Shown one piece after another: positions 1 through 64,000 of a stretch of DNA of 64,000 bases. This stretch comes from an uncultured Eubacteriales bacterium (GTDB taxonomy: Bacteria > Bacillota_I > Bacilli_A > RF39 > UBA660). The stretch spans positions 4,627-68,626 of the forward strand of contig CAUTAF010000008.1 of the NCBI GenBank assembly GCA_963536495.1, given 5' to 3'. The position numbers and the translations under genes are program-made. The notes under the pieces were generated by a model. It worked only from the letters and a program-made list of their open reading frames with translations, had not been told where the DNA came from and ran no database searches. The first letter of the stretch is position 1, and each line of letters begins with the position of its first letter.

Positions 1-323
1 AAATTTAATATAGTTGCTTTTGTTTCAGTTTCCTTTATTGTTTCATAACATTCTTTTTCTTTTTTATCTATAACATCAAATCCATTTGTAATAAAATTGA
101 GATGTGTTATAGAATGATTATTAGTTATTCCAGTAAAAACTTCTAATTCTGCTTGAGAAAAACTTATTTCTATTTCTTTGTTATTTTTTATTATAACTCT
201 ATTTAATTTTTTATGAAATTTTACCATTAAAATAAAAACTATACAATACAAAATACTTAATCCTAAAAACATAAAACCTTTTATTCCTAAATTTATTCCT
301 AAATTCTCTAAAACTATCCACAT
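1..323 (-). CDS. hypothetical membrane protein (C-terminus beyond window edge)
   Basis: The frame is open from the window edge to the ATG at 323-321 (MWIVLENLGINLGIKGFMFLGLSILYCIVFILMV...). It has a hydrophobic N-terminal helix. It is absent from the ORF track because it runs off the window. Confidence 0.45.
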   Translation of the reverse strand, partial: MWIVLENLGINLGIKGFMFLGLSILYCIVFILMVKFHKKLNRVIIKNNKEIEISFSQAELEVFTGITNNHSITHLNFITNGFDVIDKKEKECYETIKETETKATILN

Positions 324-365
324 TCAAATCACCTCAATTTTTTGCCCCAATTTTTACCTAATCCA

Positions 366-953
366 TTATTTACTTAGTAAATATTCTAAGTTCTTTATAT
401 CTTTACACTCAACACTTGCTAAAATATCATTTATTTTCTTATTTATTTTATTTGTTATATCATCACAATGTATTTTTTTCTTATCAACTTCGATATATTG
501 TTTTTTACCTTTTAAGGCTTGTTCAAATACATTTAATGTTAAGACTGTTAATACTGCTAAGAAAAAATAAAAATTCCCAACATCTTTATAAAATGCAAAA
601 TTTGTTAGCATTGCTATTGCATACATTAGAAATATATTTGTTTTATAGTCTTCAACTTTTTTTAACATTCCTAAATATTCAATACTTGCTTTAGAATGAT
701 GTTTAATCATTTCTTTACTTGCCATTCTATAATTAAAATTTATATAAGATAACATCACATCACTTTTAAGAAATTTCTCTTTTACTAAAACTATATCTAA
801 ATAATATTTAACTTGTGTCTTTTCAACTTCTTTATAAAATTCTTCTTCAATTTTAAATTTCTTTTTCTCTACTTTAGCTGAAAAATAAAATTGATACACC
901 ATATAAACTGTAATTGCTATTACAAAAAATATAAACCACATATTTATTTCCAC
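366..953 (-). CDS. hypothetical membrane protein
   Basis: 195-aa ORF with about 3 hydrophobic helices (MWFIFFVIAITVYMVYQFYF; IFLMYAIAMLTNFAFY; FYFFLAVLTVLTLNVF). It is tightly spaced behind 968..2029. Confidence 0.6.
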   Translation of the reverse strand: MEINMWFIFFVIAITVYMVYQFYFSAKVEKKKFKIEEEFYKEVEKTQVKYYLDIVLVKEKFLKSDVMLSYINFNYRMASKEMIKHHSKASIEYLGMLKKVEDYKTNIFLMYAIAMLTNFAFYKDVGNFYFFLAVLTVLTLNVFEQALKGKKQYIEVDKKKIHCDDITNKINKKINDILASVECKDIKNLEYLLSK

Positions 954-967
954 TTTCCTTTCTTACT

Positions 968-2029
968 TTATATTTTTCTTATTTTTTCTATATTTAATGA
1001 TTTTAAAGTGCTAATAACATCATTTTTATCTTTTTTTGTTAATCTATATATTTCTTCTAAACCATATCTATATTCATAAGAATTAAATTCTTCAAAAATT
1101 TCTTCTATTTTACTTGATTTTACAATTTCTTCTTGCTCTTTTTCATATATTTCTATATCTTGTTTTACAAAATCTAATATATCAGTCCATTTTAAAGGAA
1201 TATCTTGAATTTCCAAAAATCTATTGATTAAAAGTTTTATAAAAAAATTAATCATTGTCGTTCTTATCTCTTCCATATTTGTATCTATATACTTTACATT
1301 AAAGTCGTTTTCTTCTGCTATTCTTAAAAGTTTAAAAGCCAAGTCTTTGTTAAGACTGTTTTTTATCCCATTAGTTTCACTGAAATTTATAATTGTACGA
1401 TTTAAAAGTTCTTCATCTGTTTTATTAGGTTCTTTTTCTTTTAAATCCCAAAACCAATCAATAAATTTTTTATCTAACATTACATTAAATGTAGTATAGC
1501 CACTTATTCTTCCCTTATCAACCATTAAAAATGTTCTTGGAACAATTTGACTTTCAATATAAGTTGAGTATATAGCAATTACATCACCTATTAGTAAATT
1601 GTTTTTGTTTCTTTCGTAATTAAAATCTATTACACTAATATCTCCAGTTTCCCTATCATAATCTCCGTAAATGTAACCATTTACTTTATTTTCAAGAATT
1701 AAATAAAATATTCTATTTTTATCTTTTTCAATAATTTTCTTTAATTGTTTCAAAGAATAGTTTTTCCCAAATTCTGTATCTGTTATATGTTCTAATATTT
1801 CTTCAAACTTTTTGTTTGCTCCATTTACTATCTTTTTTATTTTTTCTTTAAAAACAACTTCTTCACAATTCGTATTAGTGATTTGTAAATTGTTTGAATT
1901 ATTATCTGAATTAATTTCAAATAAAAAATCTCCAAAAAATCTACATAAATTCATTTTTTGGGTTAAATTTATATCAGAATTAATAAAATCAATTATATCT
2001 TTTTTATAAATTTCTTTTTTATTCAACAT
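968..2029 (-). CDS. hypothetical protein
   Basis: 353-aa ORF and the first gene downstream of the cassette promoter at 2093..2121. No recognisable motif. Confidence 0.65.
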   Translation of the reverse strand: MLNKKEIYKKDIIDFINSDINLTQKMNLCRFFGDFLFEINSDNNSNNLQITNTNCEEVVFKEKIKKIVNGANKKFEEILEHITDTEFGKNYSLKQLKKIIEKDKNRIFYLILENKVNGYIYGDYDRETGDISVIDFNYERNKNNLLIGDVIAIYSTYIESQIVPRTFLMVDKGRISGYTTFNVMLDKKFIDWFWDLKEKEPNKTDEELLNRTIINFSETNGIKNSLNKDLAFKLLRIAEENDFNVKYIDTNMEEIRTTMINFFIKLLINRFLEIQDIPLKWTDILDFVKQDIEIYEKEQEEIVKSSKIEEIFEEFNSYEYRYGLEEIYRLTKKDKNDVISTLKSLNIEKIRKI

Positions 2030-2092
2030 TTCATTTTCACCAATCCCTTTTTTGATAAGATAAAAAAATAATTTTATCTTTTGAGTATTTAT

Positions 2093-2121
2093 ATTATACC
2101 ATATATTACAAAATATTACAA
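2093..2121 (-). promoter_or_regulatory. sigma70-type promoter, extended -10 (cassette promoter P1)
   Basis: Minus strand reads TTGTAA-17nt-TATAAT with TGG immediately 5' of the -10 (TGGTATAATATAAATA). Confidence 0.6.
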
Positions 2122-2356
2122 TAAATTAAGTCTATCTTGCTTGTTTTTATTATATCGTTTTTAAATGTTTATTATTAATTATATCAATGATATATAAGAA
2201 AATAAAGTGCAAACAAATTCTTTTAACAAAATGCTAAAATTTTTTTAATATTTTTTTAAAAAAATAGAAAATTATTTCTATAAATGTTATGATATAGATA
2301 GGTAGAATAATTTTGGTAGAAATTGAAAAAAATATAGAAAAAAGGGTGTAAAAATT

Positions 2357-3244
2357 ATGATTAGATTAAAGGAATTAGAAGTAGACAACGAAAATCTTCC
2401 TTATGGAGATAGTTATGATAGTTACGAATTTGAAAAAGATAATAAAAAATATATTTTAGATTTAAAATATTCCTATTCTGAGGGTGATGATGAACAAAGT
2501 CTTAAAACGAAAACTATCTATGAAATTTCAGAAAATACTAAAGAGAAAGAAAAAATATATGAATACATTGAAAATTCTTCTATTAAAGACTATGAAGAAA
2601 GTTGTTATCAAAATATTTTTAAAATTGATAAAGAAATTTTAGAAGATAGTGCTTTAAGATTACCAAGCGAAAAAGAAATCTTAGCCAAACATATAAATGA
2701 AAGTCATTACAATGAAGACTTTATAGCAAATCAAAAAGAACATTACTTTAACCAATTTAAAGATATATTTTCTGATTTAGTAGAAGAAAGAAAATTGCAA
2801 GATAAGTTGCCACCATTTCAAATTATTACTGAAAATGGAGTAGGACTTGACGAAAATAAAAATGTATCTGATGAACTCAAAAATCTAATATTAGATGTTA
2901 AAGATGAAGAATTTTGGGATAATCTAAATTTAAAAGATATAAGGAATTTTGAAGAATTTGCTGATTTAGGAGTTGTTAATATACTTGTTACTGATATAGA
3001 AAAAGACGGATTTAAAGAATATACTAACTATAATGATTATATTAGTCCAACTGTAAAAGAAGAACTAAGCAAAGATTTTAAAGATAAATTATCTAAAGGT
3101 AATATTGAAGAATTTGAAAACGAATTAAAAGATAAAGTTTTGACTAAAGTATCTTCTGATAAAACTATTAAAAGTGAAGATAAAGAATTTACAAAAGAAT
3201 TTGAAAAAGTTTTTGCTGAAAACGATAGAGGAAAAGAGTTTTAG
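2357..3244 (+). CDS. acidic hypothetical protein, family D
   Basis: 295-aa ORF, one of three credible plus-strand genes. It is a paralogue of 3287..4177 (KLQDKLPPFQI vs NLQDKLPDFQI; EFENELKDK vs DFENELKQ; both end in ..EF) and is very D/E-rich. Confidence 0.7.
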   Translation: MIRLKELEVDNENLPYGDSYDSYEFEKDNKKYILDLKYSYSEGDDEQSLKTKTIYEISENTKEKEKIYEYIENSSIKDYEESCYQNIFKIDKEILEDSALRLPSEKEILAKHINESHYNEDFIANQKEHYFNQFKDIFSDLVEERKLQDKLPPFQIITENGVGLDENKNVSDELKNLILDVKDEEFWDNLNLKDIRNFEEFADLGVVNILVTDIEKDGFKEYTNYNDYISPTVKEELSKDFKDKLSKGNIEEFENELKDKVLTKVSSDKTIKSEDKEFTKEFEKVFAENDRGKEF

Positions 3245-3286
3245 AAGACAAATTTAAAAATAATATAAATTGAAAGGAATGGTAAT

Positions 3287-4177
3287 ATGTCTAAATTAGA
3301 ATTTATTGAATTTGATAAGAAAAAAGAAGTTGATAGATTTTTGTATTCAAACAATGGAGAAGAATATATAGTAGAAAAAGGTAAATATTATGATAGTGAT
3401 TTACAAGAATATGGTGATTACGAACATTCTTCTAAAACTATTTTTAATAAAGATAAAACAGAAGAATTATATGATTTTTCGACTGTTATTAGTATTCATT
3501 CAGTTTATCAAAATTGTTATCAAGATATTTATAAATTAGATGATAGTGTCTTAAAGGATTTAGAATTTCCTACTCAAAGAGAAGTCTTAGCTACAAGCCT
3601 TATTGAATATAAAGGCGAAGAAGAAAGAATACAAGAGAACATAGATAATTATTTTAATCATTTTAAAGAGGCTTTTCCTGAAATTATAGAAAAGAAGAAT
3701 TTACAAGATAAACTACCTGATTTCCAAATTTATTCAAATAATGGTATGGAATTTGATAGTGCAAATCCAAGTGAAATTAGTAATAATTTAAAAAAGGCTA
3801 TCATAGAATTTGAAGATGAAGAATATCTTAATAATATGGACTTGAAAAATATAGAAGAATGGAGTATTCTTAAAGATAATGGTATAGTCAACATCATATA
3901 TGATAGTAAAGATTTTTTAGGAAGAGATAGCAAAGAAGAATATACTACCTATGAGAAATATTGTGAAAATACAGTAAAAGAAGAACTTTGTAAAGAATTA
4001 GTTGAAAAATATGAAAAAGGTGAAGATTTAAAAGATTTTGAAAACGAATTAAAACAAATTACTCTTGAAAAAAGAGGTGAACTTCCTGAAAAAGTGGATA
4101 AGAACATTGAAAAAAAGTTTGAAATAGAAGATAAAGAAAAATCTTCTGAAAAATCTTCTGATGAAGTAGAGTTTTAA
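3287..4177 (+). CDS. acidic hypothetical protein, family D
   Basis: 296-aa tandem paralogue of 2357..3244, with RBS-like GAAAGGAATGG upstream of the ATG. Confidence 0.7.
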   Translation: MSKLEFIEFDKKKEVDRFLYSNNGEEYIVEKGKYYDSDLQEYGDYEHSSKTIFNKDKTEELYDFSTVISIHSVYQNCYQDIYKLDDSVLKDLEFPTQREVLATSLIEYKGEEERIQENIDNYFNHFKEAFPEIIEKKNLQDKLPDFQIYSNNGMEFDSANPSEISNNLKKAIIEFEDEEYLNNMDLKNIEEWSILKDNGIVNIIYDSKDFLGRDSKEEYTTYEKYCENTVKEELCKELVEKYEKGEDLKDFENELKQITLEKRGELPEKVDKNIEKKFEIEDKEKSSEKSSDEVEF

Positions 4178-4200
4178 AATCTTCCTTGATATTTTATATA

Positions 4201-4238
4201 AAAAAAGCATATACTACTAAAAATAGTATGTGCTTTTT
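4201..4238. terminator. bidirectional intrinsic terminator between convergent genes
   Basis: AAAAAA-GCATATACTA-ctaaaaa-TAGTATGTGC-TTTTT. The stem is 10 bp with one G.U, flanked by an A-run and a T-run. Confidence 0.7.
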
Positions 4239-4257
4239 ACTTTGTTATATAACCACA

Positions 4258-4977
4258 TCATATAACTACAATTCTATCATTTTCTTTATCTATTTTTACT
4301 GAATAGAATAGAACTTCTTTATTCCTGTAAGTTAAACTTTTTTCTAATACTCTAGTTGTTTCGTCCTTTACTGTTTTAAAAACAGTGTAATCATCTAAAT
4401 TTATCTTATTTTTTAAATGCTTGTTCAAAAAAGGAATTTCCATTCTGCTATGGTAAAGTTGAAAAACAAATTTATTGTTAGAACATAAATAATTAGTAAA
4501 ATCCTTTTCTAATGGAATAAGTAAAGATAATAAATAACTATAATCAATAGCAAAAGTAATACATTCAACATTCTTTTCCTTTATTTTTCTAAAAATAAAA
4601 TCCATAATTTCTATAAGTTTATCAACTAATTTTTTGTGCTTAATTTCATCAAGTTCTTTTTTTATTCTCTCACAATTAATGTAGATAGTGAATTTATCTT
4701 TATAAAACTCTCTTATATCATTTATATTAGTTTCTTCTGAAATTTTTATTAAATGTGGTATAAAACCTCTATTCAGTCTAAAATCTAATGTGTCGTTTGC
4801 AATGTAATGTTTGTTATCAAAAATTATCATATTTACATTATTTTTTACTATGTTTGGATAGACTATTTTTTCTTCATATCCTGTCTTAGTAGGTGCAAAA
4901 AATATTATGTTTTTGTTTTCTTTATATCTCACTTCTTTAGATAGAATTGTACTTTTACCTAAAATTAAGCCTTTCAT
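4258..4977 (-). CDS. VirD4/TraG-like NTPase-core paralogue with degenerate Walker A (family A)
   Basis: IIFFAPTKTGYEEKIVYPNIV...MIIFDNKHY aligns with ILVGAPTRTGKGVSLIIPTLI...VFVLDIKGE of the VirD4 at 42561..47087. The P-loop GK is replaced by GY, and the Walker-B position reads ECITFAIDYS. Confidence 0.55.
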   Translation of the reverse strand: MKGLILGKSTILSKEVRYKENKNIIFFAPTKTGYEEKIVYPNIVKNNVNMIIFDNKHYIANDTLDFRLNRGFIPHLIKISEETNINDIREFYKDKFTIYINCERIKKELDEIKHKKLVDKLIEIMDFIFRKIKEKNVECITFAIDYSYLLSLLIPLEKDFTNYLCSNNKFVFQLYHSRMEIPFLNKHLKNKINLDDYTVFKTVKDETTRVLEKSLTYRNKEVLFYSVKIDKENDRIVVI

Positions 4978-5086
4978 TTTTATTTCCCCTTTATTTTTAC
5001 TTGATAATTGTCTTCTCTTATATCACAAATCTTTGAAGTTTTATTAGAAGTTTCCCAAAATTCATCTTCATTGATTACATCATTGA

Positions 5087-5815
5087 TTACATCTTTTTTT
5101 TTAATTCTATTTTAATAAAATCCAGTTCTTTATCTTTATAAACTAATTTATCTAACAAAACATTGTTTTCAACTAATTTTAAAGTAATACAATCACTTTC
5201 TTTTATTTGACATTCAACAGGTGTTCCAAATCTTTCTTGAACTTCTGATAGAAAATCTTCAGATTGTACTTGAAATACCATTTTATTATTTTTACATTGA
5301 AATTGTTTTAAGTTTATATTCCATTGAACTAATAGTTCAGGATTTTCAATAAGTGATAAACATTCAACATTCTTTTCTTTTATCTTAGCAAAAACCTTTT
5401 CAATTAAATCTTTTACTTTAGAAAGTAATTTCTTAGAATTTTCAATTATTTCTTCAGTTGCGTCTTCTCTTTTTGAAATATCATTACATAAATATGGTTT
5501 ATGTAAGTTTATATATAGAGTGAATTTATCATCTAATTTATTCAAAATATCGTCTATATTTACTTCATCATAAAAATTTACATTTATTGTTTTATATCCT
5601 AGTTCTTCTCTTTTATCTTTACTTACTAAATAATGCCAACCTTTATAATCAAATACTATGATATTTGTTTTATTCAAAAATAGATTAGGTACAAATATTT
5701 TACTTTCATACCCACTTCTTGTCGGTGCAACTAATATCACATCTTTTTCTTCTTTTAAACTAACAGTTGTTGTTTGCCCTAAAATTTTTTCAGTTCCTAA
5801 AATTAAATTTGCCAT
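5087..5815 (-). CDS. VirD4/TraG-like NTPase-core paralogue with degenerate Walker A (family A)
   Basis: VILVAPTRSGYESKIFVPNLF...IIVFDYKGW. The Walker-B position reads ECLSLIENPE. It is a clear paralogue of 4258..4977 (KFTLYINL/KFTIYINC; KIKEKNVEC in both). Confidence 0.55.
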   Translation of the reverse strand: MANLILGTEKILGQTTTVSLKEEKDVILVAPTRSGYESKIFVPNLFLNKTNIIVFDYKGWHYLVSKDKREELGYKTINVNFYDEVNIDDILNKLDDKFTLYINLHKPYLCNDISKREDATEEIIENSKKLLSKVKDLIEKVFAKIKEKNVECLSLIENPELLVQWNINLKQFQCKNNKMVFQVQSEDFLSEVQERFGTPVECQIKESDCITLKLVENNVLLDKLVYKDKELDFIKIELKKKM

Positions 5816-5824
5816 TTTTTCTCC

Positions 5825-6145
5825 TTAATTTTCAATATTATTTTTTTTAAAAATCATTGTATTATAGGTATTACTATTCAAATTGTTGCTATTATCAGTA
5901 AAATTATATAGTTGATAACCTTTTAATTCGGCATATTCTAAAATTTCATCTCTATTTTTTTCTGAAACATTATCTAAAAAAACATATTTGCTATTTTCTT
6001 TAAATTTTTTTGTTTTTTCTTTAAAATCATTAAAGACAACATTTTTATTTAAAAACATCAAAGCTAGAATTACTCCAAAGGTAACACCTGTAATATTACC
6101 TATTACCATACCTAAAGCTATTTTTGTATCGACTTGTTTTTCCAT
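5825..6145 (-). CDS. small membrane-anchored hypothetical protein
   Basis: 106 aa with an N-terminal TM helix (ALGMVIGNITGVTFGVILALMFL). Confidence 0.6.
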   Translation of the reverse strand: MEKQVDTKIALGMVIGNITGVTFGVILALMFLNKNVVFNDFKEKTKKFKENSKYVFLDNVSEKNRDEILEYAELKGYQLYNFTDNSNNLNSNTYNTMIFKKNNIEN

Positions 6146-6171
6146 TTTATCCCCTTTTTAAAACTTTAATT

Positions 6172-6471
6172 CTAATAATTTAGTTCTCTTAATATATCTT
6201 CATATTCTTTTTTTGTTACATAACATCTAATTAAAGTAACCCCTTTTATATTCTCTCGTAATTCTAAATAATTTCCATCATCTACCGATATTTTATATAC
6301 AGTCGCTGATTGCTCACTATTACTCATAGTGTAAACAATATTTATCATATCATTATTTATAACAATACTTCTTATGTATCTTTGATTAAGAAAAATTGTT
6401 TCTTTTTCTAAAACTTGATTTTTTTCTAATCTTGATACTCTATTTATTTTTAAAAAATTCTTCATATCCAT
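6172..6471 (-). CDS. small hypothetical protein, family C
   Basis: 99 aa. The core FLNQRYIRSIVINNDMINIVY is shared with 6563..6913 and 6927..7223. Confidence 0.6.
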   Translation of the reverse strand: MDMKNFLKINRVSRLEKNQVLEKETIFLNQRYIRSIVINNDMINIVYTMSNSEQSATVYKISVDDGNYLELRENIKGVTLIRCYVTKKEYEDILRELNY

Positions 6472-6489
6472 AATAATTTCTCCAATGTT

Positions 6490-6525
6490 GACAAATAAAA
6501 AGGGTAAAACCCCTTTTCATTTGTC
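6490..6525 (-). terminator. intrinsic terminator/attenuator hairpin
   Basis: Minus strand reads GACAAATGAAAAGGGG-TTTTA-CCCTTTTTATTTGTC. The G/C core is followed by a U-rich tract, 40 nt after the stop of 6563..6913. Confidence 0.5.
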
Positions 6526-6562
6526 TGTCTGTTTAAAAAATATATTAAAAATTTAATTAGGA

Positions 6563-6913
6563 CTAAAATTTGAAACATTTATTTAGTTGCATTAATAGTG
6601 TCGTATATTCGCCACTTTCAATATATAAATTAATAACTTTAATACAATTTTTATCTGCTACATTACATTCCTTAACTATTTTATAATTTTCACCATTTTT
6701 CAAAGTTTTTTCTTCTTCTTTTAAAGAATATATGTTATATTCCGATAATTCGTTAGGCTTTTCTTCATATAATATTTTTACAGTATTTTTATCTAATTCT
6801 CCATTTTCGTCAATTACCATACTTCTTATGAAATTCTTATTGAAAAATATAACTTGCTCAATAAATTTCTTATCATCAGTTTTTTTATTAGTTACTTTAA
6901 CTTTAATAAACAT
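6563..6913 (-). CDS. small hypothetical protein, family C
   Basis: 116 aa; FFNKNFIRSMVIDENG core. Confidence 0.6.
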   Translation of the reverse strand: MFIKVKVTNKKTDDKKFIEQVIFFNKNFIRSMVIDENGELDKNTVKILYEEKPNELSEYNIYSLKEEEKTLKNGENYKIVKECNVADKNCIKVINLYIESGEYTTLLMQLNKCFKF

Positions 6914-6926
6914 TTTTCACCTTTTC

Positions 6927-7223
6927 CTATTTTAATAATTCTTGCAACCTAAAAAATTCAATTTCTTCAACATAACAATTACTTCTTCCTAATATTTCCA
7001 CATAATTACTTACTTCTTTTTTTTCAAGATTTTCTTTGAAAATTCTATACTCAGAACTTAAAGTAACAGGATTTTTAGTTCTAGTGTGAATTATTATCAT
7101 ATCATTATTTATATTGAAATTAGTGATATAATTAGGATTAATTCCTATTGTAATCATCTCTTTTTCATCATTTTCTTTATATTCTTTAATCGTTCTTATT
7201 TTAAAAAAATCGTTCATATTCAT
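6927..7223 (-). CDS. small hypothetical protein, family C
   Basis: 98 aa; GINPNYITNFNINNDMIIIH core. The C-terminus ..EEIEFFRLQELLK resembles ..KKEYEDILRELNY of 6172..6471. Confidence 0.6.
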   Translation of the reverse strand: MNMNDFFKIRTIKEYKENDEKEMITIGINPNYITNFNINNDMIIIHTRTKNPVTLSSEYRIFKENLEKKEVSNYVEILGRSNCYVEEIEFFRLQELLK

Positions 7224-7245
7224 TTTTTTTCTCCTTTATTTATAA

Positions 7246-7617
7246 TTAATTAACATCAAACAAATTTTTAGCTTGAAATAAATGACTAAATCTATTTCTC
7301 AACTTTTTATCATTAGCCATTATTTCTTTTAAAGACTTTTTAGAATAATTAAAATACCAATTCAAACCATTTTCTTCTCTGTTTTTATAGTTGAAACCTG
7401 CTTTTAACATAGCACCTTTAAATGCTCCATTACTTATATAAAATCCAATTTCGCTGTATTCAAAAATATGTTTTAAACCATAAGAACTTTTTCCTCTGTT
7501 TATGTTTTTTGTCTTAGAAATCTTACTACACCATTCAACTAAAGTTTTTTGTTCTTCTTTTGTAAGATTTTCAAAATCTTCAGGTAGATTATTAGCTGTT
7601 ATTTCATTTCTTTTCAT
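7246..7617 (-). CDS. hypothetical protein
   Basis: 123 aa. The segment GKSSYGLKHIFE..GFYISNGAFKGAMLKAGF looks like a conserved domain, but I cannot name the family. Confidence 0.6.
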   Translation of the reverse strand: MKRNEITANNLPEDFENLTKEEQKTLVEWCSKISKTKNINRGKSSYGLKHIFEYSEIGFYISNGAFKGAMLKAGFNYKNREENGLNWYFNYSKKSLKEIMANDKKLRNRFSHLFQAKNLFDVN

Positions 7618-7629
7618 AATTTTTTCTCC

Positions 7630-8277
7630 CTAGAACAATTCATCTAAACTATTTGTTTCTAAAGGTTCTATTTCAAATTCTATATAACCTTTATAAATTT
7701 CTTCAGCCATTTCATCAAGTTTATCTAAATCAACCTTTTTAAACTCACTTATATTTTCTTTAAAATCTTTAAGTTCATTAAAGGTCATATCTTTATTTAT
7801 AAACTCTAAATTGCAAGAATTTGTTCTTAAAGTTCCCTTTATTATTCTTCCTAAAATATTCTTTTCATCATATTTTATCCAAGACTTAACATTGTAAAGT
7901 CCATTATGTAAGTTTTCTACTCTTGTAAATAGAATGTAAATGGTTTTAGTTTCTCCGTCCATTCCACTTACTGTATCTTCATCTATCTTATATAAGAATT
8001 TTACATCTTCATTAGAACATTTACAAGAAAGATATTTTTTTAGTTCAGGTACTAATTTTTCTTTATTAGTAATATATTTTTCTAAAACTTCATTAGGTGC
8101 AACTTCAATTTCTTTTTGTCTAATAGCTAATAATATTGCCTCTTCTTCATTTGTTTGTTGTTTTTTATTGAAAATTTTGTCTTTAAAATTTTGAAAAGCT
8201 GTCTTATCAGTTTCAAAACTTATTTCCAATCTTTTTAATTTCTTTTCTTTGATTTGATTTAATGTGTATTTTTCCAT
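7630..8277 (-). CDS. hypothetical protein, family J
   Basis: 215 aa. YILFTRVENLHNGLYNVKSWI and the C-terminal EIEPLETNSLDELF parallel 28952..29722 and 29756..30448. Confidence 0.65.
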   Translation of the reverse strand: MEKYTLNQIKEKKLKRLEISFETDKTAFQNFKDKIFNKKQQTNEEEAILLAIRQKEIEVAPNEVLEKYITNKEKLVPELKKYLSCKCSNEDVKFLYKIDEDTVSGMDGETKTIYILFTRVENLHNGLYNVKSWIKYDEKNILGRIIKGTLRTNSCNLEFINKDMTFNELKDFKENISEFKKVDLDKLDEMAEEIYKGYIEFEIEPLETNSLDELF

Positions 8278-8313
8278 ATTTTTTCTCCTTTTGTGTTGTT
8301 TTTTAATATTTAT

Positions 8314-8342
8314 ATTATACCATAAAATTCTTTATTTTTCAA
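8314..8342 (-). promoter_or_regulatory. cassette promoter P2
   Basis: TTGAAA-17-TATAAT with TGG (TATGGTATAATATAAAT), 35 nt upstream of the 7630..8277 start. Confidence 0.6.
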
Positions 8343-8370
8343 GGTAATTATTTAGAATTGTTTAAAAAGA

Positions 8371-8399
8371 ATGTCCTAAAATTAATTTTTTTAGGACAT
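8371..8399 (-). terminator. intrinsic terminator after telA-like gene
   Basis: ATGTCCTAAAA-N7-TTTTAGGACAT. On the minus strand it is followed by TCTTTTT. Confidence 0.6.
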
Positions 8400-8419
8400 C
8401 ACTCTTTTGTTTAATTTCA

Positions 8420-9565
8420 TTAATTTAATTTCATAACTTTTTCTTTTTCCATTTTAGCATTAAAATTATGAATTTCTTCTATATTCTTTTCTCTGTCAAT
8501 TCTTGCTTTTTCTCTTAAATCTCTTATTTCTTTTATTCCTTTTTGTACAACTTCAAAGTTTTGTTTTAATGTTTCTATACTTATTGGCGAAGTGTTAGAA
8601 ACTTTTGCTATATCTACTGCTGTTTTTGTTATATTTACAGCATTTCTTTTCATTAAATCTTCAGTTGCTTTATCTAAAGTTGTAAAAGTATTCTTTAGTA
8701 AAATTTGTTTCTTAGTTTGTAAAGCAAGTACAATAGCATTTTCAAATAATGGCAATGTTGTTATCAAAGATGATTGTAATTTTCTAGCAAGTCCTATGTT
8801 ATTTCCTGCCATTATTTCTATCATAGGTAGTGTTTGTAAAGATACAGCTTTTACTGTTTCTAAATCATATTTTTTTTGACTTACCATATCTAACAATCCT
8901 TGAGTTCTTGCTATTTCTCTATTCTTATCATTTTCATCTACATTCACTGTATTTGTTATATCATCTAATTTTCTTTTAACTTCTTCTTCAGCAAGTTCAG
9001 TTGCTAATATGTAATCATTAATTTCAACTGAATGTTTGCTAACTACTTCATATAGTTTTTTTAAATCATCTTGGTCTTTTTCTAAACTTGCTTTATAGTT
9101 CATAAGTTCTTGAGTTATTACTTCAATTTCTTTATTCATATTTTCATATTTTTCTAAGAAATTTTTACCTCTATTAAATATCTTTGATAAAATCCCACCC
9201 TCTTTTCTAGGAGGCTTTTCAAAATCACTTATATCAACTTTTTCTATAATTTTTGATAAATTTTTTATAATTTTTGTTGCCTCAATGTTTTCCACATTTT
9301 TAGAACTTGATAATATTTCATTTGAAATTCTTGAAAGTTCTTCAGCTGGTTTTGAACCAAAATTCAAAATAGTTGCTGAATTGTTCACATCAATTTCTCT
9401 AACTAAGGCTTTTACTTCATCACTTTGTTTTCTTGTTATTTGATAATTTTCTTCTAAAATTGCTGGTTTTTCAAGATTAAGTAAGTTTTCTTCCTTTTTT
9501 TCTTCATTTTCATCAATTATTTCAACTACTTCTTCATTTTCTTTTTTTAAAATTTCTTTTTTCAT
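8420..9565 (-). CDS. telA: TelA/KlaA/YceH-family toxic-anion-resistance-like protein
   Basis: 381 aa, all-helical. Length and sequence pattern (ILNFGSKPAEELSRISNEIL..., KYENMNKEIEVITQELMNYKASLEKDQDDLKKLYE..., INDYILA) fit TelA. It is adjacent to a TerD-like gene. Confidence 0.75.
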   Translation of the reverse strand: MKKEILKKENEEVVEIIDENEEKKEENLLNLEKPAILEENYQITRKQSDEVKALVREIDVNNSATILNFGSKPAEELSRISNEILSSSKNVENIEATKIIKNLSKIIEKVDISDFEKPPRKEGGILSKIFNRGKNFLEKYENMNKEIEVITQELMNYKASLEKDQDDLKKLYEVVSKHSVEINDYILATELAEEEVKRKLDDITNTVNVDENDKNREIARTQGLLDMVSQKKYDLETVKAVSLQTLPMIEIMAGNNIGLARKLQSSLITTLPLFENAIVLALQTKKQILLKNTFTTLDKATEDLMKRNAVNITKTAVDIAKVSNTSPISIETLKQNFEVVQKGIKEIRDLREKARIDREKNIEEIHNFNAKMEKEKVMKLN

Positions 9566-9617
9566 ATTTTTTCTCCTTATTCATTTCTGTTTTATATTTT
9601 TTTTATATTTTTTCTTT

Positions 9618-10376
9618 TTAATTATTTTCTTGTTGTTTTAGATAATCATTTACAACTGTTATGATAGTCGCAACTGTTTTTTCTTCTGTTTTTAATCCTG
9701 TTTGACTATCAATAACTTCTTTTCTATCAGTAATGTACCCTTTATTTTTTTCTTTCCATACCCAATCATTATCTTCTTTAATAAATTCTCCTACTAAAGC
9801 AACTGTTGATAAAGCATTACTTGTTGTCAAATCTATTAAAATTCTAGGAGTGCTTTCACCCATATCTGCTATTGTGAAAACCAAGTCTTTTAAACAACTA
9901 AAAGTTTTGAAATTTCTTTTCCCTATATCTTTTTTGTCTATATAAATTGACACTATAACAGCAATTTTATCCACATCTTTATCTAACCTACTTAAAAATA
10001 TAACTTTTTTTTCTTTGTTTTTAAATCCATTAACTCCCAATTCATTCTTATAACTTTCACTTGTAAGCCAATCAATATCTTTTATATTTTCTGTATTGTA
10101 GTAAATTAAATCTCTAGTATCTGTAATTTTACCATTTCTAAATAATAATAAAGATATATTAACATCAGCATTTTTATATTTATCACTTGTTTCTAAAGCA
10201 CTTACAACAAAACTTGAATTAGTTTTTTCTGAATTGACTTCATTAAGAATTTTAAGTAAGTTTTCCTTATCTTCTTCTACCATTTCCCAAAAAATTTTAA
10301 GGCTAGGAGTTTTAAAAACTATATTTTCATCTTTGCTTTTTTCTAAATTTATACTATCAAAATTAAAATCACTCAT
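9618..10376 (-). CDS. TerD-domain-like protein
   Basis: DVNISLLLFRNGKITDTRDLIYYN...VIFLSRLDKDVDKIAVIVSIYI...FSCLKDLVFTI...VALVGEFIKEDNDWVWKEKNKGY follows the TerD beta-sandwich pattern. I chose the ATG at 10376 because it has AAGGAG 7 nt upstream. The ORF track starts at 10400. Confidence 0.6.
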   Translation of the reverse strand: MSDFNFDSINLEKSKDENIVFKTPSLKIFWEMVEEDKENLLKILNEVNSEKTNSSFVVSALETSDKYKNADVNISLLLFRNGKITDTRDLIYYNTENIKDIDWLTSESYKNELGVNGFKNKEKKVIFLSRLDKDVDKIAVIVSIYIDKKDIGKRNFKTFSCLKDLVFTIADMGESTPRILIDLTTSNALSTVALVGEFIKEDNDWVWKEKNKGYITDRKEVIDSQTGLKTEEKTVATIITVVNDYLKQQENN

Positions 10377-10387
10377 TTTTTGCTCCT

Positions 10388-12064
10388 TTACTTTTTCCAT
10401 TTCAATATCATTGAGAAAAATCCCTCTTTTTCTTCTTTAATTTCAGTATTTAATATATCCGTTAAATCAATATCCTTAAATTCATCAAGTAATAAAGTTG
10501 TATAAGCATTTTGATTTATATATTTGTCTAGTCCACTCTTACCATTAGGCGACAAGATAATTATATCTATTCCTAACATACTAAGTATTGTTAAAACTTG
10601 ACACATATTTTCTTTTAGTTCATCTTGATTATCTAAATATATTACTATTTTAGGTGCTGAATTGGTATAATCAAATCTTTCTAATAGTTTATATACTAAT
10701 GGATTTACAAGTAACATCAAGAATAACAACTTAGTTTTTTCTAAAAAAGATAAATCTTTATTAAAGAAAACTAAAGGTGTACTAATAACTTCATTAAATA
10801 CCTTGAATATATAGTTTACAGTTTTTTCTTTTAAATTTCTTAAATTGTAAAAACTTACTTTCTTTATATCTTCTAAATTATAAGTTTCATCTTTATTTAC
10901 TGTAAAAGCAAGTTCTGAAAAATAAAACATTCTTCTAGTTATAATTTCATCATTTATCATAAATATATTTTTTTCTAAGAATATTTCTCCGTTCCTTTTA
11001 CTTTCCTTTATGTTTTCATCTAATAAAACTTTATCATATTCCTTTTCGATAAAGAATATTGTATTTTTAGCTTTTAATAAATGTCTAACTAACTTTACAT
11101 ATTCTTCATAATCCTTTTGAACTCCTTGTACTTCTGTAAAAAAATGAGAAAAGAATACTGTTTTAGTTTCTTCATTTACTTTAAAACCCTCTCTAAATCT
11201 TACATCATTTACAAAAGTGTTATAAAAATCAGGGATTACCCCCTCAAATAATAAAGGTGCAACTTCATAATCTATGAATTGATTTGTATAATAAAGTTCC
11301 TTATTTTTAAATAAGTTATCATATACACTTTCTTGTACATAACTTGCTGTACTCTTTATTTTTCTAAGTTCTATTCCTTTTTTTGAAATATATTGTAAAT
11401 TATATTTTTCAATATTATCAACTAATTTATCACTTTTCACTACTTTTGATAACATATCATAATCATATTTTTCAAAAACTTCTTCATATTTATCACTAGG
11501 ACATATATAGATAACATCACACATCATTCTATATAATAAAATAAGAAAATAAACACTAATTCTATCTATTTTCCCAAAGTATATACATTTTATGTTTGAA
11601 ACATAGTCGAATTTCTTTCTTAAAAGATATTGTCTTGAAAGACAAATAATAGTTGCTAATGTTTCATATTTTTCATAAGGTTTTAAATCTTCTTCAAAAT
11701 CTAATATTTCAGAAATATAATCAAGTGATGATAAAAATACCTCATTTACCACTGTATCTTGAAAAATCTTAAAATTAGATTTTTTATAAAAGTTCATTCC
11801 ATAAATCTCTTCTACTTTTTTTCTTGTTTCTTCAAAAAAATCAATATCTTGGTCTAAAGCTATTTCATTTTCAAAGAATAACCATTTGTTTTTTTCTTCA
11901 ATAGATTGTATTTTTAAAGTTTTTATAGAACTTTCATAATCTTCAAATATACCTATATATCTAATGAATTGTGCTTTAAATTCATCTTTGAAATAGTCTT
12001 TTCGTTCAGAATTATTTTTTCTTAGAAAATAGCATTGTTCTTTTAAACTTTTAACATTTTCCAT
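10388..12064 (-). CDS. large hypothetical protein, YceG-like by size and synteny only
   Basis: 558 aa, placed immediately upstream of the TerD-like and TelA-like genes, as the roughly 540-aa yceG is in the B. subtilis yceCDEFGH cluster. No sequence comparison was possible. Confidence 0.35.
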   Translation of the reverse strand: MENVKSLKEQCYFLRKNNSERKDYFKDEFKAQFIRYIGIFEDYESSIKTLKIQSIEEKNKWLFFENEIALDQDIDFFEETRKKVEEIYGMNFYKKSNFKIFQDTVVNEVFLSSLDYISEILDFEEDLKPYEKYETLATIICLSRQYLLRKKFDYVSNIKCIYFGKIDRISVYFLILLYRMMCDVIYICPSDKYEEVFEKYDYDMLSKVVKSDKLVDNIEKYNLQYISKKGIELRKIKSTASYVQESVYDNLFKNKELYYTNQFIDYEVAPLLFEGVIPDFYNTFVNDVRFREGFKVNEETKTVFFSHFFTEVQGVQKDYEEYVKLVRHLLKAKNTIFFIEKEYDKVLLDENIKESKRNGEIFLEKNIFMINDEIITRRMFYFSELAFTVNKDETYNLEDIKKVSFYNLRNLKEKTVNYIFKVFNEVISTPLVFFNKDLSFLEKTKLLFLMLLVNPLVYKLLERFDYTNSAPKIVIYLDNQDELKENMCQVLTILSMLGIDIIILSPNGKSGLDKYINQNAYTTLLLDEFKDIDLTDILNTEIKEEKEGFFSMILKWKK

Positions 12065-12085
12065 TTTTAAACCCCTTATCTTATT

Positions 12086-12406
12086 TTATTCTTCGATTAT
12101 TTTCTTTAATTGTTCATATAGTTTTTCATTATCTATTTTATAATTTTTTATTTTGTTAGTTTTTATAGCTATGATTTTATTCGTTTCAAAATTCACATTC
12201 AAATATATCCATTTATAATTGTTACGAACTTTATCTAAAAACTCTTCTTTTAAAAAATTATATAAAAAGCCTTGTCCATTAATAAATTCTACTGTCTGTT
12301 CAAGTGGAAGATATTCTATTATCAATCGTTTCCCATTTTCAAAATAAAATTTTTTAACATATTCTCCTAAATCTTTTAAAATAGTATTTCCTAGTTTATT
12401 CATCAT
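12086..12406 (-). CDS. small hypothetical protein
   Basis: 106 aa and the first gene behind promoter P3. Confidence 0.6.
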   Translation of the reverse strand: MMNKLGNTILKDLGEYVKKFYFENGKRLIIEYLPLEQTVEFINGQGFLYNFLKEEFLDKVRNNYKWIYLNVNFETNKIIAIKTNKIKNYKIDNEKLYEQLKKIIEE

Positions 12407-12441
12407 AGTTATTCACCTTTTTTTTTATTTTTTATATCTAT

Positions 12442-12470
12442 ATTATACCATATAGAATATGAAATGTCAA
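12442..12470 (-). promoter_or_regulatory. cassette promoter P3 (perfect consensus)
   Basis: TTGACA-17-TATAAT with TGG (TTGACATTTCATATTCTATATGGTATAATATAGAT). Confidence 0.7.
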
Positions 12471-12797
12471 TCAACTACTGCTAATCTCAATATAATTATT
12501 AACAATAAAAAATGAAGAATTTAAGGGAATATAATGGCATAATTCAAAAAAATTCTTCATCTTTTTTTATCTGTTTAAAAAAGTAAATATGATAAATAAT
12601 ATTTTGTGGTAAAAACATTATTATAATGTATTTATATTATAACATTTTTTTATAAAAAAGTTAAGTAAAAATTAAATATTCACTTATTTGTTCTTATTTT
12701 TATTTGGATTTTAAAAAATAATGCTTTAAAATGCTTTTTATTTTAAATTTTATTTGATTTTGTTTAAAATCGTATTTGTTTAATTCTTCATATAAAA

Positions 12798-12826
12798 GGA
12801 AAAAATCACTACTTAGGTAGTGATTT
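12798..12826 (-). terminator. orphan intrinsic terminator in long intergenic region
   Basis: AAATCACTAC-ttag-GTAGTGATTT (10-bp stem). The minus strand is followed by TTTTTT. There is no annotated gene upstream of it. Confidence 0.5.
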
Positions 12827-12876
12827 GAAAAAAAGAAATTTTTTTCTAAAAAATATAGAAAATTTTAGAACACACA

Positions 12877-12908
12877 AATTAATAAATTTTTGAAAAAATT
12901 TATTAATT
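12877..12908. repeat. perfect 15-bp inverted repeat with 2-nt centre
   Basis: AATTAATAAATTTTT-ga-AAAAATTTATTAATT. Confidence 0.8.
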
Positions 12909-12940
12909 ATGATTGTGAAATTGAAAAAATATAAAAACAT

Positions 12941-12962
12941 AAATTAATCTGTAAATTAATCT
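12941..12962. repeat. tandem direct repeat (2 x 10 nt)
   Basis: AAATTAATCT-gt-AAATTAATCT. Confidence 0.8.
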
Positions 12963-13011
12963 ATATGAACGCCTTAATAATAACATATTTAAGCCATTTT
13001 GTCAAACAAAG

Positions 13012-13056
13012 AAAAAAAGAGATATTTTTGCAATATTTTGCTTTTACAATATCTCT
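13012..13056 (-). terminator. intrinsic terminator after 13141..13659
   Basis: AGAGATATT-N21-AATATCTCT. The minus strand is followed by TTTTTTT. Confidence 0.55.
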
Positions 13057-13140
13057 CTTTTGGCAACCTAGAAATTATAGTTAATTTCCAATAGTCAAGT
13101 CATCATTTATTTTTTATTATATCATATTCAATTTTTACTT

Positions 13141-13659
13141 TCAACTGTTTTCCTCAACATCATCAACTGTTTTCATCTTCTTAATTTCTTCTTTTAATTC
13201 TTTTAAAATTTTGTGCATTTCTTCTTGTTCTTTAGTTCTTTCATTGTTTTTATTGCCTAAATTTTCATAATCTTCTTTAATTTTTTTTATGTCTTTTAAT
13301 TTATTTCTTAAAGTTAAGGTAAAAAATAAATTCCAAACAAATATTCCAAACGCAATAAAGTGATAAGTTCTCAAAATCACCCATTCATTTTTTATATTTA
13401 TATTTGCTAAAATATAAACAATACTTATCAGACATATTACTATTGCAATCATATTGAAATATTTTAAAAATTTTAATTTTATTATTAATTCACTTAGAAA
13501 ATTTTTGATTAAAACTTCGTAATCATCAAGTTTTTCTTTTAATAAATTAGTTTCCATTTTTTCTTTAAATTTTAATGTTTGAAAAATCAAAGAAATTATT
13601 ATTCCAACCATACATAAGAATAAAGCTATTCCAAATAACATCAAAAACATTTTATTCAC
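13141..13659 (-). CDS. hypothetical membrane protein
   Basis: 172 aa with three hydrophobic helices followed by a K/E-rich helical tail. Confidence 0.65.
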   Translation of the reverse strand: MNKMFLMLFGIALFLCMVGIIISLIFQTLKFKEKMETNLLKEKLDDYEVLIKNFLSELIIKLKFLKYFNMIAIVICLISIVYILANINIKNEWVILRTYHFIAFGIFVWNLFFTLTLRNKLKDIKKIKEDYENLGNKNNERTKEQEEMHKILKELKEEIKKMKTVDDVEENS

Positions 13660-13684
13660 TTCCTTTTTTTAAAATTATGTTTAT

Positions 13685-13713
13685 ATTATACCATAAAAAC
13701 ATAAAAATTTAAA
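13685..13713 (-). promoter_or_regulatory. cassette promoter P4
   Basis: TTTAAA-17-TATAAT with TGG (TTATGGTATAATATAAAC). Confidence 0.55.
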
Positions 13714-13717
13714 CAAT

Positions 13718-15115
13718 TTATTTATATGGGAATAATTCTATATTTCCATTTGAAAAAATTTCTTTAAAATTTCCTAAACCTGATTTTTTAAAGGTATATT
13801 CTATCTTTTTATTGTCTATTTCTAACAAATCACTATTGATTGCTATTGTATCAATTAATTCATTCTTTCCGAAATAATTTTCGTTCACTACCCCCATAAA
13901 TTTAATAGAATTTGATTGAAAATCTTTTACATATTTTCCTAAGAAATTCATCTTTTCATCAAATAATTCTTCTATCATTATAAGAGTGTTTTTCTTGTTC
14001 GTTCTTTTATCTTCTAAAGAAATATTTTTCTTATATTTTCCTTTGTTTGTGTATTCGTCAAATAATATAGTATAAAACATTCTTATGATAGGACTTAATT
14101 CAACTATATTTTCTTTATCTACTATGAAATATATGCTAGTAGGTGTTTCACTATTTTCTAGTTCAGATAAGTCTAATTCATTTTTTCTAGTATTAAATGA
14201 TATTCTTTCATTACTAAAAATATATAAATCTCTCAAAATTTCATTTTTTATATTTTTTAATTCTTCATCTCCTAAATCTATAAGTTCTAAATTTTCTTTA
14301 TAAAATTCAGGAATTTGTCCTTTTTTAATAAGTTCTTCATCATCATTTTTATTGATAAGTTTTATTTTTTCAAAATATGCTCTATCTGTTTCATTAAAAT
14401 ATTTATGAGAATTAGAAATTTTAAATTCAGTTGATATGCTTATCCCTTTGACTTTTCCAAAACTTCTAATATAATCTAAAATAGTTTTAAAATTAATATC
14501 CAAATCCAATTCTTTTATTCTTATTTCAAAATAAAATTGCTTTATTACAGCTGATAGAAATTTAACTTTATTTGTTCTTTCTGTTTCACCTAAACAATTC
14601 ATTACTAAGACATCTGTAAAATCCTTTATATTTTCTAAATTCAAATAACTTAGAGGATTAAAGCATATACTATCAGTTTCATATAAGTCAATTTTTTTGA
14701 CATTACTTTGGAAACATAATTTTCTATATTTCCCTGTATTTTTATATAGATTACCATTTACATCAAAGACTATTACATCTTCTAAATAATTTTTTAATAC
14801 AGGATAGTAAAAATCATTGTATTTATCTCCGTTTTCTTTTATTTGCACTAATGTAGGTCTATCATTTCTCAAACAATTTTCATAAAAATCTTTTTTTTCT
14901 TTCATTCCTATCTCCTTTTCAAATCCTAACAAATTATTTGGTGTTGTATTTAAAATTTCAGAAATTTTTAATAACTTAGATAAAGGTACTTCAATTTCTC
15001 CACTTTCATATTTAAAATAAGTTATTTTCTTTACCTCTAACAAATCAGCCATTTCTTGTTGTGAATACCCTTTTACTTTTCTTAAACCTTTTATTTTTTG
15101 TCCTAACATTTTCAA
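13718..15115 (-). CDS. XRE-type HTH fused to a VirD4/TraG-like domain lacking the P-loop
   Basis: The N-terminus (LGQKIKGLRKVKGYSQQEMADLLEVKKITYFKYESGEIEVPLSKLLKISEIL) is a classic Cro/C1 HTH. The remainder aligns with VirD4: DVIVFDVNGNLYKNTGKYRKL..CFNPLSYL vs SVFVLDIKGENYQLTSGFRKE..KYNPMNEI, and TLIMIEELFDEKMNFLGKY vs LLFVLDEFPALGKMEVLEK. Confidence 0.6.
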   Translation of the reverse strand: MKMLGQKIKGLRKVKGYSQQEMADLLEVKKITYFKYESGEIEVPLSKLLKISEILNTTPNNLLGFEKEIGMKEKKDFYENCLRNDRPTLVQIKENGDKYNDFYYPVLKNYLEDVIVFDVNGNLYKNTGKYRKLCFQSNVKKIDLYETDSICFNPLSYLNLENIKDFTDVLVMNCLGETERTNKVKFLSAVIKQFYFEIRIKELDLDINFKTILDYIRSFGKVKGISISTEFKISNSHKYFNETDRAYFEKIKLINKNDDEELIKKGQIPEFYKENLELIDLGDEELKNIKNEILRDLYIFSNERISFNTRKNELDLSELENSETPTSIYFIVDKENIVELSPIIRMFYTILFDEYTNKGKYKKNISLEDKRTNKKNTLIMIEELFDEKMNFLGKYVKDFQSNSIKFMGVVNENYFGKNELIDTIAINSDLLEIDNKKIEYTFKKSGLGNFKEIFSNGNIELFPYK

Positions 15116-15157
15116 CTTCCTTTCTTTTTTTATTTATAATAATCAATTTCATAACTT

Positions 15158-15186
15158 ATTATAGACAATTTTTTTGAAAATGTCAA
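15158..15186 (-). promoter_or_regulatory. perfect-consensus promoter for the HTH-VirD4-like gene
   Basis: TTGACA-17-TATAAT (TTGACATTTTCAAAAAAATTGTCTATAAT). Confidence 0.65.
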
Positions 15187-15191
15187 ATAAA

Positions 15192-15236
15192 TTATATTTA
15201 AAATATTAATTTATTTAAGAGTTATATTTAAAATAT
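15192..15236. repeat. two 15-nt direct repeats, 30-nt period, just upstream of the -35
   Basis: TTATATTTAAAATAT occurs at 15192-15206 and 15222-15236. Confidence 0.75.
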
Positions 15237-15270
15237 AATTAATGAAGTAATTCTAGTAAAATAACATAAA

Positions 15271-15300
15271 AAAAAGGAAGTTTTTACTACTTCCTTTTTA
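15271..15300 (-). terminator. intrinsic terminator after 15327..16160
   Basis: AAAAA-AGGAAGT-ttttact-ACTTCCT-TTTTT. Confidence 0.65.
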
Positions 15301-15326
15301 TTTAAAATATATTTATTTAAAAAATT

Positions 15327-16160
15327 TTATTTAAAAATCTCATTTATCTTTTTTTGAACCTCAACCTGTTTATTTTTTTCAGTTTCTAATATAATTTCTA
15401 ATTCAAAATTGTGAAATGCAAAAATCTTTTTTTCTTTACCCTCATTTATTATACAAGACTTTTCTATATCGGTAAAATTAGCCATTAACTTTTCTCCGAT
15501 ATTTTTTGTGATAACTTTTTCAAAATATTCTATTTTATCTGAATTTACTCTTAATTTATATAATAACATTTCTTCTAGCAATCTATAATGCCATTCTCTT
15601 TCATTATAAATCAAACAGAAAATGTTACCTAAACTTCTAAGATTATGATTTTCTTTCTTTAAAAATTCAACTACACCTTTATCATAACATATTTCAACTA
15701 ACATTTTAAACTGTTTTCCTGTTTCTTCTAAGTTATAGACTTTTGATAAGAACTTTTGTCTTTGCTCACTTCTCCACATTTGAAAGTATACTTCTCCGTT
15801 ATTTGCAACAGTTTTCTTTTCTGTTCTTTTTAAAATAAGAGTTACTTCTCTTCTTAATTTTTTGAAAACATCATCTGCTAGTTCCATTCTAACTCTTAGA
15901 GTTTCCATTAAGTTAAAATATTCTTTTTTATCTAGTGCATATACACCATATAATGTTAGAAACAGTTCATCAAATTCTTTTTGTAATTCATCAGTATATT
16001 CTCCTAAGTCATCTTTGTGTACAAAAAACTTATTAAAAAGAGTTTCAATAGTATAAACTTTATATAAATCAGGAATAAATTTTATTTTAAGTATATCTCC
16101 TATTTTTTTAAGTTCTTCTATTTCTTTGAAATCAAAATCATTTTGCATTTTTTCTCCCAT
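15327..16160 (-). CDS. hypothetical protein, family B
   Basis: Shares IKFIPDLY.., LFLTLYGVYALDKKEY.., GNIFCLIYNEREWHYRLLEEML with 17036.., 18015.. and 19081... The start is uncertain (16178, 16160 or 16148). The 16160 ATG abuts the stop of 16162..16947. Confidence 0.65.
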   Translation of the reverse strand: MGEKMQNDFDFKEIEELKKIGDILKIKFIPDLYKVYTIETLFNKFFVHKDDLGEYTDELQKEFDELFLTLYGVYALDKKEYFNLMETLRVRMELADDVFKKLRREVTLILKRTEKKTVANNGEVYFQMWRSEQRQKFLSKVYNLEETGKQFKMLVEICYDKGVVEFLKKENHNLRSLGNIFCLIYNEREWHYRLLEEMLLYKLRVNSDKIEYFEKVITKNIGEKLMANFTDIEKSCIINEGKEKKIFAFHNFELEIILETEKNKQVEVQKKINEIFK

Positions 16161-16161
16161 A

Positions 16162-16947
16162 TTATAATTCTTTTGCAAATATATCCGTTCTAAAAGTTTC
16201 TATTTCCATTTCTTCTTTTCCAATATATTCAAATCTTTTATTATAGTCATCATCAACTATATCTAATTTTTCTATCTTTTTACCTAAATTCTTCATATAT
16301 TTGTAAACGAAATATCTTTTTTCATTTCTTTCTTCAAACCCTATTTCTAAGACATCTACCTCACTTATTCCTAATTTCATTGCCATAGAAATAGCTTGAA
16401 ATTTCATTAAAAATTGATTGTTGCCATTATCTAATATATAAGGATAGATATTCTTATTATATTCTAAAAAAGCACCACATTCATCAAATACAGTCAGACA
16501 ATCTTTACCACTTTCTCTTACTTTATCAAGTAAAAAATCTACTATTCTTTTTTTAATACATAAATTAAACATTCTTATATCTTCTATATTTACATATATA
16601 ATGAACTTATCTTTCTTTAAAGTTTCATCTATATCAGAATAATATAATCCTTTATTATCATCTGTAACATTATCTAAATCAAATTTATGTATATAATACC
16701 CTTGTTCTTTTTTATCTTCTTTAGTTTTATGATATGTTTCACTTTTTAAATCAATTACTATCAAATTTTTCTTATCTTCTGATATGATAGTAGGTATTGC
16801 TATCTTAGTGGTAAAACCCATTCTAGTACGAAAAGACGCTATCAAATTTGTTTTATCATTCTTTTCTACATAAACTTTTCCGTCCTCAACCTTTAAATTT
16901 TTGTAATCATTCTTATTTGTTCCTAAATTTCCTAATAATATTTTCAT
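16162..16947 (-). CDS. VirD4/TraG-like NTPase-core paralogue, P-loop lost (family A)
   Basis: NLIASFRTRMGFTTKIAIPTII..LIVIDLKSETY. It retains a Walker-B-like CLTVFDECGAFLE, and FIIYVNIE matches FTLYINL. Confidence 0.5.
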   Translation of the reverse strand: MKILLGNLGTNKNDYKNLKVEDGKVYVEKNDKTNLIASFRTRMGFTTKIAIPTIISEDKKNLIVIDLKSETYHKTKEDKKEQGYYIHKFDLDNVTDDNKGLYYSDIDETLKKDKFIIYVNIEDIRMFNLCIKKRIVDFLLDKVRESGKDCLTVFDECGAFLEYNKNIYPYILDNGNNQFLMKFQAISMAMKLGISEVDVLEIGFEERNEKRYFVYKYMKNLGKKIEKLDIVDDDYNKRFEYIGKEEMEIETFRTDIFAKEL

Positions 16948-17035
16948 AAATTCCTCCTATTATTTTTAAAATTTAATTAATCCATTTCCTCTTTACCTTT
17001 TTCTGTTTCAACAGTTATTACAACATCAACATTTT

Positions 17036-17749
17036 TCAAAAGAAAAAAATTTTATAGTCTTTGCAATATTGTATAAGTTCTAATTTTTCACTTTTTTCTA
17101 AATTGTCAGCTATGTATTTTCTAAAATTATTTAAAATATTTTTTTCAAAATCATCTATTTTTTTTAATTCTTTTTCTCTGTTTTCTGTTATTATTTCACT
17201 TTTAAGTATATCTATTAAGTTTTTGTATTGATTAGGTCTTTCATCATTAATTAAACAAAAAATAGTCGCTATATTTCTCAAATCATTATTTTCTTCTTTT
17301 AAAATTTCTTCCACACGATTTTCAGAAAAAAAGTTTATAACTTTCTTTAAGTGTTCAATGGTATTCTCAACATTATAAGTTGTACTTAATAGTCCTATTC
17401 TAAAATTCTTTTCTAATTCTTCTTTTTGTTGTTCAGATTTTATAAGGTTTTTCAAGGTTTCTTCTATTTCATTTTTTAAGGTATCTCTAAATGAATTGAA
17501 ATTATTATCGTCTAAATCAAGTCTTGTCTTCAATTCTGATATTACTTTATCATATTCGTCTTTTCTAACTGAATATAAACTCATAAGCAAACTAAACATT
17601 ATATCAAATAGTCTTTGACTTTCATCATTAATTTCTTGTTTGTCGTTTAAAATGAATTTTTTAACAAACATTTCAATATCATCAATATAATAGTTTTCAG
17701 GAATAATTTTAACATTTAATTCTTTTAATTTTTCTAAATTGTTTTTCAT
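17036..17749 (-). CDS. hypothetical protein, family B
   Basis: VKIIPENYYIDDIEMFVKKFIL; MFSLLMSLYSVRKDEYDKVI; ATIFCLINDERPNQYKNLIDIL. Confidence 0.65.
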   Translation of the reverse strand: MKNNLEKLKELNVKIIPENYYIDDIEMFVKKFILNDKQEINDESQRLFDIMFSLLMSLYSVRKDEYDKVISELKTRLDLDDNNFNSFRDTLKNEIEETLKNLIKSEQQKEELEKNFRIGLLSTTYNVENTIEHLKKVINFFSENRVEEILKEENNDLRNIATIFCLINDERPNQYKNLIDILKSEIITENREKELKKIDDFEKNILNNFRKYIADNLEKSEKLELIQYCKDYKIFFF

Positions 17750-17770
17750 TATATCTCCCTTACTGTATTT

Positions 17771-18004
17771 TTAAAATTTAATTAATCCATTAACAAGTGC
17801 CATTTCTTTTCTTCTTTCTATTTCATTTAATGTTACTCTTGCATAAGGTAGCCATTCTTCGTTACAGTTAAGTACAAGCATAGTTGCACTCTCTATAAGA
17901 TTATCATATTTTTCTAAGCTATTTGCTTTTCCCATAAATTCTCTTAAAGTCTTTATTTCTAATTTATAGTCTATTTGATTTTCCTCAAAAGTCATTTCAA
18001 TCAC
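17771..18004 (-). CDS. small hypothetical protein
   Basis: 77-aa ORF between two family B genes. Confidence 0.5.
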   Translation of the reverse strand: MIEMTFEENQIDYKLEIKTLREFMGKANSLEKYDNLIESATMLVLNCNEEWLPYARVTLNEIERRKEMALVNGLIKF

Positions 18005-18014
18005 TTCCTCTTAA

Positions 18015-18965
18015 TTACATCTTCCCTTTGAAGAAAAGATTACTTATATTGAAATCTTCAATAAATTTATTAAAATTATTATCTTCAACAGGAGTTGCTT
18101 TTTTATCCACAACAACGCTCACTTCACATTCATTGAATGTAAAAATTTCGTGTTTTTTTCCTAAATATACTAATTCCATTTTTTTATGTTCGTTATAAAA
18201 ACTTAACATAGGGGGAGATACTCTTTTTAAAACATCTTCAAAATAATCTAATATTTTTTTCTCTACTTTCTTTTCTTTTTCAAGTATCTTTATAAGGTTT
18301 CTATAATGTAATGGTTTTTCGCCATACACAAGACAAGTTGCCATAAAGACTTCATTTAGTTTAATATTCTTTTTCTTTAAAAGAGTTTGTAAACTTCCTG
18401 AATAAAGCAATTTTATGATTTTATCTAAATAATCAATGTATTTATCTACATTATATATTTTTGATAGGACTTCTTTTCTCATATCCTTTTTGATTTTTGA
18501 TAATTCTTTTTCATCAGGATATGCCTCATTCACTTTTAATTCTATCATATTATTAAAACTTTGTACAAATTCTTCATCTAATTTAAGATTTTCTTTTAGA
18601 ACATTTAATAAGAAATCATATTCTGCTTTGAAAAGCAAGTATAACATTCCAAAAGAAAAAATAAAATCATTCATTTTTTTGTTGTTTTCTTTGACTGTTA
18701 AATCAATTTCTCCTAATATAAAAGTTTGAAAAAACTCTTCCATTTCTTGATATGAATAAACATCAGGGATAAAATTGATTTTTACTACTTGTCCTAATTT
18801 TTTTATTTCTTCAAAAGATAAGTTTTCATCTATTTTTTTATTGTTATCTGTCATAACATTTATCGGTACATCTTGCTTTAACATATCTTGTTCTGAAATG
18901 TTCTTATTGGAGTTTTCTTTGATAATACTATTTTTAACATTCTTAAACATCATCTTATTTTTCAC
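18015..18965 (-). CDS. hypothetical protein, family B
   Basis: VKINFIPDVYSYQEMEEFFQTFIL; FSFGMLYLLFKAEYDFLL; CLVYGEKPLHYRNLIKIL. Confidence 0.65.
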   Translation of the reverse strand: MKNKMMFKNVKNSIIKENSNKNISEQDMLKQDVPINVMTDNNKKIDENLSFEEIKKLGQVVKINFIPDVYSYQEMEEFFQTFILGEIDLTVKENNKKMNDFIFSFGMLYLLFKAEYDFLLNVLKENLKLDEEFVQSFNNMIELKVNEAYPDEKELSKIKKDMRKEVLSKIYNVDKYIDYLDKIIKLLYSGSLQTLLKKKNIKLNEVFMATCLVYGEKPLHYRNLIKILEKEKKVEKKILDYFEDVLKRVSPPMLSFYNEHKKMELVYLGKKHEIFTFNECEVSVVVDKKATPVEDNNFNKFIEDFNISNLFFKGKM

Positions 18966-19036
18966 ATTTTTTCATCTCCTTATTCATTTAATTTTCTGTA
19001 TAATTTTTCTTTGTTTAATCTTCGTTTTATACTTAT

Positions 19037-19066
19037 ATTATACCATATAGAATGTATAATTGTCAA
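19037..19066 (-). promoter_or_regulatory. cassette promoter P6
   Basis: TTGACA-18-TATAAT with TGG (CTATATGGTATAATATAAGT). Confidence 0.6.
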
Positions 19067-19080
19067 TTTGGAACTACCAA

Positions 19081-19866
19081 TTATACAGCAAGATAATCAC
19101 GAACCATATCTATTGTTAATAAAACATCTTTACTAAATATTTGATACTCATTTCTACCTTTTTTAGCAAGTTTATATCTTTGTATTTCATTTAATTTTTC
19201 TATTTCTTTATATCCTATGTTTTTTATGATATTTTCTTTGAAAAAGTCAACTTTTTCTTTATTTACTTCAGGTAATTCAAGTGAAAATAATTCAAGTAAA
19301 TTATCAAAATGGAAAGGTCTTTCAAAAGAAATAAAACTAAACATATTTGTTAAGAATATAGTCTTTTCATCACTTTCTTTCACAAAATTATCTACACCTT
19401 TATCATAAGCTGTTTCTATAAGAGTTTTTAAATATCCAAAACAAGTATCTACATTGTAAGTTAAATCTAATAAATCTCTTAACATTTTCTTTTTTAATAC
19501 TTCTAATTCTTTATCTGAACTAGCCATTTCATTTAGAGCATTTTTAATGGCTTTCTCTAATACAAAGTGAAGTTTTATCTTTTTTCTAATAGATATTCCT
19601 GCTATTTTTTTGATGATTTTGTCATATATTTCTTTTCTTGCAACATATAAACTCATTAATAAGCTAAACATTGCATTGAAAAATTCTTGGTCTTCACTTG
19701 TTAAATTATTTCTTTCTTTCAATATGAAATTATCTATAAAAATTCTTATTTCATTTATATCAAAACTTTCAGGAATACTAAAAAATAAATACCCTGATTT
19801 TTTTAATTCATCTATCTCTTTTAAGTGTTTTAAATCTTTTTCATTCATTTCTATAATGTCTTTCAT
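19081..19866 (-). CDS. hypothetical protein, family B
   Basis: FSIPESFDINEIRIFIDNFIL; MFSLLMSLYVARKEIYDKII; MFSFISFERPFHFDNLLELF. I chose the ATG at 19866 because it has AAGGAG 8 nt upstream. The track starts at a GTG at 19875. Confidence 0.65.
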   Translation of the reverse strand: MKDIIEMNEKDLKHLKEIDELKKSGYLFFSIPESFDINEIRIFIDNFILKERNNLTSEDQEFFNAMFSLLMSLYVARKEIYDKIIKKIAGISIRKKIKLHFVLEKAIKNALNEMASSDKELEVLKKKMLRDLLDLTYNVDTCFGYLKTLIETAYDKGVDNFVKESDEKTIFLTNMFSFISFERPFHFDNLLELFSLELPEVNKEKVDFFKENIIKNIGYKEIEKLNEIQRYKLAKKGRNEYQIFSKDVLLTIDMVRDYLAV

Positions 19867-19917
19867 AAAAATCACTCCTTATTTAAGTTAAAATGTTTTT
19901 TTTCTTTTGGTAGTTAT

Positions 19918-19946
19918 ATTATACCATAATATATATATTATGTCAA
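19918..19946 (-). promoter_or_regulatory. cassette promoter P7
   Basis: TTGACA-17-TATAAT with TGG. Confidence 0.65.
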
Positions 19947-19954
19947 TATAATAA

Positions 19955-19985
19955 AACAAAAAGGACAATAAAGTCCTTTTATTTT
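19955..19985 (-). terminator. intrinsic terminator after family E operon
   Basis: AAAGGAC-aataaa-GTCCTTT. The minus strand is followed by TTTTTGTTTT. Confidence 0.6.
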
Positions 19986-19986
19986 T

Positions 19987-20670
19987 TTAATCCTTTTCAA
20001 AAAAATAATTTTCAATTTCTATTTTAGTTTTTTCTTTTTCTTTAATCTTTTTTTCTTCTTTATCTTCTGCAACAACTTCTTTTAAAATTTCTTTTACATT
20101 ACTTTTTAAAATCTTTTTCATATATTCTTCCTGTATTTCTTTTTGGACTTCCTTATTACTTAACATTTTTATATATAGTTTTCTAGGAGTTATGTTACCT
20201 GTTTTAATCCAATTTTTAAATGTTTCAAAATCTTTAGAATAGTGTTTCTCAAATATTTCCTTATAGATTTCTTTTGTTTTTTCTTTGAAAAAACCTTTTT
20301 TTTCAAAAAAATCAAGTATTTCTTGATTTTCAGAAAAACCACTTTTTCCCATTATTTCATTTAGTGTTTCTTCTATTATTTCTTTCATCTTCTCTTTTGG
20401 AAATACAAAATTAAGTATTTGTAAAAATAAATATGTAATTAAAACTATTCCTAAGAACAAAATACAAAGTATTAAAAGTGTAACTTCCATTTTTCCAACT
20501 TCTAATGGAAGTTTTTCAAAAGGAACTTCAACCAAAAGCTGGTGTGCTTTTCTTAATTGAAATAAAACAGCAAAAGCAATTAGTGAAAATTTAATAATTG
20601 GAATTATTGGGAATAAAGGAATAATTTTCCAGTATATTATTTCTCTTTTAAAATTTATCATTTTTTTCAT
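19987..20670 (-). CDS. membrane protein, family E
   Basis: 227 aa with 2-3 TM helices, then FETFKNWIKTGNITPRKLYIKMLSNKEVQKEIQEE. Confidence 0.65.
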   Translation of the reverse strand: MKKMINFKREIIYWKIIPLFPIIPIIKFSLIAFAVLFQLRKAHQLLVEVPFEKLPLEVGKMEVTLLILCILFLGIVLITYLFLQILNFVFPKEKMKEIIEETLNEIMGKSGFSENQEILDFFEKKGFFKEKTKEIYKEIFEKHYSKDFETFKNWIKTGNITPRKLYIKMLSNKEVQKEIQEEYMKKILKSNVKEILKEVVAEDKEEKKIKEKEKTKIEIENYFFEKD

Positions 20671-20683
20671 ATTTTTTCTCCTT

Positions 20684-21364
20684 TTATTTTAAGTTGTTTT
20701 TAGTAAAATAACTTTCTATCTTTTCTTTTATTTCACTTTTTATTTTTATTATTTCTTTGTTTTTTTCTTCTATTTCTTTTTCTTTTTTTATTTTTATTTG
20801 CTCCTCTATTTTTTCATCTTTAGATTTTTGAGAAATAACAACAATGCTTTTTTTAATTATCTTTTCAATTATATCTTTTTGTAATTCTTTATTTTCTAAT
20901 AACTTTATATATAGTTCTTTTATAGTTATTTCTTGCCATTTTATCCATTGTTTGAAATCTTTTTCATCTTTTCTATAATATTTTTCAAAACATTCTTCAA
21001 ATTCTTCTTTATATTCTTCAGGATAAAATATTTTTGAAAATGTATTTAAAACATCTTCTTCAACATCAAAGTCTTCTTTTAATTTTATATATATTTCTCT
21101 CAAATGTTTTGGATATATATAATTAACAGTTTTTAAACTGATATAAAGAAAAGATATATAACCTATAAGAAAATATAATAAATGTTTTGTATACACTATA
21201 AATTTAACATCTCTATCAAAATATATAATGCTAAAATTTACTATAAAAGGAATTAAAAAAAGAATAGCTATATTGAAATTCAATATATTTTGTAATATAT
21301 GAAAGTTTTTTTTAAGTTCTTTTATTTCTTTTTCAAAGTCAAATATTTCTTTATTCATTTTCAA
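20684..21364 (-). CDS. membrane protein, family E
   Basis: 226 aa; DFEKEIKELKK, 2 TM helices, YPEEYKEEFEECFEKYYRKDEKDFKQWIKWQEITIKELYIKLLENKELQKDI. Confidence 0.65.
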   Translation of the reverse strand: MKMNKEIFDFEKEIKELKKNFHILQNILNFNIAILFLIPFIVNFSIIYFDRDVKFIVYTKHLLYFLIGYISFLYISLKTVNYIYPKHLREIYIKLKEDFDVEEDVLNTFSKIFYPEEYKEEFEECFEKYYRKDEKDFKQWIKWQEITIKELYIKLLENKELQKDIIEKIIKKSIVVISQKSKDEKIEEQIKIKKEKEIEEKNKEIIKIKSEIKEKIESYFTKNNLK

Positions 21365-21378
21365 TCAATCACCTTTTT

Positions 21379-22068
21379 TTAATTCTCTCCAAAATTCTGT
21401 CCAAAATATTCTTCCATCTCTTTTTTTATCTTATTTGTTTGGATTTCTAATTTTCTTTTTTTATTTTCTTCTTTTATCTCACTTATAACTTTTACTTCAT
21501 TTTCTTTAGCAATTTTTAAAGTATTCTTTTTTAAAATTTCTTCAAATATTTCTTTTTGTAAAGCCTTATTCCCTAATAATTTGGCATAAAGTTTTTTCCT
21601 TGTTATTTGCTTATGATAAATCCAATCTTCAAATTTTTCTTTATCTTTTTCATAAAATTTTTTAAAATATTTTCTAAACTCTTCTTTATAATCTTCAGGA
21701 TATAAATATTGTTCAAAATAATTAAAAATACTCATATAATATCCATAAGTTTTAGAAGTTTTTTCAAATTTAGCAACCATTTTTTTACTATAAGAATTAT
21801 GTACTAAAAAGTAAGAAAATAAAAAATAAATTAAATTTAATAAAACTATATAAAGAAAATTTTTAAAGTCTTGAGAAAAACTTGTTTCAGCTTTTAAATT
21901 AACTAGAAATAAACATATTCCAATAAAAAAGATTGCTATTTCAAAAATCCAGTTGTATTCTTTAAAAAAGATTAAAAACTTCTCAAAATAATTATTTTCT
22001 CTATTAAAGTATTTTATTTCTTTTTCAAAGTCAATTAAATCCTTTTTCAAAAAATCATCTCCATTCAT
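21379..22068 (-). CDS. membrane protein, family E
   Basis: 229 aa; DFEKEIKYF, 2 TM helices, YPEDYKEEFRKYFKKFYEKDKEKFEDWIYHKQITRKKLYAKLLGNKALQKEI. Confidence 0.65.
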   Translation of the reverse strand: MNGDDFLKKDLIDFEKEIKYFNRENNYFEKFLIFFKEYNWIFEIAIFFIGICLFLVNLKAETSFSQDFKNFLYIVLLNLIYFLFSYFLVHNSYSKKMVAKFEKTSKTYGYYMSIFNYFEQYLYPEDYKEEFRKYFKKFYEKDKEKFEDWIYHKQITRKKLYAKLLGNKALQKEIFEEILKKNTLKIAKENEVKVISEIKEENKKRKLEIQTNKIKKEMEEYFGQNFGEN

Positions 22069-22633
22069 TACCTATTCTCTTTATATTCTTTTTCCACTTT
22101 CTATAATAGCTTTCTAAAATTTGTTCTTCTGTATAACCATATAGGAATGTAAAATGTCCTAATAATCTCATTATGTATTGTATATCAAGTCTTCTTTTTG
22201 CGACTTCTTCTGTTAAATCTAAATATAAGTCTTTCTTATCATCTGTTAGTCCACAATCACCTATAAAGAACTCTTTATTCAATATTAGTAAGACATCTTT
22301 CTTTTCTTCTTTAGTCTTATTACTAAATATATCCAAGCCATTAGTATAAAGATAATTTATCATTTGTGAGAAGAAAAAATATACATCAGTCAATTCTTCT
22401 AACATCATTTTTTCATCTATTTCTTTTTCTTTCCAAGTCTTGTGGCTTTCAGGCGTTTCTTCGTCAAATTCAACAAGTTCTGCTAAAAGTGATTTTTTAA
22501 TATCCCTTAAATCTCTTACTCTTACATTGTTTATATTATCATCTAAATAGGCTTGATAGAAAAGCATTTCTACAAAGTTTTCAGGTGCTTTATTAATATC
22601 TATATTATTTGTTAAAAAAGTAAAATTTCTCAT
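22055..22633 (-). CDS. all-alpha NTP pyrophosphohydrolase, dimeric dUTPase/MazG-like (putative)
   Basis: LLAELVEFDEE..HKTWKEKEIDEKMMLEELTDVYFFFSQMINYL and the C-terminal ILESYYRKWKKNIKRIGNEW resemble the dUTPase_2/MazG helical motifs. The match is motif-level only. Confidence 0.45.
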   Translation of the reverse strand: MRNFTFLTNNIDINKAPENFVEMLFYQAYLDDNINNVRVRDLRDIKKSLLAELVEFDEETPESHKTWKEKEIDEKMMLEELTDVYFFFSQMINYLYTNGLDIFSNKTKEEKKDVLLILNKEFFIGDCGLTDDKKDLYLDLTEEVAKRRLDIQYIMRLLGHFTFLYGYTEEQILESYYRKWKKNIKRIGNEWR

Positions 22634-23155
22634 TTATTTCTCCTTTGCTACGAATATTTTTTTTAAAATATTATTCTTCTTTTTAGTATTTATTGGAAAT
22701 TCTTTAAAGTTATTTTCTAATAAAATTTGGACAAATTCATCTTTTGTTATTTCTTTTTTCTTTTCATTTTCTTTCATAGAATAGAATTTAATATCATATT
22801 CTAAATAATAGCCTAAATGTAATAAAAGTCCTGTATTTAATTTTTCTTTAAACTCATTATCTTCTATTGAAATTTCGATTAAATCATCTATTTCTATACT
22901 TTTTAAAAACACACATTTTTCTTTATAAAGAATATCATTTTTATTATCTCTTATATAAGGATTAGCTTTAAAGATTTCATCTATCTTTTCTGAATTTTCA
23001 ATAGGAATTACCCCTAAGATTTCATTAGGGTGTTTTGAAACAAAAAGGATTTCTTTTAAACTATTCCTTTCAAATAGTTTTGTACTTACTTCAATTTCTA
23101 AAACTTTTTCCTGATTTGAATAGTATCTATTATATCCCAATCTATATAAACTCAT
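22634..23155 (-). CDS. hypothetical protein, family G
   Basis: 173 aa. N-terminal LYRLGYNRYY and C-terminal TKDEFVQILLENNFKEF are shared with 24046.. and 26464... Confidence 0.65.
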   Translation of the reverse strand: MSLYRLGYNRYYSNQEKVLEIEVSTKLFERNSLKEILFVSKHPNEILGVIPIENSEKIDEIFKANPYIRDNKNDILYKEKCVFLKSIEIDDLIEISIEDNEFKEKLNTGLLLHLGYYLEYDIKFYSMKENEKKKEITKDEFVQILLENNFKEFPINTKKKNNILKKIFVAKEK

Positions 23156-23172
23156 TTTTTCCCCTTTCTGTC

Positions 23173-23237
23173 TGATTTACGACTGATTTTTCAAATAATT
23201 TTTAAAAGGTTTTCATCTGATTTTCAGTCGTAAATTA
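23173..23237 (-). promoter_or_regulatory. long-range hairpin in 5' leader of 22634..23155
   Basis: TTTACGACTGA (23176-86) pairs with TCAGTCGTAAA (23224-34), extendable to about 14 bp. CTGATTT occurs three times. The hairpin ends just before the GGGG RBS. Confidence 0.45.
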
Positions 23238-23250
23238 TTATTTTAAATTA

Positions 23251-23598
23251 TTATCTAAATCTTTTTAATGCTTTGTTTTCTCTTAAAATAGACATATATC
23301 TGGTGTTATAATCAGTAGTTTTAAGATATTCTTTTGTAATGTCTTTTTCTAAAACTTTCTTTATTTCATCTACTTCATTTTCATCTATTCTATAACATTC
23401 ATATTTTGACAAACTTTTATCAAGTTCCATTCCATTTTTTATGCCATATAAATTAAATCTATGTTCATCACTTCCCAAATGATAAATTATTGGCATACAA
23501 TCATTATTTAAAGACAAGTTTTTCTTATAGATTATTTTATCTCTGTCGTTCATTAATCTAAATGCAAAAATTTCCTCAACTAAAAATATTTTAAACAT
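23251..23598 (-). CDS. hypothetical protein, family H
   Basis: 115 aa. IFLVEEIFAFRLMNDRDKIIYKKNLSLNND matches 23625..24005. Confidence 0.6.
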   Translation of the reverse strand: MFKIFLVEEIFAFRLMNDRDKIIYKKNLSLNNDCMPIIYHLGSDEHRFNLYGIKNGMELDKSLSKYECYRIDENEVDEIKKVLEKDITKEYLKTTDYNTRYMSILRENKALKRFR

Positions 23599-23624
23599 TT
23601 TCCCACCTTTTTTATATTAGAAAT

Positions 23625-24005
23625 TCACTTAACATCTTTTTCATTTTTTTTCTTAGCAAATATCTTATTTTTTAAAAGCAAATCCATAACATTAGTGTTC
23701 TTATCAGATTTTTCTAAATATTTTCTTAAAATCTCACTTCTTTCTTTGAATAGATTTCTTAAAATTTTTTCTTGTTTTTTAGTTATATCCCAAATTTCAT
23801 ATCTACTTTCTTCTTCGACAATTCTTAATTCTTTATATTTAAGTATGTATTTTTCAGCATTTTGTTTTAGAATTGGCTTTAATATTTTATCATCTAAAAG
23901 CGATAAATTTTTCTTATAAACTATTTCATTTTCTTCATTCCTAAAAGCAAAAACTTCTTCTAATAAAATAGTCTTATTGTTTTTTCTACCTTTTTCAGTT
24001 GTCAT
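23625..24005 (-). CDS. hypothetical protein, family H
   Basis: 126 aa; ILLEEVFAFRNEENEIVYKKNLSLLDD. Confidence 0.6.
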   Translation of the reverse strand: MTTEKGRKNNKTILLEEVFAFRNEENEIVYKKNLSLLDDKILKPILKQNAEKYILKYKELRIVEEESRYEIWDITKKQEKILRNLFKERSEILRKYLEKSDKNTNVMDLLLKNKIFAKKKNEKDVK

Positions 24006-24045
24006 TTTTTTCTACCCCTTTTAACAATTTCAACCAAAACCTTAT

Positions 24046-24576
24046 TTAACAAAATAAACCACATTTTTCAGTACGCATTAGCGTCAAATTATCATCTTCC
24101 ATAAAGTTATTATTTTTCAAAAGACTTTTAAATTCTTCCTCAGTTATTTGTTCATCTTCTGTTATTTTAGCCTTTGTATTCATAATTTCTTTTTCATCAA
24201 CTATAATAGTTTTCATATATTCTGTTACTTCAAATTCAAATCTATATCCAAATCTTTTTAATTCTTCATTTTTTATATTAATTTTTATTTGCTTGTTTTT
24301 ATATTCTCCTTTTATATAATCTGTTATAAAAAATACTTTTTCAACCTCAAAATCTGAATTTTCTAATTCATTATCTAACTTATCAAAATATCTCAAAACA
24401 GTTATAGTAGTTTTTTCTTTTTCCTTATTTCTAAAAACAATTTCTTTACCTGTTTTTTCATCAAAGATTTTTAAAATTACAAGAAAACTTACAGCTGGAA
24501 TATCTCCAAATTTTAAATCTTTACTAAAAAATTGATTTATTTTATATCTAAGTCCTATTCTATGAAATTTTTCCAT
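24046..24576 (-). CDS. hypothetical protein, family G
   Basis: 176 aa; FHRIGLRYKINQFF; TEEEFKSLLKNNNFMED. Confidence 0.65.
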   Translation of the reverse strand: MEKFHRIGLRYKINQFFSKDLKFGDIPAVSFLVILKIFDEKTGKEIVFRNKEKEKTTITVLRYFDKLDNELENSDFEVEKVFFITDYIKGEYKNKQIKINIKNEELKRFGYRFEFEVTEYMKTIIVDEKEIMNTKAKITEDEQITEEEFKSLLKNNNFMEDDNLTLMRTEKCGLFC

Positions 24577-24603
24577 ATTTTTCTCCTTTTTTTATAAATT
24601 AAT

Positions 24604-24635
24604 AGTGCAACGCCCTAACAAAAGAGCGTTACACT
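24604..24635 (-). promoter_or_regulatory. G/C-containing intercistronic hairpin
   Basis: AGTGCAACGC-N12-GCGTTACACT (10-bp stem, 1 mismatch). There is no clear U-tract. Confidence 0.35.
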
Positions 24636-24645
24636 TCAAATAAAA

Positions 24646-25032
24646 CTAGCAACACATTTTTTTATAAAAATCTTTGTTTTCAAATTTATTTCCCATTATT
24701 TCACAAATCCCACTATCTAAATAATAAGAAATTTCTTCTTCTTTTTCTTCAATGTTATTCATAGGTAGCATTATAAAACATTCTTTATCAAGTTCTATTT
24801 CATATAGACTTTCATTCATTTTAACAATATCTCCGACAGCGATTTCTTTTCCTTTAGTATCTATGAAAGCACTATATTCGCATAAAGCTATATTACTAAA
24901 TCTTTCTTTGATACTGTTAGATTGTTTGTCTAAATACTCTATAACACTTTCACCAAAATTTATGCTTTGTATTTCTATTAATCTAAAATCTTCTCCTTTT
25001 AAAAACGCCTTGAACTTTTTATCTAAAAACAT
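24646..25032 (-). CDS. YopX-like phage protein (putative)
   Basis: EYSAFIDTKGKEIAVGDIVK...CEIMGNKFENKDF resembles the YopX pattern (YTGLKDKNGKEIYEGDIV...IGNIYENPEL). Confidence 0.45.
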   Translation of the reverse strand: MFLDKKFKAFLKGEDFRLIEIQSINFGESVIEYLDKQSNSIKERFSNIALCEYSAFIDTKGKEIAVGDIVKMNESLYEIELDKECFIMLPMNNIEEKEEEISYYLDSGICEIMGNKFENKDFYKKMCC

Positions 25033-25229
25033 AACTTTCGCTCCTTTAAGATTTTATTTGTATTTTTTTTAAGTTATGTTTTTAATTTAAGTTTTTTCAA
25101 AATTTTTTCGTTTTAATTTTTTCATATTTTTCATCTCCTTTTCACATTAATTTTCAAATGAGTTTTTTTGTATAATTTTAACCTTTTCCTTTTAAAATCA
25201 ATGTTTTTATCACTTTGATTTATGTTTAT

Positions 25230-25258
25230 ATTATACCATATAAAGCATAAAAAATCAA
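25230..25258 (-). promoter_or_regulatory. cassette promoter P8
   Basis: TTGATT-17-TATAAT with TGG. It is followed by an unusually long leader of about 190 nt before the 25032 start. Confidence 0.6.
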
Positions 25259-25397
25259 TGTTTTTTAAAGAAGATTAAGGAGTTTAAATTATATGTTTTA
25301 TATATTTTATATTTATTTGATATATAATATTTTTTTAGTTTTTAATTTTTGGTTTCGATTTCTTAGAACTGTATTTCTTAAAAAATTGAACTATATT

Positions 25398-26171
25398 TTA
25401 TAATTCTCTTGTACAAGTTTCAAAATATTCATTTTGAAATATAAATGGAGAATGTGTCATTGTAACTATAAGACTACATTTTCCACTTTTTACAATACTT
25501 GGTATTAATTCTTTTCGCCAATTTATATTCAGTGATATTTCAGGTTCATCTATTAGTAAAATTATATCTTTTTTGCCTTTAAAATATAGCTTTGAAAAGA
25601 TAGAAAGTATTTCTTTTTCTCCTTTTGATAACTCATTATCTTTTATAAGACTATCTTTATCTAAAATTTCTATTTCTATTTTTTTAGAATTTAAAATTTT
25701 ACTCATATATTTTTTAGTTTTTAAAGTCTTGTTATACAAGAAATTTTCGCATATTTTTATAAATTCTTCAACATCTTTTTCTATTTCTAAATCTTCAATT
25801 ATAAAATCAAATTCAGGTTGACGACAATCAGATAAGAACAATACTTTTTCTTTAATTTTATATTTATTTAATAACTTCTTTAAATTAGAAATTCCATTAT
25901 CTCTTCCTAAATCAGAATTAAAAAAATCTTCTTTTTTAATTATTACAACATCTTCATTTTTAAATTTAATATGAAGTTCTTTAAAATCTATATTATAGAT
26001 AGATAGTAAGTTATCTGTAAATATTCCTTTTAGAATTTTAAGAGTAATTGTTTTTCCACAACCATTTTCTCCAACATAAATATTAACTAAATTCTTTAAA
26101 TCAATCATTACATCTCTTTTGTTAAAAAGTCCTATTATATTTATATATTCAACATTTATTTTATTTTCCAT
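25398..26171 (-). CDS. small ABC/RecF-like AAA ATPase
   Basis: Walker A GENGCGKT, signature-like ELSKGEKEILS, Walker B/D-loop ILLIDEPEISL and H-loop TMTHSP. 257 aa. Confidence 0.75.
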   Translation of the reverse strand: MENKINVEYINIIGLFNKRDVMIDLKNLVNIYVGENGCGKTITLKILKGIFTDNLLSIYNIDFKELHIKFKNEDVVIIKKEDFFNSDLGRDNGISNLKKLLNKYKIKEKVLFLSDCRQPEFDFIIEDLEIEKDVEEFIKICENFLYNKTLKTKKYMSKILNSKKIEIEILDKDSLIKDNELSKGEKEILSIFSKLYFKGKKDIILLIDEPEISLNINWRKELIPSIVKSGKCSLIVTMTHSPFIFQNEYFETCTREL

Positions 26172-26313
26172 TATCTACAATCACACCACCTTTATTTTTA
26201 GCAACACTTTTTATATCCTTAATTCCACAATCTTTTAAAATTTCTTTTAATTCATTCCTGTCTAATTCTTTTATGTCTTTTTTATATAATTTTTTCAATT
26301 TTCTTTTATTCAT
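26167..26313 (-). CDS. 48-aa basic ORF translationally coupled to the ATPase
   Basis: MNKRKLKKLYKKDIKELDRNELKEILKDCGIKDIKSVAKNKGGVIVDNGK. Its stop overlaps the ATPase start (GATAATGGAAAATAA). It is below the ORF-track size cut-off. Confidence 0.45.
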
Positions 26314-26347
26314 TATTTATTCCTTTCTTTTGATATTTTACATCTAT

Positions 26348-26376
26348 ATTATACCATAAATTTTATAAAATTTCAA
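26348..26376 (-). promoter_or_regulatory. cassette promoter P9
   Basis: TTGAAA-17-TATAAT with TGG. Confidence 0.6.
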
Positions 26377-26383
26377 GTAAAAT

Positions 26384-26397
26384 AGACAATAATGTCT
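26384..26397. promoter_or_regulatory. palindromic operator-like site 7 nt upstream of the -35
   Basis: AGACAATAATGTCT. The position is the same as the sites at 34554 and 41185. Confidence 0.45.
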
Positions 26398-26404
26398 ATA
26401 AATA

Positions 26405-26430
26405 AAAAAAGGACTTGCAAGTCCTTTTTG
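26405..26430 (-). terminator. intrinsic terminator after 26464..27012 operon
   Basis: AAAAA-AGGACTTGCAAGTCCT-TTTT (16-nt perfect palindrome), followed by the tandem repeat GTCCTTTTTGTTTT x2. Confidence 0.6.
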
Positions 26431-26463
26431 TTTTGTCCTTTTTGTTTTCGTCTTTTTTAATTA

Positions 26464-27012
26464 CTATTCATCAAACATATTGTTAAAGAATAGTAGTACC
26501 TTTTCACTAGATATTTTCTCAAATTTCTTAAATACTTTTGAATTTTTTATAATAATGTTTTCAAATTCTTCTTTAGTTATTTTAACTTCTCTTGCACTAT
26601 GTAATACTTCATTTCTATCCTTATCAATTAATACTACATTCTTTCCATAAGATAATATCTTATATCCTAATCTAAATCCTAACTTTTCTAATTCAACTTT
26701 ATTTATCTTTACTTCTAACTTCTTATCAGCATTTATAAAACAGTTTGCATAATCTCTTATTTTTACATCTTCCAATACTGATACATTATTTTCTAAAGCC
26801 TTATGGCTATAATAACTAATTCTCTTTCCTATGTTTTCTCCATTAGGTTCATCAGTAGGGAAGAATAATTCTGTATCTCCTTGTATTAGATATAGTTTAT
26901 ATTGTATCGTTACAAATATATCTAGGAGTGTTTCACTATCATATTTAAAAAAATCATCAGGTTTAAAACTATCTACATATCCTAATCTGTAAAATTTTTC
27001 TGTATTTTCCAT
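26464..27012 (-). CDS. hypothetical protein, family G
   Basis: 182 aa; FYRLGYVDSFKPDDFF; TKEEFENIIIKNSKVFKKF. Confidence 0.65.
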   Translation of the reverse strand: MENTEKFYRLGYVDSFKPDDFFKYDSETLLDIFVTIQYKLYLIQGDTELFFPTDEPNGENIGKRISYYSHKALENNVSVLEDVKIRDYANCFINADKKLEVKINKVELEKLGFRLGYKILSYGKNVVLIDKDRNEVLHSAREVKITKEEFENIIIKNSKVFKKFEKISSEKVLLFFNNMFDE

Positions 27013-27023
27013 ATTCTCTCCTT

Positions 27024-27662
27024 TTATTCTTCTTCTAATATTTCATCAAATTCTTTGTCCACTTCATTTTCAACAAAATCATTTATTTTAAATCTTAAAT
27101 AACTCATAAGTTCTTTTGCTATCAGAGTTTCGTTTATTTTTTTACCATTTTCTATATTTTCATTCAATTTAAAATTTATAAAACTTATGATTTCTTTTGT
27201 AACTTTATTTTCATCTAAACATTTACTTTTTTTGTAAGACTTACTTACTTTTTTTATATATTTTTTTATTTGAGTTTCTAGTTTCATATCATCTAAATCA
27301 GAGTATTCTTCATCTTCGTCAATCTCTTCTATTTCATTTTTAAATATTTTGGCAATATCTAATCTCATTTTTTTTAAACATTCTTCTTTAAAATCATCTG
27401 TAAATTTTTCAGAATTTTCTTCAAAGACTTCTTCTAAAAGTTTTTCTGCTTTATTCTTAGAAATACCAAGAATATGTGCTGTTAAAAATAAAACAGAAAA
27501 AGGAATATTCAATGTACCTGTTTCATATTTTTTTACAGAAATCTCACTTCTCTCTATTTGTATAGCCAATTCTCTTTGACTAATTCCATAATTAGTTCTA
27601 ATCTTTTTTAAAAACAATGCCTTAACATAATTTAGGAAATAATCAATGTTTTTTTCTTCCAT
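27024..27662 (-). CDS. XRE-family HTH protein, family I
   Basis: KKIRTNYGISQRELAIQIERSEISVKKYETGTLNIPFSVLFLTAHILG, then an acidic helical C-terminal half. Confidence 0.75.
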   Translation of the reverse strand: MEEKNIDYFLNYVKALFLKKIRTNYGISQRELAIQIERSEISVKKYETGTLNIPFSVLFLTAHILGISKNKAEKLLEEVFEENSEKFTDDFKEECLKKMRLDIAKIFKNEIEEIDEDEEYSDLDDMKLETQIKKYIKKVSKSYKKSKCLDENKVTKEIISFINFKLNENIENGKKINETLIAKELMSYLRFKINDFVENEVDKEFDEILEEE

Positions 27663-27672
27663 ATTTTCTCCT

Positions 27673-27963
27673 CTATACTTCTTCTAATATTTCTTCAAAT
27701 GTTTCTTTTTCAATTACTTTTGAGTTTTCATCTTCTTCAATAAAATTGTTTATTTTAAACCTTAAATAATTTATAATTTCTTTTGCAAGTAGTTTTTCGT
27801 CAATTTTTCTTATAATGTTTTTATTATTTTTTTCATATTTCTTTATATATGCTTTTATTTGTTCTTTTAATCTAATTATGTCTAAAGGTTTATATTCACT
27901 TTCTTCATCAATTTCATCTAATACATTTTCAAGAGTTTTTTCAACGAAATCTCTTACATACAT
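27673..27963 (-). CDS. HTH-less paralogue of family I (C-terminal half only)
   Basis: The 96 aa align with the C-terminal halves of 27024.. and 28384.. (LDEIDEESEY, IKAYIKKYEK, LLAKEIINYLRFKINNF, FEEILEEV). It may be a truncated gene. No SD is visible. Confidence 0.45.
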   Translation of the reverse strand: MYVRDFVEKTLENVLDEIDEESEYKPLDIIRLKEQIKAYIKKYEKNNKNIIRKIDEKLLAKEIINYLRFKINNFIEEDENSKVIEKETFEEILEEV

Positions 27964-28250
27964 AAGTAGGAGATGAACTACTAAATATAATTTGTAAAAT
28001 TATAAATTATATAGTATAATATACATAGAACATTAGCAACTGAATATATGAAGTTAAGGCTAGTAATCAGTAGCCTTGTAAAATATTCACTGTATAGATA
28101 TATTGTTATATATCAAATGAATAACCATATTAAAAATAAATTATATCAGGGTAGGAACTATCCGAAGAGTTTGGTAAATATATATGGCTAGTAAAAGCAT
28201 ATACTTCCCAAAAAGCTCCCTCTTCTATAAGTGGGAGTAGTTCACCTCTA
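27964..28250 (-). ncRNA. candidate structured RNA / inserted element (unclassified)
   Basis: The segment is visibly G/C-richer than its flanks. A 13-bp closing helix pairs 27970-82 with 28236-48, and its single non-Watson-Crick pair is G.U only on the minus-strand transcript. Internal hairpins lie at 28056-77 (AAGGCTA-N8-TAGCCTT), 28216-37 (CTCCC-N12-GGGAG) and 28156-71, the last with a cUUCGg tetraloop on the minus strand. Confidence 0.4.
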
Positions 28251-28296
28251 AGAATTAATAAAAATAAAGAACTTTTACTTCTAAAAATTAATAAAG

Positions 28297-28371
28297 CTAT
28301 ATCTTTATGGGTGAAATTATAAATCTTTCTAATTTTTTTAAAAACTTAACATCTTTTTCCATTTCTTTCAT
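28297..28371 (-). CDS. 24-aa micro-ORF with strong RBS
   Basis: AAGGAG-7nt-ATG; MKEMEKDVKFLKKLERFIISPIKI. It sits directly after the stop of 28384..28935. Confidence 0.3.
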   Translation of the reverse strand: MKEMEKDVKFLKKLERFIISPIKI

Positions 28372-28383
28372 CTTTTTACTCCT

Positions 28384-28935
28384 TTATTCTTCTAATTCTT
28401 CGTCCTCTTCTTCAATATCAACAAAATTGTCTATTTTCCATTTTAAAAAACTCATAATTTCTTTTCCTATTAGAGTTTCATTTATTTTTTTACTGTTTTT
28501 ACTATATTTTTTATGTTTTCTTACAAAAATTTTTATTTGTTTTTCTAATTGCATTTCATCTAATTCATTATTTTCTGTATCTTCTTCAATTTCTTCAATT
28601 ATGTTTTCAAAAATTCTTTCAATTTCCAATTTCATTTTTTTAAAACTTTTTTCTTTTATTTCTATGGAAACATCTTCACTTTTTTCAATAATTTCATTCA
28701 AATAAGTTTCAATTTCTTTTCTTGAAATCTTTAATATATGAACAGTTAGAAATATTACTGAAAAAGGAATAGGAATAATTGCTGTTTCATATTTTCTAAC
28801 TGAAACCTCACTTCTATCTATTAATGTAGCCATTTCTCTTTGAGTAAACCCATATTCAGTTCTCATCTTTTTTAAAAGTAATCCTTTTACAGAATTAACA
28901 AAATTTAAAATATTTTCTTTTGTATTTTCTTTCAT
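28384..28935 (-). CDS. XRE-family HTH protein, family I
   Basis: KKMRTEYGFTQREMATLIDRSEVSVRKYETAIIPIPFSVIFLTVHIL. I chose the ATG at 28935 because it has AAGGAG 8 nt upstream. The track starts at 28968. Confidence 0.75.
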   Translation of the reverse strand: MKENTKENILNFVNSVKGLLLKKMRTEYGFTQREMATLIDRSEVSVRKYETAIIPIPFSVIFLTVHILKISRKEIETYLNEIIEKSEDVSIEIKEKSFKKMKLEIERIFENIIEEIEEDTENNELDEMQLEKQIKIFVRKHKKYSKNSKKINETLIGKEIMSFLKWKIDNFVDIEEEDEELEE

Positions 28936-28951
28936 AACATTCTCTCCTTTA

Positions 28952-29722
28952 TTAATCCTCATCATCATAATCGTAATAATTTCTATTAGCTTTTTCTTTT
29001 TCTATTTGAATTTCTTTTTCTATATCTTTTTCAATATTAGCAAGTGATTTAATTTCATAAGGTTTTATAATACATTCATTTATTTCGTTTTTTAAATTGT
29101 CGTATATCTTTTTTGAAATCAAATCTATATTTTTTTCATTTAAAACCTTTAAATCATAATTCATCATCAATCTAACCAAACTTTTATAATTCGTTTTTAT
29201 ATCTTCAACAATTTCTAAGTCTATATTTTTACTTTGAATAGTTCCTATATTTTTATTAATTAAATTAGGAAGAACAGGAATTGAAAATAATCCATTTTTT
29301 AAATCTCTTACCTTTACAATTTCCAAGTAAAAGTAGGTTTTTGAACCATAATAAAATTCATAACCTTTATAGATGTATAATTTATAAAAGTATAGTACAT
29401 CATATTTAGATTTATCATTAGCTTTTTCATTGTTACTTTCATTATTCTTTTTATCATTCTTTTGAATAACTTTTTCATAAGCTAAGGTATCTAAGAAATT
29501 TCTTTTAAAGGCTTTTTCATTAGTGTTAAGATATTTCAAGTTATTATTGTTTAAATCTTCTCCATCTATTTTATTTGTGAAAATTCTTAATCCAATAAAA
29601 TTATTTTCAACAACAGGATTATTCTCAGCTTTATTTTCTTTATTTGTTTTGTGAAACACTTTTTCAAGTTGTATCGTATTTATTTTTTCATCTTCTAAAT
29701 CTTCAATATTAAATTCTTTCAT
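28952..29722 (-). CDS. hypothetical protein, family J
   Basis: 256 aa; YLEIVKVRDLKNGLFSIPVLP; IKPYEIKSLANIEKDIE. Confidence 0.65.
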   Translation of the reverse strand: MKEFNIEDLEDEKINTIQLEKVFHKTNKENKAENNPVVENNFIGLRIFTNKIDGEDLNNNNLKYLNTNEKAFKRNFLDTLAYEKVIQKNDKKNNESNNEKANDKSKYDVLYFYKLYIYKGYEFYYGSKTYFYLEIVKVRDLKNGLFSIPVLPNLINKNIGTIQSKNIDLEIVEDIKTNYKSLVRLMMNYDLKVLNEKNIDLISKKIYDNLKNEINECIIKPYEIKSLANIEKDIEKEIQIEKEKANRNYYDYDDED

Positions 29723-29755
29723 TTTTTTATCTTTCCTTTCATCTCAAAATTTTAA

Positions 29756-30448
29756 TTATTGTTTTATTAATTTTCCTAAATCTTCTTCTAAAGTATTAAA
29801 GCCTTTTACTTCATAAGGTGTTATTTGATATTCTTCAAATCCTAATTCTTTAATTATATTAATTAATTCTTTTTTTATTTCGTCTTTTTTATCTATGCTG
29901 TACACCTTATACTTATTAGTTTTCAAAAATTCAAGTAATTTTTCATAATTAAATTCTTTTCCTAAATATGTTTCAGAGTTTAATTCGTAAAACTTTTCAT
30001 CTATTTTTTTATTATCAATGTATGCTCCTATAAAATATAAACCATTTTTTAAATCTTTTACTTCTATCATTTGTAATTGGATACAATATATGTTTTTACC
30101 ATTTATATCTTCGCTCTTTTTTATAATTATACGATATAGCTTTTTCCAATCTTCTTTATCTTCATTAAAAAGAGAATAAAGGTTATTATGATAAACTTCT
30201 TTATTCATATAATAATTTATTTTATTTTTTATTTTTTCAAAATTAGAAGTTAGATTTTTTAAATCATCATTGTTAAGAATTTGATTTATTTTTTTTATAT
30301 TCACTTCAATTCCTTGTTTTACTTCTACTCTATCTGACATATCCTTATAAGTATAAGTTAGTGGACTGATTGTTACTCTTTGCAATTCTAAATTAACAAC
30401 TTCTTTATCAGTTATTTTATAAGTTTTCATTTTCTGCTCCTTTTTCAA
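29756..30448 (-). CDS. hypothetical protein, family J
   Basis: 230 aa; IQLQMIEVKDLKNGLYFIGAYI; ITPYEVKGFNTLEEDLGK. Confidence 0.65.
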   Translation of the reverse strand: MKKEQKMKTYKITDKEVVNLELQRVTISPLTYTYKDMSDRVEVKQGIEVNIKKINQILNNDDLKNLTSNFEKIKNKINYYMNKEVYHNNLYSLFNEDKEDWKKLYRIIIKKSEDINGKNIYCIQLQMIEVKDLKNGLYFIGAYIDNKKIDEKFYELNSETYLGKEFNYEKLLEFLKTNKYKVYSIDKKDEIKKELINIIKELGFEEYQITPYEVKGFNTLEEDLGKLIKQ

Positions 30449-30650
30449 GTTCTTCTTTTCTTTCTTTCAAATCTTTTACTTCAAATCCATTATCACTTTC
30501 TTTTAAAAAATCATTTTTTGATTTAGGGTAAACTAAAATATTATATTTCTTTTTAGTTTTTTTTATTTTTAATAAGTTTTCTACTTCTTTTTGTTCTTTC
30601 TTTGATAAAGGTTTACTCATTATATAATCATAATCTATCATAATATTCAC
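30417..30650 (-). CDS. small hypothetical protein
   Basis: 77 aa, K/E-rich. It overlaps the downstream start by 32 nt. Confidence 0.5.
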   Translation of the reverse strand: MNIMIDYDYIMSKPLSKKEQKEVENLLKIKKTKKKYNILVYPKSKNDFLKESDNGFEVKDLKERKEELEKGAENENL

Positions 30651-30657
30651 TCCCCAT

Positions 30658-31074
30658 TCATTGATTTTTTATACAACAATATATGAAATCAAATTCATTT
30701 TCTTCTTCATCATCACTTTCTATTTGATATTTATAATTCATCTGAAAAGCTATCATTAGATAATTCACTTGATTTTCAATAATTTTCTTCTTTTCAACTA
30801 TTAAAGGATTTTGTATTAATTTGTTTTTGAAGTTATTCTTAAAAACCTTTTTTATTTTTGAAATCGTCAAATCCCAATTTCCTATATCAAATACATCATA
30901 CCAAATTTCGTTAGCATTTACATTATTCTCTGTCTTTATAACTACTGAAAAATTATCTATATTATCTTTTAAATAAGTTATATATCTTTTTATTTTCTTT
31001 TGAGTAGATATATGATAGTTATATTTTCTAATAAATTTATTATTTCTTTTCAATGTTATCTCCTGTATCATCAT
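30658..31074 (-). CDS. hypothetical protein
   Basis: 138-aa ORF in an operon of small genes. Confidence 0.55.
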   Translation of the reverse strand: MMIQEITLKRNNKFIRKYNYHISTQKKIKRYITYLKDNIDNFSVVIKTENNVNANEIWYDVFDIGNWDLTISKIKKVFKNNFKNKLIQNPLIVEKKKIIENQVNYLMIAFQMNYKYQIESDDEEENEFDFIYCCIKNQ

Positions 31075-31297
31075 AAAAAGCTACTAATTCACAATTATAT
31101 TCAAGAATTTGTTTGATAACTTCATCTAGGTTGTTCCCACTTTCTATATGATTTCTTTGTTGTTTTTTAGTCAATTTATCAAAAAAGGGATAATCTATTT
31201 CAAAATCATCAAGTTCTTTATTATAATAATAAATTTGATATAAAATATCTCCATTTTTATTTTTTATCTTATCTATTTGTACTTTTAACTTTTCCAT
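31040..31297 (-). CDS. small hypothetical protein
   Basis: 85-aa ORF. Confidence 0.5.
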   Translation of the reverse strand: MEKLKVQIDKIKNKNGDILYQIYYYNKELDDFEIDYPFFDKLTKKQQRNHIESGNNLDEVIKQILEYNCELVAFYDDTGDNIEKK

Positions 31298-31326
31298 ATT
31301 ATCCCCTTTCCTTATAAAATTAAGCC

Positions 31327-31605
31327 TTATCTTTTTAATTTTTCAACTTCTTCGTCCTCATCAAATTCTTCAAGAAAAATTTTATCTTTTTCATCTATAA
31401 TTTCAGAATTTGTATTCTCTGATTTTTCAATTTTTTTATTTTTATCATTAGTAAAATTGTTATTAAGGTTTTCATCAATTTCTTTAATGGTAGTATAAAA
31501 CAAAATATTTATTTTTTTTGGAAAATGATTTTTTGTTTCACTTTCTAATTGCTTTCGTTTTTCTTCTTGTAATTCACTACTCACAATATCATTCCAATCT
31601 TTCAT
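31327..31605 (-). CDS. small acidic hypothetical protein
   Basis: 92-aa ORF. Confidence 0.5.
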   Translation of the reverse strand: MKDWNDIVSSELQEEKRKQLESETKNHFPKKINILFYTTIKEIDENLNNNFTNDKNKKIEKSENTNSEIIDEKDKIFLEEFDEDEEVEKLKR

Positions 31606-31612
31606 AACTTAA

Positions 31613-31879
31613 TCACTTTTTCCTTTGTAATAATTTTTCAATTTTTTCCATTTTCTTTTCACTTTCTTTTTTTAAAACTTTATCCACTTTCTTGGCATAT
31701 TTACCTATAAAAGTTTCTAAATCTATATGAAACTGTTTCTTATCTTTTTCACTTAGTTTATCATATAAAGGACATAACAGTTCGATAATATGATTTTTCT
31801 TTTGTAATTCCTGTATGTGATTATAAACAAGCGTTGATTTGATATATTCTTCACTGAATAAATCTAAATTTCTTTCCAT
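31613..31879 (-). CDS. small hypothetical protein
   Basis: 88-aa ORF. Confidence 0.5.
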   Translation of the reverse strand: MERNLDLFSEEYIKSTLVYNHIQELQKKNHIIELLCPLYDKLSEKDKKQFHIDLETFIGKYAKKVDKVLKKESEKKMEKIEKLLQRKK

Positions 31880-31889
31880 TTTTTTCTCC

Positions 31890-32141
31890 TTAATTTAATT
31901 TTTTTTCTATACTCTCTACTTTTTCTTTTTCAATATTTAATAGTTCTTGATTTTTTGTTTTATAAGAATATCCAAACATTATTACAAATATAAATATTAT
32001 AAGAAAAATAACCCCATTTATTAGATTTTTTAGTTCTGGCTCATTTGAAAGTATTATTATTGATAATAATGTAATGATAAAAAATAACCCACCTACTGCC
32101 ATAATGCAATAACCTATCATTATTTTACTTGATAAATCCAT
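31890..32141 (-). CDS. small 2-TM membrane protein
   Basis: 83 aa; IMIGYCIMAVGGLFFIITLLSIIIL and GVIFLIIFIFVIMFGY. Confidence 0.55.
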   Translation of the reverse strand: MDLSSKIMIGYCIMAVGGLFFIITLLSIIILSNEPELKNLINGVIFLIIFIFVIMFGYSYKTKNQELLNIEKEKVESIEKKLN

Positions 32142-32152
32142 TTTTCCCCCTT

Positions 32153-32542
32153 TTAGAAAAGTGTTCCCTCAGTTGAAGTAGCTTTTAAAAACTCTTCTAA
32201 ATATTTTTTCTTTTCTTCTACTCTCTTTTCCCAATGCTTTATACTACTTTTGTTTTCTTTTTTAGTATTTCTTGCAACCTGTTCTATACAATATTTTAAA
32301 CTATCTTCTAAATTGTATATATCATCTTCAATTCTTCTAGTTGCCTCTCCAAAATTTCTATGCTTTCTAGCTTGATTTTTTATAAAGAATTTATGCTTTG
32401 TATTGACAGATATATTAGTGCCATTTACTTCATATATTCCATTATCATCTACAACACATTCTTTACAATAGAATTTATTATGTATTTCATAAAAATCTTC
32501 ATTATCATTTATTATCCCTTTACAATGTTCACAAAATAACAT
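32153..32542 (-). CDS. zinc-ribbon protein
   Basis: N-terminal CEHC...(18)...CKEC four-cysteine motif. 129 aa. Confidence 0.6.
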   Translation of the reverse strand: MLFCEHCKGIINDNEDFYEIHNKFYCKECVVDDNGIYEVNGTNISVNTKHKFFIKNQARKHRNFGEATRRIEDDIYNLEDSLKYCIEQVARNTKKENKSSIKHWEKRVEEKKKYLEEFLKATSTEGTLF

Positions 32543-32563
32543 TATTTATCATCTCCATTTCAT

Positions 32564-32872
32564 CTATTTAACAAGGTATATATCACTACAAAAACTTTTC
32601 CCATTTTCATATAAAGTTAAATCAACATAATCATTTTCTTTAAAGTTGAAAATAAGTTCATCTTTAAAGTTTATTCCCCACTTTTGAGTTACAATTTCTT
32701 TTCCTTGTTTTATAATAAGTAAAGGTACTGTACAATAGTGGTTGACATCTATATAAGGACATTTTTTGCCAATATTTTCTTTATAGATAGTCCATAATTC
32801 ATCTTTCGACATTCTTTTAAGTTCTTTTGTTTTAATAACTTTGGCACTTTTAGGTAATTTAATAGTTTCCAT
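32564..32872 (-). CDS. hypothetical protein
   Basis: 102-aa ORF. Confidence 0.55.
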   Translation of the reverse strand: METIKLPKSAKVIKTKELKRMSKDELWTIYKENIGKKCPYIDVNHYCTVPLLIIKQGKEIVTQKWGINFKDELIFNFKENDYVDLTLYENGKSFCSDIYLVK

Positions 32873-32905
32873 TATTCTTTTCCTCTTTCATTTTTTGTAT
32901 ATTTT

Positions 32906-33889
32906 TTAATCTTCTAATTTTTTAATAACTTCATTAAGAAAACTTTCATCTTTCTTTCCTACTGAATTTCCTTTATCAATCTTATCATAGATTTTCTTTA
33001 GTCTTTCATATTCATCAATAGTAATATGTTTTGAGTTCTTTCCTACAAATTTACAATTACTTGGTTTTCTATGCTTTCCAAAATCAGCTGGATTTATTTC
33101 ACCATAAATATGTTTTACTACACCACCTAATTTTTCAAATTCTTGTCTTTTCTTATATAGTGCATATACTGTTTCTATATCGTATTCTGTCTTTAAACTT
33201 CCTAAACCTTTACTCCAATTTTGGATAACATCTTCATTATCTGAATATAAAACCTTAGCACCTGTTCTTATAGCAATTTCTAATCCAAAATACATAGCGA
33301 TAGCCTCTGCATATTGAATTTCATTATCTTTTCCATAATTATTTAAAACTATACAATCATCTTCTTCTTTCCAATCTTTTTTTCTTAAAAAATATTGAAA
33401 TACTTCATATTCACTTTTATCTTCCTTGAAAATATCAAATAAAAGTTTTCCTTTAGAATTTGTTACTTTTATCGCTTTATACAAAGAAATGTAATCTCCT
33501 GCGTCGCAATAAATAGCATTTTCATCTAAGTGTATTTTTAAATTCAAATAATTTTTAATTGCTTTAAATTCGTCAAGTGTTAGTCTATGTTCTTCACTAA
33601 TTTCAGTTTCATCTTTATTAGTTAAGGCTAAATTAACTTTTATTTGTACTTTTTTCTTTAACTTATCTTGTTCTTGTTTGAAAAGTTCTTCAACTTTATC
33701 TTGTGATATATTTCCATAATGTTCTAAATATATTTGTGCTTTTCTTTCACAATCAAATATACTTTGACGACAAGGTACTTTTTTAAAACCCTTAAATTTT
33801 TCTTTTAGCATTTTTTTATTGCCTTTATGTATATATCCTTTATTTGTATTACCTAAAACATAAATAGCACGATATTTCTCATCACTCAT
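32906..33889 (-). CDS. RNase H1-like protein with N-terminal hybrid-binding (viroplasmin-like) domain
   Basis: The N-terminus (YRAIYVLGNTNKGYIHKGNKKMLKEKFKGFKKVPCRQSIFDCERKAQIYLE) resembles the RNase H1 HBD. Candidate DEDD residues are AIYCDAGD, YAEAIAMYFGLEIA, LYSDNEDVIQNW and INPADFG. Confidence 0.55.
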   Translation of the reverse strand: MSDEKYRAIYVLGNTNKGYIHKGNKKMLKEKFKGFKKVPCRQSIFDCERKAQIYLEHYGNISQDKVEELFKQEQDKLKKKVQIKVNLALTNKDETEISEEHRLTLDEFKAIKNYLNLKIHLDENAIYCDAGDYISLYKAIKVTNSKGKLLFDIFKEDKSEYEVFQYFLRKKDWKEEDDCIVLNNYGKDNEIQYAEAIAMYFGLEIAIRTGAKVLYSDNEDVIQNWSKGLGSLKTEYDIETVYALYKKRQEFEKLGGVVKHIYGEINPADFGKHRKPSNCKFVGKNSKHITIDEYERLKKIYDKIDKGNSVGKKDESFLNEVIKKLED

Positions 33890-33922
33890 TTTTAAACCCC
33901 CTTTCTTTTAGTTTTTTAATTT

Positions 33923-34480
33923 TTAAAATCTATTAAAGATAAATTGTCCATTGTCAACCAGTTTTTGTAAATTGCTTTTACAATTATCTTTCTTTTCATC
34001 TGAAATTTCTTCTGAAAAAACTTTTGCTACTTCTTCTTCTTTAACTTCTTCTTTAACTTCTTCTTCCTCTTCTACTTTATTTTGTTCTTCTGTTTTATCT
34101 TCTTCTTTTGCTAATTCTATTATTTTATCTTTTAAAGTCTTCGTTTTTTCAACTTTTTTTACTCTTTCTTCAACTGAAAACATATCTTTGTTTTTAATTC
34201 TCTTAATTTCTTTATCAAAAGCATTATTTAAAATACCTATCATTGCCATTACATTATCAAAAGTTGCTCCATTAAAATATTCATCTAGCTTTTCATAAAA
34301 ATTTTCTTTTACTTCTAATTTTTCTTTGATACCTAAAACAATGTCTTTAGTATCTTCAAGACTTTCTAAAAAACTTTCAATTTCTTTAGTAGAAACTCCA
34401 AAAGGAATATTCGTAAATTCACTTCTAATTTCTATTAAATTCTTTTCTAATTTCTTGTAATCAATTTTTTTCTCTAACAT
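33923..34480 (-). CDS. acidic hypothetical protein
   Basis: 185 aa and the first gene behind promoter P10. Confidence 0.6.
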   Translation of the reverse strand: MLEKKIDYKKLEKNLIEIRSEFTNIPFGVSTKEIESFLESLEDTKDIVLGIKEKLEVKENFYEKLDEYFNGATFDNVMAMIGILNNAFDKEIKRIKNKDMFSVEERVKKVEKTKTLKDKIIELAKEEDKTEEQNKVEEEEEVKEEVKEEEVAKVFSEEISDEKKDNCKSNLQKLVDNGQFIFNRF

Positions 34481-34517
34481 AAATTTTACCTACCTTTCAT
34501 CTAAATTTTATATCTAT

Positions 34518-34546
34518 ATTATACCATATAAGTTATAAAAAATCAA
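34518..34546 (-). promoter_or_regulatory. cassette promoter P10
   Basis: TTGATT-17-TATAAT with TGG (TATATGGTATAATATAGAT). Confidence 0.6.
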
Positions 34547-34553
34547 GTATTTT

Positions 34554-34567
34554 GGACAATGTTGTCC
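34554..34567. promoter_or_regulatory. palindromic operator-like site 7 nt upstream of the -35
   Basis: GGACAATGTTGTCC. It is 13/14 identical to the site at 41185..41198. Confidence 0.5.
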
Positions 34568-34617
34568 TTATAATATTATATTTATTATAAATGTTTTCTA
34601 TTAATATATTATATGAT

Positions 34618-34643
34618 AAAAGGCTAGTTATTTCTAACTAACC
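34618..34643 (-). terminator. intrinsic terminator after 34664..34843
   Basis: GGCTAGTTA-tttc-TAACTAACC (one G.U). The minus strand is followed by TTTT. Confidence 0.5.
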
Positions 34644-34663
34644 TTTACTTTTTATTTATATTT

Positions 34664-34843
34664 TTACTTTTTATCAATCTTTTTATCTAATTTTTCTTTT
34701 AAATTTAAAACTATTTCTTTTAATTTATCAAAATTAAGTGCTACCAAAATTCCTAAAATTAAAAGTCCTACAAAATTATCTACTAAAAGAAATAAAACTA
34801 TTCCTAAAATAAATATCAAATAGTATACCAATACTTTTTTCAT
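34664..34843 (-). CDS. 59-aa 2-TM membrane protein
   Basis: MKKVLVYYLIFILGIVLFLLVDNFVGLLILGILVALNFDKLKEIVLNLKEKLDKKIDKK. It is below the track cut-off and starts 5 nt after the stop of 34849... Confidence 0.45.
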   Translation of the reverse strand: MKKVLVYYLIFILGIVLFLLVDNFVGLLILGILVALNFDKLKEIVLNLKEKLDKKIDKK

Positions 34844-34848
34844 CTATA

Positions 34849-35352
34849 TCATTCCTTTTCTTTGTTTTCTTTGTTTTCTTTGTATTCAAAATCATTAGTT
34901 TTAACTAATTCAATTAACTTATCCACAAATTGTACCGATAATAATTCTTCAATTTCTTTCCCTTGTGTATAAAAATCATCATCTATTCTTTCTATTTTTA
35001 AATCAGGATAATCTTTTTTGATTATTTCTTTTGTGATAGGAGAATGAAAACTACCTTTTGACATTTCATAATATAAAAAATATAAATATTTTGTTTCACC
35101 ATAATAACTTTCAATTTTTTGTTTATGAATAAGTTTAGGTTTTAAAAATTTCTTTATAAGAAAATCTTTTTGATTATAATATTCATTCATTTTTTCAAAA
35201 TATCCATAATAATATTTAGTCCAGCTGTATTGATTTTTTTTATCCCTACAATTTTTTGCTCTTTTATTTAAAGAAAAGATACTATCATATAGCATATCAG
35301 ATGTTATTATTTTATTTTTTAAATTTTTAGAATATTCTTTATTAATTTTCAT
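34849..35352 (-). CDS. hypothetical protein
   Basis: 167-aa ORF. Confidence 0.6.
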   Translation of the reverse strand: MKINKEYSKNLKNKIITSDMLYDSIFSLNKRAKNCRDKKNQYSWTKYYYGYFEKMNEYYNQKDFLIKKFLKPKLIHKQKIESYYGETKYLYFLYYEMSKGSFHSPITKEIIKKDYPDLKIERIDDDFYTQGKEIEELLSVQFVDKLIELVKTNDFEYKENKENKEKE

Positions 35353-35397
35353 TTTTCATCTTACCCTTTATTTTATTTTTTAAATAGCATTTGAATT

Positions 35398-35814
35398 TCA
35401 TTCTTTAGAATTTAATTTTCCTACATTAAGAAAGAAACTATAATCATTAGAAATAGAATAAAAACAATCAAAGTCCAAAAATACATCAGTAAATTCTTTA
35501 GCTTTATCAAATTCTTTTTCTATGTAATTCTTTGTATTGAATTTTTCAAATTCTTCAGGAAAATCTTTTTCAGTTGTTAAAAAAGCCAAGAAAGGACTTT
35601 CCGTATTCTTTTCATAAAATTCTACAAATTTTTTTTTATTCTCATTTCCTACAATATGGCAAACTAGGTATTCTTCCAATCTTCTAGTTTCTTTTTCTTT
35701 CTGAAATAAAGATATTAGATTATCATATATCTTTTTGTTTGTTTTTTCATCTTTCCCTAATACTAAAACACTTTTCTTAGCTTTTATTGTGTCCATAATT
35801 TCATTAATAATCAT
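35398..35814 (-). CDS. hypothetical protein
   Basis: 138-aa ORF. Confidence 0.6.
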   Translation of the reverse strand: MIINEIMDTIKAKKSVLVLGKDEKTNKKIYDNLISLFQKEKETRRLEEYLVCHIVGNENKKKFVEFYEKNTESPFLAFLTTEKDFPEEFEKFNTKNYIEKEFDKAKEFTDVFLDFDCFYSISNDYSFFLNVGKLNSKE

Positions 35815-35849
35815 TCAATTCACTTTCCTTTCTTTGTTATATAATAATA

Positions 35850-35869
35850 GGTAGTTTCACTCAACTACC
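35850..35869 (-). terminator. weak terminator-like hairpin after flotillin gene
   Basis: GGTAGTT-tcactc-AACTACC. The following tract is U-rich but interrupted. Confidence 0.35.
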
Positions 35870-35922
35870 CATTACTATATTTTAATTTGTTCTTTTATTT
35901 TTTCATTTTTTATTATTGTTTA

Positions 35923-37404
35923 TTAGTTTTTTGTTTCATTGTTGTTTTTATTATTTATTTTATCCATAACACCTTTAGTGAAATATCCAGCTATTACAGA
36001 TTTTAAATCTATTCCTAAGCTATCTCCTACACCACTGTTTACCTTTTCTATCATTTTTGTAATGTCGCCTATCATCTTTTCTCCATTACCCTCACCATAC
36101 ATAGTGATTTTATCAACTTTTTCAAGTGGACTTGCAACATTTTTAGCAATTTCAGGAAGTGCTTTAAAGTACATTTCAAGTAATGCTCCCTCTCCATATT
36201 TTTTCATAGCCTCTGCCTTTTTATCTAATCCCTCTGCCTCTGCAAGTAAACTGTTCTTTTTACCCTCTGCCTCTGCATTAAGTTTAGCTTGAATTGATTT
36301 AGCTTGTGCTAATCCCTCTTGTTCTATTGCTTTAGCATTTGCCTCTGCTTTAATTCTAATTGCCTCAGCGTCTGCCTCTGCCTCTAATTTTTTTGCTAAG
36401 GCTTTAGTTTCTGCCTCTAATTTAATAGCCTCCATTTCTCTTTGCTTTTCTATAAGTTTTGCCTCAGCGTCTTTATTTCTTTTATATAGTTCAGCGTCTG
36501 CTTTAATTTCTTGTTCATTTTTTACTTCAGCCTCTAACTTAGCTTTTTGAGTTTTAATGTTGATTTCTTCTTTTTGGAAATCTGCCTCTCCTTTGGCTTG
36601 TTCTACTTCTTTTCTCTTTTTTTGTGTTTCAAGTTCATAAGTAACATCTGCCATAGCTTTTTTTGTATCAGATTGAACTTTTAAATCAGCTTTTTTAATA
36701 TTAAGTTCATTTTCTTTTATAGAAATTTCTGTTTCTGTTTGTACTTTAACATCTATTGCCTCTTTTGTTGCCTTAGCTTTTTCAATATTTACATCTCTTT
36801 CAGCTTTGGCTCTAGCAATTAAAGCCTCTTTTGTAATCTTTGCCTCATTTTCTGCTCCTAAATTTTCAATAATTCCTCTTTCTTCTTGGAAGTTTTGAAT
36901 AGTAAACGAAATTATCTTTAATCCCATTTCTCTTAAATCAGGAGAAACATTTTCTTGAACCTTATTGTTAAATTCTTTTCTGTTTTGTACTATTTCTTCA
37001 ATTTTTAATTGTCCTATAATTTCTCTTAGATTACCCTCTAAAACATCTTTAATTTCATCAGCTATTGTTGAACTTGGCTTATTTAAAAAGTTTTTACTAG
37101 CTTTATCAAGAACTTCTTCATCTATTTGCACTTTTGCAATAGCGTCTGCCTTGATATTTATATAATCGTTAGTAGGTACATCTTCACTTGTATTGACATC
37201 TACTGAAAAAGCCTTTAAATCAAGATAGTCAACTCTTTCAAACCAACGAAGATAAAAAGCTATTTTCCCTGTAACTCTTCTTTTTCTAAACCCACTTATA
37301 AAACATACCTTATCATCAGGTACTTTAACATAACCAAACATACCTATGATAAATACCAATACACTTGCAATTCCTACCAATTTTAAAATTCCTAATATTG
37401 TCAT
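35923..37404 (-). CDS. flotillin / SPFH (band 7) family protein
   Basis: 493 aa with an N-terminal membrane hairpin, an SPFH core (VDVNTSEDVPTNDYINIKADAIAKVQI...EGNLREIIGQLKIEEIVQNRKEFNNKVQE) and a long A/E/K-rich flotillin coiled coil (AEAKLIEKQREMEAIKLEAETKALAKKLEAEADAEAIRIKAEANAKAI). Confidence 0.85.
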   Translation of the reverse strand: MTILGILKLVGIASVLVFIIGMFGYVKVPDDKVCFISGFRKRRVTGKIAFYLRWFERVDYLDLKAFSVDVNTSEDVPTNDYINIKADAIAKVQIDEEVLDKASKNFLNKPSSTIADEIKDVLEGNLREIIGQLKIEEIVQNRKEFNNKVQENVSPDLREMGLKIISFTIQNFQEERGIIENLGAENEAKITKEALIARAKAERDVNIEKAKATKEAIDVKVQTETEISIKENELNIKKADLKVQSDTKKAMADVTYELETQKKRKEVEQAKGEADFQKEEINIKTQKAKLEAEVKNEQEIKADAELYKRNKDAEAKLIEKQREMEAIKLEAETKALAKKLEAEADAEAIRIKAEANAKAIEQEGLAQAKSIQAKLNAEAEGKKNSLLAEAEGLDKKAEAMKKYGEGALLEMYFKALPEIAKNVASPLEKVDKITMYGEGNGEKMIGDITKMIEKVNSGVGDSLGIDLKSVIAGYFTKGVMDKINNKNNNETKN

Positions 37405-37557
37405 TTTTTTCCTCCTAATTAAATTTTTTTATATTTTTAAAATAGACTTGTAAGTCCATTTTGTTTACCTTATTTATTTTTTAGCACAAAAAAATCATTA
37501 ATTTTAATAATTAATTTTCCCTTTTTTTATTTTCTTTTTTTTATTTACTTTTTATTT

Positions 37558-37737
37558 TTAGATTTTAATAATCCAATATAATATTGCTGAAATTATTATT
37601 CCTAAAAATATATAGCAAAAACTCCATTTATTTTCTTTTTTTGTTAAAAACCAATATGTTATTGACATAGACATTACTACCATAATTGCAATATATATAT
37701 TTAATGGACTTTCAAAATTTCCAAACGCTAACATCAT
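37558..37737 (-). CDS. 59-aa 2-TM membrane protein
   Basis: MMLAFGNFESPLNIYIAIMVVMSMSITYWFLTKKENKWSFCYIFLGIIISAILYWIIKI. Below the track cut-off. Confidence 0.4.
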   Translation of the reverse strand: MMLAFGNFESPLNIYIAIMVVMSMSITYWFLTKKENKWSFCYIFLGIIISAILYWIIKI

Positions 37738-37762
37738 AATAAATCACCTATTTTTTCAATTC

Positions 37763-37930
37763 TTATTTTTTAAGAAAATAATATGTTGTTATCAAAACTA
37801 TTATTCCAAAAATTATAAAACAAGCACTCAATTTATTTTCATCTTTATCTGAAAACTTATTAGATAACTTCATCATAATTCCTGTAAGTAATAGCATTAT
37901 TAAACTAAACAGACTTATTTCTACTATCAT
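37763..37930 (-). CDS. 55-aa 2-TM membrane protein
   Basis: MIVEISLFSLIMLLLTGIMMKLSNKFSDKDENKLSACFIIFGIIVLITTYYFLKK. It overlaps the end of 37905..38318 by 26 nt. Confidence 0.4.
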   Translation of the reverse strand: MIVEISLFSLIMLLLTGIMMKLSNKFSDKDENKLSACFIIFGIIVLITTYYFLKK

Positions 37931-38318
37931 AAACTACCTCAACTTCTTCATTTCTAAAAACTAATATTTCATATCTCATTTTGGTATTATCTTCTCTTCC
38001 TGAAAAGATTTTAGAGAAATATTTTTTAAATCTATCATTTTCTCTTAAATATGATAAATTCAATTCTAAATCTTTATGTCTTTTGACAAAAGTTAGATTT
38101 TTAGTTTTTAAATATTTTATAAATTCCTTTTCTGTTTGACTATCTATAAGTTCTTTGAAAATCTCACAACTAAATATTTCTCTATTATCTTCAATCTTTA
38201 TTCTATTATTTTTTAAATTATCTTTATATTCTTCAATTAAATCAAGTATATATTTTATTTGTACTTTTGTTTCATCACGCAATTCCATAAAATCTACTCT
38301 CTTCCATTTAAAATCCAA
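37905..38318 (-). CDS. hypothetical protein
   Basis: 137-aa ORF. Confidence 0.6.
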   Translation of the reverse strand: MDFKWKRVDFMELRDETKVQIKYILDLIEEYKDNLKNNRIKIEDNREIFSCEIFKELIDSQTEKEFIKYLKTKNLTFVKRHKDLELNLSYLRENDRFKKYFSKIFSGREDNTKMRYEILVFRNEEVEVVYDSRNKSV

Positions 38319-38803
38319 TTTATTATTGTTATCAACATTCCTAAAATTAAACCTAATCCAACTAGAGATAATACTACAAGATTTAATCCAACATCACCAA
38401 GAACATCTTCAAAAAGAATGAGTTCAATTTTTCTAAAAAAACCTGCTTTTTGAAATTCTTCTATATCTTTAGCTTTTTTTATGTTTCTTTTTTTTATATT
38501 TTCTCTTTCGATTGGAATTTCTTTTTTAAAAAAATCTCTTGCTTTTTCATAGTTTTCCAAACTATAATTTTCGTTCAAAAGTTCCTTTTCATCTATTGTT
38601 AAAATGTTATTAAGTTCTGCAAAGTCTTCTTTATCTTGATAAAGTTCTGTAAATTTTTCTTCAATTTTTCTTTCTTTATTTCTTTTTACATTTGCTAATG
38701 TTGTAACTGTATTAGCATTAATTATTGTACTTGGATAAGCATAGACTACATTTTCTATATTAATAAAACAAAACATCATTATTAGTATCATTATTTTTTT
38801 CAT
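38294..38803 (-). CDS. exported protein with C-terminal membrane anchor
   Basis: Signal-peptide-like MKKIMILIMMFCFINIENVVYA and a C-terminal TM (VGLNLVVLSLVGLGLILGMLITIINWIL). Confidence 0.6.
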   Translation of the reverse strand: MKKIMILIMMFCFINIENVVYAYPSTIINANTVTTLANVKRNKERKIEEKFTELYQDKEDFAELNNILTIDEKELLNENYSLENYEKARDFFKKEIPIERENIKKRNIKKAKDIEEFQKAGFFRKIELILFEDVLGDVGLNLVVLSLVGLGLILGMLITIINWILNGRE

Positions 38804-38832
38804 AATCCACTCTTCTTTCTAATGCTATTTAA

Positions 38833-39477
38833 CTAAACAAAACTTTTAACCTTTCTATCTTTCATTGTTTGTATTTTCTTCATTATTTCAACTTCGTTTC
38901 TGAATAACACACTTTCAGAAAATGGTACTTGTTGTAAATCATTTATATTTTTAGTTCTAACTACAACTTTTGCTTTCTTTACACCATCTACATTTCTATC
39001 TAAGACTTCATTTACAAGTCCTACATATATCATAGTTATTTGAGATAAGATTTCTATTGGTAAGAATACAAAGAAGTTATCATATACTTCTAAATATTGT
39101 TTGTAAGCGTCTTTTGAAGTTGTTCCTTTTTCTTCAGCAACTATTCTTTCATATTCTATTTTTGCTTGTAAAGTTAGTTCTGTCAATTCATCAAAGTGAT
39201 TTAAAAATATATACTTTCTCATTACTTCTTTTAAGATAGTATACACATTTATTATAAAAAATGTTTCATCATAGTTTTCGTTTCTTTTCTTTAATAAAAC
39301 ATTCATTAAAGTCTTTTCAAATCTATCTTTGTCAAATTTTCTTAATTCTAATTTTATATCTTTTTCCATTAATGTTTGTGTTAATTTATAAGTTGTTTCT
39401 AACTCATAATCACTATTCATTTGTTCTACTATAAATTCATTTACTTGTTGTCTATCATCTAAATTCATCATTTTCAT
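38833..39477 (-). CDS. hypothetical protein
   Basis: 214-aa ORF. Confidence 0.6.
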   Translation of the reverse strand: MKMMNLDDRQQVNEFIVEQMNSDYELETTYKLTQTLMEKDIKLELRKFDKDRFEKTLMNVLLKKRNENYDETFFIINVYTILKEVMRKYIFLNHFDELTELTLQAKIEYERIVAEEKGTTSKDAYKQYLEVYDNFFVFLPIEILSQITMIYVGLVNEVLDRNVDGVKKAKVVVRTKNINDLQQVPFSESVLFRNEVEIMKKIQTMKDRKVKSFV

Positions 39478-39492
39478 TCACTCCTTTATTAC

Positions 39493-39732
39493 TTACCAAA
39501 CAGCATATAACTCTCTATGATTAATTTGTACTGTCGGTATTCTCATAATTGCTTTTTTTAAGAGATTACTTTTTCTTTCAAACTCAAATAAATCGTTTAC
39601 ATAATCATATCCTATATATTTAACATCTAATATATTGTTGTTCTTGTATTTAATTTTTACTTTTGTACCATTATATAAAGTTCTACCATTAGCTTTTAGA
39701 ACACCTTTAAATGCCTCTATTCTATTATTCAT
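39493..39732 (-). CDS. small hypothetical protein
   Basis: 79-aa ORF with RBS AAAGGAG. Confidence 0.55.
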   Translation of the reverse strand: MNNRIEAFKGVLKANGRTLYNGTKVKIKYKNNNILDVKYIGYDYVNDLFEFERKSNLLKKAIMRIPTVQINHRELYAVW

Positions 39733-39781
39733 TGCAATCTCCTTTTAAGGGTTTATATTGTCTACTTCTGCTACTAAAAAT

Positions 39782-39960
39782 GTATTAAAATATATTTAAT
39801 ACACTAGAATATTACTACTTCATTGAGTATATTTTCAATACAATGTATCTACTCATAGTTCCTTGTACTCTCCATAGTCGTAAATTCCTGACTAGCCATC
39901 AGTACATTTCTTTTTATTTTTTAAAATATCTATGCTATTACTTTATATATTTTTGCTTTT
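39782..39960 (-). ncRNA. putative TnpB omega-RNA (reRNA) scaffold / IS right end
   Basis: A G/C-enriched structured tract lies directly 3' of the tnpB stop (GTACTGATGGCTAGTCAGGAATTTACGACTATGGAGAGTAC...). It ends in the hairpin GTATTAAA-tata-TTTAATAC plus a U-run (39782-39802). The boundaries are not determined. Confidence 0.4.
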
Positions 39961-41090
39961 TCAAGATTTATACTTGCATTGTAATCTCTATCTATTTCTA
40001 AGCCACAATTACTACATCTATAAATCCTATCGTTAAGTTTTAAATCTTTTTTGATTTCTCCACAACAAGAGCAAGTCTTAGAACTTGGATAGAATGTATC
40101 TACTAACCTTAACTCAATATTTCTCTCCTTGCACTTGTTTATAAGTTTAGTTCTTATGTTATAAAAATTCTGTTCTTGTATTGCTTTAGATAGATGTCTG
40201 TTCTTCATCATATTAGATACTTTTAAATCTTCAATAGTAATATATTTTAACTTGGTTCTTGTTATTTCATCTACCATCTTATTGTTATAATCATATCTAA
40301 TACAACTCAATCTATAAAACAATCTTTGTACTTTTAACTTTTTTTTATTAAAATTTTTTAGTTCTTTCAACTTTATTTTTTTAGATTTAGAATATTCTAT
40401 ACTCCTTGACATCTTTCTTTGTTCTCTTTTTAGTTTCTTTTCAATTTTCTTTACTTTCTTAGTTTTATTGATATTCTTAAATACTCTACCATCAGAACAT
40501 ATAGCTGTATCTTTTATACCTAAATCCACTCCTAATCCTTTTGTATTTGTATTTTCAGTTTTAACTATATCATCTACTTCCATAACAAGTGATAGGAAAT
40601 ATCTATCTGCTATTTTGGATATAGTACCACTTTTTATATTAGCATTTTTAGGTATATATCCATATTCTTTTACCCTTACAAATTTTAAAGTAGGTATTTT
40701 TATTTTATGCCTATAAAATTCAAAATCTGTTTTGTGATTTCTAACAAAATATGCACCAAGTTCATTCTTACCTTTCTTCTTAAAAACAGGAAAACCACTT
40801 AATTCCTTAAAAAAGTTTTTAAAAGCCTTTTCTCCATAAATCATTGCTTGTTTAACTGATTTTGAAGATACCTCTTTAATCCATTTTTTATCAGGATTAT
40901 TAGGAAGATATACATTATTGATGTACTTAGAAAATTCAAAAGCACTAACAAATTTATTTCCTAGTTCATATTGTTCCTGATTATATTTAATATACTCATT
41001 ATATATAAATCTTTCAACTCCGATAGTTTTATTTACTTGTATCTTCTGTTCATTTGTTAGTTTTAATTCTATCTTTATCGCTTTATACAT
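39930..41090 (-). CDS. tnpB: TnpB (IS605 OrfB-family RNA-guided nuclease)
   Basis: RuvC-I GVDLGIKD, RuvC-II ITIEDLKVSNM, zinc ribbon CSCCG..(14)..CSNCG and RuvC-III DRDYNASINL. 386 aa. Confidence 0.85.
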   Translation of the reverse strand: MYKAIKIELKLTNEQKIQVNKTIGVERFIYNEYIKYNQEQYELGNKFVSAFEFSKYINNVYLPNNPDKKWIKEVSSKSVKQAMIYGEKAFKNFFKELSGFPVFKKKGKNELGAYFVRNHKTDFEFYRHKIKIPTLKFVRVKEYGYIPKNANIKSGTISKIADRYFLSLVMEVDDIVKTENTNTKGLGVDLGIKDTAICSDGRVFKNINKTKKVKKIEKKLKREQRKMSRSIEYSKSKKIKLKELKNFNKKKLKVQRLFYRLSCIRYDYNNKMVDEITRTKLKYITIEDLKVSNMMKNRHLSKAIQEQNFYNIRTKLINKCKERNIELRLVDTFYPSSKTCSCCGEIKKDLKLNDRIYRCSNCGLEIDRDYNASINLEKAKIYKVIA

Positions 41091-41148
41091 CTTCCACCTA
41101 CCTTTCTATATGTTTTTGATAACTGTTTTTGTTCTCCTTTGTGGCTAT

Positions 41149-41177
41149 ATTATACCACATACAAAGTAAAATGTCAA
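41149..41177 (-). promoter_or_regulatory. cassette promoter P11 (upstream of tnpB)
   Basis: TTGACA-17-TATAAT with TGG (TTGACATTTTACTTTGTATGTGGTATAATATAGCC). Confidence 0.6.
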
Positions 41178-41184
41178 GCATTTA

Positions 41185-41198
41185 GGACAATGTTGTCT
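41185..41198. promoter_or_regulatory. palindromic operator-like site 7 nt upstream of the -35
   Basis: GGACAATGTTGTCT. Confidence 0.5.
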
Positions 41199-41199
41199 T

Positions 41200-41221
41200 A
41201 AATAGACTTATAAGTCTATTT
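41200..41221. repeat. 22-nt perfect palindrome between divergent promoters
   Basis: AAATAGACTTA|TAAGTCTATTT. It is related to AGGACTTGCAAGTCCT (26410) and TAGACTTGTAAGTCCA (37444). Confidence 0.7.
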
Positions 41222-41262
41222 AAAGTTATCAAAAAAAATTATTTTTTTATTTTTTTAAAAAG

Positions 41263-41271
41263 TGATATAAT
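41263..41271 (+). promoter_or_regulatory. extended -10 promoter for 41358..41789
   Basis: TGATATAAT. The -35 is poor. Confidence 0.4.
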
Positions 41272-41357
41272 GTAAAATAATGTATAATAAATTAAAATAT
41301 ATAATAAATAATTAAAATTATAATAATCTAAATTATAATAAAAAAAGGGGTACTAAA

Positions 41358-41789
41358 ATGTTTCTTTACAATAATAAATTAAAAAATATCTTAACAAAGT
41401 TTCAAAAGAAAAGATATGAAAATTATGTTAAAATAAATGAATATTACAATAGTTTATCTGAAGAAGAATTAAAATGTGAATATATTAATCTAAAAGCTAG
41501 TTATAAATTTAAGAAGATTTCTTTCTTTTTAACTGCTCCATTATTTCTATTTGCTCTTTATAAAATTATAGGAATAATGTTTATTTATTCTCATTTCTTT
41601 CCTAAAATAGATATTATAGAAATCACTCCTGATATGATAAAGTTAGCAATATTTTCTTCTTTATGTCTTATCATATCTTCTTCTCTTGTTATATTTTTGA
41701 TTATAAAAGTAATATTAAATATTTTTAGGTGCTACTATCAGAACATACTTATCTTAGAGAATATCATCAAAGAAAAAAAGGCTAGTTAA
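41358..41789 (+). CDS. hypothetical membrane protein
   Basis: 143 aa with RBS AAAGGGG. TM helices are ISFFLTAPLFLFALYKIIGIMFIY and LAIFSSLCLIISSSLVIFLIIKVIL. Confidence 0.65.
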   Translation: MFLYNNKLKNILTKFQKKRYENYVKINEYYNSLSEEELKCEYINLKASYKFKKISFFLTAPLFLFALYKIIGIMFIYSHFFPKIDIIEITPDMIKLAIFSSLCLIISSSLVIFLIIKVILNIFRCYYQNILILENIIKEKKAS

Positions 41790-41806
41790 TTTCTAGCCTT
41801 TTCTTT
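41775..41806. terminator. bidirectional intrinsic terminator between convergent genes
   Basis: AAAAAGGCTAG-ttaattt-CTAGCCTTTTCTTTT. Confidence 0.65.
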
Positions 41807-41821
41807 TCTTTTCTTTTTAAA

Positions 41822-42421
41822 TTAATACCCTGTTTCTTCAATGTCGTTAAAATAGTTTTTTTCTTCTTCTTTGTTATCTGTTGTTTCAGTTTCTTCGATT
41901 TCAACTGTTTTAGAATTTTCTTCCTTTTCAGAATTTTCATCTTCAACTTCTTCTTCAAGTTCTTCGTCTTCAAATTCTTCAAGTTCAGCTAATTCTTCTT
42001 CTTCTTTTAGTTTCATCATTTCTTTGTAATCATATCCCATTAATTCATAAATTTTCTTTTCATTATCTTCTTCTGAATTAATTAGTTCATTTATTTTTAC
42101 AAATTTACCTTTAACTTCTTCGTTTTGTGCAACAGCAAAGTCTATTATTTTATTTAGTAAAAAAGTATCATCTGTCATTTTTGAAATATCTTTAAGAACT
42201 TTTTTATAATCTAAACTTTCAACGACTTTTATCATATCGTTTATTGTTTTCTTATCATCTTTATAGATTTCTTTCTTTAAAGCCTCCATTTCAGCTTTCA
42301 TTTTTTCAAGTCTTATTTGCTTAGGACTTTTCTTTTTCTTTTGATTAATTAAATTCTTTTTTACTATGTCTATTTTATTTCCTATTTTCTTTGCTACCTT
42401 TTCTTTTAAATCTTCTTTCAT
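41822..42421 (-). CDS. hypothetical protein with poly-acidic C-terminus
   Basis: 199 aa and the last gene of the virD4 transcription unit. The tail reads EEEELAELEEFEDEELEEEVEDE. Confidence 0.65.
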   Translation of the reverse strand: MKEDLKEKVAKKIGNKIDIVKKNLINQKKKKSPKQIRLEKMKAEMEALKKEIYKDDKKTINDMIKVVESLDYKKVLKDISKMTDDTFLLNKIIDFAVAQNEEVKGKFVKINELINSEEDNEKKIYELMGYDYKEMMKLKEEEELAELEEFEDEELEEEVEDENSEKEENSKTVEIEETETTDNKEEEKNYFNDIEETGY

Positions 42422-42484
42422 ACTCTTTTACCCCTTTCTAGTAAAATTATTTTTATTTTTTTCTACCGATTTTATATAGCAACA

Positions 42485-42519
42485 GATAACAGTTACCTTA
42501 ATAAGATAACTTAGTTATC
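42485..42519. promoter_or_regulatory. two adjacent GATAAC-N-GTTAYC inverted repeats (operator or oriT-like)
   Basis: GATAACaGTTACC (42485-97) and GATAACttaGTTATC (42505-19), 20 nt start to start, in the 139-nt gap after virD4. Confidence 0.45.
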
Positions 42520-42560
42520 CATTACCATATTTTTATTTAATGATTATATCTAGCAAATGC

Positions 42561-45500
42561 CTATCCGACATTATCTAGCATTTCCTTTCTTAGTTGAGTG
42601 TCTTCTTTTGCTTTTTCCCATTCAACTAAGCTACTTCTTACATCTTTTTGTAATGCGTTCCAAGTTGCATTATTATTTCTTAAATATTTTATTAAATTTC
42701 TTAAAATAGCATTTGCCATTTTTTGCTTATCTAAATCCTTGTCTTCGTTTTCTTTTGCTTTTCCTATATCAACAACTTTCATTTTAATAGGTACATAGAT
42801 TTTATGTTCTATTACTCTTTCAGTTTGTGGGTCAATTACTTCAAATTTAGAAAGTATCATTACATAAGTTTCTCTAGTAATTTTCTTAGCTAAATAACTT
42901 ACAAAATCATCATAATGGTTATTTATGAAATCTGCATACTTTTCATCATCTAATTTACTTGTATAATTAATCCAATATCTTCTTACTAAATCATAATCAA
43001 CACTTGGGTTTCCTAATACTTTTTGTTCTTTAAATTCTTCTTTAAATTCTTCAACAACTTGTTCTCTGTTGTTTCCGTCTTCATCTTTTACAGTAACAGT
43101 TTTCAATTCAAATTTAGAGTATTTTTCCTTACCATTTTTCAAAGAAAACTCTAAATTCTTATTGTTTTCTAAAGCTAATTTAATTTCCTTTATTCTTTCT
43201 TCAAAGATTATTTGTAATGAATTTACTCCACCATTGTCATTCTTAACTTTTAAGAATGGACTTTTTGTTCCATAATATTTAGAGAAATATTGTTCCCAAT
43301 CATCTGTATTTACAGTAGATTTTTCTCCTTTTTCTTTATCTTCTTTCAAGAAATTATAGAAATTTTCATAACTTGTTAGAATAAGTTCTTCTGTATTATT
43401 AGGATTAATAATTTCTTCACTTAAACTATCTTCACCTTTACTGTTGTCATCTTTAATATTTGTACCACCATTAACTTTTAAAATTGTTTCAAGTAATCCG
43501 TCATATAAAGACGCTCCATAGAATACCATTTCTGCTCTGTCTTTATCTGTTTCTTCAAGGTCTAATATCAAAGTAGAGTTTATAGGTAAGAATAAATTAG
43601 AAAATTCTTCTCCTTTATTCATAGAAATACTTCTATTTAAAACAGCTAAATCATCTATCATACTTTGATTATCTAAGTCAAATAAATGTTCTAAATTCTT
43701 TCCAGTAGCTTTCTTGTACTCTTTATCAGCAAATCTTCCCTCACCAGCAATACTTTCTTTATAGTAAGTCTTTAAATCTGTATTAGTTACCTTAGCAATA
43801 ACTCCACTTAAAATATCTTCTTGATGTTTAATAAGTCCTGTTCTTGCTCTTGATAAAACTATTCCTTTATTTTTACCATTATAGTCAAAGTTATTTAATA
43901 AATCTCCAACAAATCCTTTTGCAACAACAGTTGTTTTTCCATTTTCTACAATCGTTTCATATCTTGCAAATATTAATGGTTGTTTCATATATCCTAATAC
44001 ATAACATACTTTATAATATCTATAAAATGTACTTTCAACTCCATATACTTCATTCTTTGGTTCATAGAACACTTCATATCTATTTAATATATCATCATTA
44101 TTAGGATTTGTTAATTTATATGATAAATCATTTTCAATATTCTTGTTGTCTTCTATCTTGTCTAATCCCTCACTTATAACATAAGGTATTTTTGTTCTAC
44201 CTTTATATTCAGGTACTTTAAAGTATTGTATCTTTTCAGTTAAGATAGGAGGTTTACCACTGACTGATATAAGAATTTTATCAGACGGAAGATTTCTTAC
44301 CTCACTTACTGATAACAAGTTTCTTGATTGTCTTGTTTCAGATTTCGTACCACTACTAAATGCTTTCATTCCACTTTTGTTTTCATATTCTATCGTTTCA
44401 CTTCCGAATGTTTCACTTACATATTTAGCTGTTTGGTTTTCATTGGCTGTATAGAATATTTGGACAGCACAATTTGACATAAATCCATTCTTTTCTCCAT
44501 AAATATTAAATAATTGGTCTAAAGATTGTAGGATTATCATTAATTTCATTCCATACCCTGCAACATATCCTATACCTTTTTCCAATACTTCCATCTTACC
44601 TAAAGCTGGGAACTCATCTAGTACAAACAGTAATCTCCATTTATGTCCTTTACCACTAATGTAATCCATTTCAGAAGTTAATCCGTTTACTATTTGAATT
44701 AATACTATTCTTGCAAATGGCGACATTGTAACTAAGTCTTTTGGTTCTATAACTAGGTATAATGATACAGGTGTCTTGTAGTTCATTAAATCCCATATTC
44801 TAAAATCAGATGAACTTGTGTTATATCTAACAATAGGAGTAGAGAACATCTTTAATTTTGTTTCTCCAACAGCTTTTACTGAACCAAACATATTTTCTGA
44901 CATTGTACAAATCTTAGAGAATAATTTTTGTATACTTGGGTGTATTCCTTTATCAATTATTCCTGTATTTGTAGGATATGAATTTTGTAAAACTCCCATA
45001 AGTTTAGCATTGTTTTCTGTATCAGTAGGGTCAAAGTGTTTGATAAAGTTTTCAGGAGCTGGTTGTTTAAAACCTTTCTTTCCATCTTCACTCTCTACTG
45101 TTTCAACAGCTGGAACTCCATAAAGTGGTTTACCATTTTTATTCTTATTAGGAGAAAGTCCTGCTAAGAAACTCAAATAGTCTTTCAATTCCATATCATT
45201 ATCAGGGTTTACTAAAACATCATTTATATCTGAAAATCCTGCTCTACGATTTGCCTCTAATGTTTCAGCGTCTGTTAAATCTCTTCCCTCAACTTCTTTT
45301 ATTCTTTTCTTCATTGCTAATCCCTCTTGTCTTACTTTATATAAGGCAAAAGTCATTAATCCTTGAATAAAGATACTACCATTTTCGTCCCAAAATGGGT
45401 CTGGTTTTTCACTTTGTGATAATAGAGTTGCTATGTTATCTATTTGTTCACTTTCTTTAAGTCCACCCTCAAATGCAACATCAATTTCATTCATAGGGTT

Positions 45501-47087
45501 GTACTTACAACTTTCAGTAGACATAGGTGCAAGTCTTATTATCTTATTATTAAATCTTTCTTTTCTAAATCCACTTGTCAACTGATAGTTTTCACCTTTA
45601 ATATCTAGTACGAATACACTTTCGTTCCAACTATCTATTAGGGTAGGTATGATAAGTGATACCCCTTTCCCTGTTCTTGTGGGTGCACCCACAAGAATAT
45701 GAGTTTTACTATTATCTCTTAAAGTATGTCCATTATATTTACCCATAACAACACCTTTAGGAACAAGTAAATCAGTTGCGAATGGTTTTTGACTATCTTT
45801 TCCTAATAATAAGTTTTCCATTTCAGCCCACTTAGAACTTCCGTGTGTAGTCAAAATCTTCTTTTTATTTAAGAAATTTCTAGCAACATATCCTGCAATT
45901 AATAAGAACCATATAGATACATTGAACCACCAAACAATAAAACTTATGATAAAACTACCATTACCTTTGTTTTCTGCATATTCATTTAATAAAACAGCGT
46001 ATTTATCATCTAATAATGTAAGCCCCATTTTATAATCGTTTAAAGCATTAAAAGTTGCTTGTTCATTTGCATAAAATTCTTGCATAGCTTTTAATTTTTG
46101 CTTATCTTTCTTACTTAAATCATTACCTTTGTTTTCAAGTTCAATTATCTTAGCATAGATATTATTTATTTCAGCTAAATATTTTTCATTATATTTATCT
46201 TGAATTTTTACAGCCTCTTCTAAACCAACTGCCCACTTCATATCTTTATCTTCAAAAGATTTATTGAATACTTTGAAGAAACTGTTTTCTTTGTGATGTT
46301 CTAATTTAATTCCAAATTGTTTTATATCTTCATCAGTAGGATATTTATGTTTATATTCTTTTAATTTACCTAATGTTTCATCAAATTTTATAAACATCTC
46401 TCCTGTAAATTTTTTACCATTTACTTCAATTACAGAATTTTTTAGTATGATTTCTTTGTCAGTAAGACGATTAGTATAACTTCTATAAGCTACTATTGAT
46501 ACTGTTATCCAAACAACTAATAATAAACTTCCTAAAACAATTCCTATTATTTTTAACATTCCGTCTTTATTAGTTTTTGCAAATTGCTCATCATAACTAG
46601 GTATTCCTGTTTTACCCATTTCTTTAATTTTTTCATCTTCTTTTTTAAGAATATCTTTTATTCTTACACTGTCTTTTGCATATTTTTCTTTTGTTGATTT
46701 TTCTTTCTTTTCAACTTCTTTTAATTTTTCTTCATAATATTTAACATCATCATCTTCATCAGGATTTTTGTCAGTAATTTCCAATCTTTTATATTCTTCC
46801 TTAACTTTTTCTTTAGTTTGTTTTAATTTATTTTTGATTTCTTCCTTTTCTTCAGCTAATTTTTGAAAAATACCCTCATATTTTTTCTCAAAATTGTTGC
46901 TTTTTTTAGAAGATTGTTTGCCTAAATAAATGTAAGGAAAAGCATATAAACTTAGTGCTGTAATTCCTGCTAAGATATAAGCAATGTCTACATTAAAATA
47001 TATTAGTCCTATAACTACCACAAGAAATAGTCCTAAAGCAATCATAAGTTTCTTTAACTTTTCTTTTTCTTTTTTTGGTAATGCCAT
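42561..47087 (-). CDS. virD4: type IV coupling protein VirD4/TraG family, giant form (1508 aa)
   Basis: THGSSKWAE, Walker A GAPTRTGKGVS, Walker B LLFVLDEFPALGK and QIFYTANENQTAKYVSETFG. It has N-terminal TM helices, an N-terminal extension of about 400 aa and a C-terminal extension of about 550 aa. RBS AAGGGGG. Confidence 0.9.
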   Translation of the reverse strand: MALPKKEKEKLKKLMIALGLFLVVVIGLIYFNVDIAYILAGITALSLYAFPYIYLGKQSSKKSNNFEKKYEGIFQKLAEEKEEIKNKLKQTKEKVKEEYKRLEITDKNPDEDDDVKYYEEKLKEVEKKEKSTKEKYAKDSVRIKDILKKEDEKIKEMGKTGIPSYDEQFAKTNKDGMLKIIGIVLGSLLLVVWITVSIVAYRSYTNRLTDKEIILKNSVIEVNGKKFTGEMFIKFDETLGKLKEYKHKYPTDEDIKQFGIKLEHHKENSFFKVFNKSFEDKDMKWAVGLEEAVKIQDKYNEKYLAEINNIYAKIIELENKGNDLSKKDKQKLKAMQEFYANEQATFNALNDYKMGLTLLDDKYAVLLNEYAENKGNGSFIISFIVWWFNVSIWFLLIAGYVARNFLNKKKILTTHGSSKWAEMENLLLGKDSQKPFATDLLVPKGVVMGKYNGHTLRDNSKTHILVGAPTRTGKGVSLIIPTLIDSWNESVFVLDIKGENYQLTSGFRKERFNNKIIRLAPMSTESCKYNPMNEIDVAFEGGLKESEQIDNIATLLSQSEKPDPFWDENGSIFIQGLMTFALYKVRQEGLAMKKRIKEVEGRDLTDAETLEANRRAGFSDINDVLVNPDNDMELKDYLSFLAGLSPNKNKNGKPLYGVPAVETVESEDGKKGFKQPAPENFIKHFDPTDTENNAKLMGVLQNSYPTNTGIIDKGIHPSIQKLFSKICTMSENMFGSVKAVGETKLKMFSTPIVRYNTSSSDFRIWDLMNYKTPVSLYLVIEPKDLVTMSPFARIVLIQIVNGLTSEMDYISGKGHKWRLLFVLDEFPALGKMEVLEKGIGYVAGYGMKLMIILQSLDQLFNIYGEKNGFMSNCAVQIFYTANENQTAKYVSETFGSETIEYENKSGMKAFSSGTKSETRQSRNLLSVSEVRNLPSDKILISVSGKPPILTEKIQYFKVPEYKGRTKIPYVISEGLDKIEDNKNIENDLSYKLTNPNNDDILNRYEVFYEPKNEVYGVESTFYRYYKVCYVLGYMKQPLIFARYETIVENGKTTVVAKGFVGDLLNNFDYNGKNKGIVLSRARTGLIKHQEDILSGVIAKVTNTDLKTYYKESIAGEGRFADKEYKKATGKNLEHLFDLDNQSMIDDLAVLNRSISMNKGEEFSNLFLPINSTLILDLEETDKDRAEMVFYGASLYDGLLETILKVNGGTNIKDDNSKGEDSLSEEIINPNNTEELILTSYENFYNFLKEDKEKGEKSTVNTDDWEQYFSKYYGTKSPFLKVKNDNGGVNSLQIIFEERIKEIKLALENNKNLEFSLKNGKEKYSKFELKTVTVKDEDGNNREQVVEEFKEEFKEQKVLGNPSVDYDLVRRYWINYTSKLDDEKYADFINNHYDDFVSYLAKKITRETYVMILSKFEVIDPQTERVIEHKIYVPIKMKVVDIGKAKENEDKDLDKQKMANAILRNLIKYLRNNNATWNALQKDVRSSLVEWEKAKEDTQLRKEMLDNVG

Positions 47088-47112
47088 TCTTACCCCCTTA
47101 AATAAAATGAAA

Positions 47113-47144
47113 TAGGTGTCCTACCCTTAGAGATAAAACACCTA
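47113..47144 (-). promoter_or_regulatory. intercistronic hairpin between virB10 and virD4
   Basis: TAGGTGT-N18-ACACCTA. The minus strand is followed by TTTCATTTTATTT, so it may be a partial terminator or an RNA-processing site. Confidence 0.4.
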
Positions 47145-47156
47145 CTTTTTTAAAAA

Positions 47157-49028
47157 TTATTTGTTAGTTCTTACTCTTTCAAATTTAGGTAATCTTATAT
47201 CTACATTGACTAAAATATTAGTTTTTGTTCCACTCTTAACCTTAACAGTATTAGGTCTTGTTACTACTTTTTGAACTTCTCCATCAACTATTTGAGTTAA
47301 AGATTGTCCTATTCTTTCTCCTACTTGTCCACCACTTTCTGAATATACTACTCCATCTCTTGTATCATATTTTCTAAGTAATATTTCAGGTAATGTTGAC
47401 GCAATTCCAAGTGTTCCCTCAAATATTGAAGAGGCTACGATTGACGCAATCTTTTTAAAGTATCTTTTATTAACTTTTCCCTCAATTCCGTCTATTCCTG
47501 ATAAATCTAAGCCTTTAAAGTTATCCATAAAGATATTATCTCCATTTGTTAAAATAATTCTATCCCAAACAGTTGCAACTCTTTCAAGTCCTCCGTTTGT
47601 CTTTAAAGGTATCATCTCACCCATAACCTTACTTCCTTTAGGTATCAATAAGAAATTACCTGTTAAACTATCATAAACATCTTCTCTTACAATAGCTGTT
47701 ACCCTACCTGGATAATCTGAATTTATTTCATTCATTATTACAGCTGGAATTATAGTTCCCTCTAATATATCATATTTACCCTCTTCTTTTTCATAAGCAT
47801 AGTAAGGAGTTTTATTGGCTCTTGCACTGTTGTTAGCACTTCCACCAATATTTCCACTAAATTTAACTCCGTCCGTAGGTTGTCTTCCCATTAAATCAGC
47901 AACTGCTTTATCAACTTCGTTAGCTTGGTAGTCTATATTTACTCCACCACTTATACCACCATTTGCTCCACTACCTATTCCACTTCCATTTCTTTTCTTA
48001 GTAGATACTCCCATTTGGTTCAATGCACTTTCTTTTTGTTGTTTTGCACTAACATATTGTATTCTATCGTCCATTCCACCTTTAAATACTGCTATATTAC
48101 TTTCTGCTCCCTCTAATTTAATCATATTTCTATTTTTTCTAGGTTTTTCTACAACTTCTTTTTCTATATCGGCTCTAGTATCATCTGTATCATAACTATC
48201 GCTTTTAGCTTGTCTTTCCATTTCTTCTAAGGCTTTTAAACTTTCTTGCTCTCTTGCGTCTATTTCGTCCATTTGTTGTTGATTAGGGTCAACTCCATTA
48301 ATGTTTCCATTTCCATTTCCAATGTTTTCATTTTCAGGATTTCCCTCACCTTGCATTTGGTTTTGTTGAGCCAAGTTTATATTATCATAGACAGAATTTC
48401 CTTGTTCTAATTGTTGTGAAAAAGAACTTTCTTGTCCATTGATAGAAGTATTAGACTTTAATTGGTTTAAATCATCTGTTGAAAGTGTTTCTTCTTTAGC
48501 AATATCTTCAATTTTAGGTTGTTCTAAAGTTTCTTCTTTACTACCAAACATTGCATTAAATAATAACAATAATAATGTTACTCCAAATATTCCACTTATG
48601 ATATAAACGATTTTTCTATATTTAGGGTTTAAGATACTTTTTCTTTTACCCTTATCTATTTCAGGTGCATTTATATCTATATCTTCTTCTGCTTTAGGAT
48701 TAAATTCAGCACCTGCCATTCTTTGATATTCTTTCTTTGCGTGTTCAACACTTTTTCTCTTTTCTTCTTTTGCTTTATTTTCTCTTTCTCTATTAAGTTC
48801 TTCTTCAGCAAAAGGTGTTTTGGCTGTTGAATTTACATCAGAATTAGAAGAATAATTATTAGAGTTTTCATAACCTTTTTCTCTATTTATTTCATCTCTG
48901 TCTTCTAAATTTGTTTCTAAATCATCTATATGTGTTTCATTTGAATTATCAAAAGTTGAATTATTTCTTCTATCTCTATCATTTATAAAATCGTTATCTT
49001 TACCTAAGTTTGCATTATCATCAAACAT
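47157..49028 (-). CDS. virB10: VirB10/TrbI family T4SS protein
   Basis: GTIIPAVIMNEINSDYPGRVTAIVREDVYDSLTGNFLLIPKGSKVMGE..VWDRIILTNGDNI..DLSGIDGIEGKVNKRYF. It has a single TM helix and an N/G/Q-rich linker. Confidence 0.9.
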   Translation of the reverse strand: MFDDNANLGKDNDFINDRDRRNNSTFDNSNETHIDDLETNLEDRDEINREKGYENSNNYSSNSDVNSTAKTPFAEEELNRERENKAKEEKRKSVEHAKKEYQRMAGAEFNPKAEEDIDINAPEIDKGKRKSILNPKYRKIVYIISGIFGVTLLLLLFNAMFGSKEETLEQPKIEDIAKEETLSTDDLNQLKSNTSINGQESSFSQQLEQGNSVYDNINLAQQNQMQGEGNPENENIGNGNGNINGVDPNQQQMDEIDAREQESLKALEEMERQAKSDSYDTDDTRADIEKEVVEKPRKNRNMIKLEGAESNIAVFKGGMDDRIQYVSAKQQKESALNQMGVSTKKRNGSGIGSGANGGISGGVNIDYQANEVDKAVADLMGRQPTDGVKFSGNIGGSANNSARANKTPYYAYEKEEGKYDILEGTIIPAVIMNEINSDYPGRVTAIVREDVYDSLTGNFLLIPKGSKVMGEMIPLKTNGGLERVATVWDRIILTNGDNIFMDNFKGLDLSGIDGIEGKVNKRYFKKIASIVASSIFEGTLGIASTLPEILLRKYDTRDGVVYSESGGQVGERIGQSLTQIVDGEVQKVVTRPNTVKVKSGTKTNILVNVDIRLPKFERVRTNK

Positions 49029-49061
49029 CTTTTTATACCCCCTTTCACTATATTAATAAAA

Positions 49062-49907
49062 TTATTTCTTAATTCTAATTCTATTAAATCTAGCTGTTGT
49101 ATTTCCTAATTTAGTTTGTCCTTGTTCAAATATCTTATCTACTATAAAGAACTTATGTCCATCTTTTTCTTCAATTCTTTGGTTTACATTTTCAGGTTTA
49201 CCTGTTTCATCTAAAACTTCTAAGATTGGCATTTCTTGAATACCTTTTTTCATTCTAACATAAGTTTTTATTCCATCATTGTAAACTAAATCAGGACTTA
49301 TAATGTTTGTGTCTTTTATTTCATAGTTTAAATCTCTTATTTCATTAGTAGGAATATTAGCAACTTCTGACATCATCTTATCAGTTGTTATAGGCATTGT
49401 TAGTTTAGATACACTTGCCTCATTTGTATATGCTATAATTTCACTTTCTAATGGATATGTAAATTTAACCATTGGATTGAATATTGTTTTTGAAGTCTTT
49501 ACATCAAAATAATATACTCTCTTATCAGTTGTTATGATAATGTTTGTGTCTAAGTCTTCAAATAAAGGTTTTATATATACTAAACTACTTCCATCTTTTC
49601 CCCCTCTAGTTTGGTCTAGCATAAATCCCTCTGTATTCCCACCTGCTATATAAAGTACATCTTCATTAGCCTCTAATTTGATAACTGTTATGAAATCTTC
49701 TTTAACAAAAATTTGATATGAGTTATCTTCAGCATAAGGGAAAATTGCACTAATTTTTTTGATTGCCTCTTTCTTTCCACTTATATAAGTAGGGTTTGTC
49801 GAATTGTTGTAAACTACTTTCTTTGCAAGAACTTTATCATTTGCTAAAACTTCAGTTCCTATTCCACCAACTAATAATCCTAATGCTATTATCTTTGCTA
49901 TTCTCAT
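49062..49907 (-). CDS. virB9: VirB9/TrbG/CagX family T4SS protein
   Basis: Signal peptide and the C-terminal pattern LVYNDGIKTYVRMKKGIQEMPILEVLDETGKPENVNQRIEEKDGHKFFIVDKIFEQG. Confidence 0.8.
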   Translation of the reverse strand: MRIAKIIALGLLVGGIGTEVLANDKVLAKKVVYNNSTNPTYISGKKEAIKKISAIFPYAEDNSYQIFVKEDFITVIKLEANEDVLYIAGGNTEGFMLDQTRGGKDGSSLVYIKPLFEDLDTNIIITTDKRVYYFDVKTSKTIFNPMVKFTYPLESEIIAYTNEASVSKLTMPITTDKMMSEVANIPTNEIRDLNYEIKDTNIISPDLVYNDGIKTYVRMKKGIQEMPILEVLDETGKPENVNQRIEEKDGHKFFIVDKIFEQGQTKLGNTTARFNRIRIKK

Positions 49908-50018
49908 TTTCCGTTCTCCTTTACTATTTATTTATATTTTTTTAATTTACTGTTCTAAAATTTCCTACATTTTTAACATATTACTTTAATTCTTTCAATG
50001 ATTTTATTTCCTAAAATT

Positions 50019-52040
50019 CTAATTTTTGTTCTCAATTTTTTCTATTTTTTCTATTTTATCAAACATAAAATCAAAATCTTCTTTAAATTCATCTTTATAT
50101 TTCCCAAAATACTTAATTATGTTTCTTATAAACTCTTTCTCCCCATTTTCATCTAATTTAAGTATTTTTCTTAATGATTTACTATCTACATACTCTACAT
50201 TTATTACATTATTGATATAAAGTATATTGATAATCTGTAAGTAAATAAACTCAACTAATTTCGATAAGAATAAATAATCATAATTATTATTTATTATCTT
50301 TTCAACTTCTTTAAATGTCTTTGAAGTCTTCTCACTTACTCTTTTGTTTATTTCAAATTTTTCCCTTAAATTATATCTACTATAATAAAAATAATTTATA
50401 TATTTCAACATCTTCATTCTTACTGTATCAACATTTATGTCCTTTAAATTTCTTATAAATTCCTTAAAGTCATTTATACTACTTTCTTTTTCTTTAACTA
50501 ATATAAATAGACATTGCATATATATATATAAATATATTTGTAATAGATATTTCCCTAAACTACTTTCAAATTTTCCTGCAATCTCAACATTTACAGGATT
50601 AACTAAAACTGATTTTACCATATCAGTTATAAGTGTTTTATCACTTTCAAATCTTAAATTTGTTTTTTCTAATAAACCACTTTTCTTTATATTATCTATA
50701 TAAGAAGAAAATAATACAAAATATTCACTTTTATTTATTGTAAGTATTTTAAAACTTATATTTTGTTTTTGAGCCTGAAAAAATTCTAAGTTTTGTAACC
50801 TTTTTTCAACAATTCTTTTTTCACTATATTGAAATATCAATCTATCACTTCTTGAAAAAACTTTTACTACTAACTCAAGTTCCAATTTTATTTCCAAATC
50901 TATTTTAGGAAGTCTTATATAAACTATATTATTCATTCCACTTTCGTGTTTATCATCTTCTTTTGCTTTAACTCCTATAACCTTTATATTCTTTAGAATA
51001 TTTTTCTTTGAGTTATCTATCAAGTTCTTTTCTAATAGTTGACATACAATAGCATATTTAATTTTTTCAATCTCTTCTGTCTTGATATGCTTTTCAACTT
51101 CTTCTTTTATATCATCACTTATTTCAAAATTAACATTTATTATATCCATTGATTTCAATTTATCAAAATATTCAAAATTAAAATTTTGTTCTAAATTCTC
51201 AATAGGATATTCATTTGTTAAAAATCTTATTCTTTTTGTATCAATTTCTTCAATACAATCATAGAATATTTGTCTTGCTTTTTTTTCAAGTTCATCTTCT
51301 GTATCTTTAAGTACAATAATCTTGTTCTTTTCATCAAAACCTGTATACAGAATTTCATCTATACTTAATAATTGTAAATCTATAAGTAAATTATAAAACT
51401 TTAAATTCAAATCATTAAACATAAATCTTTTATATATTTCATCTTTAACAAATTTTACATTGGCTACGAAATTTCCCTCATTATATATAGGATTTTCTTT
51501 TTTTAAATCCAATATTTCTACTTCAAGCAATGATGAAAAAGTTTCATTCATTTCTTTTGATGTCATTTTCCCACTTTTTATAATGTAATAATTTATACTA
51601 AGTATTAACTTATACAATTTTTTAAATAAAAGTTCAAATTCTTCAAGTGATATAACCTTTTCTCCACTTATTAAATTAGTATTTTTTATAAATTTATACA
51701 ATTCTTCATTATCTTCTTCTTTTAAAACTTTCTTTGTGTTTTCCAAAAACTTTTTTAAATGTTCGTGGATTTTCCTTATTCTAGTTTTATAATTATTATA
51801 ATGCAAATCGCTATGTTCAACTCTATTTTCATACTCATATTTTATGTTGTATAAATTCCTATCTTCTGTTTCTATACTAGGAAATTTTGTCAACTCATTC
51901 AGTATGAAGATAGGTGTGAAAACAGTCGTATCTCTATGTATATTTTCCTTGTTATTTTTAGAAAAATATAATCTATTTTTTAAGTCAAATATAGAATTTG
52001 AAAATATTTTTGTTTCTCTAAATTTATCAACCATTTTCAC
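50019..52040 (-). CDS. large hypothetical protein inside the T4SS operon (no NTPase motifs)
   Basis: 673 aa with no signal peptide and no Walker A or B. It lies between the pilin-like genes and virB9. Confidence 0.65.
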   Translation of the reverse strand: MKMVDKFRETKIFSNSIFDLKNRLYFSKNNKENIHRDTTVFTPIFILNELTKFPSIETEDRNLYNIKYEYENRVEHSDLHYNNYKTRIRKIHEHLKKFLENTKKVLKEEDNEELYKFIKNTNLISGEKVISLEEFELLFKKLYKLILSINYYIIKSGKMTSKEMNETFSSLLEVEILDLKKENPIYNEGNFVANVKFVKDEIYKRFMFNDLNLKFYNLLIDLQLLSIDEILYTGFDEKNKIIVLKDTEDELEKKARQIFYDCIEEIDTKRIRFLTNEYPIENLEQNFNFEYFDKLKSMDIINVNFEISDDIKEEVEKHIKTEEIEKIKYAIVCQLLEKNLIDNSKKNILKNIKVIGVKAKEDDKHESGMNNIVYIRLPKIDLEIKLELELVVKVFSRSDRLIFQYSEKRIVEKRLQNLEFFQAQKQNISFKILTINKSEYFVLFSSYIDNIKKSGLLEKTNLRFESDKTLITDMVKSVLVNPVNVEIAGKFESSLGKYLLQIYLYIYMQCLFILVKEKESSINDFKEFIRNLKDINVDTVRMKMLKYINYFYYSRYNLREKFEINKRVSEKTSKTFKEVEKIINNNYDYLFLSKLVEFIYLQIINILYINNVINVEYVDSKSLRKILKLDENGEKEFIRNIIKYFGKYKDEFKEDFDFMFDKIEKIEKIENKN

Positions 52041-52097
52041 ACCTCATTTATTTTTATCCCCTTACTCCATTTAAAATGAATATATTTTTAAAAAAAC

Positions 52098-52538
52098 CTA
52101 CTCTTCTATTTCCCCTACATTTAATTCGCTTGTTACAACAGCGTTTACTGGAATTTCTGTTCCACTGATTTTATCAACAATTTTGTAAACAGCAAATGAA
52201 ATTATAATTGCTAATACGAATACAACAACATATTGAGTGATTTGTGATAATTCAGGGTTAGCAAAGAATTTGAATAGTCCAATTAAGAAATAAACTGTTC
52301 CTGCAACTGCTATTATAACTATGATAACTGTTCTGAATGTAATTAAGAAATCAATTACATCACCGAAGTCTTGAACTTGGATACCACTACCTGAACCTGA
52401 ACCTCCTCCCCCTGTTCCTATAACTGCTGAGAAACTGTTTGTACTTCTAGCGTTTTGAGCCTCTCTTGCAAAACTCACCACTGTTGTCATTAAAAACATA
52501 ACTGCCATTAACATAAAACTTTTGATTTTTTTAAACAT
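52098..52538 (-). CDS. VirB2/TrbC-like pilin (putative)
   Basis: Signal peptide (..VVSFAREAQN), a G/S-rich spacer, then two hydrophobic helices joined by FFANPELSQ. Confidence 0.45.
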   Translation of the reverse strand: MFKKIKSFMLMAVMFLMTTVVSFAREAQNARSTNSFSAVIGTGGGGSGSGSGIQVQDFGDVIDFLITFRTVIIVIIAVAGTVYFLIGLFKFFANPELSQITQYVVVFVLAIIISFAVYKIVDKISGTEIPVNAVVTSELNVGEIEE

Positions 52539-52557
52539 ACTTATCTCTTCTCCTTTT

Positions 52558-53271
52558 TTAATCTGAATATGCTTTGTTAAAATTTATATTACTAAGTTCC
52601 AATAAATTATTATCCCCTTTTTCCTTTATTGAAACTATATCCACTTCTTTTCCATCTAATGATGTTCTAGCTTTTCTTATTGAAAATCCATTAAATGCAA
52701 GTGCAACTGATACAAATAGAATTGATACTACTATATGTCTTACATAACTTGATAAATCATTATTAGCTAAGTAATTCATTGTAGAAAGTAAAAATGTTAC
52801 AGTTGCTAAAACTCCAAAAATTATTATTGTAATGATATTTATAGTCGTTATGAAATTCGATATAAATTGAAATCCACTTGTTGACATAAGTTCATTTTTA
52901 AAAGGTTCTGCACTTGTATAACCACTTCCAACAGATACTCCATTAAATGTAATTCCTTTTATAGCATTTATTACCATTCTTGGTAAATGAATTACTAATA
53001 TCATTACCATTATATGTCCTAAGAATGTTGTTACCAAATTTGTCATATCAGGATTGCTTAGCATTTCTAAAGCCTTTAGTATAATATTTATTGCTAAAGT
53101 ATATACTATAAGACATTGTAAGATTAAAATAAATCCTGCTAAATATCCATTTAATTTTCCAAAGGCTTTTAAACTTTCAAACATAAATTCACTTGCTTGA
53201 GCCTCTTTTGGTACAAATACAAAGAACATCATCAACATAATTAAAAAACTTTTCTTTTTCACTGAACTCAC
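52558..53271 (-). CDS. membrane protein with two tandem pilin-like TM-hairpin modules
   Basis: Signal peptide (..VPKEAQASE) and two copies of TM-[L..NP/ND-D/E-hs]-TM (ALEMLSNPDMTNLV.., MNYLANNDLSSYV..), like FFANPELSQ of 52098... Confidence 0.4.
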   Translation of the reverse strand: MSSVKKKSFLIMLMMFFVFVPKEAQASEFMFESLKAFGKLNGYLAGFILILQCLIVYTLAINIILKALEMLSNPDMTNLVTTFLGHIMVMILVIHLPRMVINAIKGITFNGVSVGSGYTSAEPFKNELMSTSGFQFISNFITTINIITIIIFGVLATVTFLLSTMNYLANNDLSSYVRHIVVSILFVSVALAFNGFSIRKARTSLDGKEVDIVSIKEKGDNNLLELSNINFNKAYSD

Positions 53272-53273
53272 CT

Positions 53274-53972
53274 CTATATTTCATTTCTTGAAGTTGTCAT
53301 ATCTTCGATAAAAATTCCAACAGGGTTTGTTCTTAATTCTTCTTTTGTAGTAGGTGTCTTTACAGATACACTAACAGTTGATTGGAAGAAATTTCTTTCT
53401 ATTATTGTTCCATTAGGGTCAATAGTAATCTCTTGCCATCTTACATCAAAAGCTGGTTGATTAGGTATCTTAACAATAACAATTTTATCTGTAAATCTTC
53501 TAGCACCTGTTCTTAAAAGATTTTCTCTTGCTTGTTTATCTATGTTCCATAATCTTGTTAAAACAGGTTTAGTCATAAAGTGGCTTACATCTTGTAACTG
53601 TACTTGGAATTGCTCTTCAGTAGCTGGTACTTCTCTTAAATCTCTAATAACTTTTGCTAAAAAATAAGAAATTTGTGCGTCAGTAGGTTTAATATCATTA
53701 CCATATTCTACTTCACCTAAATCAAGAACTTCTCCATTTGCTGTTACTGTAACTAAATATGGCACAAGTGGTTTTCTTTTAAAAATATAAAAGTTTATCA
53801 AGATACTTATTGCCAATATAAACAGTAACACTTTACTTACTCTTTCCCAAAACAATAAATTTTTTACTATCATAGTCATTTGATTATAAGGAGTATTTAA
53901 TTTTGAAATATCTGTATTTCTAAAATCCTTTTTAAATTCACTAGGATAGCTTTCTTGTTTCTTATCGGTCAT
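53274..53972 (-). CDS. virB8: VirB8/TrbF family T4SS protein
   Basis: Bitopic topology (TM VLLFILAISILINFYIF), size of 232 aa, and a periplasmic domain ending ..RTNPVGIFIEDM, like the NPLG motif. RBS AGGGGG. Confidence 0.7.
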   Translation of the reverse strand: MTDKKQESYPSEFKKDFRNTDISKLNTPYNQMTMIVKNLLFWERVSKVLLFILAISILINFYIFKRKPLVPYLVTVTANGEVLDLGEVEYGNDIKPTDAQISYFLAKVIRDLREVPATEEQFQVQLQDVSHFMTKPVLTRLWNIDKQARENLLRTGARRFTDKIVIVKIPNQPAFDVRWQEITIDPNGTIIERNFFQSTVSVSVKTPTTKEELRTNPVGIFIEDMTTSRNEI

Positions 53973-54019
53973 CTTTTTTTTAACCCCCTTTTTCTTTTAC
54001 TGAAATGTAGTGTCTTCAA

Positions 54020-54430
54020 TTAAATTATATTTGCTTTTTGAATATAGTCAGGTAGTCCATAGTAAAAATCTAATAAACTTACTTCAAGATATTCGTCTTT
54101 TCTCATATCTTCTCTAACTTTTTCAAAATTGCTTTTAAATAATTTAACTAAATTTTCTTTAAATTCTACTCTTGAAAATTTATTTTGTGATATATATTCT
54201 TTCTTTAAATTTTCATTAGTTCCCCTCATAACTTCTTCTCCTAACTTTTCTTTAAAAAAAGAATTTTTTATGTAAAAGTAAAAAATTATTTGTCTTAACT
54301 TGTAAAAGTTTACAGTCGCAACAGGTAAATTTTTGTTCTCATACAAAAAATCTTTTATGCCTTTCAAAAACAAATAGAATACAAAGAAAATTATCCCTAT
54401 TAAAAGCACTAGAAATAAAAAAGTCCACAT
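54020..54430 (-). CDS. N-terminally anchored hypothetical protein
   Basis: 136 aa with TM MWTFLFLVLLIGIIFFVFYLFL. It is the first gene of the virB8 transcription unit. Confidence 0.6.
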   Translation of the reverse strand: MWTFLFLVLLIGIIFFVFYLFLKGIKDFLYENKNLPVATVNFYKLRQIIFYFYIKNSFFKEKLGEEVMRGTNENLKKEYISQNKFSRVEFKENLVKLFKSNFEKVREDMRKDEYLEVSLLDFYYGLPDYIQKANII

Positions 54431-54523
54431 CTTACACTAACACCTCTCTTTACTCTATGATTTTTCTAACATATCATTCACGAAATTAATGGTTATCATT
54501 AATAATATGAATTTTACAATTTT

Positions 54524-54532
54524 ATTATATCA
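54524..54532 (-). promoter_or_regulatory. extended -10 promoter candidate for the virB8 operon
   Basis: TGATATAAT on the minus strand. The -35 is weak. Confidence 0.35.
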
Positions 54533-54561
54533 CATTTTTTAGAAAAATAAATATCTTTTTT

Positions 54562-54628
54562 TGGTATAATATACTTTTTTAAAAATATTTTTTTAATAAA
54601 AAAACAAAGTCTAAAAAAAGACTTTTTT
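54562..54628 (+). promoter_or_regulatory. inverted copy of the cassette -10 plus terminator (about 50-nt transcription unit)
   Basis: Plus strand reads TGGTATAATATAC (54562-74), then AAAGTCT-aaaaaa-AGACTTT-TTT (54606-28). There is no ORF. Confidence 0.3.
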
Positions 54629-54832
54629 CTAATTGTACTATACACCATATATTTTATTCAAATACATCTATTTTTTCTGTAAATGCTTTCTATTCTTTTC
54701 ATTAAATTAAATTAAACTTAATTTACAAAAAAGTTTTTTAATAATTGAATAAAAACATTTTATATTTTTAATAAAATTTTAAAATGATTTTAAATAAAAC
54801 TTAAAATTATATTTTTTAAAAAAATAATAAAT

Positions 54833-54862
54833 AAAAAAGCAAGGATAATCTCTTACCCTTGC
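54833..54862 (-). terminator. intrinsic terminator after 55004..55477
   Basis: GCAAGG-N12-CCTTGC. The minus strand is followed by TTTTTT. Confidence 0.5.
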
Positions 54863-55003
54863 CTTTTACCACTAATTTATTTTAACTTGTAAAAAGAGAA
54901 ACATAAAGCAAAATTTAAAATTGCTTTTTTATGAAATATGTAGACTTTAATTATTTATAACATTTTTAAAATTAAAAGTCAACAAATAATTCTTTATAAT
55001 ATT

Positions 55004-55477
55004 TTACTCTATCACAAATATTCTATGAAAATGAGGCAACTCTTGATTTAAGTGTAAAACATAATATTCAAACTTTGACTTAGGTACTGTTGCTTTCTTC
55101 TCAAGTTCCCTTATAGCGTTTTTTAAAACTTCATAACATTCCATTAAGCTATCTATATCTTTCTTTTCAGTATTGAAATAAAATAGTTGCTGTTTACATT
55201 TCTTATAATTTTCCTTTGATAACATTTCACTCAATTTCTTATGTTCAACTGTTCTTTCATCAAAACCTCTTAAAGAAATTCCGTCAAAATATAAATTGAA
55301 TTTAGTATCTTCATTAAAATATTTATCACTTGTATTGAATAAATAATTTAAACTATTCTTTATATGCTGATTGTTATTATAGTCAACTTCAAAGCTATAA
55401 AGAATTATATTTCCATTCTCATTTAATATTTTCTCAAATTCTTCTTCATCTGATGTTATCATAAAATTTTTCTTCAT
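55004..55477 (-). CDS. hypothetical protein
   Basis: 157-aa ORF. Confidence 0.6.
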   Translation of the reverse strand: MKKNFMITSDEEEFEKILNENGNIILYSFEVDYNNNQHIKNSLNYLFNTSDKYFNEDTKFNLYFDGISLRGFDERTVEHKKLSEMLSKENYKKCKQQLFYFNTEKKDIDSLMECYEVLKNAIRELEKKATVPKSKFEYYVLHLNQELPHFHRIFVIE

Positions 55478-55480
55478 ACT

Positions 55481-55741
55481 TTACCCCTTTTTATTTTTTT
55501 GTTTTACATCATTTTCATTAACATTTTCATTAACATTTTCATTAACATTCACAATAACATTAACAATATATCTTTCTTTGTCTAACATTTCAAGCAGACA
55601 ATCTTCCAAATCTGTTTCACAATTCCATCTAGGATTAGTGTTATAAATATTTCCTTGTAAATCTATAACATATCTATTATCAACATCATCTTTTAAATAG
55701 CATTGATTTTCTTTATCCCAAATGCTTATTGCTTTTATCAT
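55481..55741 (-). CDS. small hypothetical protein with (VNEN)n repeat
   Basis: 86 aa. The C-terminal VNVNENVNENVNENVNEND is encoded by a 12-nt tandem repeat. Confidence 0.55.
   Translation of the reverse strand: MIKAISIWDKENQCYLKDDVDNRYVIDLQGNIYNTNPRWNCETDLEDCLLEMLDKERYIVNVIVNVNENVNENVNENDVKQKNKKG
55511..55558. repeat. 12-nt tandem repeat, 3 exact copies plus 1 degenerate copy, in-frame
   Basis: ATTTTCATTAAC x3, then ATTCACAATAAC. Confidence 0.85.
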
Positions 55742-55772
55742 ATAAATCTCACCCTTTCTTTTGTTTTAATTA

Positions 55773-56207
55773 CTACTTTTCTAAAAATTCTTTCATCATT
55801 TTTATATTTTTTAAATTTTCTTCTTCTTTATTTAATTTTAAGAGTTTACTCTTTTCATCTTTTTTTATTTTTTCTATTTTTTTTAAAACTTTTTTTGCTA
55901 GTCTAAATTTTTCATTTTTCTTTTCAAATCTTAATTCACAAAAATAAATAACTATATTTATAATGAAAAAACCTGAAATAGTTAATATAAAAATTTCACT
56001 TATTGTTTTGAAATTTAATTCAGTATATCCTTTTACATTTACATATATCAAACCTGTTATAAGTATTATTAATAATCCAGCATAAACAATTTTATCAGAG
56101 ATTTCTTCAGAAAATTCTCCCACAATTTTTTCAGCTATTTCTTTTACTTTAATCATTTCTCTGATTTCTTTCATTTCACTTTTTATTTCTTCATCAGTGT
56201 ATTCCAT
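55773..56207 (-). CDS. small 2-TM protein, family F
   Basis: 2 TM helices, KFRLAKKVLKKI, and the C-terminal tail NLKNIKMMKEFLEK. Confidence 0.7.
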   Translation of the reverse strand: MEYTDEEIKSEMKEIREMIKVKEIAEKIVGEFSEEISDKIVYAGLLIILITGLIYVNVKGYTELNFKTISEIFILTISGFFIINIVIYFCELRFEKKNEKFRLAKKVLKKIEKIKKDEKSKLLKLNKEEENLKNIKMMKEFLEK

Positions 56208-56245
56208 TTCTCTACCTCAATTCAACTTGACTTTTTTATTTCTAT

Positions 56246-56827
56246 TCATTTTTTTAAATATTCTTTCATCATCTTTACTTCTTGTGATTTTTCCTTATTT
56301 TCTTCTAATGTTTTTTTTATTTTTTCTTTATTTTTTTCTTCCATTTCTTTTGTTTTGATTTTTTCTTCTTTTTCTTTTTTGAAATTTTTATATTTTTCTA
56401 TTACTTCCTTAGCAAGTTTCATTCTTTCTCTTTCAGGAGAAAAATCTTTATTAAATTTCATATAATAAAAATTTGCGACAAAAAATATTCCAGTGGCTAC
56501 AAGTGTAAGTATTGACATTGTTTTTCCATCAAATTTTATATCTTTTTTAAAAAATGCAAGTAAAACAATTAAAATTATTATTGAAATAAATGTAATTATT
56601 GAAGTTTTAACCATAACTTTTTCATTATATTCCGAAATAATTTTTCTTGCTTTTTTAATTAAAAGTTTATCGTTATATTCTTCATATTCCGAAATAATTT
56701 TTCTTGTTCTTTTAATTAAAAGTTCATCATCATATTCTTCTTTATTGTCATTCTCTTCAAAATAGATTGTTATTTTAGTTTCTTTAGTTTCTTCCAAATT
56801 GAACACCCCATTTTTTTTATTACTCAA
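56246..56827 (-). CDS. small 2-TM protein, family F
   Basis: 2 TM helices, RMKLAKEVIEKYKNF, and the tail KEKSQEVKMMKEYLKK. It contains an internal 19-aa duplication. Confidence 0.7.
   Translation of the reverse strand: MSNKKNGVFNLEETKETKITIYFEENDNKEEYDDELLIKRTRKIISEYEEYNDKLLIKKARKIISEYNEKVMVKTSIITFISIIILIVLLAFFKKDIKFDGKTMSILTLVATGIFFVANFYYMKFNKDFSPERERMKLAKEVIEKYKNFKKEKEEKIKTKEMEEKNKEKIKKTLEENKEKSQEVKMMKEYLKK
56627..56740. repeat. 2 x 57-nt tandem duplication, in-frame
   Basis: Encodes LLIKRTRKIISEYEEYNDK / LLIKKARKIISEYNEKVMV. Confidence 0.8.
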
Positions 56828-57328
56828 TCATTTATTTAAAAATTCTTTCATCAACTTTATTTCTTGTGATTTTTCTTTGTTTTTTTTTAATGTTTCTTCT
56901 ATTTTTTCTTTATTTTTTTCTAGTTTTTCTTTCAATTCAGCTTTTATTTTTCTTCTTTTTTCTAAGTCTTTATATTTCTTTTCTATTTCTTTTGCAAGTT
57001 TTAAATCTTCATTTTCATTAATAAGTTTTTTTTCATATAGTATGTAAAATATAATTGATGTAAAAAATACCATAGCTATTAAGAATACAGCTAAGAGTAA
57101 TATTTTATATACTATTCCAATAACAAGTTTTTCTTCAAAAATAACAATCATAGTTACTGTTGATATAAAACTTAAACAAACAACAGATAGAATTTTCTCA
57201 AAAATTCTTTCATCATATTCATCTATAATTTTTTCAGAAACTTTTCTTAATTTTTCTTCTTCACTTTTTTCGTTCTCTTCAAAATAGATTGTCATTTTAG
57301 TTTCTTTAGTTTCTTCCATACCAAACAC
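56828..57328 (-). CDS. small 2-TM protein, family F
   Basis: NEDLKLAKEIEKKYKDLE and the tail KEKSQEIKLMKEFLNK. Its stop abuts the start of 56246..56827. Confidence 0.7.
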   Translation of the reverse strand: MFGMEETKETKMTIYFEENEKSEEEKLRKVSEKIIDEYDERIFEKILSVVCLSFISTVTMIVIFEEKLVIGIVYKILLLAVFLIAMVFFTSIIFYILYEKKLINENEDLKLAKEIEKKYKDLEKRRKIKAELKEKLEKNKEKIEETLKKNKEKSQEIKLMKEFLNK

Positions 57329-57351
57329 CTCATTTTTTTATCTCTTAATTA

Positions 57352-58284
57352 TTATTTATTCAAAAATTCTTTCATCATCTTTATATTTTTTGAATTTTCT
57401 TTATTTTTTTCTAATGTTTCTTTTATTTTTTCTTTATTTTTTTCTTCTTTTTCTAAATCTGTATATCTTTTTATTATTTCTCTAGCAAGTTTAAAATCTT
57501 CATTTTCTTTAACAAGTTTTTTTTCATATAATATATAAAATATAGCTGGTACAAAAATCATTATAATTATTAGAACTACAATTATCGACAATATGTTAGA
57601 TATTATTCCAATAAGAAATTTATTTTTTGAAATAAAAATTATAGATATTACTGTTATATAGATTAAAAAAGCTAAAACAACAGCAAAAAAACATTTTACA
57701 GAAATCTCTTTATCATATTCATATATAATTTCTTCAGAAACTTCTCTTAATTTTTCTTCTTCCATTTCTTCTACGCTTTCTTTATCATCTTCATCTTCAT
57801 TGTATTCAGAAATTAATTCTTCTTTTTCTTTTTCTAAATTCTCTATTTGCTCTTTCAAATTCTTTTTATTTTCTTCAGCATTTTCTTCAATATTTTCTTC
57901 AATATTTTCTGTATCTTTATTTTCTTCAATTTTTTCGATTTCATCTTCTAATTTTTTTATTGTTTTATCTAATTCATTTAATCTTTTAGCTTTTTCTAAT
58001 TCTTGTTCCTTTTCTTTTATTTCTCTTAACTTGTCGATTTCATCTTCTAAAATATCAACTTCATCTTCTAATTCTTCAATTTTATTTTCTAATTTTTCAA
58101 CTTTTCTTTCTAATCTTCTTTCTTTCCTTTCTTCATCAAAATCTAATTCAGAAATTTCTTCTTCTAGTTCTTCAACTTTTTCTTCTAAATTTGCTATTTC
58201 TTCTTCTAGTTCTTCAATTCTTTTTTCTTTTTCTTCTATCTTTTCATTTATTTTTTCCAATTCCATATTCATATCCATATTCAT
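57352..58284 (-). CDS. family F 2-TM protein with long acidic coiled-coil N-terminal extension
   Basis: About 180 aa of E/K heptad-like repeats (EELEEEIANLEEKVEELEEEISEL..), then the family F core with NEDFKLAREIIKRYTDLE and the tail KENSKNIKMMKEFLNK. Confidence 0.7.
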   Translation of the reverse strand: MNMDMNMELEKINEKIEEKEKRIEELEEEIANLEEKVEELEEEISELDFDEERKERRLERKVEKLENKIEELEDEVDILEDEIDKLREIKEKEQELEKAKRLNELDKTIKKLEDEIEKIEENKDTENIEENIEENAEENKKNLKEQIENLEKEKEELISEYNEDEDDKESVEEMEEEKLREVSEEIIYEYDKEISVKCFFAVVLAFLIYITVISIIFISKNKFLIGIISNILSIIVVLIIIMIFVPAIFYILYEKKLVKENEDFKLAREIIKRYTDLEKEEKNKEKIKETLEKNKENSKNIKMMKEFLNK

Positions 58285-58304
58285 ACCTCAATTCATTCAT
58301 TCAT

Positions 58305-58802
58305 TTATTTTTTTTCTAAATATTCATTTCTTTCTAAATATTCTTTCATAACTTTAACTTGTTGTGATTTTTCTTTACTTTCTTCTAATGTATTACTTAT
58401 TGAAATTCTTTTTTTTAAGTCTTTACTTCTTTCTTTAATTGTTTTTGAAAGAATTTTAAAAGTTTTCTTAGCAATTTTTAAATCTTCGTTTTTAAAATTA
58501 CAATAAAAACCATAAATTAAACCGAATAAGCAATAACTTAAAACAAATGCAATCCACCCTGTAATTATAGGAATAAAAACTTCGTTCATTATAATGGCTG
58601 TTGTTACTGCTGAAATAAGCATTATAAAAATCCCAAAACAAAAACTTTTAATTGTACTATCATTTAAGTTTTCATTTAAAACTTGAAAAACTACTTCTAA
58701 TGTTTTTCTTTCTTCATTTGTCCATAATTCATTCTCATAATCTGTAAAGCTGTTCCAATCATAAAACTTTATATCTATTAATTTTTCTTCATTTTTTTCC
58801 AT
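58305..58802 (-). CDS. small 2-TM protein, family F
   Basis: NEDLKIAKKTFKIL and the tail KEKSQQVKVMKEYLERNEYLEKK. Confidence 0.7.
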   Translation of the reverse strand: MEKNEEKLIDIKFYDWNSFTDYENELWTNEERKTLEVVFQVLNENLNDSTIKSFCFGIFIMLISAVTTAIIMNEVFIPIITGWIAFVLSYCLFGLIYGFYCNFKNEDLKIAKKTFKILSKTIKERSKDLKKRISISNTLEESKEKSQQVKVMKEYLERNEYLEKK

Positions 58803-58833
58803 ATTTTTCTCCTAATAACTAAAGTAATTTTTT

Positions 58834-59364
58834 TTATATTTTTTGAATAAAATATCTTATATCTTTATTTATACAAAACATTTTCTTAATAAAACTTTTG
58901 TACATAAATTCCTTTTCTATTACTTTATAGCCTTTTTCTTTGAAATATTTGAAGATTTCAACTTCTTCTTTTTTGTTAAAAATTAAAGCTACTGTATCAG
59001 GCTTATTTTTTGGAAATACTTTAAATCTTTCTATATCATCAGGATTAAATTTTTCTATAACTAATATCTTCCCATTTTTATATTCTTCATCTAAGGTATT
59101 ATCACTAATTTTCCTTATTTGATAGTCTATTTTATATAGTTCTTTATATTTTTTATATCTTAGTTTATATATTAAGAAATATATACCTAAATATAGAAAT
59201 GCTACAATAGGATATAATAAAATTGCTCCTATCCAAGACATACTTCCCATATAGTCATTCATCTTAAATATATATATAAGACAAGTATAAAATGATAACC
59301 TTGAGATTAAATCAAAGTGTTGCTTTGTTTTAAATTTAAAAATTTCTCTTTCTAAAAGTTCCAT
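58834..59364 (-). CDS. membrane protein (2 TM plus C-terminal soluble domain)
   Basis: 176 aa. It is not family F, since it has no LAKE motif or tail motif. Confidence 0.6.
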   Translation of the reverse strand: MELLEREIFKFKTKQHFDLISRLSFYTCLIYIFKMNDYMGSMSWIGAILLYPIVAFLYLGIYFLIYKLRYKKYKELYKIDYQIRKISDNTLDEEYKNGKILVIEKFNPDDIERFKVFPKNKPDTVALIFNKKEEVEIFKYFKEKGYKVIEKEFMYKSFIKKMFCINKDIRYFIQKI

Positions 59365-59416
59365 ATTTTTTTCTCCTCAATTCCCTTTTTTGTTATAAGT
59401 AAAATAATGTAAATAA

Positions 59417-59863
59417 TTAATGCAAATAATTTTCAAAATCTTTTATATTATTAGATTTTTCTTGTTCCTCTTCAAAAATCTCTTTTAATTTTCTTTCTTT
59501 TTCTTTTAGTTTTTTCTTTTCTTCATATTTTTTTATTATTTCTTTAGCTAAAATATATTCTTTGTCTTTTCTATATTTTAATAAATATATTATTTCACTA
59601 GCTATTTTTTTAGAAAATTTAACCCAGTAATAACCACAAATAAGAAATAAAGGTATTAATATAAATTGAATTATATAAGGGTTGACTATGTTTGCTAAAA
59701 TATAAGCAAACATAGATATATATAGAAAAAGTATTATCACCTGTATAAAATCATATAAAATTCCTTTTTCCTTTTCGTATACAACATTTTTTGCTCTTCT
59801 TTCTACACCATTCATATCCATTGACATTTTATCACTCCAATCTTTATATTTTTTCAAAAACAT
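59417..59863 (-). CDS. small 2-TM protein, family F
   Basis: DKEYILAKEIIKKYEEKK and the tail QEKSNNIKDFENYLH. Confidence 0.7.
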   Translation of the reverse strand: MFLKKYKDWSDKMSMDMNGVERRAKNVVYEKEKGILYDFIQVIILFLYISMFAYILANIVNPYIIQFILIPLFLICGYYWVKFSKKIASEIIYLLKYRKDKEYILAKEIIKKYEEKKKLKEKERKLKEIFEEEQEKSNNIKDFENYLH

Positions 59864-59920
59864 TCAACCAAATCCTATCTTATTCTAACTTTCTAACACT
59901 GTTAGAAAATGTTAAAACTT

Positions 59921-60109
59921 TTATATAGATTTTTTATCTAACATAAGATATTCAATTACAGTCAAATCTTTTTTTAATATCTTGCAAGTTCTTCCATAAT
60001 CATAACAACCTACAATTAGACAAACTATAACTGTTACAAAAAATATTTTATATTGATTTTTAACGAAAAAATCATATAAATCTTCTTCATCATTTCTCTT
60101 TTTTGACAT
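59921..60109 (-). CDS. 62-aa single-TM protein
   Basis: KIFFVTVIVCLIVGCYDY. RBS GTGAGGG. It is preceded by its own promoter and a leader hairpin. Confidence 0.5.
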   Translation of the reverse strand: MSKKRNDEEDLYDFFVKNQYKIFFVTVIVCLIVGCYDYGRTCKILKKDLTVIEYLMLDKKSI

Positions 60110-60139
60110 TTAACTACCCTCACTTCTAAATAAAATTCA

Positions 60140-60205
60140 ATAAAAACAGCACTATCCTGTTCCACTGTTGAATTTTTTCAACTCGTGAGATAGTGCCTTT
60201 ATTAC
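60140..60205 (-). ncRNA. candidate attenuator leader or about 65-nt sRNA
   Basis: Downstream of the promoter at 60212..60240. GCACTATC (60149-56) pairs with GATAGTGC (60189-96), enclosing GTTGAA-tttt-TTCAAC (60167-82). The minus strand is followed by UGUUUUUAUU. Confidence 0.35.
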
Positions 60206-60211
60206 ACTATC

Positions 60212-60240
60212 ATTATATCAAATTTTATATAAAATGTAAA
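60212..60240 (-). promoter_or_regulatory. sigma70 promoter with extended -10
   Basis: TTTACA-17-TATAAT with TGA (TTTACATTTTATATAAAATTTGATATAAT). Confidence 0.55.
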
Positions 60241-60261
60241 GGTTTTCTATGTAAAGGTTTT
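60234..60261. repeat. 2 x 13-nt direct repeat overlapping the -35
   Basis: ATGTAAAGGTTTT-ct-ATGTAAAGGTTTT. Confidence 0.8.
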
Positions 60262-60274
60262 GCAAGTTTCCCTT

Positions 60275-60730
60275 TTATTTTTCAATCATTCCAAAATATT
60301 CTCTTGTTTCTTTAATATGTTGTGAATGTTCAATCATTTCTTTTAAAAAAATTTTTCTTTCCATTTTTTCTGTTAAAAATTTTTCTCTATTTTTATATAT
60401 ATTAACCATTTTTTTTGCAAATTTATATTCTTCATCTGCTAATTCTAAACAAATATCTGAAACAATGGTACTTAAAATTAAAAATATAAATGGAACAATG
60501 CAATTAATAGAAATTATTGTGAATAGTATTTCTGAAGTGAAATAATTGCTTTTTTCACCATAATAAACAATACTTGAAATTATAGATAAAAACCATAAAC
60601 ACATAGAGATATATAAAGATAACTCCCCTTTCTTTTTATCTATTATTTTTAAAAATTTTTCCTTACCTAATTTACTTTGTTTTAGTAAAAGTTCTTCTTT
60701 TTCTATTTCTAAATCATCAATACTTTCCAT
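60275..60730 (-). CDS. small 2-TM protein, family F (divergent)
   Basis: DEEYKFAKKMVNIYKNRE and the tail IEHSQHIKETREYFGMIEK. Confidence 0.65.
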   Translation of the reverse strand: MESIDDLEIEKEELLLKQSKLGKEKFLKIIDKKKGELSLYISMCLWFLSIISSIVYYGEKSNYFTSEILFTIISINCIVPFIFLILSTIVSDICLELADEEYKFAKKMVNIYKNREKFLTEKMERKIFLKEMIEHSQHIKETREYFGMIEK

Positions 60731-60781
60731 TTTTAATTCAACTCCAATTTAATTTTCCAATTTAATTTTCCAATTTAGTTT

Positions 60782-61435
60782 TTATATTATTCTTCCAAAT
60801 CCAGCAAAAGTCTTTTTATAAAAACCTTTTAATTTTGTTATCACAACTTTTCCATATCCACTTGAGGCGTGTATAAATAAATTATCTCCTAAATATATCC
60901 CAATATGAGTTATTTCATCTACATCTGTTGTTTTAAAGAAAATTAAATCTCCTATCATAGCCTCATTATTTCTGATAAATTTACTATCTTTAGCCTGTAA
61001 TCTTGACACTCTTCTAGTATTTATATTACATTTAGATAAAGAATTATGTACAAGTCCACTACAATCTACACCTTGTCTTTTAGTATTTCCACCCCAAGTA
61101 TATTTCACTCCTAAATAACCATAAGCCTCTCTAACAGTCTTTAGAATTTTTTCTCTTCTAGTTTTGTCAAGTATAGTAGTGTTTATTTTCTTTTCTAAAT
61201 CTTCTAACTTTAAACTTACATTATATTCATTTAAAATCTTACCAGCTAATTTATATCTAACATTAGGAACTTCAGCAACCTTTACTTTACCCTGTTCGTC
61301 TATTTCTAAATCTAAATCTCCTACCTCATAATTTCCTAAAAAATTAATATTAGACTTTCTATCAAGTGCATTTAAACCACTTCCTAAAGATAGACTACTT
61401 ATTATCACTAACATCAATATTATTATTCTTTTCAT
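60782..61435 (-). CDS. NlpC/P60 family cell-wall hydrolase (secreted)
   Basis: Signal peptide, YLGVKYTWGGNTKRQGVDCSGLVHNSL (catalytic Cys) and GDLIFFKT...ITHIGIYLGDNLFIHAS (His). Confidence 0.85.
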   Translation of the reverse strand: MKRIIILMLVIISSLSLGSGLNALDRKSNINFLGNYEVGDLDLEIDEQGKVKVAEVPNVRYKLAGKILNEYNVSLKLEDLEKKINTTILDKTRREKILKTVREAYGYLGVKYTWGGNTKRQGVDCSGLVHNSLSKCNINTRRVSRLQAKDSKFIRNNEAMIGDLIFFKTTDVDEITHIGIYLGDNLFIHASSGYGKVVITKLKGFYKKTFAGFGRII

Positions 61436-61476
61436 CAGTAAAATCCTTTCTTTTTTTCATTTCTAAAGTTATTATT

Positions 61477-61995
61477 TTATATCTTTTCTAAAATTTTATT
61501 TTGTATATTTTCATCTTCAATTATTTTATAATATATATCTTCTAATCCAAGACTTTTATCTTCTAAATATGTCTTTAACTTTTCTTTTGAAAACTCATTT
61601 TCTATAACTTCTTTAAAAACTTTCTTATATTTCTTAGGATAAAAAAACAATTCAAGACTTGAAAGTAAATCTTCAACAGTAACTTCATTTTCTTTTTTGT
61701 AAAAATTGACAAGCAATCTTCTTTTGCTATAAAAGTAAAAATTATAAAAAATTATAAAACTTATTCCTAACAATGCTATCCAATTTAATTTTAAAAATTT
61801 TATTTTTTCTGATATAGTTGCACTTGAAAATAAATTCATAAGATTAATAACGATAGTAAAACCTATAACTGTTTTCATTTCAGTCAATATTTGATAGACA
61901 TTTCCATATATTTTATAAACTCTGTTTCCAAAAATCTTATCCCATATAGTTAATTTGTTGAAAATCTTATTTTTATTTATTTCTTTCCCTTTCAT
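61477..61995 (-). CDS. membrane protein, family E (divergent)
   Basis: 2 TM helices, then FFYPKKYKKVFKEVIENEFSKEKLKTYLEDKSLGLEDIYYKIIEDENIQNKILEKI. Confidence 0.6.
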   Translation of the reverse strand: MKGKEINKNKIFNKLTIWDKIFGNRVYKIYGNVYQILTEMKTVIGFTIVINLMNLFSSATISEKIKFLKLNWIALLGISFIIFYNFYFYSKRRLLVNFYKKENEVTVEDLLSSLELFFYPKKYKKVFKEVIENEFSKEKLKTYLEDKSLGLEDIYYKIIEDENIQNKILEKI

Positions 61996-62456
61996 TAGTT
62001 CCCCTTTTTTTCATTTTTTAAATATCTTTCTAGTTCACATATTCGTTCTTGTTTTTCTTTTTCTTTATAAATAATATTTAAACATTTGTTTCGTTTCATT
62101 TCTTCATCTTTTTTCTTTTCATAATTCAACATAACTTCTTTCGCTAATTGGTATTCTCTATCTTTAAATAAAATAAAAAAATTCAATATTTTTAGAAAAA
62201 CGAAAACTATAAAACAAGAAACAAATCCTAAAAGTATAGAAATCATCATTCCTAAAAGTATTGCTGGAAAAACAAATTCTAATTCAATATTTCTTAAAAA
62301 CATTCCAAAAATTATACTCAAAATCATAAAAAAACCAAAACTAATAATGTATGTTATTTCAAAATCTAATTTAACTTTCTTTTTCTCTTCTACAAGTTCA
62401 TAAGACATTTTCTCATATTTATTCATTTCTAGTTCTTTTTCATTATCTACTCTCAT
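61995..62456 (-). CDS. small 2-TM protein, family F
   Basis: DREYQLAKEVMLNYEKKK and the tail KEKQERICELERYLKNEKKGN. The N-terminus (MNKYEKMSYELVEEKKKVKLDF) is shared with 62508... Confidence 0.7.
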   Translation of the reverse strand: MRVDNEKELEMNKYEKMSYELVEEKKKVKLDFEITYIISFGFFMILSIIFGMFLRNIELEFVFPAILLGMMISILLGFVSCFIVFVFLKILNFFILFKDREYQLAKEVMLNYEKKKDEEMKRNKCLNIIYKEKEKQERICELERYLKNEKKGN

Positions 62457-62507
62457 AATTATTTCCTTTTTTAATTATCTTCTTTTAAATATTTTTCCTT
62501 TTATTCT

Positions 62508-62993
62508 TCATTTTTTTCTTACATTTCTTAAATAATTCTCTAATTTAAATATTCTTTTTGATTTCTCAACTTCTTTATCTAGGACTTCTTTACAATTCTT
62601 TCTTTTGTTTTCAAAAAATTTCTTTTTATTAAATTCAAAAACCTTTTTTTCGTAATTTCTTACAACTTCTTTTGCTAAATGATATTCTCTATCATTTTTT
62701 AAATTGATTTTTCTCTTTAATTTAAGTAAAAATTCAACAACAAAAGCGAATATCAAAGCTAAGGACAAAGAAAGGAAAACCCCAAAAATTGCAAATGCTA
62801 ATAAATGTTCAACCAATATTTTTTTAGCAATAAAAATAAAAATTATTAACCCAGTAAATAAAATTGTTATAACAAGAAAACTACTGAAAACCCAATTATC
62901 AAAATCAAATTTTACTTTCTCTTTTTCCTCTATAAGTTCATAAGACATTTTCTCATATTCATTCATTTCTAAACTTTCTTCCATAATTACCAC
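62508..62993 (-). CDS. small 2-TM protein, family F
   Basis: DREYHLAKEVVRNYEKKV and the tail VEKSKRIFKLENYLRNVRKK. Confidence 0.7.
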   Translation of the reverse strand: MVIMEESLEMNEYEKMSYELIEEKEKVKFDFDNWVFSSFLVITILFTGLIIFIFIAKKILVEHLLAFAIFGVFLSLSLALIFAFVVEFLLKLKRKINLKNDREYHLAKEVVRNYEKKVFEFNKKKFFENKRKNCKEVLDKEVEKSKRIFKLENYLRNVRKK

Positions 62994-63033
62994 CTTTTCT
63001 ATTTTCTTTTTCCTTAATATTTTTATTATTTAA

Positions 63034-63411
63034 TTAATTTTCTTTTTTACATTCTCTCCTGCTCTCCTGATAGATAATATCTATTAATTTTTTCTTCATA
63101 TAATATTTTTTTATAATTTTTTTAGCCAAACGATATTCTTTATTAAAATTCAATTTTATTTTTTTAAAAATTTTAGGAATATATGGTAAAATTATTGCTA
63201 AAATAATAACACATATAATTATGAAAAGTATATTTTTCTTAAAAAATGAAATAGATATTATAAAAATAAAAATCAATGATATTATTGATAATAGGCAATA
63301 AATTAAATATCTACCTAATTCTGTATCTAAATTGTTAAGAGTTTCTTTTTCCTCAATTAACTTAACAGCTTGTCTTTCTGTTTCATTCATTTTAAATTCA
63401 TTTCTTTCCAT
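63034..63411 (-). CDS. small 2-TM protein, family F (short tail)
   Basis: NKEYRLAKKIIKKYYMKKK. The C-terminal tail motif is truncated. Confidence 0.65.
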   Translation of the reverse strand: MERNEFKMNETERQAVKLIEEKETLNNLDTELGRYLIYCLLSIISLIFIFIISISFFKKNILFIIICVIILAIILPYIPKIFKKIKLNFNKEYRLAKKIIKKYYMKKKLIDIIYQESRRECKKEN

Positions 63412-63433
63412 TTTCTTTATCCTTTTTATATTT

Positions 63434-63784
63434 TTATATAATTGTTTTCATCAAAAACCATATAAAACAAATAACTCCATAAATACTTAGTCCAAACAAT
63501 ATAATTATGAAAAACATTAAGATTTTGACAAGTATATTCATAACCTTATTATTCGATAGTATTCTATAAATCTCTATAAAAATATTATAATCAGAATTTT
63601 CATAATCAACCGATATATTATTATAGTCATTATTTACAGTTTTCTTTAAGGCTTGTTCTAAGAATAAATTATTCCCATTTTCTATATTTTCACTTTCTTT
63701 AAATAAATTCAATTTTTGAAATTCTATATATAAAAGATTTCTCATTCTATTGCCCTTATTTATCCTTTTTTTTAATTTCTTCAA
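63434..63784 (-). CDS. C-terminally anchored hypothetical protein
   Basis: 116 aa with a C-terminal TM (LVKILMFFIIILFGLSIYGVICFIWFLM). Confidence 0.55.
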   Translation of the reverse strand: MKKLKKRINKGNRMRNLLYIEFQKLNLFKESENIENGNNLFLEQALKKTVNNDYNNISVDYENSDYNIFIEIYRILSNNKVMNILVKILMFFIIILFGLSIYGVICFIWFLMKTII

Positions 63785-63914
63785 CTAACCAATCTAAAAT
63801 TTCTATTTGACTTTTTTTCTTATTTAAGTCTTCTTTATCTGTAAAACTTGAACTATATTCTAATTCTACTTGTTTATTTTCTATCATCAATAATAATTCT
63901 TCAATATCTATCAT
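63756..63914 (-). CDS. 52-aa ORF
   Basis: MIDIEELLLMIENKQVELEYSSSFTDKEDLNKKKSQIEILDWLVEEIKKKDK. It overlaps the next start by 29 nt and is below the track cut-off. Confidence 0.3.
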   Translation of the reverse strand: MIDIEELLLMIENKQVELEYSSSFTDKEDLNKKKSQIEILDWLVEEIKKKDK

Positions 63915-63943
63915 ATTTATTCACCTTATTTATTAATTTTTTA

Positions 63944-64000
63944 TTATTTTTCATTATCTTCATTCAAAAATTTTTTAAATTCCTTGATTTTATCAGATTT
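63944..64000 (-). CDS. 3' end of a further family F-like gene (N-terminus beyond window)
   Basis: The open frame ends ..KSDKIKEFKKFLNEDNEK*, which resembles the family F tail IKMMKEFLNK. Confidence 0.35.
   Translation of the reverse strand, partial: KSDKIKEFKKFLNEDNEK

Follow-up and report, generated by a model that had tools for sequence, protein, structure and literature searches.

Tandem immunity genes adjoining secretion-system toxins are known from the EsaG/TsaI repeats of the type VII secretion system (T7SS) and from orphan CdiI/Rhs arrays, in which copy number varies between strains, paralogues recombine, and the genes show relaxed or diversifying evolution compared with those of the machinery. 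In the type IV secretion system (T4SS) of Rickettsiales, VirB2 and VirB6 form paralogue arrays of tandem, diverged small membrane proteins. The Bdr proteins of Borrelia are a multigene family borne on low-GC replicons, with a K/E-rich coiled coil anchored in the inner membrane and conserved motifs. SLATT/DUF4231 domains place two transmembrane (TM) helices between charged helical segments, and SLATT genes are not known to occur in ten-copy arrays. IncF TraS, SXT/R391 Eex and IncI ExcA, the inner-membrane entry-exclusion proteins, are small (~140-170 aa) and poorly conserved between systems. According to PMC11493245, exclusion factors are mostly small proteins of the cytoplasmic membrane whose genes lie in the transfer region; the functional determinants of the TraS/Eex/ExcA type are cytoplasmic, and so are the interacting regions of TraS/Eex and the donor TraG.

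The locus described here lies in a window of 64 kb (the whole stretch of DNA that was analysed) and encodes a family of small membrane proteins on a giant plasmid-like element. The family shares copy-number variation, recombination between paralogues and relaxed evolution with the immunity arrays, tandem diverged copies with the Rickettsiales arrays, size and layout with SLATT/DUF4231 proteins, and size, membrane location and transfer-region encoding with TraS, Eex and ExcA. It is alike to Bdr by description, while Bdr differs in its single C-terminal anchor, its internal peptide repeats and the dispersal of its genes across plasmids, and no homology is expected. The host element likewise resembles by description the Inocles, which are giant, plasmid-like, known from human metagenomes only and missing from isolate genomes, and which share strong GC skew and VirD4 with it (PMC12340149). 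Inocle-delta averages 24% GC and 245 kb (PMC12340149). Inocles, however, have sortase and LPXTG genes and a link to Streptococcus, whereas VirB9 and VirB10 are present here and point to an outer-membrane host.

Gene content of the array and its surroundings

The original prediction of ten ORFs with one architecture held together with its positions, all ten (F1 to F10) lying on the minus strand, aligning as one family and matching the family HMM with E = 4e-16 to 2e-53. The HMM was seeded with eight window members and metagenome relatives; F4 and F10, which were left out of the seed, still scored (1e-24 and 4e-16). No further ORF of at least 40 aa in the 64-kb window matched at E <= 1e-3. The features are as follows.

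54834-54867 (-): intrinsic-terminator-like hairpin followed by a T-run; one found against 0.4 expected
55004-55477 (-): p157, conserved soluble protein at the end of the array transcription unit
55481-55741 (-): p86, conserved soluble protein, also at the end of this unit
55773-56207 (-): F1, member of 144 aa with N-helix, two TM helices, EKFRLAKK motif and tail EENLKNIKMMKEFLEK; HMM E = 1.6e-24
56246-56827 (-): F2, member of 186-193 aa; HMM E = 1.7e-27
56627-56740 (-): in-frame tandem duplication in F2, 57 nt x 2.0, 91% identical
56828-57328 (-): F3, member of 166 aa, query for AlphaFold2; HMM E = 3e-33
57352-58284 (-): F4, member of 310 aa with an acidic coiled-coil N-extension; HMM E = 1.1e-24
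58305-58802 (-): F5, member of 165 aa; HMM E = 7.7e-29
58834-59364 (-): p176, interleaved non-family protein with one TM helix and a soluble C-domain
59417-59863 (-): F6, member of 148 aa; HMM E = 1.9e-36
59921-60109 (-): p62, interleaved small TM protein, non-family (no HMM match), conserved in related loci
60275-60730 (-): F7, member of 151 aa; HMM E = 2.2e-25
60782-61435 (-): NlpC/P60 peptidoglycan hydrolase (PF00877, E = 2.4e-23), enclosed by the array
61477-61995 (-): p172, non-family protein with two TM helices
61995-62456 (-): F8 (= P0001), member of 153 aa with motif DREYQLAKEV and tail KEKEKQERICELERYL; HMM E = 9.6e-49
62508-62993 (-): F9, member of 161 aa, parent type of natural F9/F8 chimeras; HMM E = 1.6e-53
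63034-63411 (-): F10, member of 125 aa without the C-terminal tail motif; HMM E = 4.2e-16
63434-63784 (-): p116, conserved tail-anchored non-family protein between F10 and F11
63756-63914 (-): p52, conserved soluble non-family protein between F10 and F11
63944-64000 (-): F11, 3' end of a gene cut by the window edge, translation ending in KSDKIKEFKKFLNEDNEK before the stop

The fragment at the window edge, which had been taken for an eleventh member, proved to be the C terminus of a gene whose complete form (141-147 aa) occupies this position in related contigs, L004 among them. F2 may start at a TTG (56827) or at a GTG (56806). The duplication in F2, which repeats LLIK[RK][TA]RKIISEY, is real and in-frame, but it is not fresh as had been thought, since units 91% identical correspond to ~5 differences; gene lengths make a polymorphism between strains probable, as L003 and L004 have shorter alleles (~170 codons). 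The acidic extension of F4, predicted at about 180 aa, measures 191 aa, with 82 D/E versus 34 K/R.

Six non-family ORFs accompany the members: three lie within the array (62, 172 and 176 aa), two at its upstream end (116 and 52 aa), and one of ~190 aa just upstream in related loci. Of these, p172, p176 and the 190-aa protein were tested and showed no profile similarity to the family (by hhalign for p176). p176 was strongly conserved (dN/dS 0.07-0.14), and p172 was strain-variable, having no full-length match in L001, L003 and L004. The NlpC/P60 protein, enclosed by the array as expected, has a signal-like N-terminal TM segment (residues 1-24) and a dN/dS of ~0.1. Intergenic gaps in the F5-F1 run were ~0-40 bp. 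Shine-Dalgarno-like sequences precede several members, which together with dN/dS below 1 marks them as real, expressed-type genes.

VirB8, VirB9, VirB10 and a VirD4 of 1508 aa with large extra domains are encoded downstream on the same strand. The array is thus upstream of and co-directional with the T4SS genes, as had been claimed, but not immediately upstream: between it and the VirB8 operon come two genes, the terminator-like hairpin (54867-54834) and 570 bp of AT-rich spacer. Downstream of the hairpin, TGATATAAT forms an extended -10-like box ~95 nt ahead of the next gene. The candidate VirB6-like protein p237 is encoded ~2.5 kb from the array, past the terminator-like site. Classical VirB3, VirB4, VirB5 and VirB11 were not recognisable in the scanned parts of the window, so unusual components are to be expected.

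Architecture and topology of the proteins

The array products are resident inner-membrane hairpin proteins. An N-helix, mostly acidic and probably cytoplasmic, leads into TM1, followed by a short loop, TM2, a juxtamembrane E-Y-x-L-A-K-E motif and a basic amphipathic C-helix of ~60 residues. Each member has two strongly hydrophobic segments, the pair of F10 being merged by a crude scan, with 19-residue Kyte-Doolittle means mostly of 2.0-3.3. The hydrophilic N-tail (30-60 aa) is mostly net acidic, the C-tail (50-70 aa) is net basic, and no member has a signal peptide. The positive-inside rule argues for both termini being cytoplasmic, and natural tandem two-unit fusions (L017 12759-13754 and P0142) are consistent with this, because in them the N and C termini must share one membrane side. 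The AlphaFold2 model of F3 (pLDDT 80.5) has three long helices, at residues 8-67, 71-105 and 107-165.

Three cytoplasmic motifs are kept invariant. The K-E-K-S-Q tail, expected in the whole array, is strict only in F2, F3 and F5 and close in F1 and F4; F6-F9 have a looser form, E-K-x-x-x-I-x-x-[LM]-x-x-Y-L, and F10 has none. In F8, F9 and the majority of relatives the N-terminus, which had been called variable, has a conserved motif of its own, L-E-M-N-E-x-E-K-x-x-x-E-L-I-E-E-K; it is looser in F6 and F10, variant in F1-F5 and diverging in F7.

Pilin (VirB2) or VirB3 paralogues, diversified as in the duplicated T4SS of Rickettsiales, would also be small, have two hydrophobic helices and stand in tandem in a T4SS region. 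This explanation is largely refuted and barely credible, as the long hydrophilic N-tail and basic C-tail stand in place of a signal peptide, Pfam gave no VirB2 or VirB3 match, and hhalign against one TrbD/VirB3 and one TrbC/VirB2 found nothing. p146 (52098-52538) of the core operon, with a signal peptide and two TM helices, is a better pilin candidate.

It had also been proposed that VirD4 recognises the proteins, as T4SS substrates or membrane adaptors, by the K/E-rich tail. The motif stands at the extreme C-terminus in most members, and the extra domains of the coupling protein would fit, yet this is very unlikely: the TM hydrophobicity is that of resident inner-membrane proteins, and in studies of TMD effectors very hydrophobic segments are reportedly inserted co-translationally and not secreted. 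Moreover, the tail-less F10 persists in several samples (its 125-aa form recurs in L008 and as P0148), and L018-type relatives have a comparable giant VirD4 with no family member.

The SLATT/DUF4231 proposal, extended to SLATT-like or holin-like pore formers that would permeabilise the membrane in abortive infection, lysis or addiction, with the cytoplasmic helices gating oligomerisation, would agree with the two TM helices and charged C-terminal helix in ~150 aa and with the cell-wall hydrolase within the array. Seven of the ten members also match NF041560 (putative T6SS effector, NCBIfam), weakly, with a best E of 0.004 and ~12-17 bits against a cut-off of 90 bits. However, no Pfam or PADLOC match was consistent among members or passed the threshold, SLATT/DUF4231 was not among the matches listed, and no sensor or nucleotide-signalling genes were found nearby. 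The NlpC/P60 protein with its own signal-like N-terminus needs no holin, and it seems implausible that ten pore formers would be expressed together when the closely spaced F5-F1 run has no antidote genes. The proposal is therefore quite improbable.

Distribution and evolution of the family

No significant match to the family was found in Pfam, NCBIfam, PHROG, PADLOC, PDB or Foldseek, in agreement with the original view that it is no known T4SS component, nor was it found in NCBI/UniRef. It amounts to only 73 clusters among 1.84 billion representatives. Two motif-seeded scans of 185,579 GTDB species genomes gave no member, leaving the earlier assignment to Fusobacteriales without support. Members occurred only on contigs of ~22% GC and up to 325 kb, every one on the same syntenic T4SS-bearing element, known only from human metagenomes and uncultured. 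The family is thus an orphan confined to one clade of giant ~22% GC T4SS-bearing plasmid-like elements.

The supposed bond with the T4SS stood as far as linkage goes, and in all three lineages that carry the family the main array keeps its place, surrounding NlpC/P60 upstream of VirB8. The picture of an array wrapped around the T4SS goes too far, however: solitary copies are found 10-30 kb off, next to RNA-repair, methylase or flotillin genes, and no member could be detected in a sister T4SS locus that shares the synteny and has a VirB8 of 53% identity. Between sub-lineages with T4SS core proteins 63-86% identical, no one-to-one orthologues were found, the best family match being 55% and most being 30-39%. 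For these reasons the family is accessory, with fast turnover, and not a core T4SS part; nor is it a duplicated core part like VirB2 and VirB6 of Rickettsiales, the sister T4SS being without it.

Family orthologues are under purifying but relaxed selection. Most members had a dN/dS of 0.3-0.6, against 0.07-0.13 for NlpC/P60, VirB8, p237 and p176, and values were below 1 except in a few comparisons of near-identical or mismatched (paralogous) pairs. The TM hairpin evolved fastest (0.57), followed by the N-tail (0.35) and the C-tail (0.27). F1 orthologues were 83-97% identical (dN/dS 0.14-0.44), F5 has a 90% identical orthologue in the divergent locus L013, and F7 is replaced in some strains by a paralogue of 38% identity. 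Paralogues recombine at the conserved motifs, the breakpoints of chimeras falling within DREYxLAKEV..NYEKK or within the N motif. Turnover of the family is seen even between close strains, in which p237, VirB8 and p136 remain 97-100% identical, so its diversification is not visibly coupled to a T4SS target, a point against a role in exclusion.

These data bear on the idea of accessory inner-membrane subunits or adaptors of the T4SS or of NlpC/P60, which would form hetero-oligomeric stalks through their N- and C-helices and anchor or control the giant VirD4 or another cytoplasmic component. The conserved, oppositely charged helices would suit it, the two-unit fusions would be a Rosetta-stone hint of contact between units, overlaps occur both in the window, where the F8 stop and p172 start share one base, and in related loci, between F8-type genes and the NlpC/P60 gene, and unusual components are to be expected where the scanned parts of the window gave no recognisable classical VirB3, VirB4, VirB5 or VirB11. 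Essential structural parts, however, normally show strong constraint and one-to-one orthology, and neither was seen; copy number and membership differ among near-identical strains, and the sister T4SS and the null hhalign results also speak against such subunits, which are unlikely.

A lineage-specific family of membrane-anchored coiled-coil proteins without a direct role in type IV secretion, broadly in the manner of the Bdr paralogues on Borrelia plasmids and varying largely neutrally by tandem duplication and unequal crossing-over, is possible though rather doubtful. The solitary copies beside unrelated genes, the terminator-like site and long spacer before the VirB8 operon, the relaxed dN/dS (still below 1) and the sister T4SS would all be explained, and ~95% of genes in the comparable giant oral Inocles are without known function (PMC12340149). 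Against this, the paralogues are deeply diverged (20-50% identity) and each is kept across strains, the three invariant motifs argue for a specific, non-redundant function, and the array position is constant.

Possible role of the array

The tentative best guess is that the array is a diversified inner-membrane repertoire for exclusion or immunity-like self-protection, which, among the three ideas first put forward, is the most compatible with accessory status, fast turnover and recombination. The higher dN/dS than in neighbouring genes, the fast TM hairpin, the varying array size, the chimeras and the lack of one-to-one orthologues between sub-lineages are dynamics of the conflict type. As in TraS, Eex and ExcA, its members would be accessory factors that define specificity. 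Several differences count against it. The searches revealed no exclusion or immunity family homologous to it, and TraS, Eex and ExcA in particular have no sequence similarity to the family. Known exclusion systems have one or two genes, usually abutting a VirB6 homologue, whereas complete arrays here have 9-14 HMM matches (some high counts including frameshift-split ORFs) to deeply diverged paralogues, plus dispersed copies, and do not abut p237. Compared with the immunity arrays, the locus has no identified cognate toxin gene and far more diverged paralogues, its context is T4SS instead of T6SS/T7SS, and its conserved parts are cytoplasmic helices. The neighbourhoods of the solitary copies do not favour exclusion, and conserved cytoplasmic parts with a variable TM hairpin also fit a simple anchor under relaxed constraint.

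If the exclusion or immunity-like reading is correct, a common partner would bind the conserved cytoplasmic helices, or these would bind each other, and specificity would come from the TM hairpin and loop, which diverge rapidly. New variants and changes in copy number would result from unequal crossing-over at the conserved motifs. The family is a previously undescribed small inner-membrane protein in about ten tandem copies adjoining a DNA-transfer machine, and as a set, like entry-exclusion or immunity proteins, it may act in the inner membrane of a cell already carrying the element and protect it when variant relatives attack or attempt transfer.

Architecture and conserved motifs of the array proteins

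Ten ORFs had been claimed as one family, and all of them (F1 to F10, numbered by rising coordinate) were present on the minus strand within 55773-63411, at the claimed coordinates, and could be aligned as one family. The family profile A3, built from eight of these members and fourteen metagenome relatives, matched 10/10 array ORFs with E = 4e-16 to 2e-53, and the two members outside the seed were still recovered (F4, E = 1e-24; F10, E = 4e-16). Among all window ORFs of at least 40 aa (64 kb), none beyond the ten was matched at E <= 1e-3. The eleventh member suspected at the window edge (F11) was real, because related contigs carried a complete member of 141-147 aa at the exact position of the fragment 63944-64000, whose translation reads ...KSDKIKEFKKFLNEDNEK up to the stop codon.

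Every member possessed two strongly hydrophobic segments (19-residue Kyte-Doolittle means mostly 2.0-3.3), separated by a short loop in the members where the TM scan resolved it. The N-tails, of 29-68 aa, were hydrophilic and as a rule net acidic; that of F4 was exceptionally long, reaching 191 aa with 82 D/E versus 34 K/R. The C-tails measured 51-72 aa and had a net basic charge. The positive-inside rule would place N- and C-tails alike in the cytoplasm. This is fitted by natural two-unit fusions in a single polypeptide (12759-13754 of the related metagenome locus L017, and the 331-aa metagenome protein P0142), since such double units need the N and C termini on one side. An AlphaFold2 model from the 22-sequence alignment reached a pLDDT of 80.5 and showed three long helices (residues 8-67, 71-105 and 107-165); the fusion P0142, modelled without alignment, had a pLDDT of 52.7 and was uninformative.

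Three cytoplasmic motifs were conserved: an N-terminal one (L-E-M-N-E-x-E-K-x-x-x-E-L-I-E-E-K), a juxtamembrane one (K-[DN]-x-E-Y-x-L-A-K-E, with A invariant and K nearly so) and a C-terminal one (E-K-x-x-x-I-x-x-[LM]-x-x-Y-L). The N-terminal motif had been overlooked earlier, so the N-terminus could not be described as simply variable; it took the form E-K-L-R-K-V-S-E-K-I-I-D-E-Y in F1-F5 and fitted loosely in F6, F7 and F10. The claimed architecture of two TM segments with two cytoplasmic motifs was upheld, but the conserved tail was not shared by all ten, being absent from F10. The 57-nt in-frame duplication was found in F2 (56627-56740), with copies 91% identical. As a whole the observation is confirmed, with these and some further corrections.

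Comparison with known protein families

Scans of 10-22 members against Pfam, NCBIfam, PHROGs and PADLOC gave no consistent or threshold-passing match. The Pfam matches listed (25 families, those shared by the most members) were scattered and inconsistent membrane-protein families only. NF041560 (T6SS_Burk_ExIF) recurred in 7/10 members with a best E of 0.004, far under its 90-bit cut-off, and was treated as a compositional or architectural match. An HMM search of PDB sequences returned nothing below E = 0.004, and Foldseek with the pLDDT-80 model nothing below E = 3.

The idea of SLATT/DUF4231-like proteins was not borne out. That family was absent from the Pfam matches listed (ten members with E up to 1; 22 members with E up to 0.05), in which a lone weak match might not appear, PADLOC gave nothing consistent, and no sensor or signalling partner genes (SMODS, TIR, RT and similar) were found among the array neighbours, which were other members, the NlpC/P60 gene and small proteins without family match where scanned. 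Pore-forming effectors, third among the rival readings, are improbable.

For VirB3/TrbD, hhalign of the family profile with the E. coli plasmid TrbD gave a probability of 0.05%, in a comparison with a single sequence and limited sensitivity. No PF05101-type (VirB3/TrbD) match occurred among the Pfam families listed, and among the window ORFs scanned no VirB4 was found, whether adjacent to family members, fused to them or elsewhere. The VirB2/TrbC pilin was also rejected, with a probability of 0.7% against the E. coli plasmid TrbC, and with hydrophilic N-tails and long, basic C-tails in the family. A better pilin candidate was p146, a pilin-like 146-aa protein of the T4SS core with a signal peptide and two TM segments. 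With hhalign null on both sides and p146 at hand, the reading of the members as pilin or VirB3 paralogues is hardly credible and was ranked last. The 2-TM architecture would be compatible with a class II holin, but the NlpC/P60 hydrolase has its own N-terminal signal and PHROGs gave no holin match.

Among the non-family ORFs interleaved with or flanking the members (six in number), three were compared as possible divergent members (p172, p176 and the upstream 190-aa protein, named by length in aa where prefixed p); hhalign showed no profile similarity, and they were rejected. A pair of small TM proteins occupying the corresponding site of a sister locus, L018, was rejected on the same ground.

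The expectation that no known T4SS component would match held in the profile check, both in the Pfam scans and in hhalign against TrbD/VirB3 and TrbC/VirB2. On the criteria tested, the members are neither SLATT/DUF4231 proteins nor VirB2 or VirB3, and they belong to no recognised family of holins, defence effectors or exclusion proteins.

Position of the array and the element that carries it

The NlpC/P60 gene lay inside the array, as claimed, at 60782-61435 between family members. Its signal-like hydrophobic N-terminus and low dN/dS are what would be expected of a VirB1-like machinery hydrolase. The gap between this gene and F7 was filled by three direct 13-nt units at 60743-60782 (GGAAAATTAAATT, coding strand, 96% match). 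They lie a short way 5' of the start codon of F7 and could have a regulatory role or have arisen by slippage.

Downstream of F1 the order was p86, p157, a terminator-like hairpin, an AT-rich spacer, p136 and VirB8. The gene of p86 contained a 12-nt tandem repeat of about 4.9 copies (55510-55568) encoding a (VNEN)n run near the C-terminus, and the length of p86 differed between strains (82-86 aa). Two features separate the array side from the T4SS side:

54431-55003, AT-rich spacer of 570 bp between p157 and p136, holding the hairpin and the TGATATAAT box
54867-54834, terminator-like hairpin within this spacer

The hairpin was the only one found over 11 kb, versus 0.4 expected. Together with the TGATATAAT box, which resembles an extended -10 element and precedes p136 by about 95 nt, it suggests that the VirB8-VirD4 operon has its own promoter; a promoter scan in such AT-rich DNA was uninformative (85 found versus 87.5 expected). 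The array was therefore co-directional with the T4SS genes as predicted, but not immediately upstream of them, with p86, p157, the hairpin and the 570-bp spacer intervening, and is probably a transcription unit separate from the T4SS core.

After p136 the core (42561-53972) consisted of VirB8, p237, p146, a 673-aa protein, VirB9/CagX, VirB10/TrbI and a VirD4 of 1508 aa. The p237 protein, with 4-5 TM segments and no Pfam match, was a VirB6-like candidate lying about 2.5 kb downstream of the array, past p86, p157, the terminator-like site, p136 and VirB8. The 673-aa protein had no Pfam or NCBIfam match and no Walker A motif seen in its translation. VirB4, VirB11, VirB3 and VirB5 were not recognisable among the window ORFs scanned, and the core is atypical. 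Three further ORFs (5087-5815, 13718-15115 and 16162-16947) matched parts of the T4SS-DNA_transf (VirD4/TraG) profile, one of them (465 aa) fused to an N-terminal HTH_3 domain; these could be coupling-protein paralogues or fragments. Beside such a core the members might be read as accessory adaptors of the T4SS or of the hydrolase, a rather unlikely reading ranked second among the rivals, or as secreted substrates, which came fourth and are very improbable.

Every main array stood in the same synteny: Cas8-like, Cas7 and Cas5 genes, a 237-aa protein (and, in the lineage of the window, a 190-aa protein), F11, p52, p104, members, NlpC/P60, more members, p86, p157, p136, and VirB8 through VirD4, with not all three of p86, p157 and p136 in each lineage. 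This constant T4SS synteny of the main arrays, with no known family matched, supports the claim of an undescribed T4SS-linked family. At ten related loci (L001-L007, L015, L017 and L018) Cas6-like (251 aa), Cas8-like (606 aa), Cas7 (PF05107) and Cas5-like genes were identified, the Cas5-like call being a weak PF09704 match in L015-L017. In every lineage the set lay 4-10 kb upstream of the array, past the right edge of the window (e.g. L004 259-5752). No Cas3, Cas1 or Cas2 was found within the 10 kb examined at Cas-bearing related loci, and the set could represent a Cascade that lacks a nuclease, borne by a giant conjugative element.

Complete arrays gave 9-14 HMM matches, some high counts including frameshift-split ORFs. 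Between the window and the lineage L015-L017 the core proteins were 63-86% identical, and one-to-one family orthologues were missing, since the best family match was 55% and most were 30-39%. In the lineage L013, F5 (90%) and F4 (74%) were kept and the remaining members replaced. The sister locus L018 had the same synteny, including the giant VirD4, and a VirB8 53% identical, with no family member detectable. Solitary copies occurred in three settings: next to Pnkp-like RNA-repair and TnpB genes, 28-30 kb upstream on contigs that also carry the array; next to a DNA methylase gene, some 10 kb downstream of VirD4; and directly after the flotillin gene of a related element (L011). Because L018 has no members and solitary copies lie elsewhere, the family is tied to the element and concentrated at the T4SS, without being a core T4SS component or confined to the operon. 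An element-specific multigene family unrelated to secretion is the first-ranked rival, and an unlikely one.

In the window a flotillin gene (Band_7 + Flot) was located at 35923-37404. The tail-like KEKETRRLEEYL in p138 next to it (35398-35814) was rejected as a family remnant since BLAST showed no relation, which indicates that K/E-rich strings arise by chance in this DNA.

The window was about 22% GC, its GC skew was strongly negative, and almost every gene was on the minus strand. No PLSDB plasmid matched the region by megablast, and tblastn against plasmids gave distant matches only (VirD4 30%, TnpB 58% and TelA 32% identity). The element may be likened to the giant oral Inocle elements, chiefly Inocle-delta (24% GC, 245 kb, host unknown; PMC12340149), in GC, size, habitat and VirD4 only. 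Since it encodes VirB9 and VirB10, an outer-membrane host is indicated, whereas Inocles are Streptococcus-linked. The assignment to Fusobacteriales is a guess, and literature searches for such a megaplasmid or T4SS in Fusobacterium yielded nothing but a different, IncP-like ICE. In addition, a TelA, TerD-domain and YceG-like gene cluster was observed at 8420-12064, and a TnpB of 386 aa (OrfB_IS605 + Cas12f1-like TNB domain) at 39812-41090 on the minus strand. Directly 3' of the latter was a RAGATH-18 RNA (63 bits versus a gathering score of 44.9 bits), presumably the guide (omega) RNA of TnpB. Related loci carried IS607-type resolvase-plus-TnpB insertions at other sites of the same region.

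A word-indexed search of 5.8 billion proteins gave 122 matches, all unnamed and without Pfam domains. With HMMER, an exhaustive search through 1.84 billion cluster representatives gave only 73 clusters at 50% identity, all of which had the family architecture or fragments of it and came from one element type. The sources of ten clusters looked up were ENA, Logan and JGI only (0/10 in NCBI or UniRef). Motif-seeded scans, two over 185,579 GTDB species genomes and one over IMG/VR, gave no confirmed member. The metagenome scan revealed 25 loci, their contigs reaching 325 kb and having 20-24% GC, and the naming style of samples and contigs suggests human cohorts as the source. On L034 and L035 (BNJT01000799.1, 324,824 bp; BNJS01000699.1) the family appeared as short fragmentary matches only, most likely due to frameshift errors; the size of these contigs suggests an element of at least 300 kb. 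The family is a clean marker, defined by sequence, of a single clade of giant uncultured elements that bear a T4SS and are absent from isolate genomes, and flags an atypical T4SS with a giant VirD4 and an NlpC/P60 hydrolase. Its importance is limited by the narrow distribution.

Evolutionary mode and possible role of the family

For most between-strain orthologue pairs of the family dN/dS was 0.3-0.6, and for NlpC/P60, VirB8, p237, p176 and p157 it was 0.07-0.13. Judged from these ratios, the members are real genes, and the selection on them is purifying but relaxed. Pooled by region, dN/dS was 0.57 in the TM hairpin, 0.35 in the N-tail and 0.27 in the C-tail, and the hairpins of F2, F7 and F9 had values near or above 1, from small non-independent counts. 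Several public variants were clearly chimeric. In P0015 and P0017 the N-tail and TM region of F9 were followed by an F8-type C-tail, and the breakpoint fell inside DREYxLAKEV..NYEKK; in P0047 the breakpoint lay within the N motif; and in P0117 and P0089 neighbouring non-family genes were fused to family C- or N-parts. Such motif-sited breakpoints point to unequal crossing-over at the conserved motifs, which alters the number of copies and reshuffles modules. Carried by giant elements of a little-known class, the family is dynamic and a genuine orphan.

Like entry-exclusion proteins of the TraS/Eex type, the members are small inner-membrane proteins in a transfer region, a likeness of architecture and position only. 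The determinants of inner-membrane entry-exclusion proteins are described as cytoplasmic (PMC11493245). In functional terms, inner-membrane entry-exclusion proteins are the nearest analogues of the family. Other secretion systems have tandem arrays of immunity genes that are close functional analogues too, likewise showing copy-number variation and recombination among tandem paralogues. Such arrays are associated with a cognate toxin encoded nearby; here no toxin domain was recognised.

The reading favoured here, tentatively and with low confidence, is a diversified exclusion or immunity-like inner-membrane repertoire. In a more specific and doubtful form, the array would be a recombination-shuffled library of putative inner-membrane gatekeepers, forming a multi-specific entry-exclusion system. 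Each paralogue would block the T4SS of a different element variant from the cytoplasmic face, and the conserved motifs would serve in addition as sites of crossover, at which TM-hairpin and tail modules are mixed into new specificities. A combinatorial exclusion repertoire of this kind is not known from any conjugative system. If the exclusion or immunity reading is true, rivalry among co-circulating giant oral element variants would be strong enough to sustain about ten specificities, and the family would offer a new modular model for the evolution of exclusion specificity.
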